Translations under genes and position numbers: made by a program
Shown: positions 1-64,000 of the stretch, piece after piece
How the letters are laid out: the number at the start of each line of letters is the position of its first letter
Position numbering within the stretch: position 1 is the stretch's first letter
Notes under the pieces: generated by a model
The model's database searches: none
Told to the model about the DNA's origin: nothing
Seen by the model: only the letters and a program-made list of their open reading frames with translations
Source: a virus
Lineage: Duplodnaviria; Caudoviricetes
Direction: 5' to 3' (one strand)
Virus record (IMG/VR): IMGVR_UViG_2896115756_000003
Location: 2,869-66,868 of that record
Length of the DNA stretch: 64,000 nt

Positions 1-1
1 C

Positions 2-199
2 GAACAGGCCGTAGCGGCCCCGCAGCTCGGCAACGTGGACGACCTGATCAAGTGGTGGAATCACGCCCCGACGGCCTCCAAGCGCGCCATCGCGATGCTG
101 TTCCTCATCTCCATCGAGGTCTACAAGGCGAGCGCACAGGGCATCCGGCACATCGAGCCGGGCAGGGTCGTCCTGAAGTGGCGCAGAGAAGGACAGTAG
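2..199 (+). CDS. C-terminal end of a probable large serine recombinase (partial)
   Basis: Frame from position 2 reads ...LIKWWNHAPTASKRAIAMLFLISIEVYKASAQGIRHIEPGRVVLKWRREGQ*, which resembles the W..A...KR...I.V...G.R....R+..W tail of large serine recombinases. Confidence 0.55.
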   Translation, partial: EQAVAAPQLGNVDDLIKWWNHAPTASKRAIAMLFLISIEVYKASAQGIRHIEPGRVVLKWRREGQ

Positions 200-939
200 T
201 CATCAACAGCTCCGCGAGTAGTACCTGCTGGGACGTTGGCACTGGGCTGCGGCACCTTGGCGTCATCGTGGACGGCAGCCGGCGATGGGCGAAGGCTCGT
301 GCGCTGTCCACCGCCGATGGGCACCGTGCCGGTGCTGAGAAGATCCACGAAGTACTGGACTGGTGCGAGGAGAGCGGCATCCAGGTCGTCACCATGTGGG
401 TCCTGTCCGTCGCCAACCTTCGGCGCCCCGCCGACGAGCTCTCGCCGCTGCTGAACATCATCGAGGACCTGGTCCTCGATCTTCACTGCACGGGTCGTTG
501 GGACGTGAGGCCGATCGGAGACTTCGGACTGCTCCCGAAGCGCACGGCCGCCATCATGAGCTTGGTGGCGGGGGCCGAGAAGCCGCAGCCGGGCGCGATG
601 CAAGTCAACGTGGCTGTGGCCTACGGCGGCCGGGAAGAGCTGGTCGGGGCCGTGCGCCGGTCGGTCGCCGAACTCGCTGCGCGCGGCTACAACGCCGAGG
701 ACATCGCGGAGGCCCTGGAAGAGCGGGACATCGCCCGTCATCTCTACACCAGTGGCCAGCCCGACCCTGACCTGGTCATCCGGACGTCCGGGGAGCAGCG
801 CCTGAGTGGGTTCATGGCGTGGCAGGGCTTCCAGAGCGAGCTGTACTTCTGCACCTCGCTGTGGCCGGACCTGACCCGCCGGGACTTCGACGCTGCTCTG
901 GCCAGCTATGACCGCCGCTCACGCACCAGAGGTGCCTGA
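178..939 (+). CDS. cis-isoprenyl diphosphate synthase (UppS family)
   Basis: GVIVDGSRRWA, VAYGGREEL and DPDLVIRTSGEQRLSGF motifs; start codon uncertain. Confidence 0.9.
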   Translation: MAQRRTVVINSSASSTCWDVGTGLRHLGVIVDGSRRWAKARALSTADGHRAGAEKIHEVLDWCEESGIQVVTMWVLSVANLRRPADELSPLLNIIEDLVLDLHCTGRWDVRPIGDFGLLPKRTAAIMSLVAGAEKPQPGAMQVNVAVAYGGREELVGAVRRSVAELAARGYNAEDIAEALEERDIARHLYTSGQPDPDLVIRTSGEQRLSGFMAWQGFQSELYFCTSLWPDLTRRDFDAALASYDRRSRTRGA

Positions 940-957
940 GCGGCGGCTCGGCGGCTG

Positions 958-1752
958 TCAGACGCCTGCTGACACACCGTCTGGCTGCTGGGACGCCTTG
1001 CGGCGCAGCGCGGCGGTCGCGGGGATCGACAGACCGACGATGAGCAGGATGATCGCGATCCCGGACAGCGAGGGAGACAGCACCTTCTCCAGGTCCAGCG
1101 ACCATGGGCTGCCCGCCGTGTAACTGACGAGGTAGGAACCCTTGCTGGCTCCGTAGCCGATGCCGAACAACGCGGCAACGGCCGCCACCGTCAGGCCCGT
1201 GGCCTGCCGTCGCCGACCGGCCCGGCGGTTGATCGCGCCTGCCTTGAGGCACAGGAACACCAGCTCGGCGCAGGTGACGGCAACGTAGGACAGATAGACC
1301 AGGAGGTAGGCGTTCACGGTGTGGTTGCCCGCGAAGTCGGTCGTGAACGTGATGTCGGGCGCATCGTCCGACGCGGCGATGAACAGGGGGACCAGGGCTG
1401 CTGCGACGCCGAACGCCAGGAAGATCCGGTAGCCGGCGTGGGTCGGCACCGCCCACTGTTCGTAGGCCCAGTCGACGAGCATGATCTGCAGACTGCAACA
1501 CCAGGCGACGGCACACAGATGAGCGCCAAGCTTGGCCAGGTTATGGATGCCCGAGAGCGCCTCGACAGCGTCGGCAAGGGCCGGGATGGCCAGGGCCACG
1601 CCGATGGTGCAGACGGCGAAGGCGCAGGCTCGCGCCCACCTGGAGATCCCGTAGCCTCCGTCGTGCCGCTTGCGCCAGGCGACCAGCAGGTTCGCTGCCG
1701 TGCCTCCCAGCCCAACGGCCGTGCACAGCCCAAAGACCAGGGCGTCCACCAT
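958..1752 (-). CDS. Multi-pass membrane protein (MAB_1171c-like putative transporter)
   Basis: Several hydrophobic helices; follows an XRE gene, as is typical in Streptomyces. Confidence 0.7.
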   Translation of the reverse strand: MVDALVFGLCTAVGLGGTAANLLVAWRKRHDGGYGISRWARACAFAVCTIGVALAIPALADAVEALSGIHNLAKLGAHLCAVAWCCSLQIMLVDWAYEQWAVPTHAGYRIFLAFGVAAALVPLFIAASDDAPDITFTTDFAGNHTVNAYLLVYLSYVAVTCAELVFLCLKAGAINRRAGRRRQATGLTVAAVAALFGIGYGASKGSYLVSYTAGSPWSLDLEKVLSPSLSGIAIILLIVGLSIPATAALRRKASQQPDGVSAGV

Positions 1753-1767
1753 GCCTTGCCAGCCTCC

Positions 1768-2301
1768 TCAGTTGTCGGCGGCACGCGCCGCCATCTCGGT
1801 GTCACTGCGCCTACCCCCACGCCGCCGGCCGGGCCGGGTGGGTTCCGGCGCCAGCGGTGGAACGTCCGGAACCTCGGGGACGGGGGCGGTGCTCAGCGAG
1901 CGCCGTGCACGGATGTCGCGCGCGGCAGCCACGAGCTCCGCCGCAGCCTCGGGCCCGAGGCCGGCGACCAGGCGTACGGCCTCCCGTATGCCCGGTTCCT
2001 GCTGGTAGGCCGTCAGACCTGTCAGGTCGTCCCAGCCGGGCAGCAGGTAGGCAGCAGGGGCATCGAACGCTTGGGCGACCGCTTGGATGGTAGTACAAGG
2101 AGGATTGGTCTTGCGTCCATTGAGTAGGTCGTTGATCACGGCGTGCGACAGGGAGGGGGGATCTCCGTCGGCTGGCGCGGTTCGGGCTGCGAGTTCTCGA
2201 ACGGACGGCGTATGCCCGATGGTGACGGCCAGTCGGCGCAGCAGGAGGTCCAGCTTGCCGGCCAGCGTCGTGGGCACCTCGGAGGGGGGCGGCGCGGTCA
2301 T
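1768..2301 (-). CDS. XRE-family HTH regulator
   Basis: LAGKLDLL...SHAVINDLLNGRKTNP..TIQAVAQAF HTH signature. Confidence 0.8.
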   Translation of the reverse strand: MTAPPPSEVPTTLAGKLDLLLRRLAVTIGHTPSVRELAARTAPADGDPPSLSHAVINDLLNGRKTNPPCTTIQAVAQAFDAPAAYLLPGWDDLTGLTAYQQEPGIREAVRLVAGLGPEAAAELVAAARDIRARRSLSTAPVPEVPDVPPLAPEPTRPGRRRGGRRSDTEMAARAADN

Positions 2302-2530
2302 GGATGCGACCCGCGCTCAGAACGGCTTGTCATGGCCCCCATCTGCACTGATGCCCCATCCGTCGATTGTAAGTTTTCGTTGACATCCCGTAGCGACACC
2401 ATGCAAGCTACCGGAAGGTCGTCGATCATGGACGACTTGGGGGTGTCCTGCCGGGCTGGCGGAGTGCCGCATGCCCGTGTGCATCTCCCGTATACGATCC
2501 GCGGCCCGCTTGCCGCGAGGGGGAATCCTG

Positions 2531-2704
2531 ATGATCGACCGCGCCAGGGTATTGGCACGCCTCCAGGAGGCTGAGGGCTCCGGGCGTCCGCCGGTCGGCC
2601 GGATGGACGCCCATCGGATGCTGTGTCATCTGGCGGCGGTGGACGTGAGGGCGATCTGTGGTGACGAAGTCCCGGAGGGCGACGGGCCCGCCGCCGATTG
2701 CTGA
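2531..2704 (+). CDS. Small hypothetical protein
   Basis: GAGGGG RBS-like sequence before ATG; GC3-biased ORF. Confidence 0.4.
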   Translation: MIDRARVLARLQEAEGSGRPPVGRMDAHRMLCHLAAVDVRAICGDEVPEGDGPAADC

Positions 2705-2829
2705 ATGGTCACTGGGCTCCTGACCTGCGAAAACTCCAAAATTTGGCCTTGTTGCCCCCCTCTTACGCGTATAGAATTAATGCATAAGGAACGGGGAGTT
2801 CCCGAAAACCTCTTGGAGTGGAGTCCGAA

Positions 2830-4074
2830 ATGACCGTCAAGGCCGAGGCCCGCAAGACCAGCACCAGCCGCAAGACCGCCGCCCGCAAGCCGGCCGCGCG
2901 CAAGGCCGCCGCAGTCGCGGCCAGCCCCGCTCCTGTCGCCGAGACACAGGCCGCCGCCACGCCGGGCAAGCAGGTCGTTGCCCTCAAGCTCGCCGAGGTC
3001 CACCGCAACGAGTCCCAGCCCCGCGAGTACTTCGACGCCGCCTCCCTCATGGAACTGGCAGCCTCCATGGCCGAGCGCGGCCAGCTCCAGCCGATCGCCG
3101 TTCGCCCGGACGAGGAGAAGGGTGGCTACGAGATCGTCATCGGCGAGCGCCGCTGGCGAGCCGCCCACCTGAACGAGGCCGAGACGATCGACGCCGTGAT
3201 CCTCGACGGCCCCTACACCCTGCAGACCTACAAGAACCAGGTCGCGGAGAACCTCAACCGGGAGGACATGACCCCGATCGAGGAGGCCCGCGCCTTCAAG
3301 AAGATCCTCAACGAGGAGGAGGGCGCCACGCCGGAGAGCGTGGCCGCCGACTTCGGCAAGACTACCCAGTTCGTCAACCTCCGCCTCAAGCTCCTGGACC
3401 TGGTCTCCGAAGTCGCCGAGCAGGTCAACAAGGGCGCCATTGGCACCCAGGCCGCCGTGCAGATCTCCCAGCTCACCGCTGCCAACCAGGGTGCCGTCCT
3501 CAGGAAGTGGGCCAAGGGCGAGTTCGCCACCGAGAACGACCTGGTCCACTTCGCCTACCAGGTGAAGCAGCAGCAGGACCAGCCGTTCATGCTGGAGGTC
3601 GAGGACCTGACGGAGGAGCAGCGCGCCGAGCGCGTCGCCACCCAGCGTGCCACCCGCTCCAAGCTCGACAAGATCGAGCGAGCCATCACCGAGCTCGACG
3701 GCATCAGCAAGATGCCGCTGCCCGAACTCGTGGCTGCCCTGGATGGCCAGATCGCCGCCCGCATGGAGCAGCTGGACCGCGTCGCCAAGGCTCTGGCCGA
3801 CGCCCGCTTCCAGCTCCGCCAGGCGAAAGCCGCCGCCGACGCCCGCGAGATCGCACTGAACCCCGACGCGGTCGCGCCCACCCTGACCCCCGTTCAGGGG
3901 GCGTCGCAGGAAGCCGGGGAGGTGACCAAGCCCGCCGAGATCGACGGGTTGCAGTCAACCCCCGGGAACACCGAGACCGCACAGGGCAGCGGGGCGGCGC
4001 AGGCCCAGCAGGGCACCAGCTGCGGTACCGAACCGCAGGCCAGCGCCGATCAGACGGTGGAGCTGGCGGCCTGA
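2830..4074 (+). CDS. ParB/RepB/Spo0J family protein
   Basis: GQLQPIAVRP, IVIGERRWRAA, ENLNREDMTPIEEARAF and a downstream HTH. Confidence 0.92.
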   Translation: MTVKAEARKTSTSRKTAARKPAARKAAAVAASPAPVAETQAAATPGKQVVALKLAEVHRNESQPREYFDAASLMELAASMAERGQLQPIAVRPDEEKGGYEIVIGERRWRAAHLNEAETIDAVILDGPYTLQTYKNQVAENLNREDMTPIEEARAFKKILNEEEGATPESVAADFGKTTQFVNLRLKLLDLVSEVAEQVNKGAIGTQAAVQISQLTAANQGAVLRKWAKGEFATENDLVHFAYQVKQQQDQPFMLEVEDLTEEQRAERVATQRATRSKLDKIERAITELDGISKMPLPELVAALDGQIAARMEQLDRVAKALADARFQLRQAKAAADAREIALNPDAVAPTLTPVQGASQEAGEVTKPAEIDGLQSTPGNTETAQGSGAAQAQQGTSCGTEPQASADQTVELAA

Positions 4075-4087
4075 TCAGCCCACCCGT

Positions 4088-4114
4088 GAGGGGCGGCCTG
4101 CCGGGCCGCCCCTC
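4088..4114 (+). terminator. GC-rich hairpin after the parB-like gene
   Basis: gaggggcggcc / ggccgcccctc inverted repeat. Confidence 0.5.
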
Positions 4115-4138
4115 CCCGTCCGAAGGAGAAGCCATACC

Positions 4139-5077
4139 GTGATCATCGACGCCCAAGCCCGCTCCGCCCTGGAGCAGGCCGACTGCAATGGCCCCGAACT
4201 GCGCCTGCCCCGCCTGGACAGCGCACTGTACAAGCGGATCGACCAGATGCTCGCAGCAGTCGGCGGTCGATGGACCCGCGGGTGCCAGGCGCACGTCTTC
4301 CCCAGCGGCGCGGCCGAAGTCCTCGCCGCACTCCTGGCGGCCGGTCAGATCCACACCGAGGCAGAGGCCATCGCCGAGCGGCAGTTCTACCCGACCCCCG
4401 AGCACATCGCCCAGCAGCTCATCGACCTCGCAGGGATCGAGCCCGGCCACCAGGTGCTGGAGCCGTCAGCCGGAGATGGCGCGATCGCCCGCTTGGCCGC
4501 CGCCCGCGGCGCCGTCGTGGACTGCGTCGAACTCGACCCCGGCGCCGCCGACACCATCCGCAGCGCAGGCTATGCCCGGAACGTGACCGTCGGCGACTTC
4601 CTACGCCGGCCCCGGCGGCCGGACTACGACGCGGTGGTGATGAACCCGCCCTTCGCCAACCGCCAGGACATCCGGCACATCCGCCATGCCCTCGGATTCG
4701 TTCGGCCTGGCGGCAAGCTGGCAGCCGTCATGTCCGCCGGCATCACCTTCTGGAACGACCGCGCCGCGCGCGCCTTCCGTGATGAGGTCGACCAAGCCGG
4801 CGGAAGGATCGAGCCCCTGCCTGACGACACGTGGAACCACCTCGGGGTCAAGCTGCGCACCGTCCTGGTCGCCGTACCCGTGGTCGGCGTCGTGCCCACC
4901 GCCCCGGCGAGCCCCATGCCCAAGGCGGTCAGGCCGTGGAGTCACCTCACCCCCGCCGACTTCGGTCACGAACAGGCGAGTCCACAGGCGTTCCTCCTCG
5001 ACGAGCTCGACAGCGTCGGCACCCGGCCATTCGAGAGCTTCAACTTCGATGCGGCCCCGCCTCAGAACAAAAGATAG
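4139..5077 (+). CDS. Class I SAM-dependent (amino-)DNA methyltransferase
   Basis: FYPTP, VLEPSAGDG and VMNPPF motifs. Confidence 0.85.
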   Translation: MIIDAQARSALEQADCNGPELRLPRLDSALYKRIDQMLAAVGGRWTRGCQAHVFPSGAAEVLAALLAAGQIHTEAEAIAERQFYPTPEHIAQQLIDLAGIEPGHQVLEPSAGDGAIARLAAARGAVVDCVELDPGAADTIRSAGYARNVTVGDFLRRPRRPDYDAVVMNPPFANRQDIRHIRHALGFVRPGGKLAAVMSAGITFWNDRAARAFRDEVDQAGGRIEPLPDDTWNHLGVKLRTVLVAVPVVGVVPTAPASPMPKAVRPWSHLTPADFGHEQASPQAFLLDELDSVGTRPFESFNFDAAPPQNKR

Positions 5078-5098
5078 GCAACAACTTAATGGAGTGCT

Positions 5099-5554
5099 AT
5101 GGTCAGGTTGTCGCTCGGGGAACCGCCCCATCCGGTAACCCGAGCGACAACGCCGTGGCCAGCGGCGCCCTCACCACCGTGCCCGACGGGCGGCAAACCC
5201 CCCGCGCCCCACCCGCCAGGCACTGGCCTCCCGACGAGGCCACCGAGGGCGCCGCCCCACCCACGAACCGGACCCGCCCAACCCACCCCGGGGGCGGGTC
5301 CTCGCGTACCCGAAGGACATTCCGTGCCCGCCACCTACAACACCGATGGCGCCGAGGACCCCGACCTCTACGCCCAACTCATGACCGAGCGGTACGGCCC
5401 GCTGCGGCTCATCCTCGCCGAACGCAACAGGCCAGCCCCGCCCCGCCAGGCACGCGCGAACCTCACGCCAGATCCCAGAGCGGCCGAGCATCGCCACCAA
5501 CTCCTCGAAGCCCTCAACAACCGCCCCCAACCGGACCCGGAGCCAGCCGCATGA
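5099..5554 (+). CDS. Hypothetical Pro-rich phage protein
   Basis: GGAG RBS; ATGA overlap with the next ORF. Confidence 0.55.
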   Translation: MVRLSLGEPPHPVTRATTPWPAAPSPPCPTGGKPPAPHPPGTGLPTRPPRAPPHPRTGPAQPTPGAGPRVPEGHSVPATYNTDGAEDPDLYAQLMTERYGPLRLILAERNRPAPPRQARANLTPDPRAAEHRHQLLEALNNRPQPDPEPAA

Positions 5555-5667
5555 TCGCCCACACCCCGAAGCCCCAGCCCACCCCGCCCGTCCCCGGCGC
5601 CATCTGGTGCAAGTCCTGCGACTCCTGGTGCCTCCCGAACGGCCTGTGCCGGTGCAACAACCGGTGA
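5551..5667 (+). CDS. Small Cys-rich (Zn-ribbon-like) peptide
   Basis: WCKSCDSWCLPNGLCRC; translationally coupled at both ends. Confidence 0.55.
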   Translation: MIAHTPKPQPTPPVPGAIWCKSCDSWCLPNGLCRCNNR

Positions 5668-5906
5668 GCTTCCACAGCCCGGCCCCTGGGCAGATCTACC
5701 AGGCATGCCACCCGATGGACGAGGGTCGACAGATTCGGATCACCGCCGTTCATGGCAACCGGGTCGACATCGAGACCGTCGGCGGGCCAGGCCGCCCCCG
5801 AACCCTGGACATCACGGCTCTACACGCCACGGGAACTACGGCTACCGGCCGGACTCGCCGGACCGGATACCGTCTGCTTGACCCCGACTCCAGGAGCATC
5901 CCGTGA
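5664..5906 (+). CDS. Hypothetical phage protein
   Basis: GTGA overlaps at both ends. Confidence 0.6.
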   Translation: MSFHSPAPGQIYQACHPMDEGRQIRITAVHGNRVDIETVGGPGRPRTLDITALHATGTTATGRTRRTGYRLLDPDSRSIP

Positions 5907-6094
5907 TCAACCGGATGACCGCCAGCACTGCCACCGACCCCGGTCTGGAGGAGCTGTACGAGCGTCTCGATACCGCGGCCCAGCTCCTCGCCGCCGGGTA
6001 TAGCTCATTCCAGGAGCGGGCCGGCATCGTCCAGCGGTTGTGCAGCGGAGAGATCACCACGCAACAGGCCCGGGACGAGGACCGCGGGGAGTAA
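5903..6094 (+). CDS. Hypothetical protein
   Basis: GGAG RBS; coupled start. Confidence 0.5.
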   Translation: MINRMTASTATDPGLEELYERLDTAAQLLAAGYSSFQERAGIVQRLCSGEITTQQARDEDRGE

Positions 6095-6157
6095 CCCGGT
6101 GTGGGGTGTGCCCGGTTAACCCAGAAAAGCGCACCCCACACGAGCGCCCAGCCGGAC

Positions 6158-6355
6158 CTACCGACCGGCATCGCCTCCGTCCGAGTCGCGAGCCAGCCCC
6201 TTGCGCCACTCCGCCTTGACGTCACGCAGCGATCGGATGCCGATGATCGCCTTCCTGCTCAACACCGGGATTTGGTCGAATACCTTCTCTGTGAACCGGA
6301 GCATTCCGTACACAACGAAGGCGCCGGTGCCGAGGCAGATCTCAATGATGCCCAT
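6158..6355 (-). CDS. Small membrane peptide (moron-like)
   Basis: GGGGAG RBS then MGIIEICLGTGAFVVYGML..., hydrophobic N-terminus. Confidence 0.45.
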   Translation of the reverse strand: MGIIEICLGTGAFVVYGMLRFTEKVFDQIPVLSRKAIIGIRSLRDVKAEWRKGLARDSDGGDAGR

Positions 6356-6803
6356 TTGCTCCCCAATGGCTACTGGGGATCTGGGCAACCGGCACACGGC
6401 AGGCTCGACCCGGCATCCCACAGTTGCGGATGAACGGATCGAGACCACCACGGCGCCAGTCTCGTCAGACAGCACAGACCGGGGGATGTACCCCCAGCTG
6501 TGTAACGACGCAACTGCCCGCGTCGCAGGGTCTCTCCATTAGGTCGCGCGTTCTGCATCAGTGCGCCGGCACTGGGCAGTCGTATCGACCAGGAGTCGCA
6601 TCCTGCCCGTCGGGCAAGACGGAGGCGCGTGCTCAACTGACCGCCTCAGGACTAGTTTCGAGCGGTGGAGCAGCTAGGGTCAAATCAGCAGCTCAGACGC
6701 CGAGTTGGTGCCGCGTCAGCAGCCGAACGACTGGGTTGCCGTGTGATCGTCTAGGGTGGTTGGCCAGTAGGGCGCGGGGAAACGGCCTACCTGAGGGACG
6801 ACT

Positions 6804-7466
6804 GTGACTCCACCGCCCACCCGCATCCCCGAACCGCTGCTCCCGCTCGCGGTGCCGATCGGTGACCTCGCCCCGTACCACCGGAATCCGCGCACAGGCG
6901 ACCTCGCCTCGATCCGGGAATCCCTGACGACCAACGGCCAGTACCGGGCGATCGTCGTCAACCGTGGCACCCACACCGGCCGCCCGAACGAGATCCTGGC
7001 CGGCAACCACACCTGGAAGGCCGCTAACGAACTCGGCTGGGACCAGATCGCCGCCACCTGGATCGACGTGGACGACGAGGCCGCCGCCCGCATCGTCGTT
7101 GTGGACAACCGCACCAGCGACCTCGCCGGCTACGACACCGCCCTCCTGGCCGACATCCTCTCCGAACTCCCCGACCTCGACGGCACCGGCTACGACCAGC
7201 ACGCCCTCGACGCGCTCCTCGACGACGCCGAACTGCCCGGCCTGGTCGAACTCCCCAGCGACGGCGCCGGAACCGGCGAGAAGGCCGTCGTGGACTACCT
7301 CCAGTGGGGCTACCTCCAGTGGTCCTCCACCCGAGTCCGGATCACCGCCGAGGAAGTCCAGGCCCTCACCGCGCTCCACGACAAGTTCATCGACGACACC
7401 AACGGCGACCTCGGCTTCGGCTGGCACCTCATCGAGCACCCGCACAAGCAGGCCGATGCCTCGTGA
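6804..7466 (+). CDS. ParB/Srx N-terminal domain protein
   Basis: PYHRNPR, ILAGNHTWKAA and DNRTSDLA motifs. Confidence 0.85.
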   Translation: MTPPPTRIPEPLLPLAVPIGDLAPYHRNPRTGDLASIRESLTTNGQYRAIVVNRGTHTGRPNEILAGNHTWKAANELGWDQIAATWIDVDDEAAARIVVVDNRTSDLAGYDTALLADILSELPDLDGTGYDQHALDALLDDAELPGLVELPSDGAGTGEKAVVDYLQWGYLQWSSTRVRITAEEVQALTALHDKFIDDTNGDLGFGWHLIEHPHKQADAS

Positions 7467-8905
7467 GCGCCATCCCCACCACGACCTTCCACGAGTCGTA
7501 CCCGCTCGCCGAGCTGCGCCCCGCCGACTACAACCCGCGCAGGCTGTCTGCCGAGGCATTCGAACGCCTCAAGGCCAGCATCGGTCGCCACGGCATCGTC
7601 AAGCCGGTAATCCTCAACGCCAACGGGACCCTGGTCGCTGGCCACCAGCGAACCAAGGGCATGACCGCCCTCGGCATCACCCACACCCCCGCGGTCATGC
7701 TCGGCACCACCGTCCGCCTCCAGGACGAGATCCGCTTCAACCTCCTCCACAACAAGGTCGAGACCGAAGCGAGCATCGTCCACGCCGAGCCCGGCCAGAT
7801 CGGCCACTGGACCTGGGTGCCCTGGCAGTCCATCCGGATCGACGACCAGAAGAACGCCGCGTTCATCCAGGCCATCGGACAGATGGCCGCCGCACACGGC
7901 CCCTGGGGATCCGTGGTGATGGACGATCAGGGCCGGATCATCCTCAACGCCGAGTACGCCGTCGTCGCCGCCGCGCACCGCTTCGACCTGCTCGCCTGGA
8001 CCGTCCCCTCCCCGGAAGCCGCCCAGCTCCACGCCGACCTCACCGGCGAGTACGGCGTCTACGACTGGACCGCCATCGAAGGTCAAGCGCCCGTCTGGAA
8101 CCAGCACATCGTCCAGCCCAAGCGGCTCCGCCAGCGCAGCTCCAAGGCCAAGACCGGCCTCACCTACGGCTCCGAGACCTGGGAGAAGCTGGTCCTGCCC
8201 TGGCTCAAGCCCGAGCAGCGCGTCGTGGACTTCGGCGCCGGCCACGGCGACTACGCCACGATGCTGCGGGGGAAGGGCTTCTCCGTCACCGACTACGAGC
8301 CCTACCGCACCGCGCCGGGCAAGTACGCCGTGGACATCCGGGCCGTCGTCAGCATGATCCGCGCCATCCAGAAGGAACTGCGCGAGCACGGCCTGTTCGA
8401 CGTCGTCGTACTCGACTCCGTCATCAACGCCACCACCAGCCTCGACTACCAGCACTGGGTGCTCGCCACGGTCAACGCCCTGTGCGCCGAGGACGGAGTC
8501 GTGTGCCTCGGCACGCGGAGCCTGCTCAAGGAAACCCGTATGGAGCAGGCAGGCCGGGCAACAACCGGCGGAGCCGTCAACATGAGCTTCCTCGACGACA
8601 ACAACGTCGAGATGAACTTCGTGGCCGGCAAGTGGCAGAAGCTCCGCTTCCACACACCAGAGACGCTGGCAGCCCTGCTCAATCCGTACTTCGCCGAGGT
8701 CAAGATCACCGACGCCTCCGACTCCAACCTCAAGGCCGTTTGCCGCAAACCGAAGGCGCTCCAGGAAGCCGAGTATCGGAAAGCATTCGAAGAGGAATTC
8801 AATATGCCTTACCCGAATGACTTTCGCCATGGCAAGCATCTGGAATTGGTCGAATTCTTGATAAAATTGGTACTGGAGAGGAATTCTCTCGAATCTCGCG
8901 ACTAG
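7463..8905 (+). CDS. ParB/Srx domain fused to a SAM-dependent methyltransferase
   Basis: PADYNPR and VAGHQR (ParB); VVDFGAGHG and DVVVLDSVIN (Rossmann methyltransferase). Confidence 0.8.
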   Translation: MSAIPTTTFHESYPLAELRPADYNPRRLSAEAFERLKASIGRHGIVKPVILNANGTLVAGHQRTKGMTALGITHTPAVMLGTTVRLQDEIRFNLLHNKVETEASIVHAEPGQIGHWTWVPWQSIRIDDQKNAAFIQAIGQMAAAHGPWGSVVMDDQGRIILNAEYAVVAAAHRFDLLAWTVPSPEAAQLHADLTGEYGVYDWTAIEGQAPVWNQHIVQPKRLRQRSSKAKTGLTYGSETWEKLVLPWLKPEQRVVDFGAGHGDYATMLRGKGFSVTDYEPYRTAPGKYAVDIRAVVSMIRAIQKELREHGLFDVVVLDSVINATTSLDYQHWVLATVNALCAEDGVVCLGTRSLLKETRMEQAGRATTGGAVNMSFLDDNNVEMNFVAGKWQKLRFHTPETLAALLNPYFAEVKITDASDSNLKAVCRKPKALQEAEYRKAFEEEFNMPYPNDFRHGKHLELVEFLIKLVLERNSLESRD

Positions 8906-8912
8906 AAAAGGG

Positions 8913-9413
8913 GTGGCCGTGAAAGGCAAAATCACGGTAGAAATACGCGCACGTGAGGACTACGGCATCATGTGGCTCGCCGGCATCCGCCACGTAGCCC
9001 TCGACCAGCACTGCCTCAAGTCCTTCGGCCGCCCCGACCGTGCCACCGTCCACCCATGCACCAAGCTCCAAACCGTCCACCTTCCAACTGCCAACCCGCC
9101 CCTCGCCTGGTATCTGTGCGCACTGCCCATCCCGTGGAACTGGGCCGCCAACGCACACCTCGCTTTCGAGGCGGCGCCCGGCTACCACTGGGAAGGCCAA
9201 GCCCTCGTCCCCGGCCTCGAAGTTCGACTCGTCGGCGCCAAGCCGATCACCGGCTGGGGCGAGCACAGTGTCCCTGCCAGCGAGCCCCACCGCTCCCTGC
9301 GTCGGTACCGGACATGCCGCAACTGGCAGTTCGCCTGGTGGCTCCGGCAGAACCGCGCCGCCCCGACGCGCCCCCGCCCCCGCAGCCACCCCATCAGGAC
9401 CACGGGCAGATGA
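8913..9413 (+). CDS. Hypothetical protein co-transcribed with the ParB-MTase genes
   Basis: ORF directly downstream; Trp/Cys/His-rich. Confidence 0.65.
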   Translation: MAVKGKITVEIRAREDYGIMWLAGIRHVALDQHCLKSFGRPDRATVHPCTKLQTVHLPTANPPLAWYLCALPIPWNWAANAHLAFEAAPGYHWEGQALVPGLEVRLVGAKPITGWGEHSVPASEPHRSLRRYRTCRNWQFAWWLRQNRAAPTRPRPRSHPIRTTGR

Positions 9414-9428
9414 CCCTGCTGTGAGAAC

Positions 9429-9470
9429 GCACCTGGGGCCAGCACGTGTTGACGTGCTGGCCCCAGGTGC
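9429..9470 (+). terminator. Perfect 19-bp inverted repeat, likely terminator
   Basis: gcacctggggccagcacgt-gttg-acgtgctggccccaggtgc. Confidence 0.75.
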
Positions 9471-9826
9471 ACGCGCTAGGAGCGGCGGTTGACCGGACGC
9501 CGCCGAGCCGCCGCCGACCGCACCCGCGGCCGACCTGCCGGCACGGCACCAGTGGGCCGCCGCCCGCTGTCCGCCGCAGACCGGCCAGCCCACCGCCGGT
9601 GCACCCGCCGCAGTTCACCAGCCCGCCGTGCGGACTTCCGCAACGGAGCCCGCCGCGCGCCCACCGACGGACGTGGCCGGGGCCGCCCCGCCTTCTGCCG
9701 CAGCAGCTCCAGAAACGCCGCCACGCCGACCCCGAACGCCTTCACCATGGCCTCCACCGACCACGGCGACTCCAGGACATGACGCATTGCTCACCTCTCA
9801 GCTGAGAACCGGGAGGGTGTGATTGA

Positions 9827-10492
9827 TCAGGCAGCCAGGCCAAGAACCAGCCCTTGGACGCCCACCCCGAAGCGACCGGCCGCGAAGATCGGTCCGGGGG
9901 CCCTGGGAATCAGAGGTCTGCTGAGTCTCGTGATTCCGCAGGCAATGGCTAGCGGCTCGTGATCGACTGGCTGCGGAAAGCCCGCATCCGAATCGGTATC
10001 CCAGACGCGGGCTGACTGGAGCGAGCGAGCGAGAAGAAAGCCGGACTCTAGCCGGCTCAATGCACCAACGAAGCCATGGCGGTGGAGTCGTCCGGCCCGC
10101 TGAAGGACCCGATCGATGGGCTGGCCTCGCCAAGAGGCGGCGGCCACCAGGCCGAGGTATGCCTCTGTCTTCCCACCGCCCGTCGCGTGGAGCCACAACC
10201 CGCCCTTAGCGGCGTCGTGAGCAGCAGTGAGATCGCTGAGCCGATCACCACTCGAGTGAACGAATTCATCGGCGAGCTCAATGGTCGCGAGCAGGTGAGC
10301 AAGCTGGAGAACGCCGACCTCAGCTGGGCCCTCGCAGACGACTTCCATGCTGCTGATCTTGGGGGACAGTGAGCCCGTGACCAGGTCGCCTAGGCGTACC
10401 CGCCTTTGCCCCACCCGGTGCGCGACATCCACGGACCCCCGGGCCGACTGCACTACGCCGGACTTGATGCCGTCCAGCTCGATCGGCTGCAT
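9827..10492 (-). CDS. Hypothetical protein carrying isolated helicase motifs
   Basis: TGGGKTEAYLGL and PIDRVLQRAGRLHRH about 10 aa apart. Confidence 0.45.
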   Translation of the reverse strand: MQPIELDGIKSGVVQSARGSVDVAHRVGQRRVRLGDLVTGSLSPKISSMEVVCEGPAEVGVLQLAHLLATIELADEFVHSSGDRLSDLTAAHDAAKGGLWLHATGGGKTEAYLGLVAAASWRGQPIDRVLQRAGRLHRHGFVGALSRLESGFLLARSLQSARVWDTDSDAGFPQPVDHEPLAIACGITRLSRPLIPRAPGPIFAAGRFGVGVQGLVLGLAA

Positions 10493-10599
10493 GCCCGAAC
10501 TCTACGCCGACGCTGATGATCGACGCACCGAGTCCGCTGACCCGAGTAGTGAGGGATCATAGAAGCGGCGCGGGGGCGCACGGAAGGACCACCGCGCCC

Positions 10600-11136
10600 A
10601 TGGCCCGCCCCACTCGGGCGCAGCGCGCCGCGATCGCCCAACGCCGCGCCGACGCCGTCGAGCTTCAGCTTGCCGGCGTTGACTGGCTGACCATCGGCCG
10701 GAAGCTGGCCGCCGACCCGACGATCAACTCCGATCGGATCGCCTACCCCCAGGGCTACGGCGCCGAGTTGTACGCCAAGGGCAAGGAGCCGCCGGATGAC
10801 GCCGCCCTGATCCGCTACGCCTGCAAGGACGTCAGCACCGCGCTGCGGGAGCGGCACACCGAACTCGACATCGCCGTGGACGAGCTGCGCATCGTCCACC
10901 ACATGCGCCTGGAGCGGCTGTTCTTCGTCGCGTTCCGGCGAGCCGTCAAGGACGGGGATCTGCTGGCGATCGACCGCGCCGTGCGGATCCTGGAGCGCGA
11001 CTCCCGGCTCCTCGGCATCGACGCACCGGCCCGCACCCAGCTGTCGGGCCCCGGCGACGGCCCAATCGCGGTCGAGTCCGTCACCGCGGCCGAGCTGGCG
11101 AAGCTGATCGCGGCGACCGAGGGTGGCAGCGAGTGA
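10600..11136 (+). CDS. Terminase small subunit-like protein
   Basis: Immediately upstream of and coupled to the large terminase; HTH-like N-terminus; LLGIDAP...LSGPGDGPI tail. Confidence 0.75.
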   Translation: MARPTRAQRAAIAQRRADAVELQLAGVDWLTIGRKLAADPTINSDRIAYPQGYGAELYAKGKEPPDDAALIRYACKDVSTALRERHTELDIAVDELRIVHHMRLERLFFVAFRRAVKDGDLLAIDRAVRILERDSRLLGIDAPARTQLSGPGDGPIAVESVTAAELAKLIAATEGGSE

Positions 11137-12671
11137 CGGCCGCGACCGCCGAACTCCTCGACCGCTACAGCACGCTGCCCGGCGACCGGCGCCGAGCCAT
11201 CGCCGCTCAGGCTTCACCGCAGCTGCGGGACCAGCTCGCCAAGGTCGAGAAGGACATGGCGATGCGCCGCTCCCCGGGCTCGCTCGCTGCCGTCCTCACC
11301 GCAGGCCGGGAGATGCAGGCCGAGCACTTGGCCCTCATCGACGACGCCTTCGCCCGCATCGCGGCCGGCGAGTCCATCCGGCTCCTGCTGACCATGCCGC
11401 CGCGGCACGGCAAGTCCCGCCGTGCCGCCCGGTGGGCGCCGCTCTGGTACCTGCTCCAGCGCCCCGACCACCGCGTCATGATCGCCAGCTACTCCGCCGA
11501 GCTCGCCGACGACCATGGCCGATGGATCCGCGACGCCATCACCACGTGGGGCGATCAGATCGGCATCGCCCTCCACCCCGGCTCCAAGGCCGCGAACCGG
11601 TTCGACATCCTCGGCCACGAGGGCGGCCTGGTCTGCGCCGGCGTCGGCGGCGGCCTCACCGGCAAGGGCGCGCACCTCGCCGTCGTGGACGACCCGATCA
11701 AGGACGACGCCGAAGCCCAGTCCCCGACGATGCGCAAGCGCCTGTGGGAGTGGTGGCAGTCCGTCCTCCTCACCCGCATCGAGCCCGGCGGCAGCGTGAT
11801 CGTCATCCAGACCAGGTGGAGCGAAGACGACCTCGCCGGGCGCATTCTCGCCAGCGAGACCGCCGAGGACTGGATCATCATCGACCTCCCGGCGATCGCG
11901 GACAGCTCGAACGACGCGCTCGGCCGCAAGGTCGGCGAACCGCTTTGGCCCGCCCGGTACGGCGCGAAGGCCCTGGCGAAGATCCGCCGCGCGGTCGGCG
12001 AGCGCGTCTGGTGGTCGCTCTACCAGCAGAAGCCCCGCCCGCAGGAAGGCGGCGTGTGGAAGCGGGAGTGGATCGACCAGCACCGCATCACCGCCGTAGC
12101 GTTCAGCGGCCTCGACATGGCCCGGGTCGTCGTCGCCGTGGACCCAGCCGGCGGCGAGAGCCTGGTAGGTGACGAGACCGGCGTTGTCGGCATGGCCCTC
12201 GGCTACGACGATCACCTGTACGTGCTGGACGACCGCTCCGCGAACATGGGCGCCAACGACTGGGGCATCAACGCGTGCCGCCTCGCCATGGAGCTGAAGG
12301 CTGACGCCATCGTGGTCGAGTCCAACTACGGAGGCGACATGGCCCGCCAGGTCGTCACCCAGGCCTGGGACCAGCTCGCCCGCGACGGCGAGACCCGAGG
12401 CCTGCTGATGCCGATGATCCTGGAGGTCACCGCCAAGGTCGGCAAGCGCCTGCGCGCCGAGCCGATCGCGCAGCTGTACGAGCAGGGCCGTGTCCACCAT
12501 GTCGGCCACTATGCCGAGCTGGAGGGCCAGATGGTCACCTGGGTCGCTGGCATGGACTCGCCGGACCGGATGGACGCCACTGTGCACGGCCTCACCGAAC
12601 TCGCTGACCCGGACCAGCTCGCCATGCTGCCGAAGGGCTTGGATGATGGTCGCCTCGACGGGCGCCGGTAG
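11133..12671 (+). CDS. Terminase large subunit
   Basis: MPPRHGKS Walker A, VVDDPIKD Walker B, QTRW, VVAVDPA, DSPDRMDA nuclease motifs. Confidence 0.95.
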   Translation: MTAATAELLDRYSTLPGDRRRAIAAQASPQLRDQLAKVEKDMAMRRSPGSLAAVLTAGREMQAEHLALIDDAFARIAAGESIRLLLTMPPRHGKSRRAARWAPLWYLLQRPDHRVMIASYSAELADDHGRWIRDAITTWGDQIGIALHPGSKAANRFDILGHEGGLVCAGVGGGLTGKGAHLAVVDDPIKDDAEAQSPTMRKRLWEWWQSVLLTRIEPGGSVIVIQTRWSEDDLAGRILASETAEDWIIIDLPAIADSSNDALGRKVGEPLWPARYGAKALAKIRRAVGERVWWSLYQQKPRPQEGGVWKREWIDQHRITAVAFSGLDMARVVVAVDPAGGESLVGDETGVVGMALGYDDHLYVLDDRSANMGANDWGINACRLAMELKADAIVVESNYGGDMARQVVTQAWDQLARDGETRGLLMPMILEVTAKVGKRLRAEPIAQLYEQGRVHHVGHYAELEGQMVTWVAGMDSPDRMDATVHGLTELADPDQLAMLPKGLDDGRLDGRR

Positions 12672-12775
12672 ACGATCGGCTCGACCAGGCTTGTAACGGC
12701 CACAGTAGTTTTATCGCCAAGGCTTCCGACACCGCTTGGAAGGTGCTCCCGGGGCTTGCGGCGTAGCGTGGAGGC

Positions 12776-13051
12776 GTGGCGGATAACAGGCTGCCTGCGA
12801 TCCCGGCAGCAGTTGAGATGGTCACTCTCTGGCTTGATGGCCCGGGTGAGTGGACCGATCGAGTGCAGCAGATTATCAAGGCCATGAAGGCCCACGAGAG
12901 CGAGTGGATCCCGCTCCTAGGTTTGCTCATGCTGAGCGAGCGTGCGCTCCATGACCTTGCAAGTGCACGTGGTGAGGATCCTCAGGCGTTCATTCCCGGT
13001 TACCTGCGTGCCCTGTCGCTGGAGGACCAGAACAGGTCGAGTGGGCTGTAG
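12776..13051 (+). CDS. Hypothetical protein (moron)
   Basis: TAGCGT -10-like hexamer 6 nt before GTG. Confidence 0.55.
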   Translation: MADNRLPAIPAAVEMVTLWLDGPGEWTDRVQQIIKAMKAHESEWIPLLGLLMLSERALHDLASARGEDPQAFIPGYLRALSLEDQNRSSGL

Positions 13052-13098
13052 GGCGTCGGCCAGGCACGATCGCTGTTCGGCTCGGTAGCGTCGCGATC

Positions 13099-13497
13099 AT
13101 GAAGCAGTGAGGGCAGGGGAAGATCGTCGCAACCGGGGTTGCGGGGGCTGCGATTGCGGCTGGTGGGATCACGTGGGCCGTGTGGCCAGGTCGTCGCGCT
13201 ACGACTCGTGGCTGGCGGCGCAGCGGTAGCCTGTGGCCGTGGCGTCGCCTGGGGCGCCTGAGTGGGCCGTGCAGTTCAAGTACAGACACCGCGCCTCGAT
13301 GGTGGTTGGCAGGTAGGCGCAGCTGGCGATCGTGCAGTGAGGTGGCGTGTTCGCAGGAGTTGTGCCAGGCGGAATGGGAGAAGTTCACGGTGGCGCAGCG
13401 GCTCATGCTGGACCGGGACGGCTTCAATACTGGCTGCGAGACGATGGAGTCGCAGGCAGCTGCCGACCGGGAGACTTGGAGCGGACGGGTTGCCTAG
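13099..13497 (+). pseudogene. Decayed secreted/membrane protein gene
   Basis: ATG AAG CAG TGA: in-frame stop at codon 4, followed by a signal-like segment GKIVATGVAGAAIAAGGITWAVW. Confidence 0.4.
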
Positions 13498-13722
13498 ATC
13501 TATGAGTCTGCTCAGGGTTGACGCTCCGCCAGGTTGAGCCCCGGCAGATAGAAGGTCACCATACTTGGTTATCGGTTTCGAATGACACAGATAACTGTGT
13601 GCGGGTACCGTGGTCGGCGTGAGGATGGCTTATCCATGGTAGCCATTCCTTGTCAGGCCGGGCGGCGACCCGAAGCCTTCGGACCGCCACCCGTTCCGCC
13701 AGCGAGCGGAAGACTGAGGTGA

Positions 13723-13866
13723 TCAGCCGTTGTGAGTCGTGAACAACTCCCGCGCGACAGCGGCGAACTGTGCGAGCAGGACCACGGTCCTCAACTGCTG
13801 ATTGCCTCGGTCTGACAGCGAGAACGTCCTCGCCTTCTTGATCTTGGCAACCAAGAGCTTGATCAT
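13723..13866 (-). CDS. Small basic peptide
   Basis: GAGGGG RBS, MIKLLVAKIKK...; hairpins downstream (13624-13690). Confidence 0.4.
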   Translation of the reverse strand: MIKLLVAKIKKARTFSLSDRGNQQLRTVVLLAQFAAVARELFTTHNG

Positions 13867-14083
13867 GCCTTCACCCCCTCTCCCAAGTGGTGCGGTGAGG
13901 GACATGCATGACGTTGCGTCACTGCAGGAACCACGTTAGGGGCATGACGTTCGGCGTGTGGCCGATTCCCTGAAAGCTAGGGATAAGTCGGCCGCTGCGG
14001 ACACGGCCGCGCAACTGATACACCCTACGGTGTGGGGATAAGCTCCTTGTCGGGCGCGGGGCCCGTTAGCTGGGAGCACTCCA

Positions 14084-15874
14084 GTGGGTCTGCGTGATCT
14101 CGTCATCGATGCGTGGTCGTGGCTGAACTACAAGCCGGTGATGGCCAACCCGGTCCGGCGCGGAGCCGGCCCGTTCGCTGAGCTGGCGGCCGGCTGGGTG
14201 CCGCTCGAGGATCTGCGTCGCCTTCAGGCGTACAAACTTCTTGCCTCCTACGACAACAACCAGGCGGGGCAGCTGGCCGCAGCCGCCGGAGACGAGACCG
14301 GCCTGGAGCGCCGGGAGTTGGGTGATGCGGCGAAGCTGATCGACACCGCGCTCGGCTACATGCTCGGCTCCGAGCAGACCATCGTGGTGTCCGGGGCGGA
14401 GCACGACGATGGCACCGGCCTGTCCCCCGAGGCGCAGGCAGCACTCAACATCCAGGAACAGCTGAGGACATGGGCGGAGCGCGAGCTGCTGCCGCTGCGA
14501 ATCCAGCAGGCCGAGCGGGCTGCGGTACGGTGCGGCGACACGGTCTACACCCTGGCCTGGGACCCCGCCAAGGGCCGACCGCAGCTTCGCGTCCTCGACG
14601 CCGGGTTCTACTTCCCGGAATGGGGCGAGGAGAGCGACGCCGCCGAGTACCCCTCCCGCGTCCACTTCGCCTGGGAGCTGCCCGAGGACCAGCGCCGTGG
14701 GTTGAAGGCCCGCCTGCGCCGCATCACCTACGAACTCGGACCGATCAGCGCCGCGACCCGGCCCGGCCAGTCGAAGACCGGCCAGCCGATCCGGGAGCCA
14801 CTCGTTGGGGACGACGGTGACCCGCTGCTGATGGCCGGCGACCAGCTCGACGCCAACTCTGGCACGATCTACCGCACTTACCCGTGGGCTCCCGACCGCC
14901 CTTCAGGGGTGACGTGCTACCTGACCGACGCCGAGTGGCTGTTGGACGACCTCCGGGGACAGGACGATGTCTACAACCTGCCGATGGCCAAGGCCACCTT
15001 CCGGGCTCGCTCCGACGGGGAGGTGCTGGACCGACTCGACCTGATGGTGGACTTTCTGCCGGTCGTCCACGTCACCAACACCATCCCGGACGCGGGCGAG
15101 CACTGGGGCCAGCCGACCATCGCCAAGGTCATGCAGACGCTGGACGAACTCGCCGCGACGGACTCGGACTCGGCCGCCGCGTCTGCCACCACCGGCACGC
15201 CCATCATCGGCCTGTCCGGTGTGCGGCTGCCCAAGGACCGGATCACCGGCACGACGCTGCCGCTTCAGGTCCGGGCCGGCACGGTCTGGACGCTCGCCGA
15301 GGGCGGCTCCATGGACACGCTCGACACCTCGGCGCAGCTCGCCGAGCTGCGCGCCCGCGTCGATCACCTCCTCGACCGGGTCGCCGGGAACTCCCGGCTC
15401 ACCTCCTCCGGCCTGGGAACCCTCGACCCAGCCGCTGTCCCGTCCGGCTACGCCCTCCAGCTCGCCCTCGGACCGCTTGATGCGCTGGTCAGCAGCATGC
15501 GACTCGCGCGGAACCACAAGTACGCGCTGCTCCTTCGTATGGTGCAGCGCCTCTACCAGGCTGGGCAGGCCGACAGCTGGCCGATGGGGGAGACCCTGTC
15601 CGCACGCCTGGTTTGGGGACCGCATACGCCGACCGACCGGGCCGCTGTGCTGGACGAGGTCACCAAGGGCTTCGTCGCCGGTGTGCTCTCGCTGGAGACC
15701 AGCGTCCGGATGCTGGCCGAGGCCGGATACCCGATCGAAGACGCGGCTCAGGAAGTCCAGCGGATCCAGGCCCGCGCGTTCGACGCGGCCGCCCGGCTCG
15801 CAGACGCCACCGGTGACAACGGGGCGGTCCGGTCCTACCTGGGACTGCCGGAGCCAGCCCCCTCGCCGATGTGA
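14084..15874 (+). CDS. Portal protein
   Basis: Size (596 aa) and position between terminase and scaffold; LPVVHVTN...WGQP and SGYAL...L motifs typical of portals. Confidence 0.8.
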   Translation: MGLRDLVIDAWSWLNYKPVMANPVRRGAGPFAELAAGWVPLEDLRRLQAYKLLASYDNNQAGQLAAAAGDETGLERRELGDAAKLIDTALGYMLGSEQTIVVSGAEHDDGTGLSPEAQAALNIQEQLRTWAERELLPLRIQQAERAAVRCGDTVYTLAWDPAKGRPQLRVLDAGFYFPEWGEESDAAEYPSRVHFAWELPEDQRRGLKARLRRITYELGPISAATRPGQSKTGQPIREPLVGDDGDPLLMAGDQLDANSGTIYRTYPWAPDRPSGVTCYLTDAEWLLDDLRGQDDVYNLPMAKATFRARSDGEVLDRLDLMVDFLPVVHVTNTIPDAGEHWGQPTIAKVMQTLDELAATDSDSAAASATTGTPIIGLSGVRLPKDRITGTTLPLQVRAGTVWTLAEGGSMDTLDTSAQLAELRARVDHLLDRVAGNSRLTSSGLGTLDPAAVPSGYALQLALGPLDALVSSMRLARNHKYALLLRMVQRLYQAGQADSWPMGETLSARLVWGPHTPTDRAAVLDEVTKGFVAGVLSLETSVRMLAEAGYPIEDAAQEVQRIQARAFDAAARLADATGDNGAVRSYLGLPEPAPSPM

Positions 15875-15888
15875 CCGGGCCGGTGGTG

Positions 15889-16740
15889 TCAGCGGCCGAT
15901 TGCGCGCTGCGCTTGTCGCTCGCGCCACCGGGCAGCCAAGGTCGGCCGAACCGCTGTGGCGGGGCTGAGGCGCACCCTGTCCTGGTCGGGGCCTACTCCG
16001 TAGGGGAGGAACCGGTCGTCCAGCACCTTCAATGGGCTCAGACCGGCAGCGACGATGACCGAGTTGATGACGCCGGAGGTCCGGTACTGCACGTAGCGGG
16101 CCTCATCCCATTCCCTGGCGGCAGCCTGGTAGACCCCGATCGGCGGTGACATCGGGGCGCCCGAGTCGCAGGCGCCGACGATCCAAGTCTGGTACCCGCC
16201 CGGGTTGCCGAAGTAGTGGCCCTCCGCGTAGCCGAACCGTCGAGCGCCAACAGCTGCGAACCGGCCGCCGGTCGGTCGCTGGGCCGGGTCCGGGAGTTCA
16301 GCGAAGCGGGAGCGGCCAAGCTTGATCGAGTAGTCGGGGCCGACCGGGACATGGGGCTGGAACCACCTGCTGCGAGTCGTGACCCCGTACATGACCACCG
16401 TGTCGTCGGCCAGCGTGCACCACGTCGTGAGGTAGCCGAGCTTCCCCAGCGGCCAGATCCGCACAAGCAAGTCCACGTCCGTGGTCTGCCCGTGCACGCC
16501 TTCGTACTGCTGGAACGTGGCCTTGAACTGCCAGTCGTGCTCACCGAACTGCCGCTTGATGACGTCGTGGCGGACCGAGAGCGCCATCCCCTCGTAGAGG
16601 CCAGCGTAGTACCGGCCCTTGCCCAGGGTCTTGCGCCAGAACGATCTGATGGTTACCAGGACGCCGCCGGTCGCCGTGACGGCGCCCGCCACGGTCAGCC
16701 CGCCCTGCCAGGTCTGGAACACGTGGCTTAGCCAACTCAC
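15889..16740 (-). CDS. Membrane-anchored protein (ETEC_3214-like), moron
   Basis: N-terminal TM helix; Y.EGHYFGNPGGYQ motif; opposite strand within the head module. Confidence 0.6.
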   Translation of the reverse strand: MSWLSHVFQTWQGGLTVAGAVTATGGVLVTIRSFWRKTLGKGRYYAGLYEGMALSVRHDVIKRQFGEHDWQFKATFQQYEGVHGQTTDVDLLVRIWPLGKLGYLTTWCTLADDTVVMYGVTTRSRWFQPHVPVGPDYSIKLGRSRFAELPDPAQRPTGGRFAAVGARRFGYAEGHYFGNPGGYQTWIVGACDSGAPMSPPIGVYQAAAREWDEARYVQYRTSGVINSVIVAAGLSPLKVLDDRFLPYGVGPDQDRVRLSPATAVRPTLAARWRERQAQRAIGR

Positions 16741-16858
16741 GGCCTGATGATGCACCAGCAGGGCCCAGTTGCGCACGTGCCGAGCGAGAACCGCGTGCGG
16801 CCGCTTCGGCCTGAGTACACTGATCATCGGCGCGGGGGCGCTGCATGGAGGTCCTGTC

Positions 16859-17539
16859 TTGGCCGCCCCCCGCCCTCTTCCCGTCGCTGGAGAACGCCGC
16901 GATGGCCAGCCCGTCCCTCCGTCGTCCGGCGGCACCCTCGACGATCCGTCCTCTGTCCTGACTGACCAGTCCCCGTCGGTGGACGCCGGTGGCGCGCTGA
17001 TCACGCAGGACACCCTGTCGCGACTGCTGGCCCGGGAGAAGTCCCAGGGGGAGCGCAGCGCGGTCCGCAGGCTCGCCGCCGACCTGGGCTTCGCCGACGC
17101 GACCGCGCTGAAGACCTGGGTCGATGCGCAGCGGGCCGCCGAGCAGGCCGCGCTGAGCGAGGCCGAACGGCGCGAGCAGGCTGCCACGCAGGCCCTCGCA
17201 GCGGCGGACGAGCGGGAGCGACGCGCCGAAGAGCGGCTTCGAGCGGCGATCCGCCAGACCGCGCTGATGCGACTCGGCGCGGCCGGTGACGGGCTGGCCG
17301 ATGCCGAGCGGCTGCTGGACGTCCCGGACGACGCGGACGACCAGGCCGTGGCCGTCGCTGCTGCCGAGCTGAAGGCGCGGCGGCCGGAGCTGTTCGGCCC
17401 AGCCGCACCGGCCGTCGCCCCGCCGGCCCCGGGCGGTGCGCCCGCAGGTGGACCGCCGCCGCGCGGCCAGGCCCCGGCTGCGGTCGGCTCGGCCGGACTG
17501 GAGATGGCCAAGCGGCGCGGCTACGTCCCCTCCGCCTGA
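16859..17539 (+). CDS. Capsid scaffolding protein
   Basis: GGAGG RBS; TQDTLSRLLAREK coiled-coil region; RPELF; position before the capsid genes. Confidence 0.75.
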   Translation: MAAPRPLPVAGERRDGQPVPPSSGGTLDDPSSVLTDQSPSVDAGGALITQDTLSRLLAREKSQGERSAVRRLAADLGFADATALKTWVDAQRAAEQAALSEAERREQAATQALAAADERERRAEERLRAAIRQTALMRLGAAGDGLADAERLLDVPDDADDQAVAVAAAELKARRPELFGPAAPAVAPPAPGGAPAGGPPPRGQAPAAVGSAGLEMAKRRGYVPSA

Positions 17540-17651
17540 GCAGTTGCCCCGGCCGTGTCCGGGGTGTGGGACCACGCCCTTTCCCGTGGACGGCGCCACC
17601 GGCTGGTGAGCGTGCGCGACCGCTTCGTCTTCCCGTCCCCGAGGAGGGGCT

Positions 17652-18071
17652 TTGACCATCCAGCCGGTCAGCTCGTCGGCGCAGTTCAGCACCGATCGGT
17701 CCTGGCTCGCGTCGCTGCACGGCACCGACAGCACTGAGACGATCACCCTCGACATCACCAAGTTCACCGCCGGTGTGCACTACCAGGTGTCCGCCGACAC
17801 CACCCAGCCCTACAGCCGGGTCCTGTCCGGCGTGCCGGTCGGGAAGATCACAGCGAGCGGGCTGTTTGGCCCGTACGACCCGGCTGCGACCGATGGCCGC
17901 CAGGTGCTGGCCGGTCTGGTGTTCGCCGAGACGCTGTTCGCGCCCACCCAGACGAAGGTGCCGGCCGCGCTGCTGTGGCACGGCGTGGTGAGGGTAGCGA
18001 AGGTGCCCGGCGGGATCGACCCGTCGAAGATCACGTCGTCCGTGACCGGACCCCAGATCCGCTTCATCTAA
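17652..18071 (+). CDS. Head decoration protein
   Basis: SGVPVGKITASGLFGPYD..ATDGRQ motif; precedes the major capsid gene. Confidence 0.8.
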   Translation: MTIQPVSSSAQFSTDRSWLASLHGTDSTETITLDITKFTAGVHYQVSADTTQPYSRVLSGVPVGKITASGLFGPYDPAATDGRQVLAGLVFAETLFAPTQTKVPAALLWHGVVRVAKVPGGIDPSKITSSVTGPQIRFI

Positions 18072-18083
18072 GGGAGTTGCCCT

Positions 18084-19133
18084 GTGACCATTCAGGACCT
18101 CATCAAGGACGTCACGGCGCACGACCTGACGACCTTCGCCCGCACCATCCCCACCCCGGCTGACTTCCTGCTCACTCAGAGCATCTTCCCCACGCTCGTG
18201 TCCCGTGAGGTGAAGTGGCGGCTCAAGCAGACCGGACGCTACGTCAATACCGCCAAGTACCGGGCCTACGACGCGTCCGTGCCGTTCGCCGAGCGGCAGG
18301 CCTGGCAGTCCGGCCGCGAGGGCTTCCTGCCACCGCTGGGGCAGAAGCTCGTCGTGGGGGAGCAGGAGCAGATCCTGCTGGAGCAGTCCCACGGTGCGGA
18401 CCAGGACAGGCTGATCGAGCTGCTGTACGACGACGTGGAGCGGCACGTGGAGGCCATCCGCTCCCGGCTCGAACTCGCCGCAGGCGACGTGCTGTTGGAC
18501 GGCAAGTTCACGCTGACCGGGGAGAACGGGCTGACGCTGGAGGTGGATTGGGGCGTGCCGGCCGGGAACATGCCGGTCGCCGCGAAGCCCTGGTCCGACC
18601 CGACCAGTGACCCGATCGCCGATGAGCTGTCCTGGATCCAGTACCTGGACGACCTGTCGGCGCCGGAGCCGGAGTTGGTCCTCACCTCCCGCAAGGCGTT
18701 CAGCTTCCTGGCGAAGAACAACGCCTACCGGGCCGCCTACTACGGCTCCGTGAACCCGAGCACCACGCCGACCGCGACGCTCACCCCCGGACAGGTCAAC
18801 ACCGTGCGCGGCAACTACGGCCTCCCGCCGATCACCTTCTACAAGGCACAGGTCCGCGTCGACGGGATGCCCACGCGGGTCCTGCCCGAGGACCGGTGGA
18901 TCATGCTGCCTCCGGACCGGACCAAGTGGGGCCAGCTCCAGTTCGGTGCCACCGCCGAGTCCCTGGTCCTCTCGCGCGGGTCGAACCCGGAGATCGCGGC
19001 CGAGGACGCGCCGGGCATCGTCATCACCCGCGGTGTGCAGGATGACCCCGTGCAGATCTGGACCAAGGGCGCCGCCGTCGCCATGCCGGTCCTGCACACC
19101 CCGGACGCCCACATCGTCGCGAAGGTGCTGTGA
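18084..19133 (+). CDS. Major capsid protein (phage capsid E-like)
   Basis: 349 aa; KYRAYDA, PPLGQK and PWSD...DPI motifs; C-terminal AMPVL. Confidence 0.88.
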   Translation: MTIQDLIKDVTAHDLTTFARTIPTPADFLLTQSIFPTLVSREVKWRLKQTGRYVNTAKYRAYDASVPFAERQAWQSGREGFLPPLGQKLVVGEQEQILLEQSHGADQDRLIELLYDDVERHVEAIRSRLELAAGDVLLDGKFTLTGENGLTLEVDWGVPAGNMPVAAKPWSDPTSDPIADELSWIQYLDDLSAPEPELVLTSRKAFSFLAKNNAYRAAYYGSVNPSTTPTATLTPGQVNTVRGNYGLPPITFYKAQVRVDGMPTRVLPEDRWIMLPPDRTKWGQLQFGATAESLVLSRGSNPEIAAEDAPGIVITRGVQDDPVQIWTKGAAVAMPVLHTPDAHIVAKVL

Positions 19134-19339
19134 TGGGCGCCCGCCTGGCCGCCGCCGTGCATCTGGACCACCCGGTCACCCACGAGCGAATCCACCTCCA
19201 GCCCGGCGACGAACCCGAACCCGAAGTCGCCGCGCTCATCACCAACCCCGACGCCTGGCAGCCCGACGAACCGGCACCCGAGCCCGGGCCGGCAGCGCAG
19301 CAGCCGGAGGCGCCCGCACCCGAGACCGCCGAGCAGTAA
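19130..19339 (+). CDS. Small virion-associated hypothetical protein
   Basis: Coupled to the capsid gene; LQPGDE...ITNPDAW. Confidence 0.6.
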   Translation: MMGARLAAAVHLDHPVTHERIHLQPGDEPEPEVAALITNPDAWQPDEPAPEPGPAAQQPEAPAPETAEQ

Positions 19340-19418
19340 CCTCGGCCGCAGTCGGCCTGGCCACCGAAACGACGAGCGGTGGCCAGGCCGACCGCGGCCC
19401 CGACCAAGGGACCCGCCC

Positions 19419-19745
19419 GTGGACCAGAGCGTCCTCGCCTGGCTGCTCGCCCAGCTCGGCCCCAGCACCGACCACACCGACCTCGCCACCCGCTACGCCC
19501 GGCTCGGCACTGCGCGCTCCGTCGCCGCCGAGATTCTGGCCGAGCGTCGCGCACGCCTGCTGGCCGAGCCGCTGCGCTTGGTCGTGGACGGTGTGATCAC
19601 CACCGACAACACCGCGAACCTGGCGGGCCTGGAGCGCCAGCTTGCATCCTTGGCCGACGCCATCGCGCCGGACGATCCGGCGGCGGCAGAGGACGGACAC
19701 CAGCTGGTCACCGCCCAGCTGATCCGCTCCCGCACCACCCGGTAG
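19419..19745 (+). CDS. Head-tail adaptor-like protein
   Basis: Position and helical character. Confidence 0.55.
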   Translation: MDQSVLAWLLAQLGPSTDHTDLATRYARLGTARSVAAEILAERRARLLAEPLRLVVDGVITTDNTANLAGLERQLASLADAIAPDDPAAAEDGHQLVTAQLIRSRTTR

Positions 19746-19753
19746 GCCCTGCC

Positions 19754-20560
19754 GTGCCGTACGTGTGGCCGCCGCTGCTACCCGGCGATCAGGAAGAGGT
19801 CGCCGGCCGAGTCGCCGCCGTCCTCGAGGACGCCTGGCAGCGGCTGATCGCCAAGCAGGCCGCGGTGATCACGGCCTTCGCCGACAACTGGCGCACCCCA
19901 TACGTGCTCGCCACCTTGGCCGAGTTCAGGAGAGCGATCGAGGACTTCCACAGGGCTGTGGACGAGGAGGCGGCAGGCTTCGTGCGGCGGCAGCTGCCCT
20001 ACCTGTACGAGCAGGGGGCAACAGCGGCCGTCGCCGTGTCTGGCGGCAGGTTCGCGTGGACGCTGATCCACCGCGATGCCCTCCAAGCCCTCGCCGCCGA
20101 CTCCTACGCCGACTTCCTGCGCCGCTCCCAGGAGGCCGGCCGGATGGCCGAGCAGTTCTACCGGGCGGCCCGAGCCGCCGCCCGCCGGGAGGTGCCGCTG
20201 CTGGCGGCAGGGAACACCACCGCGCGGCAGGCAGCCCGCGCTCTCGCCGACCGGCTCACTGCCGAGCACCGGCTCGACCACGTCATCTACCGCAACGGCG
20301 CGCGGGTCCCGGTCCGCGCCTGGGCGGAGGCGGCGACCCTGGCGAAGAGCGCGGTCGCCTACAACTCGGGCACCCTCAACCAGGCCCGCCAGGCAGGGGT
20401 CACCATGGTCGAGGTCTTCGACGGCCCGGACTGCGGGTGGACCAGCCACACCGACCCGGACAAGGCCACCGGGACGGTACGGTCCGTCGACGAGGCAGCC
20501 GCGTGGCCGATCTCCCACCCGAGGTGTCGTCGAAGCTTCGGGCCCCGTCCCGATCTGTGA
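19754..20560 (+). CDS. Phage minor capsid (MuF-like) protein
   Basis: C-terminal DGPDC...HPRCRRSF motif. Confidence 0.75.
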   Translation: MPYVWPPLLPGDQEEVAGRVAAVLEDAWQRLIAKQAAVITAFADNWRTPYVLATLAEFRRAIEDFHRAVDEEAAGFVRRQLPYLYEQGATAAVAVSGGRFAWTLIHRDALQALAADSYADFLRRSQEAGRMAEQFYRAARAAARREVPLLAAGNTTARQAARALADRLTAEHRLDHVIYRNGARVPVRAWAEAATLAKSAVAYNSGTLNQARQAGVTMVEVFDGPDCGWTSHTDPDKATGTVRSVDEAAAWPISHPRCRRSFGPRPDL

Positions 20561-20606
20561 CGGGGGAGGTGGCGCCGGCAGGGGCTCACCGGGCAGGATC
20601 GCGTGC

Positions 20607-21635
20607 ATGAAGCTTCTCGTGCTGGGCGGTACCTGGTTTCTCGGTCGAGCGGTAGTGGTTGAAGCTCTGTCACGTGGCTGGGAGGTGACCACGTTCACCA
20701 GGGGAAGGTCGGGCATCCCGGTCCCCGGTGCGGTTGCCGTGCACGGAGACCGCGAGAACGCCGACGACGTGGCGAGGCTCGCCGCCCAGGGACCGTGGGA
20801 CGCCGTGGTCGACACTTCGGCCTCCGAGCTGGCGCCGGTCACGGTGCTCCTGGGCACCCGGGCTCTGGCGCCTGTGGCGGCGCGGTACGTCTACATCTCG
20901 ACGGTGAATGTCTATGAGGGCTGGCCCAGTGAGCCGCTGTCCTTGGACTCGCCTGTTCTCGACGGGCCGCCGGATGCCGACGTCGATTACGGGAGGCTCC
21001 CGGCGGACTGGACGGGGCCGGACTACTACTACGGCCGCCAGAAGGCGGGCGCGGAGCGGGCGGTGCTTGCGGCCTTCGGCGCTGACCGGGCGTCGCTGCT
21101 GCGGCCGGGCGTCATCCTCGGACCTGGGGAGTACGTCGGCCGGCTGCCTTGGTGGCTCCGCCGGGCTGAGCGTGGCGGGCGCATCCTTGCCCCGGGGGAT
21201 CCCCGGAAGACGATCCAGCCGGTGGATGTGCGAGATGTGGCTGCCTTCGCACTGGACCAGGCTCAGCAGACGGGGCTGCAGGTGCACAACGTCGTTGCAC
21301 CGATTGGCAGGGAGACCATGGGGGGCTTCCTGGAGGCTTGCATGACGGCGACCAGCAGTACGGGTGAGCTGGTCTGGGTCCCGGATGAAGTCCTGCTGCG
21401 CAGCGACCTGCGGCAGTGGAGCGAGATCCCGCTGTGGCGGACGCATCCGGGGGTGTGGCAGGTCGACGGGACATCCGCCGTAGCGGCAGGCTTCCGCAGC
21501 CGGCCCATCGCCGAGACGGTCGCGGACACGTGGGCATGGCTGTCACAGGGCAATCTGCCTGTCCCACACGCCCGTTGGGGCGAACACGGGATCTCCCCGG
21601 AGAAGGAGATCAACATCCTGGCCGGGCTCGGTTAG
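20607..21635 (+). CDS. NAD-dependent epimerase/dehydratase
   Basis: LVLGGTWFLG Rossmann motif, YGRQK, LRPGVILGP. Confidence 0.9.
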   Translation: MKLLVLGGTWFLGRAVVVEALSRGWEVTTFTRGRSGIPVPGAVAVHGDRENADDVARLAAQGPWDAVVDTSASELAPVTVLLGTRALAPVAARYVYISTVNVYEGWPSEPLSLDSPVLDGPPDADVDYGRLPADWTGPDYYYGRQKAGAERAVLAAFGADRASLLRPGVILGPGEYVGRLPWWLRRAERGGRILAPGDPRKTIQPVDVRDVAAFALDQAQQTGLQVHNVVAPIGRETMGGFLEACMTATSSTGELVWVPDEVLLRSDLRQWSEIPLWRTHPGVWQVDGTSAVAAGFRSRPIAETVADTWAWLSQGNLPVPHARWGEHGISPEKEINILAGLG

Positions 21636-22984
21636 CTGGCAGGCCCGTCGATGGCGGCCCGCACCGCACCTGGTCCCAGGATCCGTGGTGCGGCCACCAG
21701 CGTGAAGTCCTCGATCCGCTCGGCGAGGGATGACGCTGCGAAAGCTGTGCGGAAGGTGGGCGCAACAAGTTCCTGGCGGACGGCGTTGATCCGGTCGACT
21801 ACCCCGGAGCCGCGCCATTCTCGGGGGAGGCTGAGAACTGGGCGCAGGGCCTCGGCAGCGGCATCGAGATCGCGCCGGAGAAGGAGGGCCATCGCCAGGT
21901 CGGTCGACGCCTGAGGTGCGACCGCGAACGGCGTCGAGCCATCGGGAGCCTGGGCGATGAGGTCGAGCGACAGCCGGGCAGATGACTCGGCCCCGGCACC
22001 GTCGCGCAGCAGGAGGTAGCTCGCACTATTGGACATGGCGACGCGTTCGAAGCTGAAACCGAACTCGCCGCCGATGCCGTCGTGGATCTCGTCCCGGTCC
22101 AAGCTGCGATCCTGCAAGCTTCGCTCTATGGCCTGCTGGGTTTCTTCGACTCGGCCGAGGTGCGCGAAGGCGCGAGCCGCGATCGCGGCAAGCCGTGCCC
22201 GTCCGGTCGCTCCAACCCCCGTGAATTGCTGGGCCCGTTGGACGTGCTGAACCGCCTGGCGGGGGTTGCCGCCCCAGTACGAGAGGATCGCCAGATATCC
22301 GTAGGCGTATGCCTGGAGCGGACCGTGCTCTGCCACCTGGCCGTAGAGCGCGGCGGCGCGGAACAGTTCGACAGCCGTTGGCAGCGAGCCGAGGTCGAAC
22401 GCACAGCCTCCGAGTAGGGCGGAACTCTCTCCAGCCACGAGAAGCAGGCGCTGCCGCTGGGAAGGGAGCTGGGTGCGGTCGAGCATCACGGTAGCGAGCC
22501 CGAGTACTTCCTTGGCCTGCCCGTAGATGATGTGGGGCGGCGTGTTGGTGTGGGCTCGGACGAGGCGAACCAGGTCGTCCTCCAGCTGGTCCAGACTCAG
22601 GTCGGGAAGGATCTGGGCCGCGGCGTTGGTTGCGTGGTTGCGGGCTTCTCGCGCAGTCATGCGTAGTTCACTTTCATCGAGCACGGGGGCCAGCGTGAGG
22701 GCGGCCACCTGCTCGTCGTTCGCTGGTGCCAGTAGGGCTTGGATGGAGTAGCCGGGGAACATCCGCTCCAGAATCCGTGGAGCAGGGTGACGCGGGATCG
22801 CGGTAGCCCCGGAGCGCCACCGCTGCCAGGTGACCTCCGAGATTCCAGCTTCCTTGAAAGCGACATCCCGAGTCGCTTCGAAGAGCTGGTTTCCGGTGCT
22901 TCGATAGGCGACGGCGAACTCGCGGTAGGTCTGGCCCTGTTGTGTGCCTAACAGCCCGAACAGCGTCTTCTTCTCTGCATTCAC
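21632..22984 (-). CDS. XRE-like HTH regulator with TPR-like C-terminal region
   Basis: ISEVTWQRWRSG...ILERMFPG HTH followed by helical repeats. Confidence 0.75.
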   Translation of the reverse strand: MNAEKKTLFGLLGTQQGQTYREFAVAYRSTGNQLFEATRDVAFKEAGISEVTWQRWRSGATAIPRHPAPRILERMFPGYSIQALLAPANDEQVAALTLAPVLDESELRMTAREARNHATNAAAQILPDLSLDQLEDDLVRLVRAHTNTPPHIIYGQAKEVLGLATVMLDRTQLPSQRQRLLLVAGESSALLGGCAFDLGSLPTAVELFRAAALYGQVAEHGPLQAYAYGYLAILSYWGGNPRQAVQHVQRAQQFTGVGATGRARLAAIAARAFAHLGRVEETQQAIERSLQDRSLDRDEIHDGIGGEFGFSFERVAMSNSASYLLLRDGAGAESSARLSLDLIAQAPDGSTPFAVAPQASTDLAMALLLRRDLDAAAEALRPVLSLPREWRGSGVVDRINAVRQELVAPTFRTAFAASSLAERIEDFTLVAAPRILGPGAVRAAIDGPAS

Positions 22985-23429
22985 TGGACAGCCTTGCCTT
23001 CCGCTGATGCCGCAGCTTGTCCTGCGAGGTGCCGTCCCTCTGTGACTACCACGCGAATACAGGGCCGCACACCCGTCACCGTGAAGTGATGGGCGAATGA
23101 TGCCTCGATGCGCCAAAAGCCTCTGACGAGGCATCAAGTGAGGTGGTCGTTGACGTGGTTGTGTTCCGCGTTCGGCGGGACTCTGTCATCTCCGCAAGGC
23201 CCGACGCTCGGGTCCCGGCTATCCGTGAGGAGCCGTCTGAGTTGCGGGTGGTTCTCGATCAGCTCAGCGAGAGGTGCACGAGGTGAGTAACGCTGCAGTC
23301 CAGGGTCGACGGTGCGGCCAGGTGCGGGCACTGGTACGCAGGGCGCTCGGGATACACCGGCGGGGCGAGGTTCGTCGCCCGCCCGGCCGCCCGGCTCGGC
23401 CGGTTCGGGCGCCCTGGCGACCCTGGGCT

Positions 23430-23756
23430 ATGGCGGGCGCGGGCTTCGTGTGCTCGGCGGCGGCGTACTCGGACGACCACGGAACCACGCATCTTGGGTA
23501 CTTCGAGACCGCCGATGCCTACCAGGCCGTGACATGGGCGCAGACCCGCGTCGGACAGCTCGCTGAGCAGCTGCACCCGTGGACCGCCCCGTCCGCCATT
23601 ACTTGGATGGCGAGTGTGGAGGAGGGGCGCGCCGCGATGGCCTCGCTCATGCTGGGCCAGCCGCTCCAGGTCGAGGTCGCGAACGCCGCACGGACACAGT
23701 ACGTCGTGGTGGTCTCCAGGGCGCACAACGAGCAGCCCTCCAGGTGGTTGTCGTGA
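23430..23756 (+). CDS. Hypothetical protein
   Basis: GTGA-coupled to the HATPase gene; start uncertain. Confidence 0.5.
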   Translation: MAGAGFVCSAAAYSDDHGTTHLGYFETADAYQAVTWAQTRVGQLAEQLHPWTAPSAITWMASVEEGRAAMASLMLGQPLQVEVANAARTQYVVVVSRAHNEQPSRWLS

Positions 23757-24277
23757 AGCCGAGCGGGGTCGCGAGGTCCGTGTCGACTCCTCGCCGGCCG
23801 ATCCAGTTGCCTTCGCTGACCGCTGCCCCGAGTGCTCGTTCCTTTGACCACGGGAGCGAGGGCTGGGGAGGGCCGGGAACGCGTGAGCACTACTACGACG
23901 CCAAGGCCGACGAGGTGGAGGCTCGCCGCATCCGACACCGGCTGCTCGGCCTCGCAGAGCAGTGGTGGCCCGCAGCGACGGAAGACGAGCGGGACGCACT
24001 CGGCACCGTTGCCGCCGAACTCCTCGCAAACGTCGTCCGGCACGCTCCCGGACGCGTGACGGCGCTCTTGATCGACTCGGGCAACGGCAGCTGCGTGCTG
24101 GCCGTCGCCGATCAGAGCCCCACGGGACCGGTCACACGGCACGCGGAGCCTGGCCAGGCCGAGTCCGGCCTCGGCCTGGTCCTCGTCCAGGAGCTGACCA
24201 ATAACTGGGGCTGGCACCCGATCCCGCGCGGCAAGGTCGTCTGGGCTCAACTGCCCATAAGCAGCGCCGCCTCGTGA
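23753..24277 (+). CDS. ATP-binding protein (HATPase_c, anti-sigma-like)
   Basis: ELLANVVRHA, VADQSP, ESGLGLVLV and GKVVW motifs. Confidence 0.88.
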   Translation: MKPSGVARSVSTPRRPIQLPSLTAAPSARSFDHGSEGWGGPGTREHYYDAKADEVEARRIRHRLLGLAEQWWPAATEDERDALGTVAAELLANVVRHAPGRVTALLIDSGNGSCVLAVADQSPTGPVTRHAEPGQAESGLGLVLVQELTNNWGWHPIPRGKVVWAQLPISSAAS

Positions 24278-24392
24278 AGCTCCGGCGGCCGCCGTCGGTA
24301 GAACCCGAGCGGCGGCCACCGGCACCAAGTCCCTCCCGGCGCTATCCGGGAGGTGCCTGAAATCAGTTCAACTCGCGATTCCAGAAGGGACC

Positions 24393-25271
24393 ATGAACAC
24401 TACCTTCGAGATCTGCAATGACGCTGGGAAGCCTGGGGGCGACCTGGTCGACAGCATCACCGTCGCTCTCCAGGCTGCTGCCCCCCTTGTCGAGCAGTTC
24501 TCCCAAATGCCGCTCCCGGACCGCGTGACGGTGCGCCTGCTGACGGTCGACGCGAGTTTGGACGTGTCGGCTCAGCATTTGAACCGCGGCTTCGCTGAAG
24601 CAGCGGAGCGCGTTGGGACGGAGAGAGCGCACCAGATGGCCGCGGTGCTTGCGGAAAGGGGCACTCGGCAGTACCGCCAGTCCGAACGGCTCATGAACCC
24701 CCTGCAGTTGGGCAAGGTCGTCTATGGTTCGGAGGACGGGGCTCCGCCAGAGCTGGTGATCACGCCAGCCGCTCACGGGGCGGCACGCTCCACTACGCGC
24801 ATTCAAACCATGGTTTTCGCACACGAGTTGACCCACATAGCTCAGTGCCACAAGTGGCCCGGCATGCTCGCGTTCAACAACCTGCAGCAGCTCGAGATCA
24901 CGCTGACCGGCCGGCCCCGCTCGGAGATGCGGTTGATTCCGCCGGTTAGCGAAGGGCACGCCATGGTCGTCTTCCGGCAGGTAGCCGATGAGCTGTTCGG
25001 GGCAGGCGCCAAGTTCCACGAGAAGGGCGATCGGGGGCCGACGCTGCGGTACTGGGCAACGGCGCTGCTGTCCTTGTTGCCTCCGCTGTGCTTGGTGCGT
25101 CTGATGTACAACCAGGGCACCAAGTTCATCAGGGCGGTCATGGCGGCTGGTGGTCCGCCGCTCGTACATTCCCTGTTCGAGGACGACGGAAAGCGCCTGC
25201 CCGTAGGGGTGGAAGTCGCCAGGCCAGGGCTGTGGTTGGCCCGTTTCGGCCCGGACGGCGGAGAGGCGTGA
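24393..25271 (+). CDS. Zinc-dependent metalloprotease/hydrolase
   Basis: AHELTH (HExxH) plus SEGHA and Y.QG.KF motifs. Confidence 0.8.
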   Translation: MNTTFEICNDAGKPGGDLVDSITVALQAAAPLVEQFSQMPLPDRVTVRLLTVDASLDVSAQHLNRGFAEAAERVGTERAHQMAAVLAERGTRQYRQSERLMNPLQLGKVVYGSEDGAPPELVITPAAHGAARSTTRIQTMVFAHELTHIAQCHKWPGMLAFNNLQQLEITLTGRPRSEMRLIPPVSEGHAMVVFRQVADELFGAGAKFHEKGDRGPTLRYWATALLSLLPPLCLVRLMYNQGTKFIRAVMAAGGPPLVHSLFEDDGKRLPVGVEVARPGLWLARFGPDGGEA

Positions 25272-25483
25272 GACGGTCCCGGTGGCAGCCCACCCGGCAC
25301 GGCATCGCCTCTGCGAGTGACGCCCGCACCGTCCTGCCGGCGGACATCGCGAGCCGGGGCCTCCCCTGGCCGGGGCCTGATACACCGGTCGACCTCGCAG
25401 TCCACCAACTCATCGACGTCATCCGCGAGTCCGTCTACCAGCCAGCGCGGTCCAGGCATGACGTACCTCCTGAAGCGGCTTGA
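25268..25483 (+). CDS. Hypothetical protein
   Basis: GTGA-coupled short ORF. Confidence 0.35.
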   Translation: MRRSRWQPTRHGIASASDARTVLPADIASRGLPWPGPDTPVDLAVHQLIDVIRESVYQPARSRHDVPPEAA

Positions 25484-25526
25484 ATCCGTGCTCGCCTTAA
25501 CCCATCACCAGTGAAGGAAGACGCTT

Positions 25527-26093
25527 ATGGGAATCGCCACTCTCACCGACCTCGCCCCGTCACAGGAGAACTTCCTCGCGCTGGCTGCCAGCGCAAGGGA
25601 CGAGAAGGTGTTTGAATCGCTGTTCATCTGGGGCGATCTGCAGACCCGCGACTATGCGACCGAGCTGTTCCGGCGCGGCGGCACATCGCAGGCTGACGTC
25701 GACGCGGCTGTCGCCGCGCGGCTCGCGCGGCGACAGTACATGGACGGCACCCGCACCTACCACGTCGTGATGACCGAGAGCACCTTGCTCTCGGGCTTCG
25801 GCGGACGAGAGGTGATGAACAATCAGCTCCGTTATCTACTGGAGGCCATGACCACGCCTGGCTTGACGCTCGGCATCATCCCGGCGACGGCTGAGATGCC
25901 GGTCGTCCCCGGTGGCGGCTTCGCGATCATCAACGGCGTGCGTGTGGAGTTCGACGACTACGAGGGCCACAGCACTGCCACCGACATGGCAGCGGTCAGG
26001 CGCTTCAACGACGCCTTCGATCAGCTCAGTAACGTCGCTGTGTTCGGCGACGATGCGCGAGACCTGATCACCGCGGTGATCGACGCCCGCTGA
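25527..26093 (+). CDS. Stand-alone DUF5753-like domain protein
   Basis: GDLQTRDYA, AVAARLARR, GGREVM..QL..L motifs; no HTH. Confidence 0.8.
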   Translation: MGIATLTDLAPSQENFLALAASARDEKVFESLFIWGDLQTRDYATELFRRGGTSQADVDAAVAARLARRQYMDGTRTYHVVMTESTLLSGFGGREVMNNQLRYLLEAMTTPGLTLGIIPATAEMPVVPGGGFAIINGVRVEFDDYEGHSTATDMAAVRRFNDAFDQLSNVAVFGDDARDLITAVIDAR

Positions 26094-26381
26094 TCGACGC
26101 CGGTCACCGGAACTGCCTCCGCCCGATGCTCAACATGCCCTGCTCGGCTGTCGCCGGCGAGAGCATACGGGGCCGCGCCACCCACAAGGACCGTGCGGCC
26201 CCACCCAGCATCTGACGACACCAAGTAACTGCCCAGCTCTTGCGCGGTGGTGAGAGCTGGGAGTTTCGAAGATCGGGCCGACGACCCGGTGTCTCTATTC
26301 CCAACTGACCGGCGCCTTAGGGCACTTGCCTGGGACCGACTCACTCCTCCCTCCATGCGGGGGACTACCGAAAGTACGGAG

Positions 26382-27089
26382 ATGACAGACAAGTCACCAT
26401 GCCACGCCATAGTGATCGCCTCCGGTGGGCTCGACAGCACCACCGTGGCGTACTGGCTCGCCGACCGAGGAGCCATCCTCACCATGCTGTCGTTCGACTA
26501 CGGGCAGCGGCACCGTACGGAGCTGCAGTACGCCGGGCGTATCGCCGGTCACCTCGGTGCTTCGCACGAGGTCGTCGACTTGAGTGGGCTCGGTCGGCTG
26601 CTGACCGGGTCGGCTCTCACGGACCTGGGTGTGAGGGTCCCGGATGGCCACTACACCGCCGAGACCATGCGCAGCACCGTCGTGCCGAACCGCAACACGA
26701 TCATGCTGTCCGTTGCCGTCGCGGGGGCCGTCGCGACGGGCGCGGACGCCGTGGCGTTCGGCGCACACAGCGGGGATCACGCGATCTACCCGGACTGCCG
26801 AGCCAGTTTCTTCGACCAGTTCGCGGCGATGACGCGGGAAGGCAACGAGGGTTTCCTCGCCGACGGGTTCGAGCTGCTGGCGCCGTTCATCGGCCTGACG
26901 AAGGCCGACATCGTGGAGATCGGGCGGCAGTTGGGCGTGCCGTTCGAGGACACCTGGTCCTGCTACAAGGGCGGCCAGGTGCACTGCGGGACCTGCGGGA
27001 CGTGCACCGAGCGGATCGAGGCGTTCGCGCTGGCGGGCGTAAGCGACCCCACCGTCTACGCCAGCGCCACCCCAGGGGCGGCCTCGTGA
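26382..27089 (+). CDS. queC: 7-cyano-7-deazaguanine (preQ0) synthase
   Basis: SGGLDS, FDYGQRH, VPNRN, YPDCR, TWSCY and HCGTCGTC motifs. Confidence 0.96.
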   Translation: MTDKSPCHAIVIASGGLDSTTVAYWLADRGAILTMLSFDYGQRHRTELQYAGRIAGHLGASHEVVDLSGLGRLLTGSALTDLGVRVPDGHYTAETMRSTVVPNRNTIMLSVAVAGAVATGADAVAFGAHSGDHAIYPDCRASFFDQFAAMTREGNEGFLADGFELLAPFIGLTKADIVEIGRQLGVPFEDTWSCYKGGQVHCGTCGTCTERIEAFALAGVSDPTVYASATPGAAS

Positions 27090-27481
27090 CCGCGTTAACC
27101 GGAGAGCACCGGATCGGCAAGCGGTTCCGGTTCGAGGCCGCGCACTACCTGCCCGGCCTGCCCGATGGGCACCAGTGCGCCCGGCTGCACGGCCACTCCT
27201 ATGAGGTGGAGTTCGTCCTGACCGCCGACCGGCTGAGCGGGCCCGGCTTCGTCACGGACTTCGGGGACCTGGCGCCGGTCAAGATGATGATCGACAGTGC
27301 CCTCGACCACCGCGTCCTGAACGAGGCGCTGCCCGAGCTCGTACCGACCTCGGAGAACCTGGCCGCCTACTTGGCCGGCTGGTTCGTCGAGCACGTCGAG
27401 CCCGGCCTCCCTGGCCGCCTGACCGCGGTGCGGGTGTCGGAGACCGCGAGCAGCTGGGCGCAGTTCGAGGTGGCCCGGTGA
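27086..27481 (+). CDS. queD: 6-carboxytetrahydropterin synthase
   Basis: FEAAH, C.RLHGHSY, LDHRVLN and PTSENLA motifs. Confidence 0.95.
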   Translation: MTALTGEHRIGKRFRFEAAHYLPGLPDGHQCARLHGHSYEVEFVLTADRLSGPGFVTDFGDLAPVKMMIDSALDHRVLNEALPELVPTSENLAAYLAGWFVEHVEPGLPGRLTAVRVSETASSWAQFEVAR

Positions 27482-28191
27482 GCGCGCCCGTCCGGGAGGA
27501 ACCCGGGGCCCGGGGACTGCTGATCGCCGAGACCTTCGGCCCCACCTTCCAGGGCGAGGGCCCGACCGCCGGGCGGCAGGCGTTGTTCATCCGGCTTTCG
27601 CGCTGCAACCTGCACTGCCCCAGGTGCGACACCCCGTACACGTGGGACTGGACCAGGTTCGATCCGAGTGAGGTCTCCACCCGCCACAGCGTCGAGGACG
27701 TGGCGGCCTGGGTGACGGACCGGCTGACGGCGCGGGTGGTCGTCACCGGCGGTGAACCACTGATCCAGCAGCGCGAGCTGCTGAGGCTGGTCCAGCTGCT
27801 GCCGGACCGGCGGGTCGAGATCGAGACCAACGGGACGATCGTTCCGCTGCCCGAACTCGTGGGACTGGTCGAGGGGTTCAACGTCTCCCCGAAGTTGGCC
27901 GGCTTCGCGGCCCTGGACGATCAGGCGGTCAACGGCGCGGCGCTGCGGGTGCTGGCGGCGTCCGGCAAGGCCCGATTCAAGTTCGTCGTCCGGCAGGTCG
28001 CGGAGCTGGAGGAAATCGCGGCCCTGGTCGACGAGTTCGATCTGACCGAGGTGTGGGTGATGCCGGAGGGAACGAGCAGTGGCGCGGTGCTCGCGGGGAT
28101 GCGCGCGCTGGCGGACGCGGTGCTGGCTCGCGGCTGGAATCTCAGCAACCGCCTGCATGTGCTGCTCTGGGAGGATGAACGTGGCCGGTAA
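27478..28191 (+). CDS. queE: 7-carboxy-7-deazaguanine synthase (radical SAM)
   Basis: TFQGEG, CNLHCPRCDT, TGGEP, IETNG and SPKL motifs. Confidence 0.95.
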   Translation: MSAPVREEPGARGLLIAETFGPTFQGEGPTAGRQALFIRLSRCNLHCPRCDTPYTWDWTRFDPSEVSTRHSVEDVAAWVTDRLTARVVVTGGEPLIQQRELLRLVQLLPDRRVEIETNGTIVPLPELVGLVEGFNVSPKLAGFAALDDQAVNGAALRVLAASGKARFKFVVRQVAELEEIAALVDEFDLTEVWVMPEGTSSGAVLAGMRALADAVLARGWNLSNRLHVLLWEDERGR

Positions 28192-28203
28192 GGACAGCAA
28201 GAC

Positions 28204-28321
28204 GCCCGAGTGGGGCGGTCGTTCCGGATCCCCGAGGCCGCGCGTGTTGGGTAGCGGCCAAGCGTGTAGAGGGGGGAGCGGGAGCCTGCCTGCCACTCGG
28301 GCTGTGCCCAGCATACCCAAC
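28204..28321 (+). ncRNA. Putative structured RNA (long hairpin plus pseudoknot) upstream of the RT
   Basis: gcccgagtgg (28204-13) pairs with ccactcgggc (28293-302); inner stems present; ggccgc/gcggcc hairpin whose loop gttgggta (28246-53) is complementary to tacccaac (28314-21). Confidence 0.6.
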
Positions 28322-28348
28322 TCCTCGGCTGCGCGCGCCCATTCGCTG

Positions 28349-29131
28349 ATGCCGTTTCTCGTGGATCCCAAGCACCTGAAGCGGGCGGCCCGTGCCTGCA
28401 TGCGCCGGGGTGGGGCTCCTGGAGCGGACGGGATGAGCTGGGCGCAGTTCCGTACCGGCTTGTCCGGCCGCCTCGCAGATCTTGCTGAGCAGCTGCACGC
28501 CGGCACCTGGCAGCCGAGCCCCGTGCGGGAGGTCGCGATCACGGCCTACACCGGCAAGGTGTTCACGGCGGTGATTCCGACCGTCGCCGATCGGGTGGTG
28601 CAGCGGGCGATGCGCAACGCCATCGAACCGGTGCTGGAGGCAAGGGCGTTCGCCGACTGGGTGTCCGGCTACCGGGCCGGTCGCAACCGGATCACGGCGT
28701 TGCGAGACGCCGACCGGCACCTGCGGGCCGGGCACCGGTGGGTGGCGGACCTGGACGTGCGCCAGACCTCCGCCGGGTCCAGCGCGGCTGAGGTCACTGA
28801 CTGGCTGGCCGAGCATGTCGCCGACGGGACCTTCCTCGGCTACTTCCGCAAGGTGCTGGAGCCGCTGCCGTACCCGATCGTGCCCGGCACCGCGCTGGCG
28901 CCGCTGCTGATCAACTTGCGGCTGTCTCGCGCAGACGCGGCGCTGGCCGGCTACTGGGTGGTGCGGTTCGCCGACAACTACTGCCTGTTCTGCCGTGACG
29001 AGAAGCAGGCTCGCGAGGCGATGGCCGCCGTCATGGAGGCCCTGGCCGGGTGCGGTCTTGAGCCGCATCCGGACAAGAGCCAGATCCGATGCGGTGTCAA
29101 CGCCGAAGATCTCTTCCTGATCGCCGGATGA
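28349..29131 (+). CDS. Short group-II-like reverse transcriptase domain protein (FADN motif, no thumb)
   Basis: GAPGADG (RT0), IPTVADRVVQRA (RT2), SGYRAGR, ADLDV (RT3), VRFADN (RT5), HPDKS (RT6-7); alternative GTG start at 28304. Confidence 0.88.
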   Translation: MPFLVDPKHLKRAARACMRRGGAPGADGMSWAQFRTGLSGRLADLAEQLHAGTWQPSPVREVAITAYTGKVFTAVIPTVADRVVQRAMRNAIEPVLEARAFADWVSGYRAGRNRITALRDADRHLRAGHRWVADLDVRQTSAGSSAAEVTDWLAEHVADGTFLGYFRKVLEPLPYPIVPGTALAPLLINLRLSRADAALAGYWVVRFADNYCLFCRDEKQAREAMAAVMEALAGCGLEPHPDKSQIRCGVNAEDLFLIAG

Positions 29132-29145
29132 GGGGAGGCGACATC

Positions 29146-29706
29146 ATGGAGAACAACCCTGACCAGCAGTTGGTGTGGGTTCCGGTCCCGGGCGGCATCT
29201 GCCTGTTCGGCGACCGGCAGCGCCGGGTGAAGGTGCCAGACCTCGAATGGACAGTCACCCCGCTCACCTTGGCCCAGGCCGGGCAGGGCGGCGGTGCGCT
29301 CCCGCTGACCGGCCTGGTCCACGCACAGGCCGCCCGGCTGGCAGCCGACCTCGGCGGGCGGCTACCCCGCTCCTCAGAGTGGGAGTGGGCGGCTTCCGGC
29401 CCCGGCCGCAGGCTCTACCCGTGGGGCGGCGAGGAGCCCGGCCCCGGCAGGGCGAACTTGCGCGGCGGCCCCGGCCGGCTGACCGCGGTGGACGCCCATC
29501 CGGACGGAGTGACGCAGCAGGGCCTACTCGACATGGGCGGTAACTGCTGGGAGTGGACCTCATCTCCGACCATCGGCGGCGGCTTCATCATCCGGGGAGG
29601 CTCCTACAACTCCCTGTCCCTGTACGCCCGGTGCACGTTCCTGAACGCGGCTCCGGCCGAGCTGGGCTCCGCAGGCATCGGCGTGCGGGTGGTGAGGGCG
29701 ACATGA
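29146..29706 (+). CDS. Formylglycine-generating enzyme-like (SUMF1/CLec fold) protein
   Basis: RLPRSSEWEWAA, YPWG, GLLDMGGNCWEWT, IRGGSY and IGVRVV motifs. Confidence 0.9.
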   Translation: MENNPDQQLVWVPVPGGICLFGDRQRRVKVPDLEWTVTPLTLAQAGQGGGALPLTGLVHAQAARLAADLGGRLPRSSEWEWAASGPGRRLYPWGGEEPGPGRANLRGGPGRLTAVDAHPDGVTQQGLLDMGGNCWEWTSSPTIGGGFIIRGGSYNSLSLYARCTFLNAAPAELGSAGIGVRVVRAT

Positions 29707-30146
29707 TCAGGGACCTGGTGATCGCGGGTTGCTCCCGTCGCAAGGCACCGGAGCGCAGGCCGCTGCCCGCGTTGGAGCGGTACACCGGCGGTATCGCCCC
29801 GCACTTGCGGACGAGATTCGCCGGCCATCGGCAGGCGCGGGAGCGCATCCGCTTCCTGTCGGCCGAGCACGGGCTCATCCGCGCCGACGCCCTGCTCACC
29901 TCGTACGACCGGCAGCTGACGGTCGCGCGTGCCGAACGGCTGCGCCCACTCATTGCCGAGCAACTGGAGCACGAGTTCCAGAACCGGGGAGTCCCCGAGC
30001 GAGTTCTACTCGTGCTGGAGCCCGCGTACCTGGTGCCGCTCGCCGACCTGCTCGCCCACCCAGCACGGCCCGCCCTGCAATGGATTTACGACCCGCGCGG
30101 TTGGGCCGAGGCCGCCGCCGTCCTCGACGAATGGAGGTGGCCGTGA
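29703..30146 (+). CDS. DUF6884/YaaA-like protein
   Basis: IAGCSRRK..PALERYTG, FLSAEHGLI and SYD..L motifs. Confidence 0.7.
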   Translation: MIRDLVIAGCSRRKAPERRPLPALERYTGGIAPHLRTRFAGHRQARERIRFLSAEHGLIRADALLTSYDRQLTVARAERLRPLIAEQLEHEFQNRGVPERVLLVLEPAYLVPLADLLAHPARPALQWIYDPRGWAEAAAVLDEWRWP

Positions 30147-31177
30147 CCGCCACGCTCGCGGATACGCTCAAGACGCGCTCCAACGACCACAGTTACATCA
30201 CCGGTGGGTTCTACGGCGGTACCAGGGTTGGCTGGCACCAGCCGACTCCAGCAGCGGCCGCCGAAGGCCGTCCGCTGTCGGTGGTGCTCCCGGCCCACAA
30301 CACCGCATACGCCCTGCCGACGGTGCTGGACGCGCTCGCCGCGCAGCACACCGCCGGGCCGGTGGATGTGATCGTCGTGGACGACGCCTCCACCGACAAC
30401 ACCTTCGAGATTGCCCGTCGGCACCCCGTGGTCACCACCGCCGTGCGGTTGGCGACCCGGTCCGGCTCGGCCGGTGCCCGCAACGTCGGCGCCCGCCTCG
30501 CCCAAGCGGAGAACCTGCTGTTCGTGGACTCGGACATGGTGCTGCCCTCGCACGTGCTCGCGGACTTCGCCGCCCGTGCCCGGCCCGAGACCGTGCTGAC
30601 CGGCTTCCGCCACAACCTTCCCTTCCTGCGCACCGCGTGCGGGCCGATGCTGCCCGAGAACCCGCCGCAGCTGGCCGCCGACCACCGCGTCACCTGGACG
30701 CCGCCGATCAACACCCTGCTGCCGTACTCCGGCATCACGCTCACCGAGCCGCTGCACGGCCGACCGCTTGATGCCACCGACGACTTCCAGAACCTCGGGT
30801 ACGGCCGGTTCTACTACGACTGGGACCTGCCCCGGATGGCTGTCACCGCGCTGCTCGGCGTCCCCCGCGAGCGCCTCGTGGACGTCGGCGGCTTCGACGA
30901 GGAGTTCGGCCGGATCGGCTGGGGCATGGAGGACACCTACCTGGGTGCCGCGCTGATTGCCGCTCGCTGCCTGGTCGTCCCGCTGCGTCAGGCCGTCGGC
31001 TACCACCTCGACCCGCCAGACGCCGCCGCCCAGTGGCAGACCAAGCTCGCCGCCTGGCCCGCCACCCTCGCCCACTACCGGACCCTGCTCGCCCAGCCGG
31101 CCCCCACCGGGCGAGGGCGCGACTTCGCTGCTGCCACCGACAAGCTCCTGACCGACGCCGAGGTGATCACCGCATGA
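30143..31177 (+). CDS. Glycosyltransferase family 2
   Basis: SVVLPAHN, VVDDASTD, ARNVG, FVDSD and GGFDEEF..WGMED motifs. Confidence 0.92.
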   Translation: MTATLADTLKTRSNDHSYITGGFYGGTRVGWHQPTPAAAAEGRPLSVVLPAHNTAYALPTVLDALAAQHTAGPVDVIVVDDASTDNTFEIARRHPVVTTAVRLATRSGSAGARNVGARLAQAENLLFVDSDMVLPSHVLADFAARARPETVLTGFRHNLPFLRTACGPMLPENPPQLAADHRVTWTPPINTLLPYSGITLTEPLHGRPLDATDDFQNLGYGRFYYDWDLPRMAVTALLGVPRERLVDVGGFDEEFGRIGWGMEDTYLGAALIAARCLVVPLRQAVGYHLDPPDAAAQWQTKLAAWPATLAHYRTLLAQPAPTGRGRDFAAATDKLLTDAEVITA

Positions 31178-32121
31178 TCCGCACGTTCGCCGCCGCCGAC
31201 ATCCACGGCACCACCGTCGTCCACGACCCGGCCACCGGCACCAACCACCTGCCGGCGCGGCCGTTGCCGCCCGGACCCCTCGGCCTGGATGAGCAGGAGG
31301 TCGCGGCCTGGCCCGAGGCCATGCACGGCCAGCTCAAGCCGACCGCGCCGCTGAGCATGTGCTGGTCGCCGATCGTGCGGTGCAACCTCACCTGCCCGCA
31401 GTGCCTGGACGACAAGCGCGTGCGCGAGTCCACCGCCGAGGAGCGTCGCACCCTGGCCAGGCACATCGGCGAGTCCGGGATCTTGGGCGTGGACATCTCC
31501 GGCGGAGAGCCGCTGCTGTTGCGCGACCTGCCCGACCTCGCCCTGGCGATCCGCGCCGGCCGCCAGGCGGTGGTCAGCTGCACCACCAACGGCTGGCACC
31601 TGGCCAGGCGCGCCCCCGAGCTGGCCCCCGCGCTCGACGCCATCCGCATCTCACTGGACGGCGCCACCGAGGCCACCCACGACGCTTGGCGCGGAGCCGA
31701 GAGCTACAGCCGGGCGATCGACGGCACCCGTGCCGCAGTCGGCGAGGGTCTGCGGGTCCAGTTCCAGATGGTGCTGATGCGCTCCAACCAGCACGAGGCG
31801 CAGGCCCTGCTGGAGTTGGCCGCGCAGCTCGGCGTCGGCGGCGTGACCTTCCTGCAGATGCTGCCCATCGGCGAAGGCAAGGCCATCGCCGAACAGCAGA
31901 TGCTCACCGACGACCAGGCCACCGCCGCCATCGAAGCCCTCACCGTCCCCGATGGGCTGCGGGTGCGGCTTCGTACCCGCGACAGCGCCGACGGCTTCAC
32001 GGTGCTGCGTGCTGACGGCTACGCATGGCGCAATACCGGTGGCGCCACCGGCATCGCCGCGTTCATCCCCGTCACCGGCCCCCAGGATCTGCACCTGCCC
32101 ACCGCCCGGAGCGCATCGTGA
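31174..32121 (+). CDS. Radical SAM protein
   Basis: CNLTCPQC, ISGGEPLL, TTNG and ISLDG motifs. Confidence 0.92.
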   Translation: MIRTFAAADIHGTTVVHDPATGTNHLPARPLPPGPLGLDEQEVAAWPEAMHGQLKPTAPLSMCWSPIVRCNLTCPQCLDDKRVRESTAEERRTLARHIGESGILGVDISGGEPLLLRDLPDLALAIRAGRQAVVSCTTNGWHLARRAPELAPALDAIRISLDGATEATHDAWRGAESYSRAIDGTRAAVGEGLRVQFQMVLMRSNQHEAQALLELAAQLGVGGVTFLQMLPIGEGKAIAEQQMLTDDQATAAIEALTVPDGLRVRLRTRDSADGFTVLRADGYAWRNTGGATGIAAFIPVTGPQDLHLPTARSAS

Positions 32122-32675
32122 CCGACACCGCCCAGCAGCCCGCTGGCGGGCAGCGCCTCTTCGCCCGCACTGCGCCCTACGTCCCCACCCTCTACCAGTG
32201 CTACGCCGCCGCCCGCCTCATCGCCGAGTCCGTGGTCGGATGCGAGCCACCGGTGACCGCGGTTGTCGGCATCGCCAACGGTGGCACCAGGCCAGCCACC
32301 GTGATCGCCGACTACCTCAAGGTCCCGCTGCACCTCATCATCGCTCGGCACAACCCGACGGACGAGCTCTGGCAGCAGGCCACCGGCGATGTCACCGTGA
32401 CCCTACCTGGCGGTCTGCCAAGGCAGTTCGACGGCACCGTGCTGCTGGTCGACGACATCGCTGGGTCCGGCGCCACCTTCACGGCCGTCTCCCGCGCCCT
32501 GCTCGGTACCGGGGCCGTACTGAAGACCGCGGCGCTGTGCCGCAATGCCGGCTGCGCCGAAGGCCCCGACCGCTGGGTCTGGGACGTGGACGACTGGGTC
32601 GTTTTCCCCTGGGAGGCAACCCACTCCGGCGAGACCCGGCAGCTGCCGGTGCCGAAGGAGGTGGCGACCCGGTGA
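32118..32675 (+). CDS. Type I phosphoribosyltransferase
   Basis: GIANGG, VLLVDDIAGSGAT PRPP-binding loop and WVVFPWE (purine PRTase-like). Confidence 0.92.
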   Translation: MTDTAQQPAGGQRLFARTAPYVPTLYQCYAAARLIAESVVGCEPPVTAVVGIANGGTRPATVIADYLKVPLHLIIARHNPTDELWQQATGDVTVTLPGGLPRQFDGTVLLVDDIAGSGATFTAVSRALLGTGAVLKTAALCRNAGCAEGPDRWVWDVDDWVVFPWEATHSGETRQLPVPKEVATR

Positions 32676-33811
32676 CCACGAGCGCCACGTCCCGTGGCGT
32701 GCTGCTTGTCCTCGTATCCTGGGCGCCCGACGCCCCCGCCGGCATCGAACGCGCCACAGCTGCCCTCGCTCTGGGCCTCGCCCAAGCAGGGCACCGCCCC
32801 GTCATCGCCACCGCCGCCCCACTGCCTGACCGGCCTGGCCTGCCGGGCGTGCGGGTGGAGCGGCTGCACCTGGCCGGGGTGACGTTCCCCTGCGACGACG
32901 AGACCCTGCGCCGCGCTATCACCTGGCAGGACAATGACCTCTGCCAGCAGATCCGCGAGCTGATCACCCAGCACCGGACTGACACCGTCCTGTTCGCCGA
33001 CGCGCTGTGGGGACTCGGTCGCCTGAGCGGTGACCTCCCAGGCCACGTTCACCGTGTCCTGGCCGCCCACGTCCAGCCCGCCACCCTGGACGCCGGCCCG
33101 GCGCTGGCCAGGGCGAGCCACGTCATCGTCCCCTCCGCCTTCATCCACGAGCAGCTGGAGCTGGCAGGATGGGCGCTGCCGGCTACGAGAATCGTGCCCA
33201 ACGCCTTGCTGTCCGGCCCGGCAGTTGCCGCGCCCAGCAGTGCACGGCGCGAGGAGCTGCGCCGCAGCGGCCCGGTCAGGGTCCTGGCCCGGCTCGGGGC
33301 GGAGAAGGGCGTGGCCGAACTCCTCGAAGCCGCCGCCGGCTGGGACCGTCCGCTGGACGTTGCGCTCGCCGAAGCCGGATTCGAGGACGCCACAGGCTCC
33401 CAGGCCACGCTGCTGGCCCACTGCCGGACGCTGGCCGTCCAGCACTCGAACGTCCGACTTCGTGGCGCGCTCGCCTGGCAGGAGGTGCTTGGCTGGCTCG
33501 CGGACGCCGCTGTGGTGATCGTTCCGAGCCACCGGGAAACCTTCGGCCTGGTCGCGCTGGAGGCCATGAGCGTCGGAACTCCAGTCGTCGCCTACCGCGT
33601 CGGCAACCTGCCCGCGCTCATCGAGCCGACGGGGCACGGCGAACACCTGCTCGTGCCGCGCGACGCGGGCCCTAACGCCCTCCACAAGGCGGCACAGACC
33701 CTCCTGGAAGATGACATACTGTACGGCGCGACTACACAGACCGTGTACCGGCGGGCCCAGGACTTCACGCCCTACCGGATCGCCAACCTCTTCTTGGAGG
33801 CGATCTCGTGA
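32672..33811 (+). CDS. Glycosyltransferase family 4
   Basis: RLGAEKG and PSHRETFGLVALEAMSVGTPVV motifs. Confidence 0.92.
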   Translation: MTTSATSRGVLLVLVSWAPDAPAGIERATAALALGLAQAGHRPVIATAAPLPDRPGLPGVRVERLHLAGVTFPCDDETLRRAITWQDNDLCQQIRELITQHRTDTVLFADALWGLGRLSGDLPGHVHRVLAAHVQPATLDAGPALARASHVIVPSAFIHEQLELAGWALPATRIVPNALLSGPAVAAPSSARREELRRSGPVRVLARLGAEKGVAELLEAAAGWDRPLDVALAEAGFEDATGSQATLLAHCRTLAVQHSNVRLRGALAWQEVLGWLADAAVVIVPSHRETFGLVALEAMSVGTPVVAYRVGNLPALIEPTGHGEHLLVPRDAGPNALHKAAQTLLEDDILYGATTQTVYRRAQDFTPYRIANLFLEAIS

Positions 33812-34674
33812 TGCCCGCATCCACCACCGGCCCCGCCCCGCTCCTGCTCGTGGACGGCTTCAACGTCTTGTGGGCCGGAACCTTCGGCTTCCCCGCCGAG
33901 GTGCGCTCCCGCGACAAGACCCGTGAACTCACCGGCCTGTTCGCGTTCTTCGCCCTGCTGCGCGCCACGATCCGCGACGACCTCGATGTGGACCCACCTG
34001 AGGTCGTAGTTGTCTTCGACGGGGAACACGGCACCGCTGATCGCGTGGCCGCCGACCAGGGCTACAAGGCCAACCGCGAGGCGACCCCTGAAGCCCTCAA
34101 GCCGCTGCAGTTCCTCGCCCCGGTCAAGGAGGGCCTGGACCAGCACGGTATCCGTTGGGTCGAACTGCCAGATCAAGAGGCGGACGACGTGATCGCCACC
34201 CTCACCACACGGGCCGCCCAGACCCGACCGGTGCGGATCATGTCCCGCGACGCCGACTACTACCAGCTGCTCACCGACCAGATCCGCATCATCAATCGAT
34301 CCCGCAAGGCGACCCGGCGGCTCATCACCACCGCCGAAGTCATCGAACGCTACGGCGTCACCCCCACACAGTGGCCGGACTTCCGCGCCCTGACCGGCGA
34401 CAAGTCCGACAACATTCCTGGCGTCAGGGGAGTCGGCGCCAAAGTCGCCTCCCAACTCCTTCGCGACAACATCGCGTTGGATGACCTGCCGACCTCGGGT
34501 CGACTGGCCGGCGCCAAGGGTAAGGCGATCATCGCGAGCTGGGGCGACGTCTTGCGCTGGCGCGACGTGATCACGATGCAGCGCGACCTCGATGTGCCGC
34601 TCATCCCTACGGGCGAGGTCAGCCCCCAACTACCCAAGCCCGCTGAGGTGGTGGAGAAACTGGGGCTGTGGTGA
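33808..34674 (+). CDS. 5'-3' exonuclease / flap endonuclease (PolI N-terminal-like)
   Basis: LLVDG, VVFDG, YKANR, EADDVIATL and LTGDKSDNIPGVRGVG motifs. Confidence 0.93.
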   Translation: MMPASTTGPAPLLLVDGFNVLWAGTFGFPAEVRSRDKTRELTGLFAFFALLRATIRDDLDVDPPEVVVVFDGEHGTADRVAADQGYKANREATPEALKPLQFLAPVKEGLDQHGIRWVELPDQEADDVIATLTTRAAQTRPVRIMSRDADYYQLLTDQIRIINRSRKATRRLITTAEVIERYGVTPTQWPDFRALTGDKSDNIPGVRGVGAKVASQLLRDNIALDDLPTSGRLAGAKGKAIIASWGDVLRWRDVITMQRDLDVPLIPTGEVSPQLPKPAEVVEKLGLW

Positions 34675-35282
34675 GCGCCCCTGGTTCGATCCTGGCCCTC
34701 TTCGCGCACCCCGACGACGCCGAACTCTGGGCAGGTGCCACTCTGGCCCACCATGCCGCCCACGCCCGGGTCACCGTCGCTGTTCCCCACCGGGACGCCG
34801 TTCGGGATGCCGAGGCCGTCGCAAGTGCCGCGGTGCTCGGCGCCGACCTGCGTCAGCTTCCCGTCCTCGATGCCCCGGCGGTTCATGCCCTGCTCATGGA
34901 CACCGAGCCCGACATCGTCATCACCCACCCGCTGCGCGACGTGCACCCCGAGCACCGGGCCGTCGCCGAAGCCGTCCTCACGGCCCTGCCTGAACCGGTG
35001 ATCGCCACCGGCCTTCCGAGCAGGCTCTACACCTGCGACACCTACAACTCGCTCACTCTGGACGGTCCGCTGCGGGCCGACACCATCGTGGACGCAACTG
35101 CCACGTTCCCCACCAAGATCCGGGCGCTGAAGGCCCACGCCTCCCAGCCAATCGCCGAGCACTTCGGCCCGATGGCCGAACACCTCGGCCGACTCTGGGG
35201 TGCCCGGATCGGCGCCGACTACGCCGAAGCGTTCACCGCCCTGCCCATCCTCGGTCGCCTGCCTGCGGCCACCCAGCTCTGA
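34671..35282 (+). CDS. PIG-L/LmbE family deacetylase
   Basis: AHPDDAE, HPEH, KIRAL.AHASQ and YAEAF motifs. Confidence 0.9.
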   Translation: MSAPGSILALFAHPDDAELWAGATLAHHAAHARVTVAVPHRDAVRDAEAVASAAVLGADLRQLPVLDAPAVHALLMDTEPDIVITHPLRDVHPEHRAVAEAVLTALPEPVIATGLPSRLYTCDTYNSLTLDGPLRADTIVDATATFPTKIRALKAHASQPIAEHFGPMAEHLGRLWGARIGADYAEAFTALPILGRLPAATQL

Positions 35283-35384
35283 CCACACCATCGTCCGAGC
35301 CGAAATCGGGTCGACCCCACGCCGGGCCGCCACCGGTATCCGTCATGCAATGGCCTCAACCGTCATGCCCTGAAAGGGGAAACC

Positions 35385-35975
35385 ATGGCATCCATACCAA
35401 CTCCCACCCGCCGCCCTGTCGATACCGGGCGCGTCGAACACCTCACCCGCGAACTGCTCGTCGCTCTCGGCGAGGACCCCGACCGCGAGGGCCTGGCCGA
35501 CACGCCACGCCGGGTCGCCGCGTGGTGGACGGACTTCCTCGACCGCGACCACGGCACACTCGGCACCACCTTCACCCACAGCACCACCCACGACGACTTC
35601 GTCCTGCTGCGCGGCATTGAGGTCTGGAGCCTGTGCGAGCACCACCTGCTCCCGTTCCGTCTCACCGTCTCCATCGCCTACGTTCCCCAAGCACAGGTCC
35701 TCGGCTTGTCCAAGCTCGTCCGTCAACTCCGAGTCCACGCCCACGCGTTGCAGCTCCAGGAGCGCATCACCGCTGACGTCGCCGGCGACCTTGCCAAGGC
35801 CGCCGGCACGGACGACGTCGCGGTCTACGCCGAGGGCGAGCATCTGTGCATGAGCATGCGTGGCGTCGAGACGGGATCGGTGCGGACCGTCACGTCCTGC
35901 CGTCTCGGCCGTACCGCCAGCGACCCCGAACTGGCCGCCCGGATTGAGCGGTTGGCTCTTGCATCTGCTCGATAG
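35385..35975 (+). CDS. folE: GTP cyclohydrolase I
   Basis: GEDPDREGL.DTP.RV, SLCEHHLLPF, GLSKL, QLQERIT and HLCMSMRG motifs. Confidence 0.95.
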   Translation: MASIPTPTRRPVDTGRVEHLTRELLVALGEDPDREGLADTPRRVAAWWTDFLDRDHGTLGTTFTHSTTHDDFVLLRGIEVWSLCEHHLLPFRLTVSIAYVPQAQVLGLSKLVRQLRVHAHALQLQERITADVAGDLAKAAGTDDVAVYAEGEHLCMSMRGVETGSVRTVTSCRLGRTASDPELAARIERLALASAR

Positions 35976-36057
35976 GCGCTCGGCGAAGCCTCGTCCCATC
36001 CTGGTGCTGGCGCGCCGGTCCGGTGGAGTGTCAGCTGCGATTCCTACGCTCAGAGCC

Positions 36058-36522
36058 ATGACTACCCCCACACCCATGGCCACGGTCGACGCTGGCGGGC
36101 TGCTGCCCGCCAGCGTTGCTGGTTTGGTCGAACGACGACTCCTGACCGACATCGTGCGCATCTACCGAGCGGGTGCACCCGTCCTCAACCCGGACACCGG
36201 CCAGATGGAACCCGGCCCGGACACCGTCATCTGGGAGGGGCCCGGAGCGCACAAACCCGCTGGAGGCCCTGGGCTGGTCCTGCGCCTGGAAGGCCAGGCG
36301 TACAAGGACGACGGGGACTCCCGGTACATCCTGTTCACTCCGCTGTCCGCCCCGGCCGCTCAGGTGGGCGACATGGTCACCGTCGTGCACAGCGATGACA
36401 GCGCGGCGGTCGGCCGGGTGTGGCGCGCCATGGATCCGGGCGAGTCCGGCACCGTGCAGGTCGTGCGGTCCACCTGGATGCGAATCGAACACGTCGCGTC
36501 GGCTCCGGGTGGTGCTTCGTGA
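36058..36522 (+). CDS. Head-closure-like protein (DUF6093-like)
   Basis: D.VRIYR...LNPDTG...IWEGPG. Confidence 0.65.
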   Translation: MTTPTPMATVDAGGLLPASVAGLVERRLLTDIVRIYRAGAPVLNPDTGQMEPGPDTVIWEGPGAHKPAGGPGLVLRLEGQAYKDDGDSRYILFTPLSAPAAQVGDMVTVVHSDDSAAVGRVWRAMDPGESGTVQVVRSTWMRIEHVASAPGGAS

Positions 36523-36941
36523 CGGTACCTGTGGACCTGGGTGCGGTGCGCCAGCACCTGGAGACAACGGTGATGGTGGACCGGGTGCGGATCAGCCGCC
36601 CGACCGGCATCGCCGTGCTGGATCCGGAGACCGGTCTTGTTGGGCCGGTGCCCGTGGTGCTCGTATGGGAGGGGCCCGGAGCGGTGCTCTCGGCGCATGG
36701 CCTGACGACGGTCGAGCAGTTGGTGGGCGGCAAGTGGCTGGATGGCTCCGCGAGTTGGTATGGCTTGGTGACGCCGCTGTCTGCGTCGCTGCCGCAGCGC
36801 GGCGATCTGGTGTCCGTCGTATCGGCGGCGTCGGCGACGGCCGGAACGGTAGGTCGCACCTGGCAGGTGCTGGATCCTGCGGAGGCCAGCACCGTGGAAG
36901 TGGCTCGTGTGACTCGTCTTGACGAGATCACCGGTCCATGA
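36519..36941 (+). CDS. Head-closure-like protein (DUF6093-like), paralog of the preceding gene
   Basis: DRVRISR...LDPETG...VWEGPG. Confidence 0.65.
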   Translation: MTVPVDLGAVRQHLETTVMVDRVRISRPTGIAVLDPETGLVGPVPVVLVWEGPGAVLSAHGLTTVEQLVGGKWLDGSASWYGLVTPLSASLPQRGDLVSVVSAASATAGTVGRTWQVLDPAEASTVEVARVTRLDEITGP

Positions 36942-36984
36942 GTTTCCGAATCTGGAAGCACCGCGACCGAGTACGGTCGGCAGC

Positions 36985-37557
36985 ATGACGCACACCTTCG
37001 CAAATCCCGCCGACGCTGCCGAAGCGATGATCCAGCAGGTCTTGGAGCTGCGCCACCGCGTGGTGCAGAGCCGGTTGGACGCTGTCGGGTTTGGGCGCAC
37101 CAGCGCCACGTTCCACGGCGCGGAGCAGGTGACGAGCGCCATGCGGGAGGACGCTATCCTCCAGTGCCTTGGGTTCGTATTGGGGGCCACGGACGAGGCT
37201 TCCGTCGATGCCTTCGTCGAGGCCTGGGCCGTGAGAGCCGGTGTAGACCTTGGCGATGCTGCGGTGCGTATCCGGGAGATGCCGACTGCGGGTGACTTGT
37301 ACGACCAGCAGGCCAAGGAGCAGGTGCTTGAATCGCTCCGCGACGCAGGTGAAGACGGCTTGTCGAAGACGAGGTTTCTCCAATTGCTCTCCGCTGACCG
37401 CCTCGCGTTCGGCCGTGGGGGTGAGGACAGTCGCTGGCTTCGACAGTGGCTTCGCGAAGGTGTAGTGATTGAGCGTCAGCGCGGGCGCGGCACGAACTAC
37501 GTGCATCGAGAGTTCAGCATTTTCCGTGCTCCGGCCTCGGAGTCAGGCAAGCCGTAG
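36985..37557 (+). CDS. Hypothetical protein (moron; possible C-terminal wHTH)
   Basis: TACGGT hexamer 7 nt before ATG; weaker GC3 bias than neighbours. Confidence 0.6.
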   Translation: MTHTFANPADAAEAMIQQVLELRHRVVQSRLDAVGFGRTSATFHGAEQVTSAMREDAILQCLGFVLGATDEASVDAFVEAWAVRAGVDLGDAAVRIREMPTAGDLYDQQAKEQVLESLRDAGEDGLSKTRFLQLLSADRLAFGRGGEDSRWLRQWLREGVVIERQRGRGTNYVHREFSIFRAPASESGKP

Positions 37558-37623
37558 CCAGTAGTGCGGACCGCTGATGATCGTGACCGAGCTGTGTCGG
37601 TTGCGCTGCCTAGGGTCGTCGGT

Positions 37624-38019
37624 ATGAGTACTGACACGCAGGTGCCGAGCCGGGTGCGGATCACTGCATCCGGCCTGGACTCCTCGCTGACGATCGACGG
37701 GCACGATGTGTCCGATCAGGTCCGCTCCTACACGCTGCACCACCAGGCGGGGCAGGTGCCTCAACTCGCGCTGTTGCTCGGACCCTCTGCGGCAGATCAT
37801 TGGGAGGGCGTAGCCAAGGTAGTGGTCGGCGTTCCGCCGGACCCGGGTCCGGCTGCTGCCTCCTTTCTGGAGGCGATCGACGCGGGCGAGCTGGAGCGGA
37901 CCGTACTGAACCGGCACGACCTGATGGATGGGCAGCCGGGGGAGTACACCCGGGCCGTGCTGGCGCAGCTGACCGAGTGGGCAGCAGGCCGGTGGGGGCT
38001 GCTGGAGGAGATCGCTTGA
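37624..38019 (+). CDS. Hypothetical phage protein
   Basis: ORF within the head-tail region. Confidence 0.6.
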   Translation: MSTDTQVPSRVRITASGLDSSLTIDGHDVSDQVRSYTLHHQAGQVPQLALLLGPSAADHWEGVAKVVVGVPPDPGPAAASFLEAIDAGELERTVLNRHDLMDGQPGEYTRAVLAQLTEWAAGRWGLLEEIA

Positions 38020-38459
38020 TGGCCTCGCCTGTGAACCCGCACCCGAACGCGCACCCGTCAGCCGGGGCGTACAGCAACGGCGCGCAGCTGGCGGTCCAGT
38101 TGGAGGCGCGGGCTGCCGCGCTGCTCCCTGCGGCCGTTGCGGTGGTGCGGCATCATGCGATGCTGCTGGAGACTGCGATCAAGGCGCAGGCGTCCGGCCG
38201 GCCGGGCCCGAACGCGGTGACGGGCGACTACCGGCGGTCCTGGACGCACGAGGTGCGCACCGTGTCAGGTGGGGTGGAGGCGGTAGTCGGGACGAACAAG
38301 CCTCAGGCCCGTCGTCTGGAGTTCGGGTTCGTCGGCCCGGACATTCTGGACAGGGTCTTCCACCAGCCGCCCTACCCGCACGTTGCTCCGGCCGTGGCCC
38401 AGATCGAGCCGCTGTTCACCGCTGCCATGGCCCGGCTTGCCGAAGGGAGCGGTCAGTGA
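38019..38459 (+). CDS. HK97 gp10-like neck/tail-completion protein
   Basis: TGDYRRSW, VGTNKPQARRLEFG and PYPH..PA motifs. Confidence 0.8.
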   Translation: MASPVNPHPNAHPSAGAYSNGAQLAVQLEARAAALLPAAVAVVRHHAMLLETAIKAQASGRPGPNAVTGDYRRSWTHEVRTVSGGVEAVVGTNKPQARRLEFGFVGPDILDRVFHQPPYPHVAPAVAQIEPLFTAAMARLAEGSGQ

Positions 38460-38719
38460 GTGCGTTCGACGACGATCTGCACGCCGCGATCGCGGGAGTT
38501 CTCAGCTCGCATGGCCTGGGCATGCTCGGCCGGGCGGTAGTGGTCGCCGAAGTCCATGACGACGACGGCGAGCTCGGCCTGATCACCCAGCCGCTGCCCG
38601 ACACCATGCCGATCTGGGACCGCACCGGCCTGCTCGGCTACGCCTCATTGGACCTGGCCGGGCAGGTGACCGCCGCGCGGGTCGTAGAGGTGGAAGCCGA
38701 CGACGAGGAGGAGGAGTAG
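38456..38719 (+). CDS. Hypothetical acidic protein
   Basis: GTGA-coupled ORF. Confidence 0.55.
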   Translation: MSAFDDDLHAAIAGVLSSHGLGMLGRAVVVAEVHDDDGELGLITQPLPDTMPIWDRTGLLGYASLDLAGQVTAARVVEVEADDEEEE

Positions 38720-38721
38720 CC

Positions 38722-39162
38722 GTGGCCGTATCAGGGCGGGTGATCTCTCTGGCGGTGCAGGCGGCGCTCGCGTCCGCGACCGGGCGCAGCTGCGGCTACG
38801 GGGCGGCGCCGCTGGTCGCCGACAAGCCGACCGGGAACACCATCCCGTACTGCGTGCTCTACCCACTTGGTACCGCCCCGATGGACGGGCCGCCGTTCGG
38901 CGATGCGGATGCGGACGCGAAGGTGCTGGTGCAGGTGACGAGCATCGGGTCGACCGCCGAGCAGGCCGAGTGGATGGCCGACAAGGTCCGCACCACGCTG
39001 CTCGGACGGACCGTCAACAGCGGCTTCGCCACGCCGATCACGCCGACCGGGTTCGCGGTGATGGGCCGGGAGCTGGACAAGAGCGATGGGATCAGTGTGG
39101 TCAGCGGCGTATACAGTTACGTCGAGCGGTTCGCCCTGCACGTGACGACTCCGGGTAGCTGA
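38722..39162 (+). CDS. Tail terminator-like protein
   Basis: PYCVLY...VQVTS...QAEW.ADKVR; position before the major tail gene. Confidence 0.7.
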   Translation: MAVSGRVISLAVQAALASATGRSCGYGAAPLVADKPTGNTIPYCVLYPLGTAPMDGPPFGDADADAKVLVQVTSIGSTAEQAEWMADKVRTTLLGRTVNSGFATPITPTGFAVMGRELDKSDGISVVSGVYSYVERFALHVTTPGS

Positions 39163-39305
39163 CCGCTGAGCACGTTCTCACCGTGGAGACCTCGCACGGA
39201 CGCCCGGCCGCCGGCACGGGCTGACTCCCTTCCGCCCTGCTGGGGCGGCTGGTTGGGGTCGGGTCTCCGGGTACTCCGGGCCGTCCCCGGATTGCGAGAG
39301 TCAGC

Positions 39306-39803
39306 GTGGCCACCACGCAGCAGCGGTTCATGCGCCGCGGCGTCACCAGGATCTTCTTCGTCAAGACCATCGCGGCGGCGAGCAACATCCCGACCCGGGC
39401 CGAGCTGAGCGGGCCCGGCGGGACGGACCTGTCGAAGCTGGTGTCCGACGTCGAGGGCTGGGCGCTGGAGAACAGCCCGATCGACACCCCCGACCTGGGC
39501 TCTACGTTCGCCAGCAGCATTCCGGGCGAGGACAAGGCTGCCACCTCCAGCCTCACCTTCTACGAGGACCTGGCGAGCGAGGTCGTGGAGACCCTGCTCA
39601 GCAAGGGCGTCACCGGGTACGTGGTGATCCTCCGCAAGGGCGACGTCCCGAACTCCAAGTCGATGGATGCCTTCCCGGTGCGGGTCGCCTCGCGCGCCGC
39701 GTCGTACTCGACCGGCACGGAGCCGGCGAAGTTCAAGGTCGTCTTCGCGGTGACCGACGTGCCGACCCTGGATGCCGCGGTCCCGGCCGCTGCGGCTGGC
39801 TGA
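39306..39803 (+). CDS. Major tail protein
   Basis: PTRAEL, IDTPDL...IPG; position before the tail chaperone. Confidence 0.8.
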   Translation: MATTQQRFMRRGVTRIFFVKTIAAASNIPTRAELSGPGGTDLSKLVSDVEGWALENSPIDTPDLGSTFASSIPGEDKAATSSLTFYEDLASEVVETLLSKGVTGYVVILRKGDVPNSKSMDAFPVRVASRAASYSTGTEPAKFKVVFAVTDVPTLDAAVPAAAAG

Positions 39804-39814
39804 GCGGGGCGGCG

Positions 39815-40420
39815 ATGAGCAGCATGATCGAGCCGCCGCCGACAGCGGTAGCCAAGGACGCGCACTGGGCGCGGAAGATGGCCCGGCTGCGGGCCCGCCG
39901 CCTGCCAGAGCGCACCGCCTCCTTCTGCGATGACCAGAGCGCCAAGGACGCGGTGAACCGCGCCTCGATCGGCCTGGCGACCGCGCGGGCAGCAGCGCGC
40001 ACCGCCGCCGACACCGAGGGCGTGCCGCCGGAGCAGCGCGAGCAGTGGGCCGAGCAGCACCCCCTGGTCACCGCCGCGAAGGAGGCGCTGGACCGGGCGG
40101 AGCGTGAACTGGACTGCGCCACGGTCGAGCTGACGTTCCGGGGGTTGCCGAGGCCGGTGTGGGAGCAGCTGCTCGCGGAGCATCCGCCGACCCAGGAGCA
40201 GGCCGACAAGGGCCAGGAGTACAACGTGCACTCCTTCCCGGCCGCGCTGGTGGCCGCCTGCCACGTCGAGCGCGACACCGACGGCGCCGAGGTCGATGGG
40301 CTGAGCGTGGCCGAGGCCCAGGAGCTGCTGGACACCTGGTCCGATGCTGACGCGCGGGCGCTGTTCACCGCGGCGCTGCTGGTCAACCAGACGGTTCGGG
40401 CCGACCTGGGAAAAGGCTGA
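39815..40420 (+). CDS. Tail assembly chaperone (gpG-like)
   Basis: Ends at the slippery sequence GGGAAAA (40408-40414). Confidence 0.8.
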   Translation: MSSMIEPPPTAVAKDAHWARKMARLRARRLPERTASFCDDQSAKDAVNRASIGLATARAAARTAADTEGVPPEQREQWAEQHPLVTAAKEALDRAERELDCATVELTFRGLPRPVWEQLLAEHPPTQEQADKGQEYNVHSFPAALVAACHVERDTDGAEVDGLSVAEAQELLDTWSDADARALFTAALLVNQTVRADLGKG

Positions 40421-40749
40421 CCGCCGACCCGGCCTTCCGGGCGGAGATGGAGCTCGCCGACCGGTACGGGATCCCGCACAGCCAGCTGACCGGCGCCGGA
40501 TCGGGCCGGTGGACGGCGCTGGACCGAGCGAAGGCGCTGGCCTTCCTCGCCTACCGGCGGCATGTGTGCGACGGGTGCGGAACCCGGGCGGCGGAGTGGG
40601 ACGAACGCGCGGGAGGTGACCGGTTCGCGTACGTCGCCGAGACGGTGCGCTGCCCGGGCTGCGAGCTGGTGGAGATGGAGCGTGAACGGGTCCCGGACGG
40701 GGCCGAGGGACGCGGGGTGAAGATCGGGCTGCGGCCCAGGAAGGAGTGA
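40408..40749 (+). CDS. Tail assembly chaperone -1 frameshift extension (gpGT-like)
   Basis: The -1 frame is open from the slippery site to 40749; contains CxxC...CxxC. Confidence 0.75.
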   Translation, partial: GKRLTADPAFRAEMELADRYGIPHSQLTGAGSGRWTALDRAKALAFLAYRRHVCDGCGTRAAEWDERAGGDRFAYVAETVRCPGCELVEMERERVPDGAEGRGVKIGLRPRKE

Positions 40750-43700
40750 CCGGCGTGGCCGGCGCCTACACCCTATACGTCCAACTCCAGGCCGGGCTGT
40801 CCGGGTTGACGAACGGCCTGCGCGGCGGGGCCCAGCAACTGCGGGCCTTCGACGGGCAGCTTGGCGCCACCCGGGCAGCCCTGGAGCGAGTGGAGGCGGC
40901 GGCCGAACGTCTGGGCCGCGCCCAGGTCTCGGCGGCGGCCGAAGCGGCGCGCGCCCAGACCACGGTCCGCGAAGCCGTCGAGCGCACGGCCGCCGCCGAG
41001 ACGGCCGCCGCAGCCGCCGGCGAGCGGGCCGGGCGGGCTCAGGCGGTCGCCGCCTCGGCCGCCGCCCGCGCGCAGGCCGAGCAGACGGCGGCAGTGGAGG
41101 CCACGGCCCGCGCCCTGCGGGCTCAGGAGCTGGCCGCGACGATGGCCGCCCGCGCCCAGCAGACCACGGGAGCCGGTGCGCTCGCCGCCCAGCGCACCGC
41201 CGAGGCCGCAGCCGCTTCAGCAGCACGGGCAGGCGAGGCACAGGCAGCGCAGGCGGTGCGGGCCGCGGCCGCACAGGAGACGGCTGCTCGTGCGGCACGC
41301 CTGGCCGAGTCGACCAGCGCCAGCGCCACAGCGGCAGCGGTCGCTGCCACCCAGGCCCGCACCGCCCAGGCCGCTACAGAGGAGCAGGCCGCGCGCCGCA
41401 CTGCAACGGCCACTGCCCAAGTCACGGCTGCCGAACGGGAAGCCGCCGCGGCGACGCAGGCCGCCAACGCCGCCCGCACCGCCAGCTACGCCAAGAGCGG
41501 CCTGCTGATCGGCGCGATTCTCGCGGCTGGCATCGCCCAATCGGTGGCACTGCAACGGGAGATGGCCAACGTCCTGACCATCTCCGAGCAGATCACGCCC
41601 CGCAACCTCGGCGTCTACACCGAGCAGATCATTGCAATGTCCAAGGAACTTCCGCAGTCTGCCCGGCAGTTGGCCGAAGGCCTCTACCAGGTCGTCTCGA
41701 CCGGGTTCGACGGCGCGCAGGCGATGGAGATCTTGCACGTCGCCGCGAAGGGCGCCTCCGCCGGCCTGACCACCACCGAGGTCTCCGCCAGGGCCCTGCT
41801 CGGGGTCCTGAAGGCGTACGGGCTGCCCGCCTCGCAGGCGTCCGACGTGATGGACGTGATGTTCCAGATCGTCAACAAGGGTGTCGTCTCGTTCGCCGAA
41901 CTCGCCCAGCAGCTCGGCGACGTGGTGCCTATGGCGGCGGCCGCCGGAGTGAAGTTCGACGACCTCGGCGCAGCCCTGGCGGGCATCACCCTGGCCGGCA
42001 TCCCAGCCGCCGAGTCGGCCACCGCACTCAACATGCTGATGACCCGCCTGATGCGCCCCACACGGGAACTGACCGACCTGATGCACGACTTGGGGTACGA
42101 GTCGGCGGCCAGCGCCGTGCAGCAGGATGGCCTGTACGTGGTCATCCAGAAGGTGAACGCCGCGACCAAGGGCAGCGCCGAGCAGACCGTGCAGCTGTTC
42201 AAGGACATCCGCGCCGTCCGCGCCGTGCTGGCACTCGCGGCCGCCGACGGGAAGAACTACTCAGACGCCTACCAGGCGATCGCCATCGCGACCGAGCGCG
42301 CCGGAGCCACCCAGAAGGCATACGCCCTGCAGGCGAACACGGTGGCCGGGCAGTGGGACCTGGCCCGCAACCGCGCCGCAGCCCTGGGCATGGACATCTC
42401 GCGGCTGCTGCTGCCGGTCCTCCAAGAGCTGACGGCCGACACCTCGGCGGTCATCGGAGCGATCGGCGACTTGCCCGCACCGGTCAAGGACCTCGCCGGA
42501 GTCCTGATCGCGTTGGCCGCCGCCGGGATGCTGACCCGTTCCGCCCTCTCCGTGGTCTCCTCCCAGCTGACAGCGTTCCGTGCCGCCACTGCCGAGGCCG
42601 CGGCCGGCGGCTCCGTGCTGCCGGTGATCCTGCGCGGCGCCAGCCTGGCGGTGACCGGCCTGTCTTCGGTCCTGGCACTCGGTGTGCTCGGCTACGCCGC
42701 CTACTCGGCGTCCAAGCAGCACGCCAAGCAGGTCACCGACGACCTGGCGGCGGCGCTGCGCCGCGAACGCGAAGAACACGAGCAGGGCGCGGGACTTCGA
42801 GCACTGGCTGAGTCGTTGTCCGGCTCTGACGACCTGAAGAAGCTCCAGGCCGCTGGCTTGGCGTTCAACGAGATCGTCGACGGGCTGGTGAACGGCGGCG
42901 ACAAGCTGAGCCAGCTCAAGGACCGCCTGGACGTGGGCAAGCTCGCCTCCTGGAACAAGGACCTGATGGCGTACGACCCGAGCTACGACAAGGCCAAGGA
43001 GATCCTCGACCAGCGCCGCAAGACCTGGTCGGACGCCGTCCGCAAGGATGCCGAGCTGGCGGACGCGATGAACATCATCAGCGCCAAGGTGAACAACGCC
43101 GTCCAGACCTCGGCGAAGGCCTGGAACCTCGACATGCTCGTCCCGCATGGCAAGAACGGCGAAGCCCAGTACACCGACCAGATGAAGGCCATGGCCAAGG
43201 CGATCGGTGACGTCGTCTCGCCGACGACCGCGTGGAAGGACGCGCAGGACAAGGCCGCTTCCTCCACCCGCGCGGGCGCGCTGTCGGTGGACCTGGCCAA
43301 GACCAGCATCGGCGAGTACATCGACAAGCTCGCCGACCAGCACAAGACCACTCAGCAGTTCCAGCAGGACCTTCAGGAGCTACGGGAGCGCGGCTACGGC
43401 CAGCTCGCCGAGCACTTCGCGCAGCTCGGCGATGCCTCCGCCGGCATGGCCTCCCAGCTGGTGGAGAACCTGCGCCAGGGCAAGGCCGGGGCCGCTGAGC
43501 AGCTGACCGGCCTGGTCCAGGTCACCAAGGCCAAGCTGGACGACTACATGGCCGAGCTGCGCACCCAGCTGCAGGCCCAGCGCGACTGGCAGCACAACCT
43601 GTCCGAACTCGCGCTGGCCGGCTACAGCGATCTGACCGCGCACTTCGCCGACCTCGGCCAGTCGGCGGCGCCGATCCTGGACGAGCTGGTCAAGCAGCTC

Positions 43701-44915
43701 AAGGCCGGGCACACCCAGGTCGCCGACGAGCTCCAGTCGATCGTGGCGGAGTCCACCGCCCGCTCCCAGGCCACCTACCAGGCCGGGCTGGAGCAGCTGC
43801 CCGCGATCGCCGCCAAGTACGGCGCCGACACCGCCCGCGCCTGGGCCACGGCGGCCGAGACCAACGACGTCGCAGCCTTCGGCAAGGTCCTCCAGCAGAT
43901 GGCGGTCGCCGACATGGCCAACGCGGTCAAGATGGGCACCGACGCCTCCCGCCAGCAGATGGCCATCGGCTTGGACCTGGTCACCCAGGTCGCCGGCGCC
44001 AAGGGCCTCGACTCCGCGCAGGCCTTCGCCGACGCCCTGCTCGCCGGGGACATCAACCGGGCGATGACCACGCTGGCCACGATCTGGGGCGCCGACCAGC
44101 CGATCAGCCCGCCCGACCTGAGCGCCGTCATCGCCGCGTTCGGCACCGCCGGGTCCCAGGCCAAGGACCAGTGGTCCGCGATGCTCCAGCTGATCGAGCA
44201 GGTCTCCAAGGAGCGCGGCCAGGCCACCGCCCAGGCCCTCACCAAGGCGCTGCTTTCCGGCGACATGGGCGCCGTGCAGGCTGAACTCGACAAGATCGGC
44301 GCCTCCGTGCGCGCTATCCCCGGCCAGAAGACCATCACCGTGTCCGTGGACGCGCCAAGCTCAGTGAACATCCCGATCTACCTCCAGCAGCAGAGCAAGA
44401 ACGAGAAGGAGATGGAGCGCCTCGGTCGGGAAGCCAACGGCGGTGTGCTGTCCTTCTACGCCCAAGGCGGCATCCGGCGCGAAGAGCACGTCGCGCAGAT
44501 CGCCCCGGCCGGGGCCTGGCGGGTCTGGGCCGAGCCGGAGACCGCCGGCGAGGCGTACATCCCGCTCGCAGCTGGCAAGCGGGCTCGCTCCAGGCAGATC
44601 CTCCAGGAAGTCGCCCATCGGTTCGGCGGCCAGGTTGTATACGGCCTCGCGGCAGGGCGCCAGTTCGCCGACGGCGGCATCCTCACCTCGACGGCCGCAC
44701 CGCCGCGCACGTTGGCCGCCACCCAACGGGTCATCAAGCTCGTCCCGGCCCAGCCGCCGGGCCGAACCGTTGTGATCGTCCAATCACCCGAACAGGCACG
44801 GCCGTTGATCGGCTCGATGCCGATCACCATCACCGGTGGCGGCGACCGGCCCGAAGCGTTCGCCGACGCCGTGATGCGCCGAGTACGCCACCTCCAGCGC
44901 GGAGGCCGCGCATGA
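40746..44915 (+). CDS. Tape measure protein (TP901 family)
   Basis: 1389 aa, Ala-rich helical; LAEGLYQVVSTG, NKG..SFAELA, and C-terminal WAEPETAGEAYIPL. Confidence 0.92.
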   Translation: MTGVAGAYTLYVQLQAGLSGLTNGLRGGAQQLRAFDGQLGATRAALERVEAAAERLGRAQVSAAAEAARAQTTVREAVERTAAAETAAAAAGERAGRAQAVAASAAARAQAEQTAAVEATARALRAQELAATMAARAQQTTGAGALAAQRTAEAAAASAARAGEAQAAQAVRAAAAQETAARAARLAESTSASATAAAVAATQARTAQAATEEQAARRTATATAQVTAAEREAAAATQAANAARTASYAKSGLLIGAILAAGIAQSVALQREMANVLTISEQITPRNLGVYTEQIIAMSKELPQSARQLAEGLYQVVSTGFDGAQAMEILHVAAKGASAGLTTTEVSARALLGVLKAYGLPASQASDVMDVMFQIVNKGVVSFAELAQQLGDVVPMAAAAGVKFDDLGAALAGITLAGIPAAESATALNMLMTRLMRPTRELTDLMHDLGYESAASAVQQDGLYVVIQKVNAATKGSAEQTVQLFKDIRAVRAVLALAAADGKNYSDAYQAIAIATERAGATQKAYALQANTVAGQWDLARNRAAALGMDISRLLLPVLQELTADTSAVIGAIGDLPAPVKDLAGVLIALAAAGMLTRSALSVVSSQLTAFRAATAEAAAGGSVLPVILRGASLAVTGLSSVLALGVLGYAAYSASKQHAKQVTDDLAAALRREREEHEQGAGLRALAESLSGSDDLKKLQAAGLAFNEIVDGLVNGGDKLSQLKDRLDVGKLASWNKDLMAYDPSYDKAKEILDQRRKTWSDAVRKDAELADAMNIISAKVNNAVQTSAKAWNLDMLVPHGKNGEAQYTDQMKAMAKAIGDVVSPTTAWKDAQDKAASSTRAGALSVDLAKTSIGEYIDKLADQHKTTQQFQQDLQELRERGYGQLAEHFAQLGDASAGMASQLVENLRQGKAGAAEQLTGLVQVTKAKLDDYMAELRTQLQAQRDWQHNLSELALAGYSDLTAHFADLGQSAAPILDELVKQLKAGHTQVADELQSIVAESTARSQATYQAGLEQLPAIAAKYGADTARAWATAAETNDVAAFGKVLQQMAVADMANAVKMGTDASRQQMAIGLDLVTQVAGAKGLDSAQAFADALLAGDINRAMTTLATIWGADQPISPPDLSAVIAAFGTAGSQAKDQWSAMLQLIEQVSKERGQATAQALTKALLSGDMGAVQAELDKIGASVRAIPGQKTITVSVDAPSSVNIPIYLQQQSKNEKEMERLGREANGGVLSFYAQGGIRREEHVAQIAPAGAWRVWAEPETAGEAYIPLAAGKRARSRQILQEVAHRFGGQVVYGLAAGRQFADGGILTSTAAPPRTLAATQRVIKLVPAQPPGRTVVIVQSPEQARPLIGSMPITITGGGDRPEAFADAVMRRVRHLQRGGRA

Positions 44916-45808
44916 CCAACACCCCGCTCGCGGACTGGCAGTTCGACCTGGCCGGCCTGGTGATCGGCCACGGCACCGACATCCCGGTCTCCGACATCGA
45001 GCAACAGACGGAACAGCGCACTGCCGACGTACCGATCCCCGGCGAGGACGGCACCTTCCCCGGCCGCGACCTCCTCGGCAGCCGCACCCTGCGCATCGAG
45101 GCCGGCATCCGCACCCCGGGCGACCCCGAGGCCGCGCTCGCCCTCCTGGCCCGCCTGGAGCAGACCGCCGCCGACCCGGCCGTGCGAACCACAGCCGGCT
45201 CCACCGCGGTGCTGCGGGCCAAGCGGCCCGGCCAGGGCGTGCGCCGCCTGGTCGGCAGAGTCCGCCGCGCCGGAGCGGTCAGCATGGCCCGCGCCGTGCA
45301 CGGCTGGATCCCCGTGGAGATCGAGTTCACCGCCACCGACCCGGCCTGGCAGGCCGACGACCTGTCCGGCCTCACCGTCGGACTCGACCCCGGCGCCCAG
45401 CTCGGCCAGGGCTTCACGGCGCCGCTGCGCGCCCCGATCACGACCGGCGTCGCCACACCGGAGGCCCGGCCCGGCTGGGCCACCAACCGGGGAGACCGGG
45501 CGGCGTGGCCGAGCCTGCGGATCACCGGGCCGGTCGTCAACCCCAGCGTGTGGGTGGTAGAGACCGGCCAGCGCCTCGACCTGGCCATCACCCTCGCCGT
45601 GGGCGAGTACCTGGACATCGAGACCGCCCCCGGCACCCGGTGGCTGATGCTCAACGGCCGCTCCTACGCCGCCGGAGCCCTGCGGTCCGGGCGCCTGGAC
45701 CGCCTCACCCTCCCACCGGGGCGCAGCGAGATCCGCTGGACCGCGCTCGACTACAGCGGCACCTCCCGTCTCGCCGTCACCTGGCGCGACACCTACAACA
45801 GCCTTTAA
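44912..45808 (+). CDS. Distal tail protein
   Basis: Follows the tape measure gene; FTATDP, N.GD..AWP...ITGP, LPPGRS. Confidence 0.8.
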   Translation: MTNTPLADWQFDLAGLVIGHGTDIPVSDIEQQTEQRTADVPIPGEDGTFPGRDLLGSRTLRIEAGIRTPGDPEAALALLARLEQTAADPAVRTTAGSTAVLRAKRPGQGVRRLVGRVRRAGAVSMARAVHGWIPVEIEFTATDPAWQADDLSGLTVGLDPGAQLGQGFTAPLRAPITTGVATPEARPGWATNRGDRAAWPSLRITGPVVNPSVWVVETGQRLDLAITLAVGEYLDIETAPGTRWLMLNGRSYAAGALRSGRLDRLTLPPGRSEIRWTALDYSGTSRLAVTWRDTYNSL

Positions 45809-45819
45809 GGAGACACGAG

Positions 45820-46749
45820 TTGACCCTGATCAATCCGCCGCTGATGGTCACCGGCGGCATCCACCCCGCCAGGGCCATGCGGATGATGATCCGTGACCTG
45901 TCCCGGGGCTCCCAAGGCATCACCGAGGGCGGCGACTTGAAAGTCAGCGCCCTCACCACGCCCGGCCCCGGGGTGCGGGTCGGGCCAGGCAGTGCGGTGA
46001 TCCGCGGCGCCGCGTGGGGCCAGGGCTCCTACACCCAGGCCAACGCGGGCGACACCGTCGTGCCGATCGCCCCGACCAGCGCCAGGGACCGCATCGACCT
46101 GATCGTCCTGCGGATCGAGGACCCCGAGTACGAGGGCAACCGCGACCCCGCGAAGGACGACATCGGCTACATCCAGGTCATCTCCGACGTGTCCCGCGGC
46201 GCGCTCACCGTCCCGCCCGGCATGACCGCCATCCCGCTGGCCTGGGTCTGGCAGCCGCCGAACTGCCAGACCGTCACCAGCAACATGATCAACGACCTGC
46301 GGCAGCTGGCGAACCCGCGCCGGGACCGGCGCCTCCAGACGATCACCTCGTTCACGCCCTCGGAACTGCCTGCCCAGTCAGGAGTCTGGCAGTCGAACTG
46401 GCCACCCAACGCGGCCATCACCATCGACGTGCCGCCGTGGGCCACACTCGCCCACTTCGTCACGACCCTCACCGGTCTGCGAGTGTGGGGCGAGACCTAC
46501 ATCGGATTTCGGAACCTCTACGGCGGCAACCCGCTGACCGAGTTCAAGGTCGACACCGACACCATCACCAGCGCCTCTCGCGTGAGCCAGGTCTGCGCAG
46601 ACGTCGTGTTCGTCCAACCCGCCCATCGCGGCACAAGGCAGGAACTGCGCCTCCAGGCAGGTCGGTACCTCGACATCAAGGGCGGCTGCAACGTGGACGG
46701 CGCCACCGCCTTTGTCTTCGATGTCGAGTTCGTCGAAGGGGTGCGGTGA
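45820..46749 (+). CDS. Minor tail protein
   Basis: RIDLIVLRIEDP and IPLA...P motifs. Confidence 0.7.
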   Translation: MTLINPPLMVTGGIHPARAMRMMIRDLSRGSQGITEGGDLKVSALTTPGPGVRVGPGSAVIRGAAWGQGSYTQANAGDTVVPIAPTSARDRIDLIVLRIEDPEYEGNRDPAKDDIGYIQVISDVSRGALTVPPGMTAIPLAWVWQPPNCQTVTSNMINDLRQLANPRRDRRLQTITSFTPSELPAQSGVWQSNWPPNAAITIDVPPWATLAHFVTTLTGLRVWGETYIGFRNLYGGNPLTEFKVDTDTITSASRVSQVCADVVFVQPAHRGTRQELRLQAGRYLDIKGGCNVDGATAFVFDVEFVEGVR

Positions 46750-46752
46750 CAC

Positions 46753-47838
46753 ATGCCCGGCGCCTACCGGTACTTCACCACCCACGCCGTCACCGGCGAG
46801 GTACTGAGCATCGACCTGCCGCTCGCCGACGTCGAGTTCGGCCCCGAGCTCAACGGTCCCGGTCGCTTCACCGGCACCCTGGCACCAGACCTGCCAGGCC
46901 TGGACGTCCGCCAACTGGACTCCGGGACCGTGCTGTTGTGGGCCGAGCGCGGCGAACAACTGCTCTGGGGCGGCCTGGTGTGGCGCGCCGAACCCGACGA
47001 GGAGCGGTACCGGATCGAGGCCGCAGGGTTCTCCTCCTACCTCGGACGCCGCTTCGACCTGCACGGCAACCTCTCCGGCCGTGCACCGTACAAGGGCACG
47101 GACCCGTGCCAGGTGATCGCCGACGTGTGGGCATACTGCCAGGCGCAACCCGACGGCGACCTCGCCGTGATCGTCGAGCAGCCACCCGGCGGCAGCCCAG
47201 GCCGACTCGGCACCACGGAGCAGCCCTACACCGTCAAGGAATGGGAAGCACCGAGCCTCGCAGCCGTCGTGCGCGACGCCGCAGGCGTGGACGGCGGACC
47301 GGAATGGACCGAGCGCGTCACCCGCACCCCGGACGGCCGCCTGGAGCGCCGTATCGTCCTGGACTCACCGCGCCTGGGCACTCGCCGCGCCGACCTGGTC
47401 TTCGCCACCGGAGTCAACATCATCGACAAACCGACCGCGGCAGCCGACGGCGACCAGTACGCCCAGGTCCTCGTCGCGCTCGGCGCCGGCGACGGCAGCG
47501 CGAAAGTCCGCACCACCGACGCTATCCGTGACGGACGCCTACGCCTGGAAGCCGTCCTGGATCGGCCCTCCATCACCGACCGCACCGCCCTGGCAGCCCT
47601 GGCCCGCACCGAGCGGATCCGCCGCTCCCAACTCGCCCAGGTCACCGAGATCACCGTGCACGACCACCCAGCCGCGCCGATCGGCTCGTGGCAGGTAGGC
47701 GACGACGTGCGCGTGCAGATCCACGAGCCGCGGATCGACTTCGACGGCTGGCGACGCATCGTCGGCTGGACCCTCCAACCCGACCACGCCGGCCAGGAAA
47801 CCGCCACCCTCCACCTTGCCAACGCCTACACCTCGTGA
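46753..47838 (+). CDS. Minor tail / baseplate hub protein
   Basis: ELNGPG, LWGGLVW and LGAGDG motifs. Confidence 0.7.
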   Translation: MPGAYRYFTTHAVTGEVLSIDLPLADVEFGPELNGPGRFTGTLAPDLPGLDVRQLDSGTVLLWAERGEQLLWGGLVWRAEPDEERYRIEAAGFSSYLGRRFDLHGNLSGRAPYKGTDPCQVIADVWAYCQAQPDGDLAVIVEQPPGGSPGRLGTTEQPYTVKEWEAPSLAAVVRDAAGVDGGPEWTERVTRTPDGRLERRIVLDSPRLGTRRADLVFATGVNIIDKPTAAADGDQYAQVLVALGAGDGSAKVRTTDAIRDGRLRLEAVLDRPSITDRTALAALARTERIRRSQLAQVTEITVHDHPAAPIGSWQVGDDVRVQIHEPRIDFDGWRRIVGWTLQPDHAGQETATLHLANAYTS

Positions 47839-47850
47839 GGAGACCGAGAG

Positions 47851-49539
47851 TTGACCGATGCCATCACCCAACTCGCCCAGCGCATCGCCGCGCTGGAGAC
47901 CGCCCTGCCCGAACTCTCCCGCTCTTCCAACCTGGCGCACAGCAGCATCGACGACGGTGCGCTGACCGTCATCTCCGACGGCACGGTGCGCGCCATCATC
48001 GGCCAGCAGTCCGACGGCACCACCGCCTTCAACGTCGTCAACGGACCCGTCCCGCCCACCCCCAGCGCCCCAACGGCGACTTCGATCCTCGGCGGTGTCC
48101 GTGTGACGTGGGACGGTCGCTTCACCGCCGGCCAGGTGTGCCCGCTCGACTTCGCCCGCATCGAAGTCCACGCCGCCCCTGCCGCCGACTTCGTGCCGTC
48201 CTCGCAGAGCCTGATCAGCACGATCGAGTCGCCGCGAGGCGGCAGCGCCACCATCCCCACCACCGTCCCGGTGCAGGTGGTGCTGGTGGCGCGCACCACC
48301 AGCGGGAAGGCATCCGCCACCTCCGGCACAGCCACGGCCGGCCCGGCGAAGGTGGTCGCCGACGAGGTGCTGCCCGGGATCATCGGCGAGCTGCAACTCG
48401 CCGACGACGCGGTCACCGCAGCGAAGGTGGCCACCGGCGCGATCGACGCCACAGCCATCGCCGACTTGGCCGTGACAGCCACCAAGCTCGGCCAGGCCGC
48501 CGTGATTGCAGGCAAGATCGCCGCCGACGCAGTCACCCCGGGCACCATCGCGGCCGGCGCCATCACTGCACGCGAGATCACCGCCGGCGCCGTCACCGCC
48601 ACCAAGCTCGCCGCCGGTGCCGTCACCGCAGCCGCCCTGAGCGCCGACGCCGTCAATGGGCGCACCATCACCGGCGCAACCATCCAAGGCGGCACCGTGA
48701 CTGGCAGTCAGGTCCGCACCGCCGCGACCGGCCGCCGCATCGAGATCACCCCCAGCGACCCGATCCGCGCCAGTCCCGGCGTCACCTTCTATAGCGGATC
48801 CGACACCGAACTCCAGCCCGGCCTGCTCTCCGCCACCAGCACCACAGGCACCATCACCACCCCCGCACTCACCCTCCAAGCCCCCAGTATCGACAAGAGC
48901 AGCAGCTGGCTCTACCCCAGCGACGCCGCCTCCCTGCGCCTCACCTCCCGCTCGGGCAACAACCGCTCCGACGGCACGTTCTCCCTCTCGGCCGCCGCGG
49001 GCATCAACGAGTTGGGCATCTGTACGGTTCGAGGCGTCGCACCCGGAGACCAAAGCCAGCCCGCCATGTTGACATTCGAGGTGCGCAACCCCGTTCCGAC
49101 GGGCACCTCCGACTACCGCAACACCATCATCGACATCACCGGGCGACAGATGAAGATCGCGTTCAACGCGGTCGGGATTGTCCTGGACGAGCACGGGCTG
49201 CGCTACGACGACACCGGGTGGCAGCCCCTCGCCTTCGCCAACGGCTGGACGAGTCTGCCCGGTTGGCGGGCAGTGGAGTACCGCCGCACACCCGACGGCA
49301 TGGCGCACCTGCGGGGTATCGGCAAGACCCCGGCCAGCTTCACCAGCGGGCGCATCGGAACCATCACCGACCCCAACTGCCGTCCTAAGGCCCCAGAAGT
49401 CATTCCTGTCGCCAACGACAACAGCTCCAAGTGCTGCATCTTCATCTACCCCGAGGGCGGAGTTGACCTGTCGAGCAACGCCGGTTGGCCCGGCAGCTGG
49501 GTGTCTTTCGGCTACAGCCGTTGGTCAGTTACCGGCTAG
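47851..49539 (+). CDS. Tail fibre / receptor-binding protein
   Basis: AVTAAKI-type decapeptide repeats (~48400-48700); C-terminal DTGWQPL..NGW...YRR. Confidence 0.75.
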   Translation: MTDAITQLAQRIAALETALPELSRSSNLAHSSIDDGALTVISDGTVRAIIGQQSDGTTAFNVVNGPVPPTPSAPTATSILGGVRVTWDGRFTAGQVCPLDFARIEVHAAPAADFVPSSQSLISTIESPRGGSATIPTTVPVQVVLVARTTSGKASATSGTATAGPAKVVADEVLPGIIGELQLADDAVTAAKVATGAIDATAIADLAVTATKLGQAAVIAGKIAADAVTPGTIAAGAITAREITAGAVTATKLAAGAVTAAALSADAVNGRTITGATIQGGTVTGSQVRTAATGRRIEITPSDPIRASPGVTFYSGSDTELQPGLLSATSTTGTITTPALTLQAPSIDKSSSWLYPSDAASLRLTSRSGNNRSDGTFSLSAAAGINELGICTVRGVAPGDQSQPAMLTFEVRNPVPTGTSDYRNTIIDITGRQMKIAFNAVGIVLDEHGLRYDDTGWQPLAFANGWTSLPGWRAVEYRRTPDGMAHLRGIGKTPASFTSGRIGTITDPNCRPKAPEVIPVANDNSSKCCIFIYPEGGVDLSSNAGWPGSWVSFGYSRWSVTG

Positions 49540-49557
49540 ATGAACAAAGAAATGCTC

Positions 49558-50502
49558 TTAAGAACTCTGCTTGTATCTCCGCACCACATCATCAAGCAAG
49601 GATCGTTGGGACTGTGCCACGGCGATCAACTCGCGATTGACTTTTTCTAGAGCATTTTGAGCAGTCCGTTCGTCCTCAGTTTCTCGCTTTTGAATCGCTT
49701 CGGAGTATTTATGCTCAAATTCCCGAAGATGAGAAACTATTTGCTCATGAGTTCGGACGATTGACGGATCGGGAGGAGGGTCAGTGCGCTTAAGCTCTCC
49801 GAGTAGTTCATGAAATCTCGAAGCAAACTCAATATATTCACGACTGGATTGCGGGTATGCGTTCTGGACTTCCTGGCTCACGCTATTCAGTAGCTTGGAG
49901 ACGCTCTCGTAATATCTGACTAGTGAATCCTTCTGTTGACTTTTCTCCTGCTCCGACTGCATTGCTTCCCTGAGGCCCAGGGCTCCGAATGCACCTATGG
50001 CTAGTAGTCCACCTATACGTTTCGCTCTTTTTGCCTTTTCGCCCAGATCGTGTTCTTGTGCCCATTGGCGGGCATTCTGAGTAAGGTGACGAGCATTCTT
50101 GTTAAATTGGAGTGACAGCTTCTTTTGTTCTGATTCGGGCGCCCCGGAAAGGTTCTTGCTGTCCTGGTCGGAGACGTTGCGAACTGCTGTTATAAGGGCG
50201 GAAAAGTCACCCTTCTGTGCATTTACAAATAGCCAGTCATCTGAGTGTGGAAGACTTGCGACAGGATCGCCGAAGTCCTCTGCTGGTGATACAGAGACAC
50301 CTAGTATCGGGCGATTGCTGGCGCGAGCTTTTTCGACCTTGGCCCAAGTGTCTACCAGTTTTGTCGGTTCGGGATCCCCAGACACCAACGCCACGAAGAC
50401 GTCGCCCTCCTCGGACACCAAGCTGTGGCCTACCTCAGCCAGCTCCATCCGTACACGCTCTGTGAGTTCAGGGGACTCTGTGGAAGCGATTGCGATCCTC
50501 AT
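49558..50502 (-). CDS. Lower-GC protein: TIR-like N-terminus, one TM helix, helical C-terminus
   Basis: DVFVALVS...W..VE.ARASNRPILGV resembles a TIR fold; IGGLLAIGAFGALGL hydrophobic segment. Confidence 0.55.
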   Translation of the reverse strand: MRIAIASTESPELTERVRMELAEVGHSLVSEEGDVFVALVSGDPEPTKLVDTWAKVEKARASNRPILGVSVSPAEDFGDPVASLPHSDDWLFVNAQKGDFSALITAVRNVSDQDSKNLSGAPESEQKKLSLQFNKNARHLTQNARQWAQEHDLGEKAKRAKRIGGLLAIGAFGALGLREAMQSEQEKSQQKDSLVRYYESVSKLLNSVSQEVQNAYPQSSREYIEFASRFHELLGELKRTDPPPDPSIVRTHEQIVSHLREFEHKYSEAIQKRETEDERTAQNALEKVNRELIAVAQSQRSLLDDVVRRYKQSS

Positions 50503-50687
50503 CAGCTACCCGCCCTTGTGTGCTGGCCTGTCACACTGCTACCAATCATTGCCGCGCTTATGAGGTTTTGCAACTGGCGGCTACATTAGGCTTGTTGCAC
50601 CCGAAATAGTTGCGGGGGCAACGAAAATGCCCTTCAATCGATATCGGACAGCTTGCGATCATGGGTGCACCCAGATAGATTCCAAGC

Positions 50688-51407
50688 ATGAAGGAAAGTG
50701 AGCGACTTTTGGTGATATTGCCTGCGGCAGATCGGTTTGTCCAAATGTCGGAAGGGGAGGCGCGTGCAGTGCTTTCCTATCTGGGGTTTGAGAACCCTCA
50801 GGATTCGCTATTTTGGGTATATTCCGAAGAGGTCAAAAAGGGCATCTGGCTACGATTCCTGAGAGATGCATCGGATGAAGCTATAAGTCGACTAAGGGAG
50901 TTTCTTGGCATCGAAATCGGGGCGACAGAAAGCACTCGAACGAAGGTGGACGATCGCGAGAAGTTGAGTGACCCGATCTTTGTAGTGCACGGCCATGATT
51001 CTGCACTTCTCTATGAAGTCCTACGACTCCTTGAGCGCACTACCCAGCGCGAAGTAGTCGTTTTGCGTGAACAGCTGGATCATGGAAGAACCGTCCTGGA
51101 GAAGCTTGAAGATCACACGACTGGAATTGCCTATGCTGTAGTGCTGCTCACGGGGGATGATTTGGGTCAAGTTAAGTCTGGCGGCGACCTGAGGCCACGG
51201 GCTCGTCAAAATGTAGTCTTTGAGCTTGGATATTTATTTGGGAAGCTGGGACGTAAGTACATCGCGGTAATTTACGAGGATGGCGTCGAATTGCCATCGG
51301 ACATTACTGGCCTGGTGTACATCTCTCGTGCGAGTCAATGGAAATTGCGCCTTGCGCATGAGGTTGGTGCATCAGGAATCGAGGTCGATTATCGCCAGAT
51401 TGTGTGA
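50688..51407 (+). CDS. Nucleotide-binding TIR-domain protein (CAP12/Pycsar-type TIR)
   Basis: IFVVHGHD, LEKLE, YAVVLLTGDD, RARQNVVFELGY and ELPSDI.G motifs. Confidence 0.88.
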   Translation: MKESERLLVILPAADRFVQMSEGEARAVLSYLGFENPQDSLFWVYSEEVKKGIWLRFLRDASDEAISRLREFLGIEIGATESTRTKVDDREKLSDPIFVVHGHDSALLYEVLRLLERTTQREVVVLREQLDHGRTVLEKLEDHTTGIAYAVVLLTGDDLGQVKSGGDLRPRARQNVVFELGYLFGKLGRKYIAVIYEDGVELPSDITGLVYISRASQWKLRLAHEVGASGIEVDYRQIV

Positions 51408-51787
51408 ATATTTCTGGTGCTCACGGGCGTACGGAGATGTGGGTTAGTCACGCGCCGGTTGAGCGATTTTGGCTTGCCGCGGCGCCGCAAGTTCGTATGT
51501 CGGGCAGTGTGCGGACTTGCCGCTCGCATCCGTACTATCGGTTTCTAGCCGATCTGGTCCCGCAGATGCTGGCGTGCGCTGGCGTCACGACTGCCCGATT
51601 TCGTGGCTCGAAGGCAACCCGAGCTCCAGCGCCGCCTCAGTGCTCTCACCCACGGCCAGCATTCCTCTTCCATGCTTCGGCCGCTGTCAGGGGAACAGCA
51701 ACTAACATATCCAGCCCAGTTCAATAGCGTACGACGGATCTGCCGTAGGATGGTGTCCGGCGCGGGGGCGCTGTCCTGGAGAGCACG

Positions 51788-52144
51788 ATGACCGCCCCCA
51801 CCTCTGAGCCCACCCTGTGGGAACTGCAGCGTGCGCTCTCCCAGATCCGCCAGGACCAGCGCGACGGTATGGTCCAGCTCCGCGACGACCTACGCGCTGA
51901 CATCGCCCTGCTGACTAACCGTCTGGAGCAGGTCGTCACCAAGGATGTCTACCAGGCGGACCAACGAGCCACCGCGCAGCGGATCGAGGTTCTGGAGCGG
52001 GACCTGCGCGCGGAGATCCAAGACCGCGAGGACGATCAGGCCAAGGCGGCAGCCGCCCGTCGGTGGCTCGTCGGCGCCTTCATCGCTCCGATCGCCGTCA
52101 CCGTCATGCAGATCTGGCTCATGTCCAAGGGGACCAGCCCGTAG
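51788..52144 (+). CDS. Coiled-coil protein with C-terminal TM helix (lysis-associated)
   Basis: Position before the endolysin; C-terminal hydrophobic helix. Confidence 0.6.
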   Translation: MTAPTSEPTLWELQRALSQIRQDQRDGMVQLRDDLRADIALLTNRLEQVVTKDVYQADQRATAQRIEVLERDLRAEIQDREDDQAKAAAARRWLVGAFIAPIAVTVMQIWLMSKGTSP

Positions 52145-52204
52145 TCGAGTTGGCGCTACCATCCACATCGAAGCAGGCGCGGGGGAGAAGCAGGACGCGC
52201 AGCT

Positions 52205-52996
52205 TTGCAGTTCGTCACCCGCGACCAGTGGGGCGCATGCCCTCCGAAGTCCGACTTCACCTGGATCGACGGCACCCGCGGTGTCAAGGTCCACTACGAG
52301 GGCACCCCGGTCCCCGCAGATCTCGCCGCGCCTGACCAGCACGGCCGCTGCGCTGGCCGGATGCGGGACCTCCAGGCGAGCCACCAGGCCAATACGGCCG
52401 AGGGGTACATCTGCGTCGCGTACAGCGCGGTCGTGTGCCCGCACGGCTTCGTCTTCGAGGGACGCGGCGTCCACCACCTCCAGGCAGCCAACGGTCCTGG
52501 GCTCAACTCGCAGCACTACAGCGTCTGCGCGATGCTCGGCGACTCCGGCCTGACGCAGCCCACCGACGCGCAGCTGAACGGCATCCGCGACGCCATCGAG
52601 TGGCTCCAGCGCGACGGCGGCGCCGGCTCCGAGATCAAGGGCCACCGCGACGGCTACGCCACCGACTGCCCGGGTGAGCCGCTGTACCGGTGGGTGCAGG
52701 CGGGAACGCCCCGCCCCGGCTCCTCCGCCCAGCCGACCCCGCAGCCCCAGCCTGCTCCGGGGCCGAACTGCCCGGCCTGGCCCGGCATCTACCTGCGCGA
52801 CTTCACCGCCGACGGCGCGGTGCGGGTCTGGCAGCAGCGCATGGCAGAGAGGGGCTGGCAGATCGCGGTGGACGGCCAGTACGGGCCCAAGTCGGCTCAG
52901 GTCTGCCTGAAGTTCCAGACCGAGAAGAACCTGCAGCGTGACGGCGTGGTCGGCCCCGAGACCTGGAACGCCACCTGGACATCCCCCATCACCTGA
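52205..52996 (+). CDS. Endolysin: N-acetylmuramoyl-L-alanine amidase plus peptidoglycan-binding domain
   Basis: VHY, VFEGRG, GHRD...TDCPG; DGQYGP...FQ...L.RDGVVGPETW. Confidence 0.92.
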   Translation: MQFVTRDQWGACPPKSDFTWIDGTRGVKVHYEGTPVPADLAAPDQHGRCAGRMRDLQASHQANTAEGYICVAYSAVVCPHGFVFEGRGVHHLQAANGPGLNSQHYSVCAMLGDSGLTQPTDAQLNGIRDAIEWLQRDGGAGSEIKGHRDGYATDCPGEPLYRWVQAGTPRPGSSAQPTPQPQPAPGPNCPAWPGIYLRDFTADGAVRVWQQRMAERGWQIAVDGQYGPKSAQVCLKFQTEKNLQRDGVVGPETWNATWTSPIT

Positions 52997-53009
52997 CCAA
53001 CTCCACTGA

Positions 53010-53273
53010 TTGGAAGCCTCCTTGAACATCTACCTCTCGCTCGTCCGCACCGGCATCCCCGCTCTGGTCGGCTGGCTGGTCGCCCTCGCGGCCGGCTATG
53101 GCCTGAACCTCGACCCCGCTGCACTGGCGGGCGTTCTGGCGCCGCTGGCTGGCTTTGCCTACTACGGCCTGTTCCGCATCGCCGAGGAGCACCTGAGCCC
53201 GCGCTTCGGCTGGCTGCTCGGCTATGCCCGGCCCCCGCATTACGCGGCGCAGATCGAGTCGGCTTCGAGCTGA
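53010..53273 (+). CDS. Holin-like protein
   Basis: Two TM helices after the endolysin; GWLLG motif. Confidence 0.7.
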   Translation: MEASLNIYLSLVRTGIPALVGWLVALAAGYGLNLDPAALAGVLAPLAGFAYYGLFRIAEEHLSPRFGWLLGYARPPHYAAQIESASS

Positions 53274-53290
53274 CCGTCTGCAGAACGCGG

Positions 53291-53319
53291 CGAGGCCCCC
53301 AACCGCGTTGGGGGCCTCG
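53291..53319 (+). terminator. Late-operon terminator hairpin
   Basis: cgaggcccccaa / ttgggggcctcg 12-bp stem. Confidence 0.7.
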
Positions 53320-53413
53320 ACCTCTTGGAGGACTTCAGGCTACCAGCCAATCCGCCTCGCACCGAAAGCACTGCCCGCGCATAGAATCAAGCTGTAACGT
53401 GAGCGAGTAGGGA

Positions 53414-54043
53414 ATGGCGGTGGGTGGCATGAAGCCGCTGCTGGCAGGCAAATCGGAGTTCGGCGCGATCTACGGCACGACGGCGGCGCGGGTTTCGGAG
53501 TGGGTCACCCGAGGAGTCCTGGACTACTCGTACGCCCGGGTGATCTCCGGCTCCCCCTACTGGCTGCTCGACTATGCCCGCAAGTTTGGCGAGCTGACCG
53601 CCAGGCCGAAAGCCGTCGACGAGGCCGCCCTGGAGGCTGTGGTCGCTTCACAGCAGCCGGCCGCGTGGATGGCGAACGTGGCCGACCTTCCGGTCATCGT
53701 GGGGCAGCAGGAGGTCATGGCGATCTTCGGGCTTGAGCACGGCACGCTGGTGGAGCAGGCGCAGCAGCGTGGCGTGTGGCCGGCGGGCGACTGGCATCTG
53801 TCGGGGTCACACCTGTGGCTGCTGTCCACGGCGCTCGAAGCGGCGGAGCTGGTCACGGCCGATCCGACTGCCCGACCGTGGGCGCCGCCGGGGGCGGAGC
53901 GCGTACGGCAGAAGCCGCTGTCGAGGATCTGGGCGGCGGACGACAAGGTTGTCGATGCGCTGCGCGCGGACACCTATGACGGGCCTGGCTCGCGGATCCT
54001 GCCCCGCGGGCGAGCGGCAAAGAAGTCGACCTCGGAGTCGTAG
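53414..54043 (+). CDS. Putative DNA-binding protein with two tandem wHTH-like units
   Basis: Internal repeat G..E...I.G......RG......SGS..WLL. Confidence 0.55.
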   Translation: MAVGGMKPLLAGKSEFGAIYGTTAARVSEWVTRGVLDYSYARVISGSPYWLLDYARKFGELTARPKAVDEAALEAVVASQQPAAWMANVADLPVIVGQQEVMAIFGLEHGTLVEQAQQRGVWPAGDWHLSGSHLWLLSTALEAAELVTADPTARPWAPPGAERVRQKPLSRIWAADDKVVDALRADTYDGPGSRILPRGRAAKKSTSES

Positions 54044-54276
54044 CGCATTGGACGCCGAGGCTGAATGCGTATAGAATTAAGCTAGAAGGGGGAGGGTCCC
54101 GCCGGTCTGGAGAGTCATGCGAATCGGCCGCGGTCGGGAATCGGGGGCCGACCATCCGCCCTTGGGTCCGTGGGTGGTCGGGTCGTCGTTCGCACCGCCT
54201 TGATCAATCCACTTCGTTCCTAAAAGATAGGTGGCAACTTAACGAGAGGTTGTCACCTTCTGAGGGGGGATTCGTC

Positions 54277-54627
54277 ATGCCCAGCCGCCAGCCGCGCCTT
54301 CCCGGCCTGGAGGACATCGAGCAGTTGGTCTACCCGGACCACACGCCAAGCGCCTCCATCCAGACGCGCTTCGAGGCGTTCCACGAACTGAACCCCTGGG
54401 TTCTGCGGGAGCTGGAGCGCCGAACCGCCGAGTGCGTCGAGGCCGGATGGCGCCGGATCGGCATCGGGATGCTCTTCGAGCTCCTGCGCTTCCGCTACGG
54501 CCAGGCGACCAGGGGCGATGAGTTCCGGCTCAACAACAACTGGCGCTCCCGCTACGTCCGGCTGCTCCTCGAGCGCCATCCCGATTGGGAGCCCCTGTTC
54601 GAAGTCCGCGCCCTGCGCGCGGTCTGA
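54277..54627 (+). CDS. Conserved-looking phage hypothetical protein
   Basis: FEAFHELNP...LNNNWRSRY.R...LFEVR. Confidence 0.65.
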   Translation: MPSRQPRLPGLEDIEQLVYPDHTPSASIQTRFEAFHELNPWVLRELERRTAECVEAGWRRIGIGMLFELLRFRYGQATRGDEFRLNNNWRSRYVRLLLERHPDWEPLFEVRALRAV

Positions 54628-54658
54628 CCCACCGACACGACCTCTTGGAGAGAGAACC

Positions 54659-55728
54659 GTGCCACCCGAGATCAAAAGCAGGAAGCCCAGCGGCCAAGTG
54701 CCCTTCCCCCTCGTCCTGATCGAGGGTGAGGAGGGCGCCGGAAAGACCTACAGCGCCGCCCAGTTCAGCTCCTCCGAGCTCATCGGCCAGATGTACTGGA
54801 TCGACCTGGATGAGGGGTCGGCCGACGAGTATGCGGCCATCCCCGGCGCCAACTACCTGATCATCGAGCACGACGGCACATACCGGGACATCTTCGAACA
54901 GATCCAGGCCGTCTACTACGAGGCCGCGAAGCCGCGTCCAAGCGCAAGCCGCCGGTGGTCCTGACGATCGACTCGGTCAGCGCGCTGTGGCGGATGCTCA
55001 CCAACTGGACCCAGGAGCGAGCCCGGCGCACGAAGAAGAACAGCCAGGCGCTGGCCACCGATCCCGACGCGGCAGTGGACGTCGCGATGAACCTTTGGAA
55101 CGACGCCGTGGACCGGTGGTCGGCCGTCATGTACTACCTGCGGACCTTCCCCGGCATCGTGATCGTCCTCGCGCGCGGCAAGCAGGTCAGCTCGGTGGAC
55201 GACAACGGCAACCCGATCAGCGGCCGTAAGGAGTGGAAGGTCGTCGGGCACAAGGACCTCGGCTTCGATTGCAACGTGTGGGTGCGGATGCGCCGCGGCC
55301 AGGAGACCGAGGTCGTCAAGGTCCGCTCGCTGCGCATGGCCGTCAACCCGCGCAGGCCCCTCCAGATCCCGGACTTCAGCATCGAAGACCTGGTGTTCAA
55401 CCGGATGGGCTGCTCCGTGGAGTCCCAGCCGCGCGTCATGCCGGAGTTGGCAGGCGACCGCACCAAGCCGTGGCTCGCCAAGGTCGAAGCGGCCAAGGAC
55501 AAGGACACGCTCGCCGAGCTGTGGCGCGAGCTGCACCCGGACAAGTCCGGCCTCACCGACCAGGAGGCTGGCACCGTCGCGGCCGCCATCAGGCGCCGCG
55601 TCAGCAAGCTTGCCGAGCCGCACCGTGAACTCGACGACCAGCCCCCCAGCGACGCCGAGAAGCTGCGGGCCGCAGCCCAGCGCGAAGCAGACGCGGAATT
55701 CGCAGGCGACGAACCCGCCGACAGCTGA
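54659..55728 (+). CDS. AAA/RecA-like ATPase (Sak4-type recombinase-like), split by a frameshift near 54931
   Basis: GEEGAGKT Walker A in one frame, LTIDSVS Walker B in the next. Confidence 0.75.
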
Positions 55729-55787
55729 CGCCCGGCCCGGCCGCTCCAGACGGCCGGGCGCACCATGACCTCTTGGAGAAGAGACCC

Positions 55788-56918
55788 ATGACCCTTTCGC
55801 CTGCCCGCTTGTCGCCGTCGATCTGGACGGCCGCCGACCAGGCCGACGCCCGCCGGCCGCGATCCCGGCAGACACAGCTCGGCGCCAGCGACACCGTCTG
55901 CGAGCGCCGCGCCGCCTACATCCTCCACGGACACCCGCGCACCGACCACGTCGTGAGCCCGGCCGCGATCCTCGGCACCTACATCCACGCCGGCCTGACT
56001 GCCGACGCGAAGCAGGAGTTCGGCTGGCTCGTCGAGCGCAAGGTCGCCGACACCGCCGTGCGCGGCAGCGTCGACATCGTCCAGCTCGACGACGCCACCG
56101 CCCGCAAGTTGCCCACGCGGCTGCGCCCGAAGGCGCCCGCTGAGGCCGTCACCGTCGAGGACATCAAGACGAAGACCGTCTGGAAGTGGGACGACGTGCT
56201 GCGCTACGGCGCCACTGAGGCCGAGCTGCGCCAGGTCCACCTGTACGCGGACCTGATTCGCACCGACGGGTTCGAAGACCGCTCGGGGCAGCGGGTCCTG
56301 GCTCGCCTCGGGCCAGTCGATGTCCGCCAGATCCGCCTGCGCTTCATCTGCCGAGACAACGGCGCCGAGCACGTCCAGGAGATCGACTTCGACCCGCAGC
56401 GAGCCGAGGAGGCCCGCTGGTGGCTCGACCGCGTGGCCGAGACCGCAAGCCCCGAGGAAGCCCGGCGGGACTTCAACGGTCCCGGCCTCGATGCGGCCTG
56501 CGACTTCTGTCCGTTCGTCACCGCATGCTGGGGCGTTCCCGCTCCCGGCCGACCCGCGCAGACCACCTTGATCCACAACGACATGGACGTGGAGCAGGCG
56601 CTGATCGACTACTCCGAGGCGCACCAGCTGTTCGTGCGCGGCAAGCGCGTCAAGGACCTCGTCCGCAAGATGGTCGATGCCTCGCCAGAGGGCCGCTATG
56701 GTCCCAACATCCTCAAGTGGGGCGGTGGAAGCCCGGTCGAGGAACCGGACCTGGCGAAGATGATCGAGCAGTTCGATGACGCCGAACTGACCGTGCCCCA
56801 GATGCCTGATGCAGCCAAGATGGTGAAGATCCTCACGGCGGCAGGCCTGGCTGTGCCGATGCGCGAGACCAGCCGCCGAACCGCCCGCACCATCCGCATC
56901 GTGCCCTACCGCGAGTGA
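55788..56918 (+). CDS. PD-(D/E)XK exonuclease (RecB/Cas4-like)
   Basis: CERRA, GTYIH, GSVD, DIKT, Q.HLY and CDFCPF...C motifs. Confidence 0.85.
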   Translation: MTLSPARLSPSIWTAADQADARRPRSRQTQLGASDTVCERRAAYILHGHPRTDHVVSPAAILGTYIHAGLTADAKQEFGWLVERKVADTAVRGSVDIVQLDDATARKLPTRLRPKAPAEAVTVEDIKTKTVWKWDDVLRYGATEAELRQVHLYADLIRTDGFEDRSGQRVLARLGPVDVRQIRLRFICRDNGAEHVQEIDFDPQRAEEARWWLDRVAETASPEEARRDFNGPGLDAACDFCPFVTACWGVPAPGRPAQTTLIHNDMDVEQALIDYSEAHQLFVRGKRVKDLVRKMVDASPEGRYGPNILKWGGGSPVEEPDLAKMIEQFDDAELTVPQMPDAAKMVKILTAAGLAVPMRETSRRTARTIRIVPYRE

Positions 56919-56967
56919 TCCCGCCTCGCGCCGAGGAAGAGCACGTTCGCATCGCTGAGGGGACCCG

Positions 56968-57881
56968 TTGAGCATCCACCTGATGATCGTCGCCGCGTAT
57001 CTGCCGGAGGACGTCGTCACCGCGACCCAGAAGCTGGCGCTGATGAAGATCTGCGACAGCGCCGACGACGAGTCGCGGTTGTCGCGGCCCGGCATGGTCC
57101 GCCTGCGCGCCTGGACCGGCGTCGGTCGTACTCGGGCCACCACGATCGTCACCGAGTTGGTGGAGAAGGGGCTGGTGGAGCGGGTGGAGATCGGGAGGCC
57201 TGGCCGTGCCGCGCTGTTCCGGGTGTTTCCTCTGGGCCTTCCAGGTATTCCGACCACGGAGGAGCTGAAGGCGCGCCAGGCAGCTCTGGACGCCGCGCCG
57301 AAGAACGCCGCCAAGGCACGCAAGGGGGTCAAGCGGGCGGCTCCGTCCGCGCCGGCGCGCACCTTCGCGGACGTCGAGGCTCGCAAGGCAGTGCGCGGCG
57401 TGGGCCCCGAAGCTGGTGGGTTCCACCTGGGGAACCCACCAGGTGGCGAGGAGGATGTTCCACCGGTGGAACCCAGCGAGTTCCACACGGGGAACCCAGC
57501 GAGTTCCACCGGTGGAACCCCTTCCTTTCCTGGTTCTTCCTCAGTCCTTCCTTTCCCCCTACCCCCGCGGCTGACGCCGCAGGGGAGTGCGGTGCCGCAC
57601 CCGACGACCCGTCATCTGCTGCTGTGCAGCGTTGCCCCAGCCACCCCACTCCTGCGAAGAGTTGCCGTGCGTGTGGAACCAGCCCGAGGGCCCGCAGGAA
57701 GCAGCAGCAGGACGCCGAGAAGGAGGCTTCACGGGCCCGTGAAGGGCAGTTCTGGACCGACTGGCACGCGGAGTCCGGCGAGCGCCGAGAGAAGGCGCAG
57801 CAGGGCGCGCAGACAGTTCGCGCCGCGCAGCGGGCGGCCCGGCAGGCGATCCAGAGCGCCAGGCAGAGCACCGGAAGATAG
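56968..57881 (+). CDS. Replication initiator-like wHTH protein, frameshifted near 57563
   Basis: N-terminal wHTH (KLALMKICDSADD..R..RPG); internal iteron-like repeats; C-terminal CPSH...CRAC in the shifted frame. Confidence 0.65.
57420..57520. repeat. Four 18-bp iteron-like repeats GTTCCACNNGKGGAACCC
   Basis: Copies at 57420, 57457, 57480 and 57503. Confidence 0.85.
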
Positions 57882-58225
57882 GTAACAACTTGATCAAGTT
57901 CGCCAGAATGAGGAGTTATGCATATAGAATTAAGACGTAAGAATGAAGCAAGAAAGCGAGTCGACCGGAGGGGATCGGCGTGGCTGTCCTGAAATGCAAC
58001 CTAGTGCTGGCGCAGCCTGCCGAAGGCCGCTGCAAGCGCCGTCGCGAAGCGGAGCGCGCCAGCATCAGGCTCAACTCGCGTGGGCTCGGTACTGGAGGCT
58101 CGATCACTCGTCCTTGCTAGATCGCAGCCGGTCTGACTCGGGGTGGCTTGCTTGCCCCGAGCCAGAAGATAGGTAACAACTCAAAGCGCACAGAAGGTCA
58201 TGTGCGCCGGCCTCTTGGAGAAGCC

Positions 58226-58854
58226 ATGCACCGCACCACTCCGCACCTGCGGTTCGAAACCCGCTACGACCACATCCTGACCCCGCTGCGCCAGCGCGGA
58301 ATGCCTGCCGCCATCGAGATCCTGGGCGCCCTGATCTACATCCACGCGCCTCTTCCCGACGGCAGCCACCTTCAGATCACCTCCGACGGCACTCTCCCGA
58401 GCGACCCCGACGCGGTGCGCGCCTGGCAGGCATACCGCCACCACGACGACAACCCCACTGTCAGTGCCCTGATCTACGACTCCACCACCGACGGCGAACA
58501 CCGACTTGAATGCGGCCTGCGTTCTCCGCTGTTCGCGGCGATCGACGCCTTTCTAGCCGCCCGCGGACTCGTTCCCACCTGGCGCTCGGAGTTCCGGCCC
58601 GTTGCCGTCCACGTCCGCCACCAAGGTCTCACCGGCGTACTCGGCCGCCCCTGGTGTTCCCGGGCCGCGAACAGGCCGCCGCCCACTACATCCAGCTCAA
58701 CACGGCTCTCCTCAACGGAGGCTGGCAGCGCCTCCTCGCCCACTCGAGTGTCAGTTGGCCCCGCAGCTCGTGGGCTCGCGATCACGACGTCATCGCGGTG
58801 AGCGTCCTGAGCGCCGAGTTCGCACCGAGCGGTTGGCGGGTTCCCCGTGGCTGA
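58226..58854 (+). CDS. Hypothetical protein, frameshifted near 58650
   Basis: GGAG RBS; reading continues ...GRP/LVFPGREQAAAHY in the shifted frame. Confidence 0.55.
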
Positions 58855-58908
58855 CCTTGCTCGACTGACGACCGCGCCCAACTGCCCGGCCCGCCAGACG
58901 GAGGAGCC

Positions 58909-59055
58909 GTGACGCAGACCCAGCTCACCGGCGTCCTGATCGGCACGGTCCTGGTCGTCGGCGCCGTTCTCGCCAGCCTGCTGATCGAGCAGTTCCGCTG
59001 GGAGCGCCGCACCACCAAGTGCCCCTCCTGCGGGCACCGCTACCGCCATCTGTGA
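58909..59055 (+). CDS. Small TM peptide with CxxC
   Basis: GGAGGAG RBS; hydrophobic helix then CPSCGH. Confidence 0.55.
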   Translation: MTQTQLTGVLIGTVLVVGAVLASLLIEQFRWERRTTKCPSCGHRYRHL

Positions 59056-59100
59056 AGCACCGCCCGGTCGGTCCGACCGGCTGAACCTCTTGGAGAACTC

Positions 59101-59655
59101 ATGGGCTACGACCTGTACACCGCCAACCCGCCACGTCCGAACGCGATCCACCCTTTCCGCGTCGCCTTTGACGGCGGGTTGGGCTCACTGGTGGACCGAC
59201 AGCAGCGCCACGACATCGCAACCGGCTACTTCCGCATCGGCTACTTCGAAATGCCCTCCCTGATAGGCGTCATGACCGAGGTCGGGATAGTGGACACCAC
59301 TGTTCCCGCGCCGGCCTGGCCGACAGCCGACGACTACGGGCTGACCTTCCAGGACCTGAACGCACCGCAGGATCAGCTCAGCGATGCGAAGAAGACCGCC
59401 GTCGAGTCCTTCCACAGCCACATCGCCGCCGTGCGGGGTGGCGAGCAGCCGGAACCGGCAGGGATCCCCGCCTACAAGCTCGACAGCAACGATCTCTGGC
59501 TCGTCACCCCGTGCGAGATCCGCGCCGCACTGGCCGCCTACCGCCGACAAGAAGCCAGCGTCCAGGACGACTTGGCCGCGCGCATTGCCCTGTGGCGTGG
59601 GTGGATCGCCTACCTGGAGGTCGCCAAGGACTGCGGCGGGTTCCGCGTGCACTGA
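59101..59655 (+). CDS. Hypothetical phage protein
   Basis: MGYDLY...GGFRVH; GGAG RBS. Confidence 0.7.
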   Translation: MGYDLYTANPPRPNAIHPFRVAFDGGLGSLVDRQQRHDIATGYFRIGYFEMPSLIGVMTEVGIVDTTVPAPAWPTADDYGLTFQDLNAPQDQLSDAKKTAVESFHSHIAAVRGGEQPEPAGIPAYKLDSNDLWLVTPCEIRAALAAYRRQEASVQDDLAARIALWRGWIAYLEVAKDCGGFRVH

Positions 59656-59662
59656 CCCCTTT

Positions 59663-59695
59663 GCCTGCCCGGCCGCCGCTGTCGGCCGGGCAGGC
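59663..59695 (+). terminator. GC-rich hairpin
   Basis: gcctgcccggccg / cggccgggcaggc. Confidence 0.55.
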
Positions 59696-59750
59696 CCCAC
59701 CTGGCCGCTGACTAGAGCGGCACCCCGCAGCCTCTTGGAGAAAAACAGCC

Positions 59751-61258
59751 ATGGCTTTGAAGTTCATCGACTTCCTGTGCGGAGCTGGCGGCTTCAGCAC
59801 CGGACTGGTCGAGTCCGGGATGGAACTCCTGCTCGGCGTCAACCACTGGGACGTGGCACTGCGAACCCACGCGGCCAACCATCCGAGGGCGGACCACGCA
59901 CTCAGCGATGTCGCCGACCTACGGATGCGCTATCTGCCGAAGGCGGACGGCCTGGTGGCCAGTCCCATCTGTACCGAGCTCAGTCCCGCAGGTGGCAACG
60001 TCATCGAGCAGCCGGACAACCAGCTGGATCTGTTCGACGAGGACGAGAACGGCTTCAAGGAACTGCCCAAGGAGGCGTTCGAGAAGACCCGGGTCACCGC
60101 GTGGTGCACAGTGCGGGCCGTCGAAGCTCGCCCCGGAAGCTTCAAGTTCGTCGTCATCGAGAACGTCCCCGACTTCGTCACCAGGTGGCCGCTGTTCCGC
60201 GCATACGTCTCCGCGATGGCCGACCTCGGCCTCCAACAGCACCAGGTCATCAGCCTCAACTCCGCCCACATCGGCGACGACACCAACCTGTCCGCGCCCC
60301 AATGGCGCGATCGCGTCTACGTGATCTTCACCCCAAGGGCGCCCGCAAGCCCGACCTGACTCCCAGGCCATGGGCCTGGTGCTTCCACTGCGACAGGAAC
60401 GTCAGAGCCCGCCAAAGCTGGAGGGACCCGAAGACCCGGGCTGGTCGGTACGGCGTCCAGTACGACTACCGCTGCCCCAACTCCCGCTGCCGGCACGCGA
60501 TCGTCGAGCCGTACGTGCGCCCGGCGGCCGCCGCCATCAACTGGAGCGACATCGGTACGCGGATCGGGGATCGGCGCAAGCCGCTGGTCCCCACCACGAT
60601 GGCCCGCATCCGGGCCGGACTGGAGATGTACCCGCACCAGCCCAGCGCACTGACTCTCACCCACGGCAAGGCCGGCGACGCCCGAGCCTTCGACCCCAAG
60701 GTTCGGCCCCTTCCGACGCGTTCGACCAAGCAGGGCGAGGCGCTCCTTGTGCCCGCCGGTGGCTCCTGGAACACCGACGCCGCCCGCACCGATGCCCCGT
60801 TCCGCGCCCGCACCACCCGCGAGAGTGAAGCCCTGGTCGCCCTGCCCGAGCCGTACATCGTCGAGTACCGCAACCACTCGACCGCCAGTCCGGTCAGCGC
60901 GCCTATGGCGGGCGTTACTGCCCAGGGCAACCACCACGGCCTAGTGGTGCTCGGCAGTGTCCCTGACCACTATCGGGACACCCTCGTCATCCCCTACCGC
61001 AAGGGCGCCGCCAGGACCGCCGGCCACCCCTTCCATACCTTCGGCACCAAGGCATCCGCCGCCCTGGTCCACACATCGCCGGACATCGCCGACTGCCACT
61101 TCCGGATGCTCCAGCCCCGCGAGCAGCTCCTCGGCCAACGATTCCCCGCCGACTACATCGTGTTCGGCACCCCCGCGGCCCAGACCATGCAGGCCGGAAA
61201 CGCGGTGAGCGTCAACGTCGCCCGCTTCATCGGCGAGCGCCTCCAGGCCGTTCTCTGA
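59751..61258 (+). CDS. DNA (cytosine-5)-methyltransferase, frameshifted near 60330
   Basis: FLCGAGG, ASPIC, IENV and PQ.RDR in the first frame; RMLQPRE and QAGNAV in the next. Confidence 0.88.
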
Positions 61259-61319
61259 CACCGACTCAGCCGCTGACTTGCCCGCCCGGCCGCCGCGGCG
61301 GCCCCAGACAAGGACCCAC

Positions 61320-61730
61320 ATGCCCTACTCCGCGCTCCCCACCACCGACACCCTCATCCCCGGCTGCTACGGCCACCCCGGGTTCGCCCCCAAGTCCGCG
61401 CTGTACAGCGACCGATCCCAGCTCCTGAAACTGTGCCTTCCGCTACTGCCCACCTGCGGCCCCTGCCCGGTGCGCGCCCGATGCCTCAAGCAAACCCAGC
61501 CACGCGCTGGGCGGCTCGACGGTATCGCTGGAGGACGGATCTGGTTCCAGGGCGAGGTTCTCGCCACCGTCGAAGGCGCCGACGACCAGGAGCTCCCCCC
61601 GGCCCTCGGTTCCCGCCAGGCCTGCGGTACCCGCAGCGGCATTGACGAGCACTACAAGCGCGGCGAGCGGTACTGCGACGCCTGCCGCACCGTGCTGACG
61701 AGCAGCACCCAGCTCCAGCTGACCGAGTAA
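61320..61730 (+). CDS. WhiB-like Cys-rich protein
   Basis: CGPCPVRARCL...GIAGG, plus C-terminal CGT..G...H...GE..CDAC. Confidence 0.65.
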   Translation: MPYSALPTTDTLIPGCYGHPGFAPKSALYSDRSQLLKLCLPLLPTCGPCPVRARCLKQTQPRAGRLDGIAGGRIWFQGEVLATVEGADDQELPPALGSRQACGTRSGIDEHYKRGERYCDACRTVLTSSTQLQLTE

Positions 61731-61756
61731 CCCACCACGACCACGAAGGACCGACG

Positions 61757-61942
61757 ATGACTCACGACACCGCAACCCTGGCCACGCTCGCCGAACTCCG
61801 CCAGCACCAAGACGAGCTGGAACAGGCCGTCTGCGAGGACACCCAGAAGCGGGCTCCCCTCTCGACTCTGCGCCTCGTGACCAAGCTGCGCACCGCATTC
61901 GGCGGCAGCACCTCCGCTGACGCCGGCGGGAGCCCGTCATGA
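61757..61942 (+). CDS. Hypothetical protein
   Basis: AAGGA RBS; coupled to the next gene. Confidence 0.5.
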   Translation: MTHDTATLATLAELRQHQDELEQAVCEDTQKRAPLSTLRLVTKLRTAFGGSTSADAGGSPS

Positions 61943-62247
61943 CGGCACAGGTCGCGACGCTCGACCGGCAAGTCCCGCCCCATCACCGTGAAGCCGTCAG
62001 CAGGATCCTCGCCGCAGCGCCCCCAGGCATCCCGATCCACGCGCTTGTCAACAGTGCCACCATCGCCGCCTGGGCCCTCCGGCCAGACGATCTACGGTCG
62101 CTCACCCTCGGCCAGTACACCGACCTCGTCATGGCCGCCGCGTTCCCCGTCGGGCTGCGTATCGCACTGCGACACCGAGGCGACCGGCGCCACATCCGCA
62201 CCGTCGCCGACGAGATCACCCGACACATCGCCCTTCACTTCAACTGA
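61939..62247 (+). CDS. Hypothetical protein
   Basis: ATGA coupling. Confidence 0.55.
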   Translation: MTAQVATLDRQVPPHHREAVSRILAAAPPGIPIHALVNSATIAAWALRPDDLRSLTLGQYTDLVMAAAFPVGLRIALRHRGDRRHIRTVADEITRHIALHFN

Positions 62248-62295
62248 CCCCGGCACCGTGCCACGGTCCGGCTCCCACCTCAACCAAGGAGACAC

Positions 62296-62913
62296 ATGGC
62301 CACCCGCTGGTTCCTCGCCTCACCGACCGCCGACGGCTACATCGGACGCCACGTACAGCAGGACGGCTACCCCGACACCGCCGTCCCGATCCTGATGCAG
62401 CTCGTCCTCGCCGTTCACGGCGGTGACGTCCAAGCCGCGCGACACCACCTCATCACCGAGCACCCCGACGGATGGCTCAACGTCCCCGATGCCCACGGGG
62501 CAGGCCAGTGCTTTTGCCACGACATCAAGGTGTTCCGGAGCAGCAACTTCGACGGCACAGAAGACAAAGTCGCCAACCCCCAACAGCACCAGTGGCTCTA
62601 CGTCATGCACGCCACCCATCTGGCTGTCTTCGCCAGCGACGGCGAACAGTTCACCCACGCGGCCGACCACCCCTGGGGCCCTGAGAACACCGACCGCGTA
62701 ACCGGCGCGGCCAAGAACTGGCGCGTCATCTACAACCCCAGCACCACCACACCCCTGCTCCTACTCGGAGCCTTTCCGAGCGGCGAAGACGCCGAGCTCG
62801 ACGAGGAACTCGGGAGCTACACGACCGCCAACTCCCTGTCCTCCGTGACCGTCGAGTCGCGCACGCTCACCGACGCCCTACGCCAAGCCCGTGCCCTGAT
62901 CGACCACAGCTGA
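62296..62913 (+). CDS. Hypothetical phage protein
   Basis: AAGGAG RBS; DGYP motif. Confidence 0.65.
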   Translation: MATRWFLASPTADGYIGRHVQQDGYPDTAVPILMQLVLAVHGGDVQAARHHLITEHPDGWLNVPDAHGAGQCFCHDIKVFRSSNFDGTEDKVANPQQHQWLYVMHATHLAVFASDGEQFTHAADHPWGPENTDRVTGAAKNWRVIYNPSTTTPLLLLGAFPSGEDAELDEELGSYTTANSLSSVTVESRTLTDALRQARALIDHS

Positions 62914-62929
62914 CCGCTGAGGAGCCGTC

Positions 62930-64000
62930 ATGCAGATGGACCTGTTCAACCAAACCCCCGAGCAGCGGCCCAAGCTGAACATTCGCAAGCGGGCTCAACC
63001 GGCGAAGCCAGCGACCGGAATAGCGTCGGCCAAGAACGAAGCCCACGCGCAAGCCGAGCGCCCGCACCGGGTCGCCGGGGACGCGGCAACGCCCAGCAAG
63101 CGGGTGGGCCAGCGCCGCATCAACCCACCAAGCCGCCCTCACGAAGCCGCTTTCGACCTTGCCGAGGCTGTCGCCAGCGCCTGGTACAAGGCCGGCGGGG
63201 ACAACCGCTTCGAGGTCCCCCTCGGCGCCATCGCGGGCGTCGCGCTCTGGCCGCTCAAGGGTCACGACATCGCCCCCATCGTCGCCGACTGGTGGCGAAC
63301 CCTCACCGAGACCGAAACCAACACCGCCCTTGAGGAATGCTTCGCCCGCTGGTGGATTGCGCGCCCCGACCTGATCGAGGCAGCTCGCCCCATCCACGAA
63401 TGGCTCACCTACGAAGCCACCGCAACCAAGTACGCCACCCCGGTCCGGGCGGCCATCACCGCGGCACTCGACGCCGGCCTGCTCGACCTCCTCGGCGACC
63501 ACGACCCGTACTACCGATCAACCACTGACGTGGTCGGCAGCCTCATGACCTGCTTCCGCTCGACCGGACACCGGTACGCTCTCGCGGAGTTTCACACCCC
63601 GCCGGAGGTCGCCGAACTGATGGCCAGGATCCTGCTCGGCGGCGAACGCCATCCCGGCGAGTCCTTTGACGACCCGTGCGCGGGCAGCGGCGGCATGCAC
63701 CGCGCTACGGCCCAGATCCTTCGCGAACAGGGCCACGACCCGGCCGACTACCAGTGGTCCATGACCGACGTGGACCCGATCGCCACCGCCTGCGCTGCCG
63801 TCAACGCGATCCTCTGGGAACTGGGCCCCCACGTCCTGGTGTGGTGCGGCGACACCCTGGCGGAAGGCGATGGACCGCAGCGGGCAGCGAGGCGGCGCGC
63901 CAGGGTCATAGAACATCGCGACCAGCAAATCAGTGTGGCGAAGCTGCTGAAGGCGACGCGCGAGCTGACCGCAGGCGCCCTCGCCTCCGTAGCCGCCTGA
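62930..64000 (+). CDS. N-6 DNA methylase family protein
   Basis: EFHTPPEVAELMA, DDPCAGSGGM, DVDP and GDTL motifs; no NPPF/Y motif visible. Confidence 0.75.
   Translation: MQMDLFNQTPEQRPKLNIRKRAQPAKPATGIASAKNEAHAQAERPHRVAGDAATPSKRVGQRRINPPSRPHEAAFDLAEAVASAWYKAGGDNRFEVPLGAIAGVALWPLKGHDIAPIVADWWRTLTETETNTALEECFARWWIARPDLIEAARPIHEWLTYEATATKYATPVRAAITAALDAGLLDLLGDHDPYYRSTTDVVGSLMTCFRSTGHRYALAEFHTPPEVAELMARILLGGERHPGESFDDPCAGSGGMHRATAQILREQGHDPADYQWSMTDVDPIATACAAVNAILWELGPHVLVWCGDTLAEGDGPQRAARRRARVIEHRDQQISVAKLLKATRELTAGALASVAA

What the first reader, a model, noticed from the sequence alone, without database searches (positions are those of the whole stretch)
28204..28321. Nested hairpin plus 8-bp pseudoknot RNA element between queE and the RT
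Seen: the only sizeable gap inside the coupled queC-to-PIG-L run folds extensively. Outer stem: 28204-13 with 28293-302 (10 bp, perfect). It continues through ggcgg/ctgcc, gttcc/ggagc and tcccc/gggga. An apical ggccgc (28236-41) / gcggcc (28254-59) hairpin has a loop gttgggta (28246-53) that is perfectly complementary to tacccaac (28314-21). An in-frame GTG at 28304 lies right after the outer stem. Inference: this is either a dedicated template/primer RNA for the RT (retron- or DRT-like) or a new pseudoknot riboswitch sensing a deazapurine and controlling RT translation.
Basis: partly seen in the sequence, partly recalled or inferred. Interest (0 to 1): 0.88.

Follow-up and report, generated by a model that had tools for sequence, protein, structure and literature searches.

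The report
Antisense structured RNA inside reverse-transcriptase gene
The folded stretch is not an intergenic riboswitch: it lies inside the start of a reverse-transcriptase gene, and on the opposite strand it appears to encode a conserved hairpin RNA with its own promoter, probably the missing RNA partner of an uncharacterised enzyme cassette.

Summary
Two premises fail. (1) The "gap" is coding. The group-II-intron-like RT starts at GTG 28181, with SD 28170-74, and overlaps the queE stop. In 79 of 80 related loci the element keeps the RT frame, and the frame is open in 80 of 81. (2) The 8-bp pseudoknot exists in only 3 of 78 sequences, and changes to it are not compensated.

The nested helices are real, with strong covariation and frozen synonymous sites. 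The peptide they encode is predicted disordered.

The functional strand is most likely the minus strand:
- The RNAalifold consensus is -34.9 kcal/mol on the minus strand against -17.6 on the plus strand.
- A.C intermediates outnumber G.U by 47 to 7 changes on the RT tree.
- An invariant TANNNT -10 box (28315-28310, minus strand) lies 7 nt before the hairpin in 78 of 78 sequences, and in 33 of 34 independent metagenomic copies.
- In a divergent RT-FGE subfamily the same promoter-plus-hairpin unit is inverted, lying upstream of the RT on the RT strand.

Best reading (about 0.55): an independently transcribed hairpin RNA of about 100 nt, tied to the RT-FGE cassette and probably the RT's RNA partner. 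No transcript data could be obtained. I found no report of an RNA for this cassette.

The parts
28204..28302 (-). Conserved long irregular hairpin, the proposed ncRNA body. It has 29 consensus pairs: outer stem 28204-13/28293-302, then 28214-15/28289-90, 28217-18/28285-86 and 28223-25/28281-83, a variable middle helix, and the apical stem 28236-41/28254-59.
   Evidence: RNAalifold on identical columns gives -34.9 kcal/mol (29 pairs) on the minus strand against -17.6 (18 pairs) on the plus strand. Pair counts on the minus-strand alignment A4: 94.6% paired, covariation 0.377 against 0.166 shuffled and <=0.088 slid.
28242..28253 (-). 12-nt apical loop, highly conserved. It reads GCGUGUUGGGUA on the plus strand and UACCCAACACGC on the minus strand.
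   Evidence: Column entropies. The loop is retained as UAYCCNRCAC-like in the inverted subfamily L134/L137/L138/L141.
28310..28315 (-). Promoter-like -10 box. It reads TATGCT on the minus strand (TANNNT), 7 nt upstream of the hairpin, and predicts a minus-strand start near 28303/28302.
   Evidence: A28310, T28314 and A28315 are the only invariant tail columns. TANNNT occurs in 78 of 78 and GNTANNNT in 69 of 78, with low information between the box and the stem. It occurs in 33 of 34 distinct independent metagenomic copies. The TANNNT consensus and the 7-nt spacing to the start site come from passages of PMC4895711.
28181..29131 (+). Reverse transcriptase gene (group-II-intron-like, 316 aa). 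The true start is GTG 28181, overlapping the queE stop codon (28189-91).
   Evidence: Pfam RVT_1. TIGR04416 at 5.1e-40 covers profile positions 3-252 of 353. An in-frame SD plus start codon lies upstream of the stem in 76 of 78 sequences. ORFs of 311-323 aa occur in 75 of 78. Homologues of 316-325 aa are on record.
28170..28174 (+). Shine-Dalgarno GGAGG, 6 nt before GTG 28181, lying within the last codons of queE.
   Evidence: The same ..TGGGAGGAC..CGTGGCC.. arrangement appears in the loci where queE is upstream.
28181..28348 (+). N-terminal 56-codon extension of the RT that is translated through the element (overprinted region).
   Evidence: The distance from the core motif to the ATG is 2 mod 3 in 79 of 80 loci. 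The RT frame is open >=61 codons in 80 of 81, against 5 and 21 of 81 reaching >=50 codons in the other two frames. All alignment gaps in the core are multiples of 3 except one base in L065. AF2 gives pLDDT <50 for residues 1-20 and 23-47 and >=82 from about residue 51.
28314..28321 (+). Its first two bases are the TA of the minus-strand -10 box.
27478..28191 (+). queE (7-carboxy-7-deazaguanine synthase-like radical SAM), the upstream neighbour in this window.
   Evidence: The gene upstream of the RT is queE in 40, folE in 5, queC in 33 and unknown in 2 of 80 loci (my reading), while the element stays with the RT.
29146..29706 (+). FGE-sulfatase-like (C-type-lectin fold) gene that always follows the RT.
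   Evidence: Pfam PF03781 at 8e-16. Present in 78 of 80 genome loci. It lies downstream of the RT in the inverted-element loci L134, L137 and L138.

Best explanation
The stretch has two overlapping functions.

On the plus strand it is the first 56 codons of the reverse-transcriptase gene. These codons give a disordered, dispensable leader peptide.

On the minus strand it is a small RNA gene. A housekeeping-type -10 box (TATGCT, 28315-28310) sits 7 nt ahead of a roughly 100-nt GC-rich irregular hairpin (28302-28204) with a conserved 12-nt apical loop and conserved internal loops.

The RNA is inherited as a unit with the RT-FGE gene pair. In most members it lies antisense inside the RT's 5' coding region. 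In a divergent subfamily the same unit is flipped and lies upstream on the RT strand. The conserved function therefore cannot be antisense pairing with the RT mRNA.

Most likely it is the dedicated RNA partner (scaffold, template or primer) of this thumb-less RT within the 7-deazaguanine/glycosyltransferase cassette. In the antisense arrangement it may also dampen RT expression.

Shown: the conservation, the covariation, the strand asymmetry, the promoter-like box, the inversion, and reading-frame maintenance. Inferred: that it is transcribed. Speculative: binding to or use by the RT.
For: Reality of the element:
- It is present in 79 of 80 genome loci across Actinomycetota. The eightieth, L044, has no upstream sequence.
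- Model R1 hits only beside the RT in the 8 of 8 RT-bearing relatives. Among the other 53 genomes there is one degenerate relic.
- It was found in 0 of 150 other genomes sampled from the class.

Nucleotide-level selection:
- Mean entropy by codon position is 0.41/0.42/0.53 in the element against 0.83/0.70/1.29 in the RT core.
- Third positions of invariant residues average 1.08 in the core. In the element, CGT, GTT, CCT, GGT and NTA third bases are invariant.
- The encoded peptide has pLDDT <50.

Covariation:
- There are 44 Watson-Crick type switches on the RT tree over P1, P3 and P4.
- Pair 28217/28286 is C-G in 69 sequences and G-C in 9.

Strand:
- The alifold consensus is -34.9 against -17.6 kcal/mol.
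- P1 is 98.8% paired on the minus strand against 93.2% on the plus. P4 is 96.6% against 90.8%.
- Changes to A.C number 47 against 7 to G.U in P1 and P4.
- Single-sequence z-scores are better on the minus strand in 5 of 5 sequences folded both ways.

Promoter:
- TANNNT is at a fixed 7-nt spacing in 78 of 78 sequences.
- It is TATAAT or TACAAT in the low-GC relatives L136 and L145.
- In the independent test set it occurs in 33 of 34 distinct copies.

Inversion:
- R2 hits lie on the RT strand in L134, L137, L138 and L141, preceded by TACAAT, TATAAT or TAAAAT.
- FGE lies downstream in the 3 of these 4 loci that have room for it.
- L136 has an in-frame TAA in the loop, so translation through the element is not required.
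Against: - No transcript evidence was obtained. No sequencing run was listed, so the RNA, its ends and its strand are all inferred.
- There is no -35 consensus (<=1.25 bits). There is no canonical terminator: the U fraction is 0.21-0.24 after the hairpin against 0.144 background, and only 17 of 78 have >=5 U in the first 12 nt.
- Free MFE is on average lower on the plus strand (-51.6 against -48.4 kcal/mol; the minus strand is more stable in 19 of 78).
- The variable helix P3 shows the reverse asymmetry (G.U 25 against A.C 16 cells), though P3 is poorly aligned.
- The A4 structure was derived from the same alignment it was counted on.
- The four inverted copies score only 39.5-46.5 bits.
- Six relatives at 40-48% identity (L135, L140, L142-L144, L147) have no element within 600 nt. 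None shows FGE either.
- The RT carries FADN instead of YADD, so its polymerase activity is itself unproven.
Confidence: 0.55

Rival explanations
1. The fold acts on the plus strand, as a cis element in the 5' coding part of the RT mRNA. It would be a binding site for the RT or another cassette protein, a descendant of the group II intron DIVa logic, that autoregulates translation or captures the mRNA in cis.
For: - The plus-strand RNA must exist whenever the RT is made.
- The helices also pair well on the plus strand (92.3% of nested cells; covariation 0.262 against 0.123 shuffled).
- Plus-strand MFEs are lower on average.
- The Kitasatospora clade adds a G.U-containing extension that favours the plus strand.
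- The stem starts 23 nt after the start codon, at the edge of an initiating ribosome.
Against: - The alifold consensus is half as stable as on the minus strand.
- The 47:7 excess of A.C over G.U changes is the opposite of what a plus-strand fold predicts. For example, the purely synonymous G.U intermediate at 28209/28297 is seen in 0 of 78, while the non-synonymous A.C intermediate is seen in 8.
- It does not explain the invariant A...TA at fixed spacing.
- In L134, L137, L138 and L141 the plus-strand version would be antisense to the RT transcript.
- No similarity to intron RNA: Rfam gave nothing, and R1 gave 0 matches in 12 group II intron loci.
Confidence: 0.15
2. The minus-strand RNA is purely a cis-antisense regulator, in the manner of plasmid copy-control or type I antitoxin RNAs. 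It would silence the RT and the coupled downstream genes by duplex formation, with no role in RT catalysis.
For: - In 78 of 78 genome sequences, and in 31 metagenomic copies, the RNA is perfectly antisense to codons of about 8-41 of the RT.
- A stable hairpin with a large loop is the usual shape of such RNAs (recalled).
- In this window the cassette sits in a prophage, where silencing during lysogeny would make sense.
Against: - The unit is inverted in a subfamily, where it cannot pair with the RT mRNA.
- Cis-antisense pairs are complementary by construction, so they do not need loop and bulge sequences conserved across RTs only 44-60% identical. Here those unpaired bases are the most conserved.
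Confidence: 0.15
3. The minus-strand fold is a DNA. The RT copies the 5' end of its own mRNA from a fixed start near 28310-28315, and the single-stranded cDNA hairpin (msDNA-like) is the product that the deazaguanine, glycosyl and flap-nuclease enzymes act on.
For: - Minus-strand polarity and tolerance of G.T wobbles fit this reading.
- The conserved block begins a fixed 7 nt from the invariant A...TA.
- The cassette holds a 5'-3' exonuclease/flap nuclease and preQ0 synthesis genes, and the genome has no tRNA-guanine transglycosylase.
Against: - The invariant bases spell the actinobacterial -10 consensus exactly, and become TATAAT or TACAAT in low-GC relatives. A priming site has no reason to do this.
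- In the inverted subfamily the fold-sense strand is the RT-sense strand. A cDNA of the RT transcript would then have the wrong polarity.
- RT activity is unproven (FADN).
Confidence: 0.07
4. One reading: a plus-strand pseudoknot riboswitch that senses a 7-deazapurine and gates RT translation.
For: - The 8-bp loop-tail complementarity exists in the window and in 2 close relatives.
- preQ0 synthesis genes are adjacent.
- There is a weak association between the loop 5-mer and a complement somewhere in the sequence's own tail (40 of 78 against 23% for foreign combinations). Relatedness alone may cause this.
Against: - The pseudoknot is 55.1% paired.
- Within the genus the 3' arm changes (TACACAAC, TAACCAAC, TAGCCAAC, TATCCAAC) with no compensating change in the loop.
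- The fold lies inside the ORF, and the SD and start codon lie outside it.
- The strand evidence points the other way.
- There was no preQ1-I/II/III or other Rfam match at E<=1.
- The upstream gene is not always a que gene's end. It is folE in 5 and queC in 33 of 80 loci.
Confidence: 0.02
5. There is no RNA function. The conservation reflects only a conserved N-terminal peptide of the RT.
For: The frame is maintained, and peptide motifs (GRGRRS, PRVLG, GIVPAxQA, HSLM) recur.
Against: - Synonymous sites are frozen on rare codons.
- Compensatory changes run through non-synonymous substitutions.
- The peptide is predicted disordered.
- L136 has a stop codon in the loop, and the inverted subfamily lacks the peptide altogether. 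Its RT starts at M-Q-T-H-S-L-M.
Confidence: 0.02

Closest known systems
G2L (group-II-intron-like) RT 'cluster 4' cassette with queCDE, FGE-sulfatase, two glycosyltransferases, radical SAM, flap nuclease, PIG-L and GTP cyclohydrolase (Gonzalez-Delgado et al. 2021, PMC8632793; section 12 and the Fig. 4 legend read)
   Same: The gene content and order here are the same: queC, queD, queE, RT, FGE, GT2, rSAM, GT4, 5'-3' exonuclease, PIG-L, folE. The same run appears in 80 loci.
   Different: That paper defines G2L RTs by the absence of an intron RNA structure and mentions no RNA for this cassette. Here a conserved structured RNA unit is attached to the RT. Its supplementary Figure S1 could not be seen.
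Retron msr-msd and DRT2/DRT9/DRT3-type ncRNAs (RT-associated structured RNAs that template cDNA)
   Same: A conserved structured RNA is encoded right at the RT gene, co-inherited with it and specific to one RT family.
   Different: The RT belongs to the group II intron-like lineage, not the retron or UG lineage. The RNA is antisense to, and embedded in, the RT coding region in most members. There is no evidence yet of cDNA synthesis. Those RNAs lie upstream on the RT strand (recalled).
Group II intron domain IVa, the high-affinity binding site of the intron-encoded RT around its own start codon (recalled)
   Same: A stem-loop at the 5' end of an RT ORF from the same RT lineage.
   Different: There is no intron RNA here. 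The element model finds nothing in 12 group II intron loci. The better-conserved strand is the opposite one.
Cis-encoded antisense RNAs of plasmids and type I toxin-antitoxin loci, such as CopA, RNAI and Sok (recalled)
   Same: A short, stable hairpin RNA with its own constitutive-type promoter, transcribed against the 5' part of a coding region.
   Different: The orientation is not conserved across the family. Unpaired bases are strongly conserved, which pure antisense control does not require.
preQ1 riboswitches, classes I-III
   Same: Neighbourhood of preQ0/preQ1 synthesis genes.
   Different: No Rfam match. The element is not in a 5' UTR, the pseudoknot is not conserved, and it lies on the opposite strand.

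Membership tests
preQ1 riboswitch (Rfam classes I, II, III) | Match to the family covariance model | tested here: not met
   cmscan of 26000-31000 on both strands at E<=1 gave only an unrelated 17.2-bit match at 30210-30251.
preQ1 riboswitch (Rfam classes I, II, III) | Lies in a 5' UTR, and ligand-dependent pairing sequesters the SD or a terminator | tested here: not met
   The fold lies 8-44 nt downstream of an in-frame SD plus start codon in 76 of 78 sequences, and the frame runs through it.
   55.1% of cells paired. The 8-bp helix occurs in 3 of 78, and 6 of 78 beat shuffled tails at p<=0.05.
Retron (msr-msd plus RT) | RT of the retron clade | tested here: not met
   The best models are a group II-type RT (PDLC01136 at 7.4e-39; TIGR04416 at 5.1e-40). 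No model named as a retron RT appears among the 21 PADLOC matches.
Retron (msr-msd plus RT) | ncRNA upstream of the RT on the same strand, flanked by a1/a2 repeats, with a branching G and an msDNA product | tested here: inconclusive
   An outer inverted repeat exists, but the favoured strand is antisense to the RT in the main family. The branching G and msDNA cannot be tested with these tools.
Diversity-generating retroelement | Template repeat near the RT matching a variable repeat at the 3' end of the C-lectin/FGE-fold target gene | tested here: not met
   No direct repeat links 28192-28348, or any nearby stretch, with 29146-29706 among the families listed for 26000-32000. The 20 largest of at least 60 families were shown.
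Group II intron | Intron RNA domains around the RT ORF | tested here: not met
   No Intron_gpII or D1D4 family match at E<=1. The RT stops after the palm, matching profile positions 3-252 of 353 of TIGR04416.
G2L RT cluster-4 deazaguanine cassette (PMC8632793) | G2L RT flanked by queC/D/E, FGE-sulfatase, two glycosyltransferases, radical SAM, flap nuclease, PIG-L and GTP cyclohydrolase | tested here: met
   for the window. for 80 loci: RT 80, FGE 78, QueC 76, GT2 76, rSAM 75, GT4 72, FEN 69 and PIG-L 59 of 80, with flanks limited to 6 kb. YaaA and the phosphoribosyltransferase named in the paper were not looked for.
Independently transcribed small RNA gene | Promoter element at the right distance from the conserved 5' end | tested here: met
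   TANNNT lies 7 nt before the stem in 78 of 78 sequences and in 33 of 34 distinct metagenomic copies, in both orientations.
Independently transcribed small RNA gene | A discrete transcript with defined ends | not testable with these tools
   No run was listed, and no canonical terminator was found.

The most novel reading that the evidence does not exclude
The hairpin RNA is the obligatory template, primer or scaffold of a thumb-less, FADN-type reverse transcriptase. Together with the FGE-fold protein, the RT would build a nucleic-acid product that the cassette's preQ0, radical-SAM, glycosyltransferase, deacetylase and flap-nuclease enzymes modify with glycosylated 7-deazaguanine. This would be a new class of RT-ncRNA system, here carried by a prophage, in a host that has no tRNA-guanine transglycosylase. 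The RNA gene is overprinted antisense on the RT's own start. That is an unusual solution for keeping enzyme and RNA together.
Probability: 0.2. Interest if true: 0.9.

Novelty: new variant of a known kind. Interest (0 to 1): 0.72.

Why it matters
G2L reverse transcriptases are defined in the literature by having lost the intron RNA. The deazaguanine/glycosyltransferase cassette built around this one has no known mechanism. In retrons and in DRT2, DRT3 and DRT9, finding the RNA partner was the step that made the RT system tractable.

This work supplies a concrete, testable RNA for the cassette: a sequence, a fold, a strand, a promoter box and a predicted 5' end. It shows that the annotated RT start is wrong in most records (260 or 232 aa instead of about 316). 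It also documents a rare case of a structured RNA gene overprinted antisense on a translated region, with the protein side reduced to a disordered passenger. That has practical consequences for anyone cloning the RT, because recoding or truncating its 5' end would destroy the RNA.

Tried and rejected
DGR reading (RT plus FGE-fold target): no template/variable repeat was found.

Group II intron remnant: no Rfam intron domains, and model R1 found nothing in 12 group II intron loci from relatives.

Riboswitch: see the rival explanations.

Phage distribution: a scan of viral contigs with the RT alignment found no relative. 21 pattern matches gave 0 confirmed.

E. coli-type promoter and terminator scan of 28000-28500: 0 promoters and 0 terminators. 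This is uninformative for actinomycete promoters.

Terminator after the hairpin on the minus strand: only mild U enrichment.

-35 box: none above 1.25 bits.

Energy comparison of the two strands: inconclusive. The plus strand is lower on average, but the consensus fold is closer to the MFE on the minus strand (gap 1.28 against 3.19 kcal/mol).

A possible short loop-tail pairing (GYUGG with CCARC): a sequence's own tail carries the complement in 40 of 78 against 23% for foreign loop-tail combinations. The position varies, one clade fails (1 of 9), and relatedness can explain it. I did not adopt it.

Expression data: no RNA holder and no run was listed for 27400-29800.

The codon threading mis-threaded one or two of the 78 rows, visible as odd codons at invariant W columns. 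The means are hardly affected, but they are not exact.

Supplementary files of PMC8632793 (Figure S1, methods) could not be seen and might show more about the cassette.

The extended '-14 G' of actinobacterial promoters, the DIVa autoregulation story and the properties of plasmid antisense RNAs are recalled, not taken from any call.
Full report
**What is in the window**

The finding lies in a co-directional run of genes:
- queC (26247-27089)
- queD (the PTPS domain in the ORF ending at 27481)
- queE (27478-28191)
- a reverse transcriptase (RT)
- an FGE-sulfatase-fold gene (29146-29706)
- a GT2 glycosyltransferase
- a MoaA/viperin-like radical SAM enzyme
- a GT4 glycosyltransferase
- a 5'-3' exonuclease
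- PIG-L
- GTP cyclohydrolase I

This is the 'G2L cluster 4' cassette described by Gonzalez-Delgado et al. 2021. I read section 12 and the Fig. 4 legend. That text defines G2L RTs by the absence of an intron RNA and mentions no RNA for the cassette.

The RT best matches group II intron-type models (TIGR04416 at 5.1e-40, profile positions 3-252 of 353; PADLOC PDLC01136 at 7.4e-39). It ends after the palm domain. It carries an invariant FADNY where RTs normally have YADD.

**Checking the observation**

Thermodynamics is not persuasive on its own:
- The 139-nt plus-strand stretch has z=0.10 against shuffles.
- The 109-nt element alone has z=-2.42.

Rfam finds nothing relevant on either strand at E<=1. 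There is no DGR-type template/variable repeat.

**The 'gap' is coding**

I collected 8 orthologous loci from relatives and 80 loci from named genome records across Actinomycetota. All loci with upstream sequence carry the element directly in front of the conventional ATG of the '260-aa' RT.

Evidence that the element is translated:
- The distance from the core motif to that ATG takes the values 125, 131, 134 ... 161. It is 2 mod 3 in 79 of 80 loci; L065 is the exception.
- The RT frame is open for at least 61 codons upstream in 80 of 81 sequences. L044 is cut by its contig end.
- The other two frames reach 50 codons in only 5 and 21 of 81.
- Alignment gaps inside the element are 3, 6 or 9 columns, apart from one base in L065.
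- An SD-preceded ATG or GTG in frame lies 8-44 nt upstream of the outer stem in 76 of 78 distinct sequences.
- Full ORFs are 311-323 aa in 75 of 78. Proteins of 316-325 aa are on record.
- L054 and L077 have ATC or ATT in place of the conventional ATG.

In the window the start is GTG 28181, with GGAGG at 28170-74. It overlaps the queE stop in the usual coupled fashion.

The gene upstream of the RT is queE in 40 loci, folE in 5, queC in 33 and unknown in 2 of 80 (my reading). The element therefore belongs to the RT gene, not to a queE-RT spacer.

**The conservation is not protein conservation**

- Mean column entropy at codon positions 1/2/3 is 0.41/0.42/0.53 in the element. In 249 ungapped codon columns of the RT core it is 0.83/0.70/1.29.
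- Third positions of the 37 invariant residues of the core average 1.08.
- In the element, rare codons such as CGT, GTT, CCT, GGT and NTA keep their third base in all sequences.
- AlphaFold2, given a 75-sequence alignment, gives pLDDT below 50 and no secondary structure for residues 1-20 and 23-47. The RT core scores 82-98.

**The nested helices covary**

On the structure-blind MAFFT alignment A2, in plus-strand sense:
- The outer stem is 93.2% paired, with 6 of 10 pairs changed on both sides.
- The apical stem is 90.8% paired.
- The whole-structure covariation score is 0.262, against 0.123 in shuffles (0 of 500 reach it) and at most 0.089 when partners are slid.

Many compensations run through amino-acid changes (E-W with T-R, G-R with V-Q, G-W with T-Q). 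On a FastTree of the RT core there are 17, 15 and 12 switches between Watson-Crick pair types in P1, P3 and P4.

**The pseudoknot fails**

- Only 55.1% of its cells are paired.
- The 8-bp helix occurs in 3 of 78 sequences.
- The best loop-tail helix averages 5.14 bp, against 4.66 for shuffled tails.
- Within the genus its 3' arm varies with no change in the loop.

**Which strand folds**

In P1 and P4 the non-Watson-Crick cells are overwhelmingly A.C or C.A (49 and 32 cells) rather than G.U (5 and 5). Both helices therefore pair better on the minus strand: 98.8% against 93.2%, and 96.6% against 90.8%.

On the tree this corresponds to 47 changes involving A.C against 7 involving G.U. One example: at 28209/28297 the G.U intermediate would need only a synonymous change, yet it is never seen. 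The A.C intermediate needs a Gly-to-Glu change and is seen in 8 sequences.

Further strand evidence:
- RNAalifold on the same columns gives -17.63 kcal/mol (18 pairs) for the plus strand and -34.87 (29 pairs) for the minus strand.
- On a separately made minus-strand alignment A4, 94.6% of cells pair and covariation is 0.377, against 0.166 shuffled and at most 0.088 slid. The outer 14-pair helix is 99.0% paired and the apical stem 96.5%. The caveat is that this structure was derived from that same alignment.
- Single-sequence z-scores are better on the minus strand in all five sequences folded both ways: -2.94, -4.32, -2.52, -7.47 and -2.06 against -2.42, -3.40, -0.99, -1.45 and -0.97.

Against the minus strand:
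- Raw MFEs are lower on the G/U-rich plus strand.
- The poorly aligned middle helix shows the reverse asymmetry.

**A promoter-like box**

The only invariant columns in the tail are window A28310, T28314 and A28315. They are the first base of a Thr/Ser codon and the last two bases of an NTA codon. That codon encodes Leu, Val or Ile and is among the rarest in such genomes.

Read on the minus strand these bases are TANNNT.
- The box is present in 78 of 78 sequences, and as GNTANNNT in 69 of 78.
- It is followed by 6-7 positions of low information, after which the conserved stem begins.
- In S. coelicolor, TANNNT was found at 80.4% of 3,570 mapped start sites, with 7 nt from the box to the start (passages of PMC4895711).

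This predicts a minus-strand start at about 28303/28302, the first base of the outer stem.

**An independent test**

A metagenome scan gave 80 further loci. A model of the minus-strand fold (R2) matched 36 of them:
- 31 credible matches lie on the strand opposite the RT.
- One weak match is doubtful (L131).
- Four full-length matches lie on the RT strand: L134, L137, L138 and L141, whose RTs are 44-49% identical to the window's.

None of the 33 loci with RTs of 29-36% identity matched.

Of the 11 unmatched family loci, 5 lack upstream sequence. The other 6 (L135, L140, L142-L144, L147) also lack the FGE gene downstream.

TANNNT stands at the expected place, in the RNA's own orientation, in 33 of 34 distinct copies. 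It reads TATAAT and TACAAT in the two low-GC relatives L136 and L145. It reads TACAAT, TATAAT, TAAAAT and TAAAAT in the four inverted copies.

In the inverted loci the unit lies upstream of an RT that starts at M-Q-T-H-S-L-M. The RT is followed by FGE in the three loci that have room. L136 has an in-frame TAA in the apical loop.

Promoter and hairpin therefore move as one unit. Their functional sense is defined by the box, not by the RT. Translation through the element is optional.

**Specificity**

- The plus-strand model R1 finds one strong copy in the window's own genome (127.7 bits) and one weak match (23.7 bits, E 0.09).
- It finds the element beside the RT in 8 of the 8 relatives that have the orthologous RT. 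Among the other 53 relatives there is one degenerate, RT-less relic.
- It finds nothing in 150 other genomes sampled from the class.

**Mechanism**

Shown:
- A conserved hairpin with conserved unpaired bases.
- A strand asymmetry.
- A promoter-like box.
- Co-inheritance with the RT-FGE pair in two orientations.

Inferred: a minus-strand RNA of about 100 nt. Its 3' end is unknown, because no U-tract terminator was found.

The inversion argues against antisense pairing as the conserved function. Conservation of loop and bulge sequences across RTs 44-60% identical argues for recognition by a conserved protein. I therefore favour an RT-partner RNA, acting as scaffold, template or primer. Antisense damping of the RT would be a possible side effect in the main family.

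The rivals are a plus-strand mRNA element, a pure antisense regulator, a minus-strand cDNA, a riboswitch, and peptide-only conservation. Each is weighed in its own section.

No expression data could be obtained.

**Novelty**

Five literature searches and the one relevant review found no description of an RNA for this cassette. Rfam 15 has no matching family. Supplements were closed.

I class the element as a new variant of a known kind, the RT-associated structured RNA. What is unusual is its arrangement, overprinted antisense on the RT's translated 5' end.

Noticed in passing
window 11133-49539: The whole cassette sits inside a siphovirus-like prophage. Upstream are the terminase large subunit (11133-12671), portal (14084-15874) and a minor head protein (19379-20560). 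Directly downstream are DUF6093, a neck/tail-completion protein (37800-38459), the tape measure (40746-44915), a minor tail protein and a tail fibre. L022 also shows the minor-head homologue upstream of its cassette. No relative of the RT was found in the viral contig collection.
   Followed up: partly
whole genome G000: No tRNA-guanine transglycosylase (PF01702) was found in the window's genome. It is 98% complete, and the control rang in 14 of 14 reference genomes. The queC/D/E-folE genes here are therefore unlikely to serve tRNA queuosine.
   Followed up: partly
window 28181-29131: The RT family has an invariant FADNY in place of YADD, and a D-V-D in motif A (D134 and D136 in the 260-aa numbering of alignment A1). 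It also lacks any thumb or maturase domain. Whether it polymerises at all is open.
   Followed up: no
window 28265-29131 (protein P0003): The collection's own record for this RT is 232 aa, and most homologues are recorded as 260 aa. The comparative evidence puts the start 56 codons upstream of the 260-aa form. The RT start is thus probably mis-annotated in many public records.
   Followed up: yes
L103 4990-5100 (G038:C1:3199993-3200145): A degenerate copy of the element (63.8 bits) lies in a 116-aa ORF with no RT. A phosphotransferase-family gene lies before it and an ABC-ATPase gene after it. It is probably a decayed relic.
   Followed up: partly
L135, L140, L142, L143, L144, L147: A related RT subfamily (40-48% identity) keeps the AH(S/T)LM start motif. 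It has neither the hairpin within 600 nt nor an FGE gene downstream. L144 has a GT4-like gene upstream. It may be a different cassette built on the same RT.
   Followed up: no
L053, L057, L065: Three of 78 loci have a broken RT frame. L053 and L057 have stops after 101 and 173 codons. L065 has a 1-nt deletion inside the element. These could be pseudogenes or assembly errors.
   Followed up: no
window 31033-32121: The radical SAM protein of the cassette matches prokaryotic viperin models (PADLOC pVip at 4.2e-16; NF038283 at 6e-10) as well as MoaA-type models. This hints at nucleotide chemistry.
   Followed up: no
G000:C1:8172569-8172668 (L102): There is a second, very weak match of the element model in the same genome (23.7 bits, E 0.09). 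It is probably chance.
   Followed up: no
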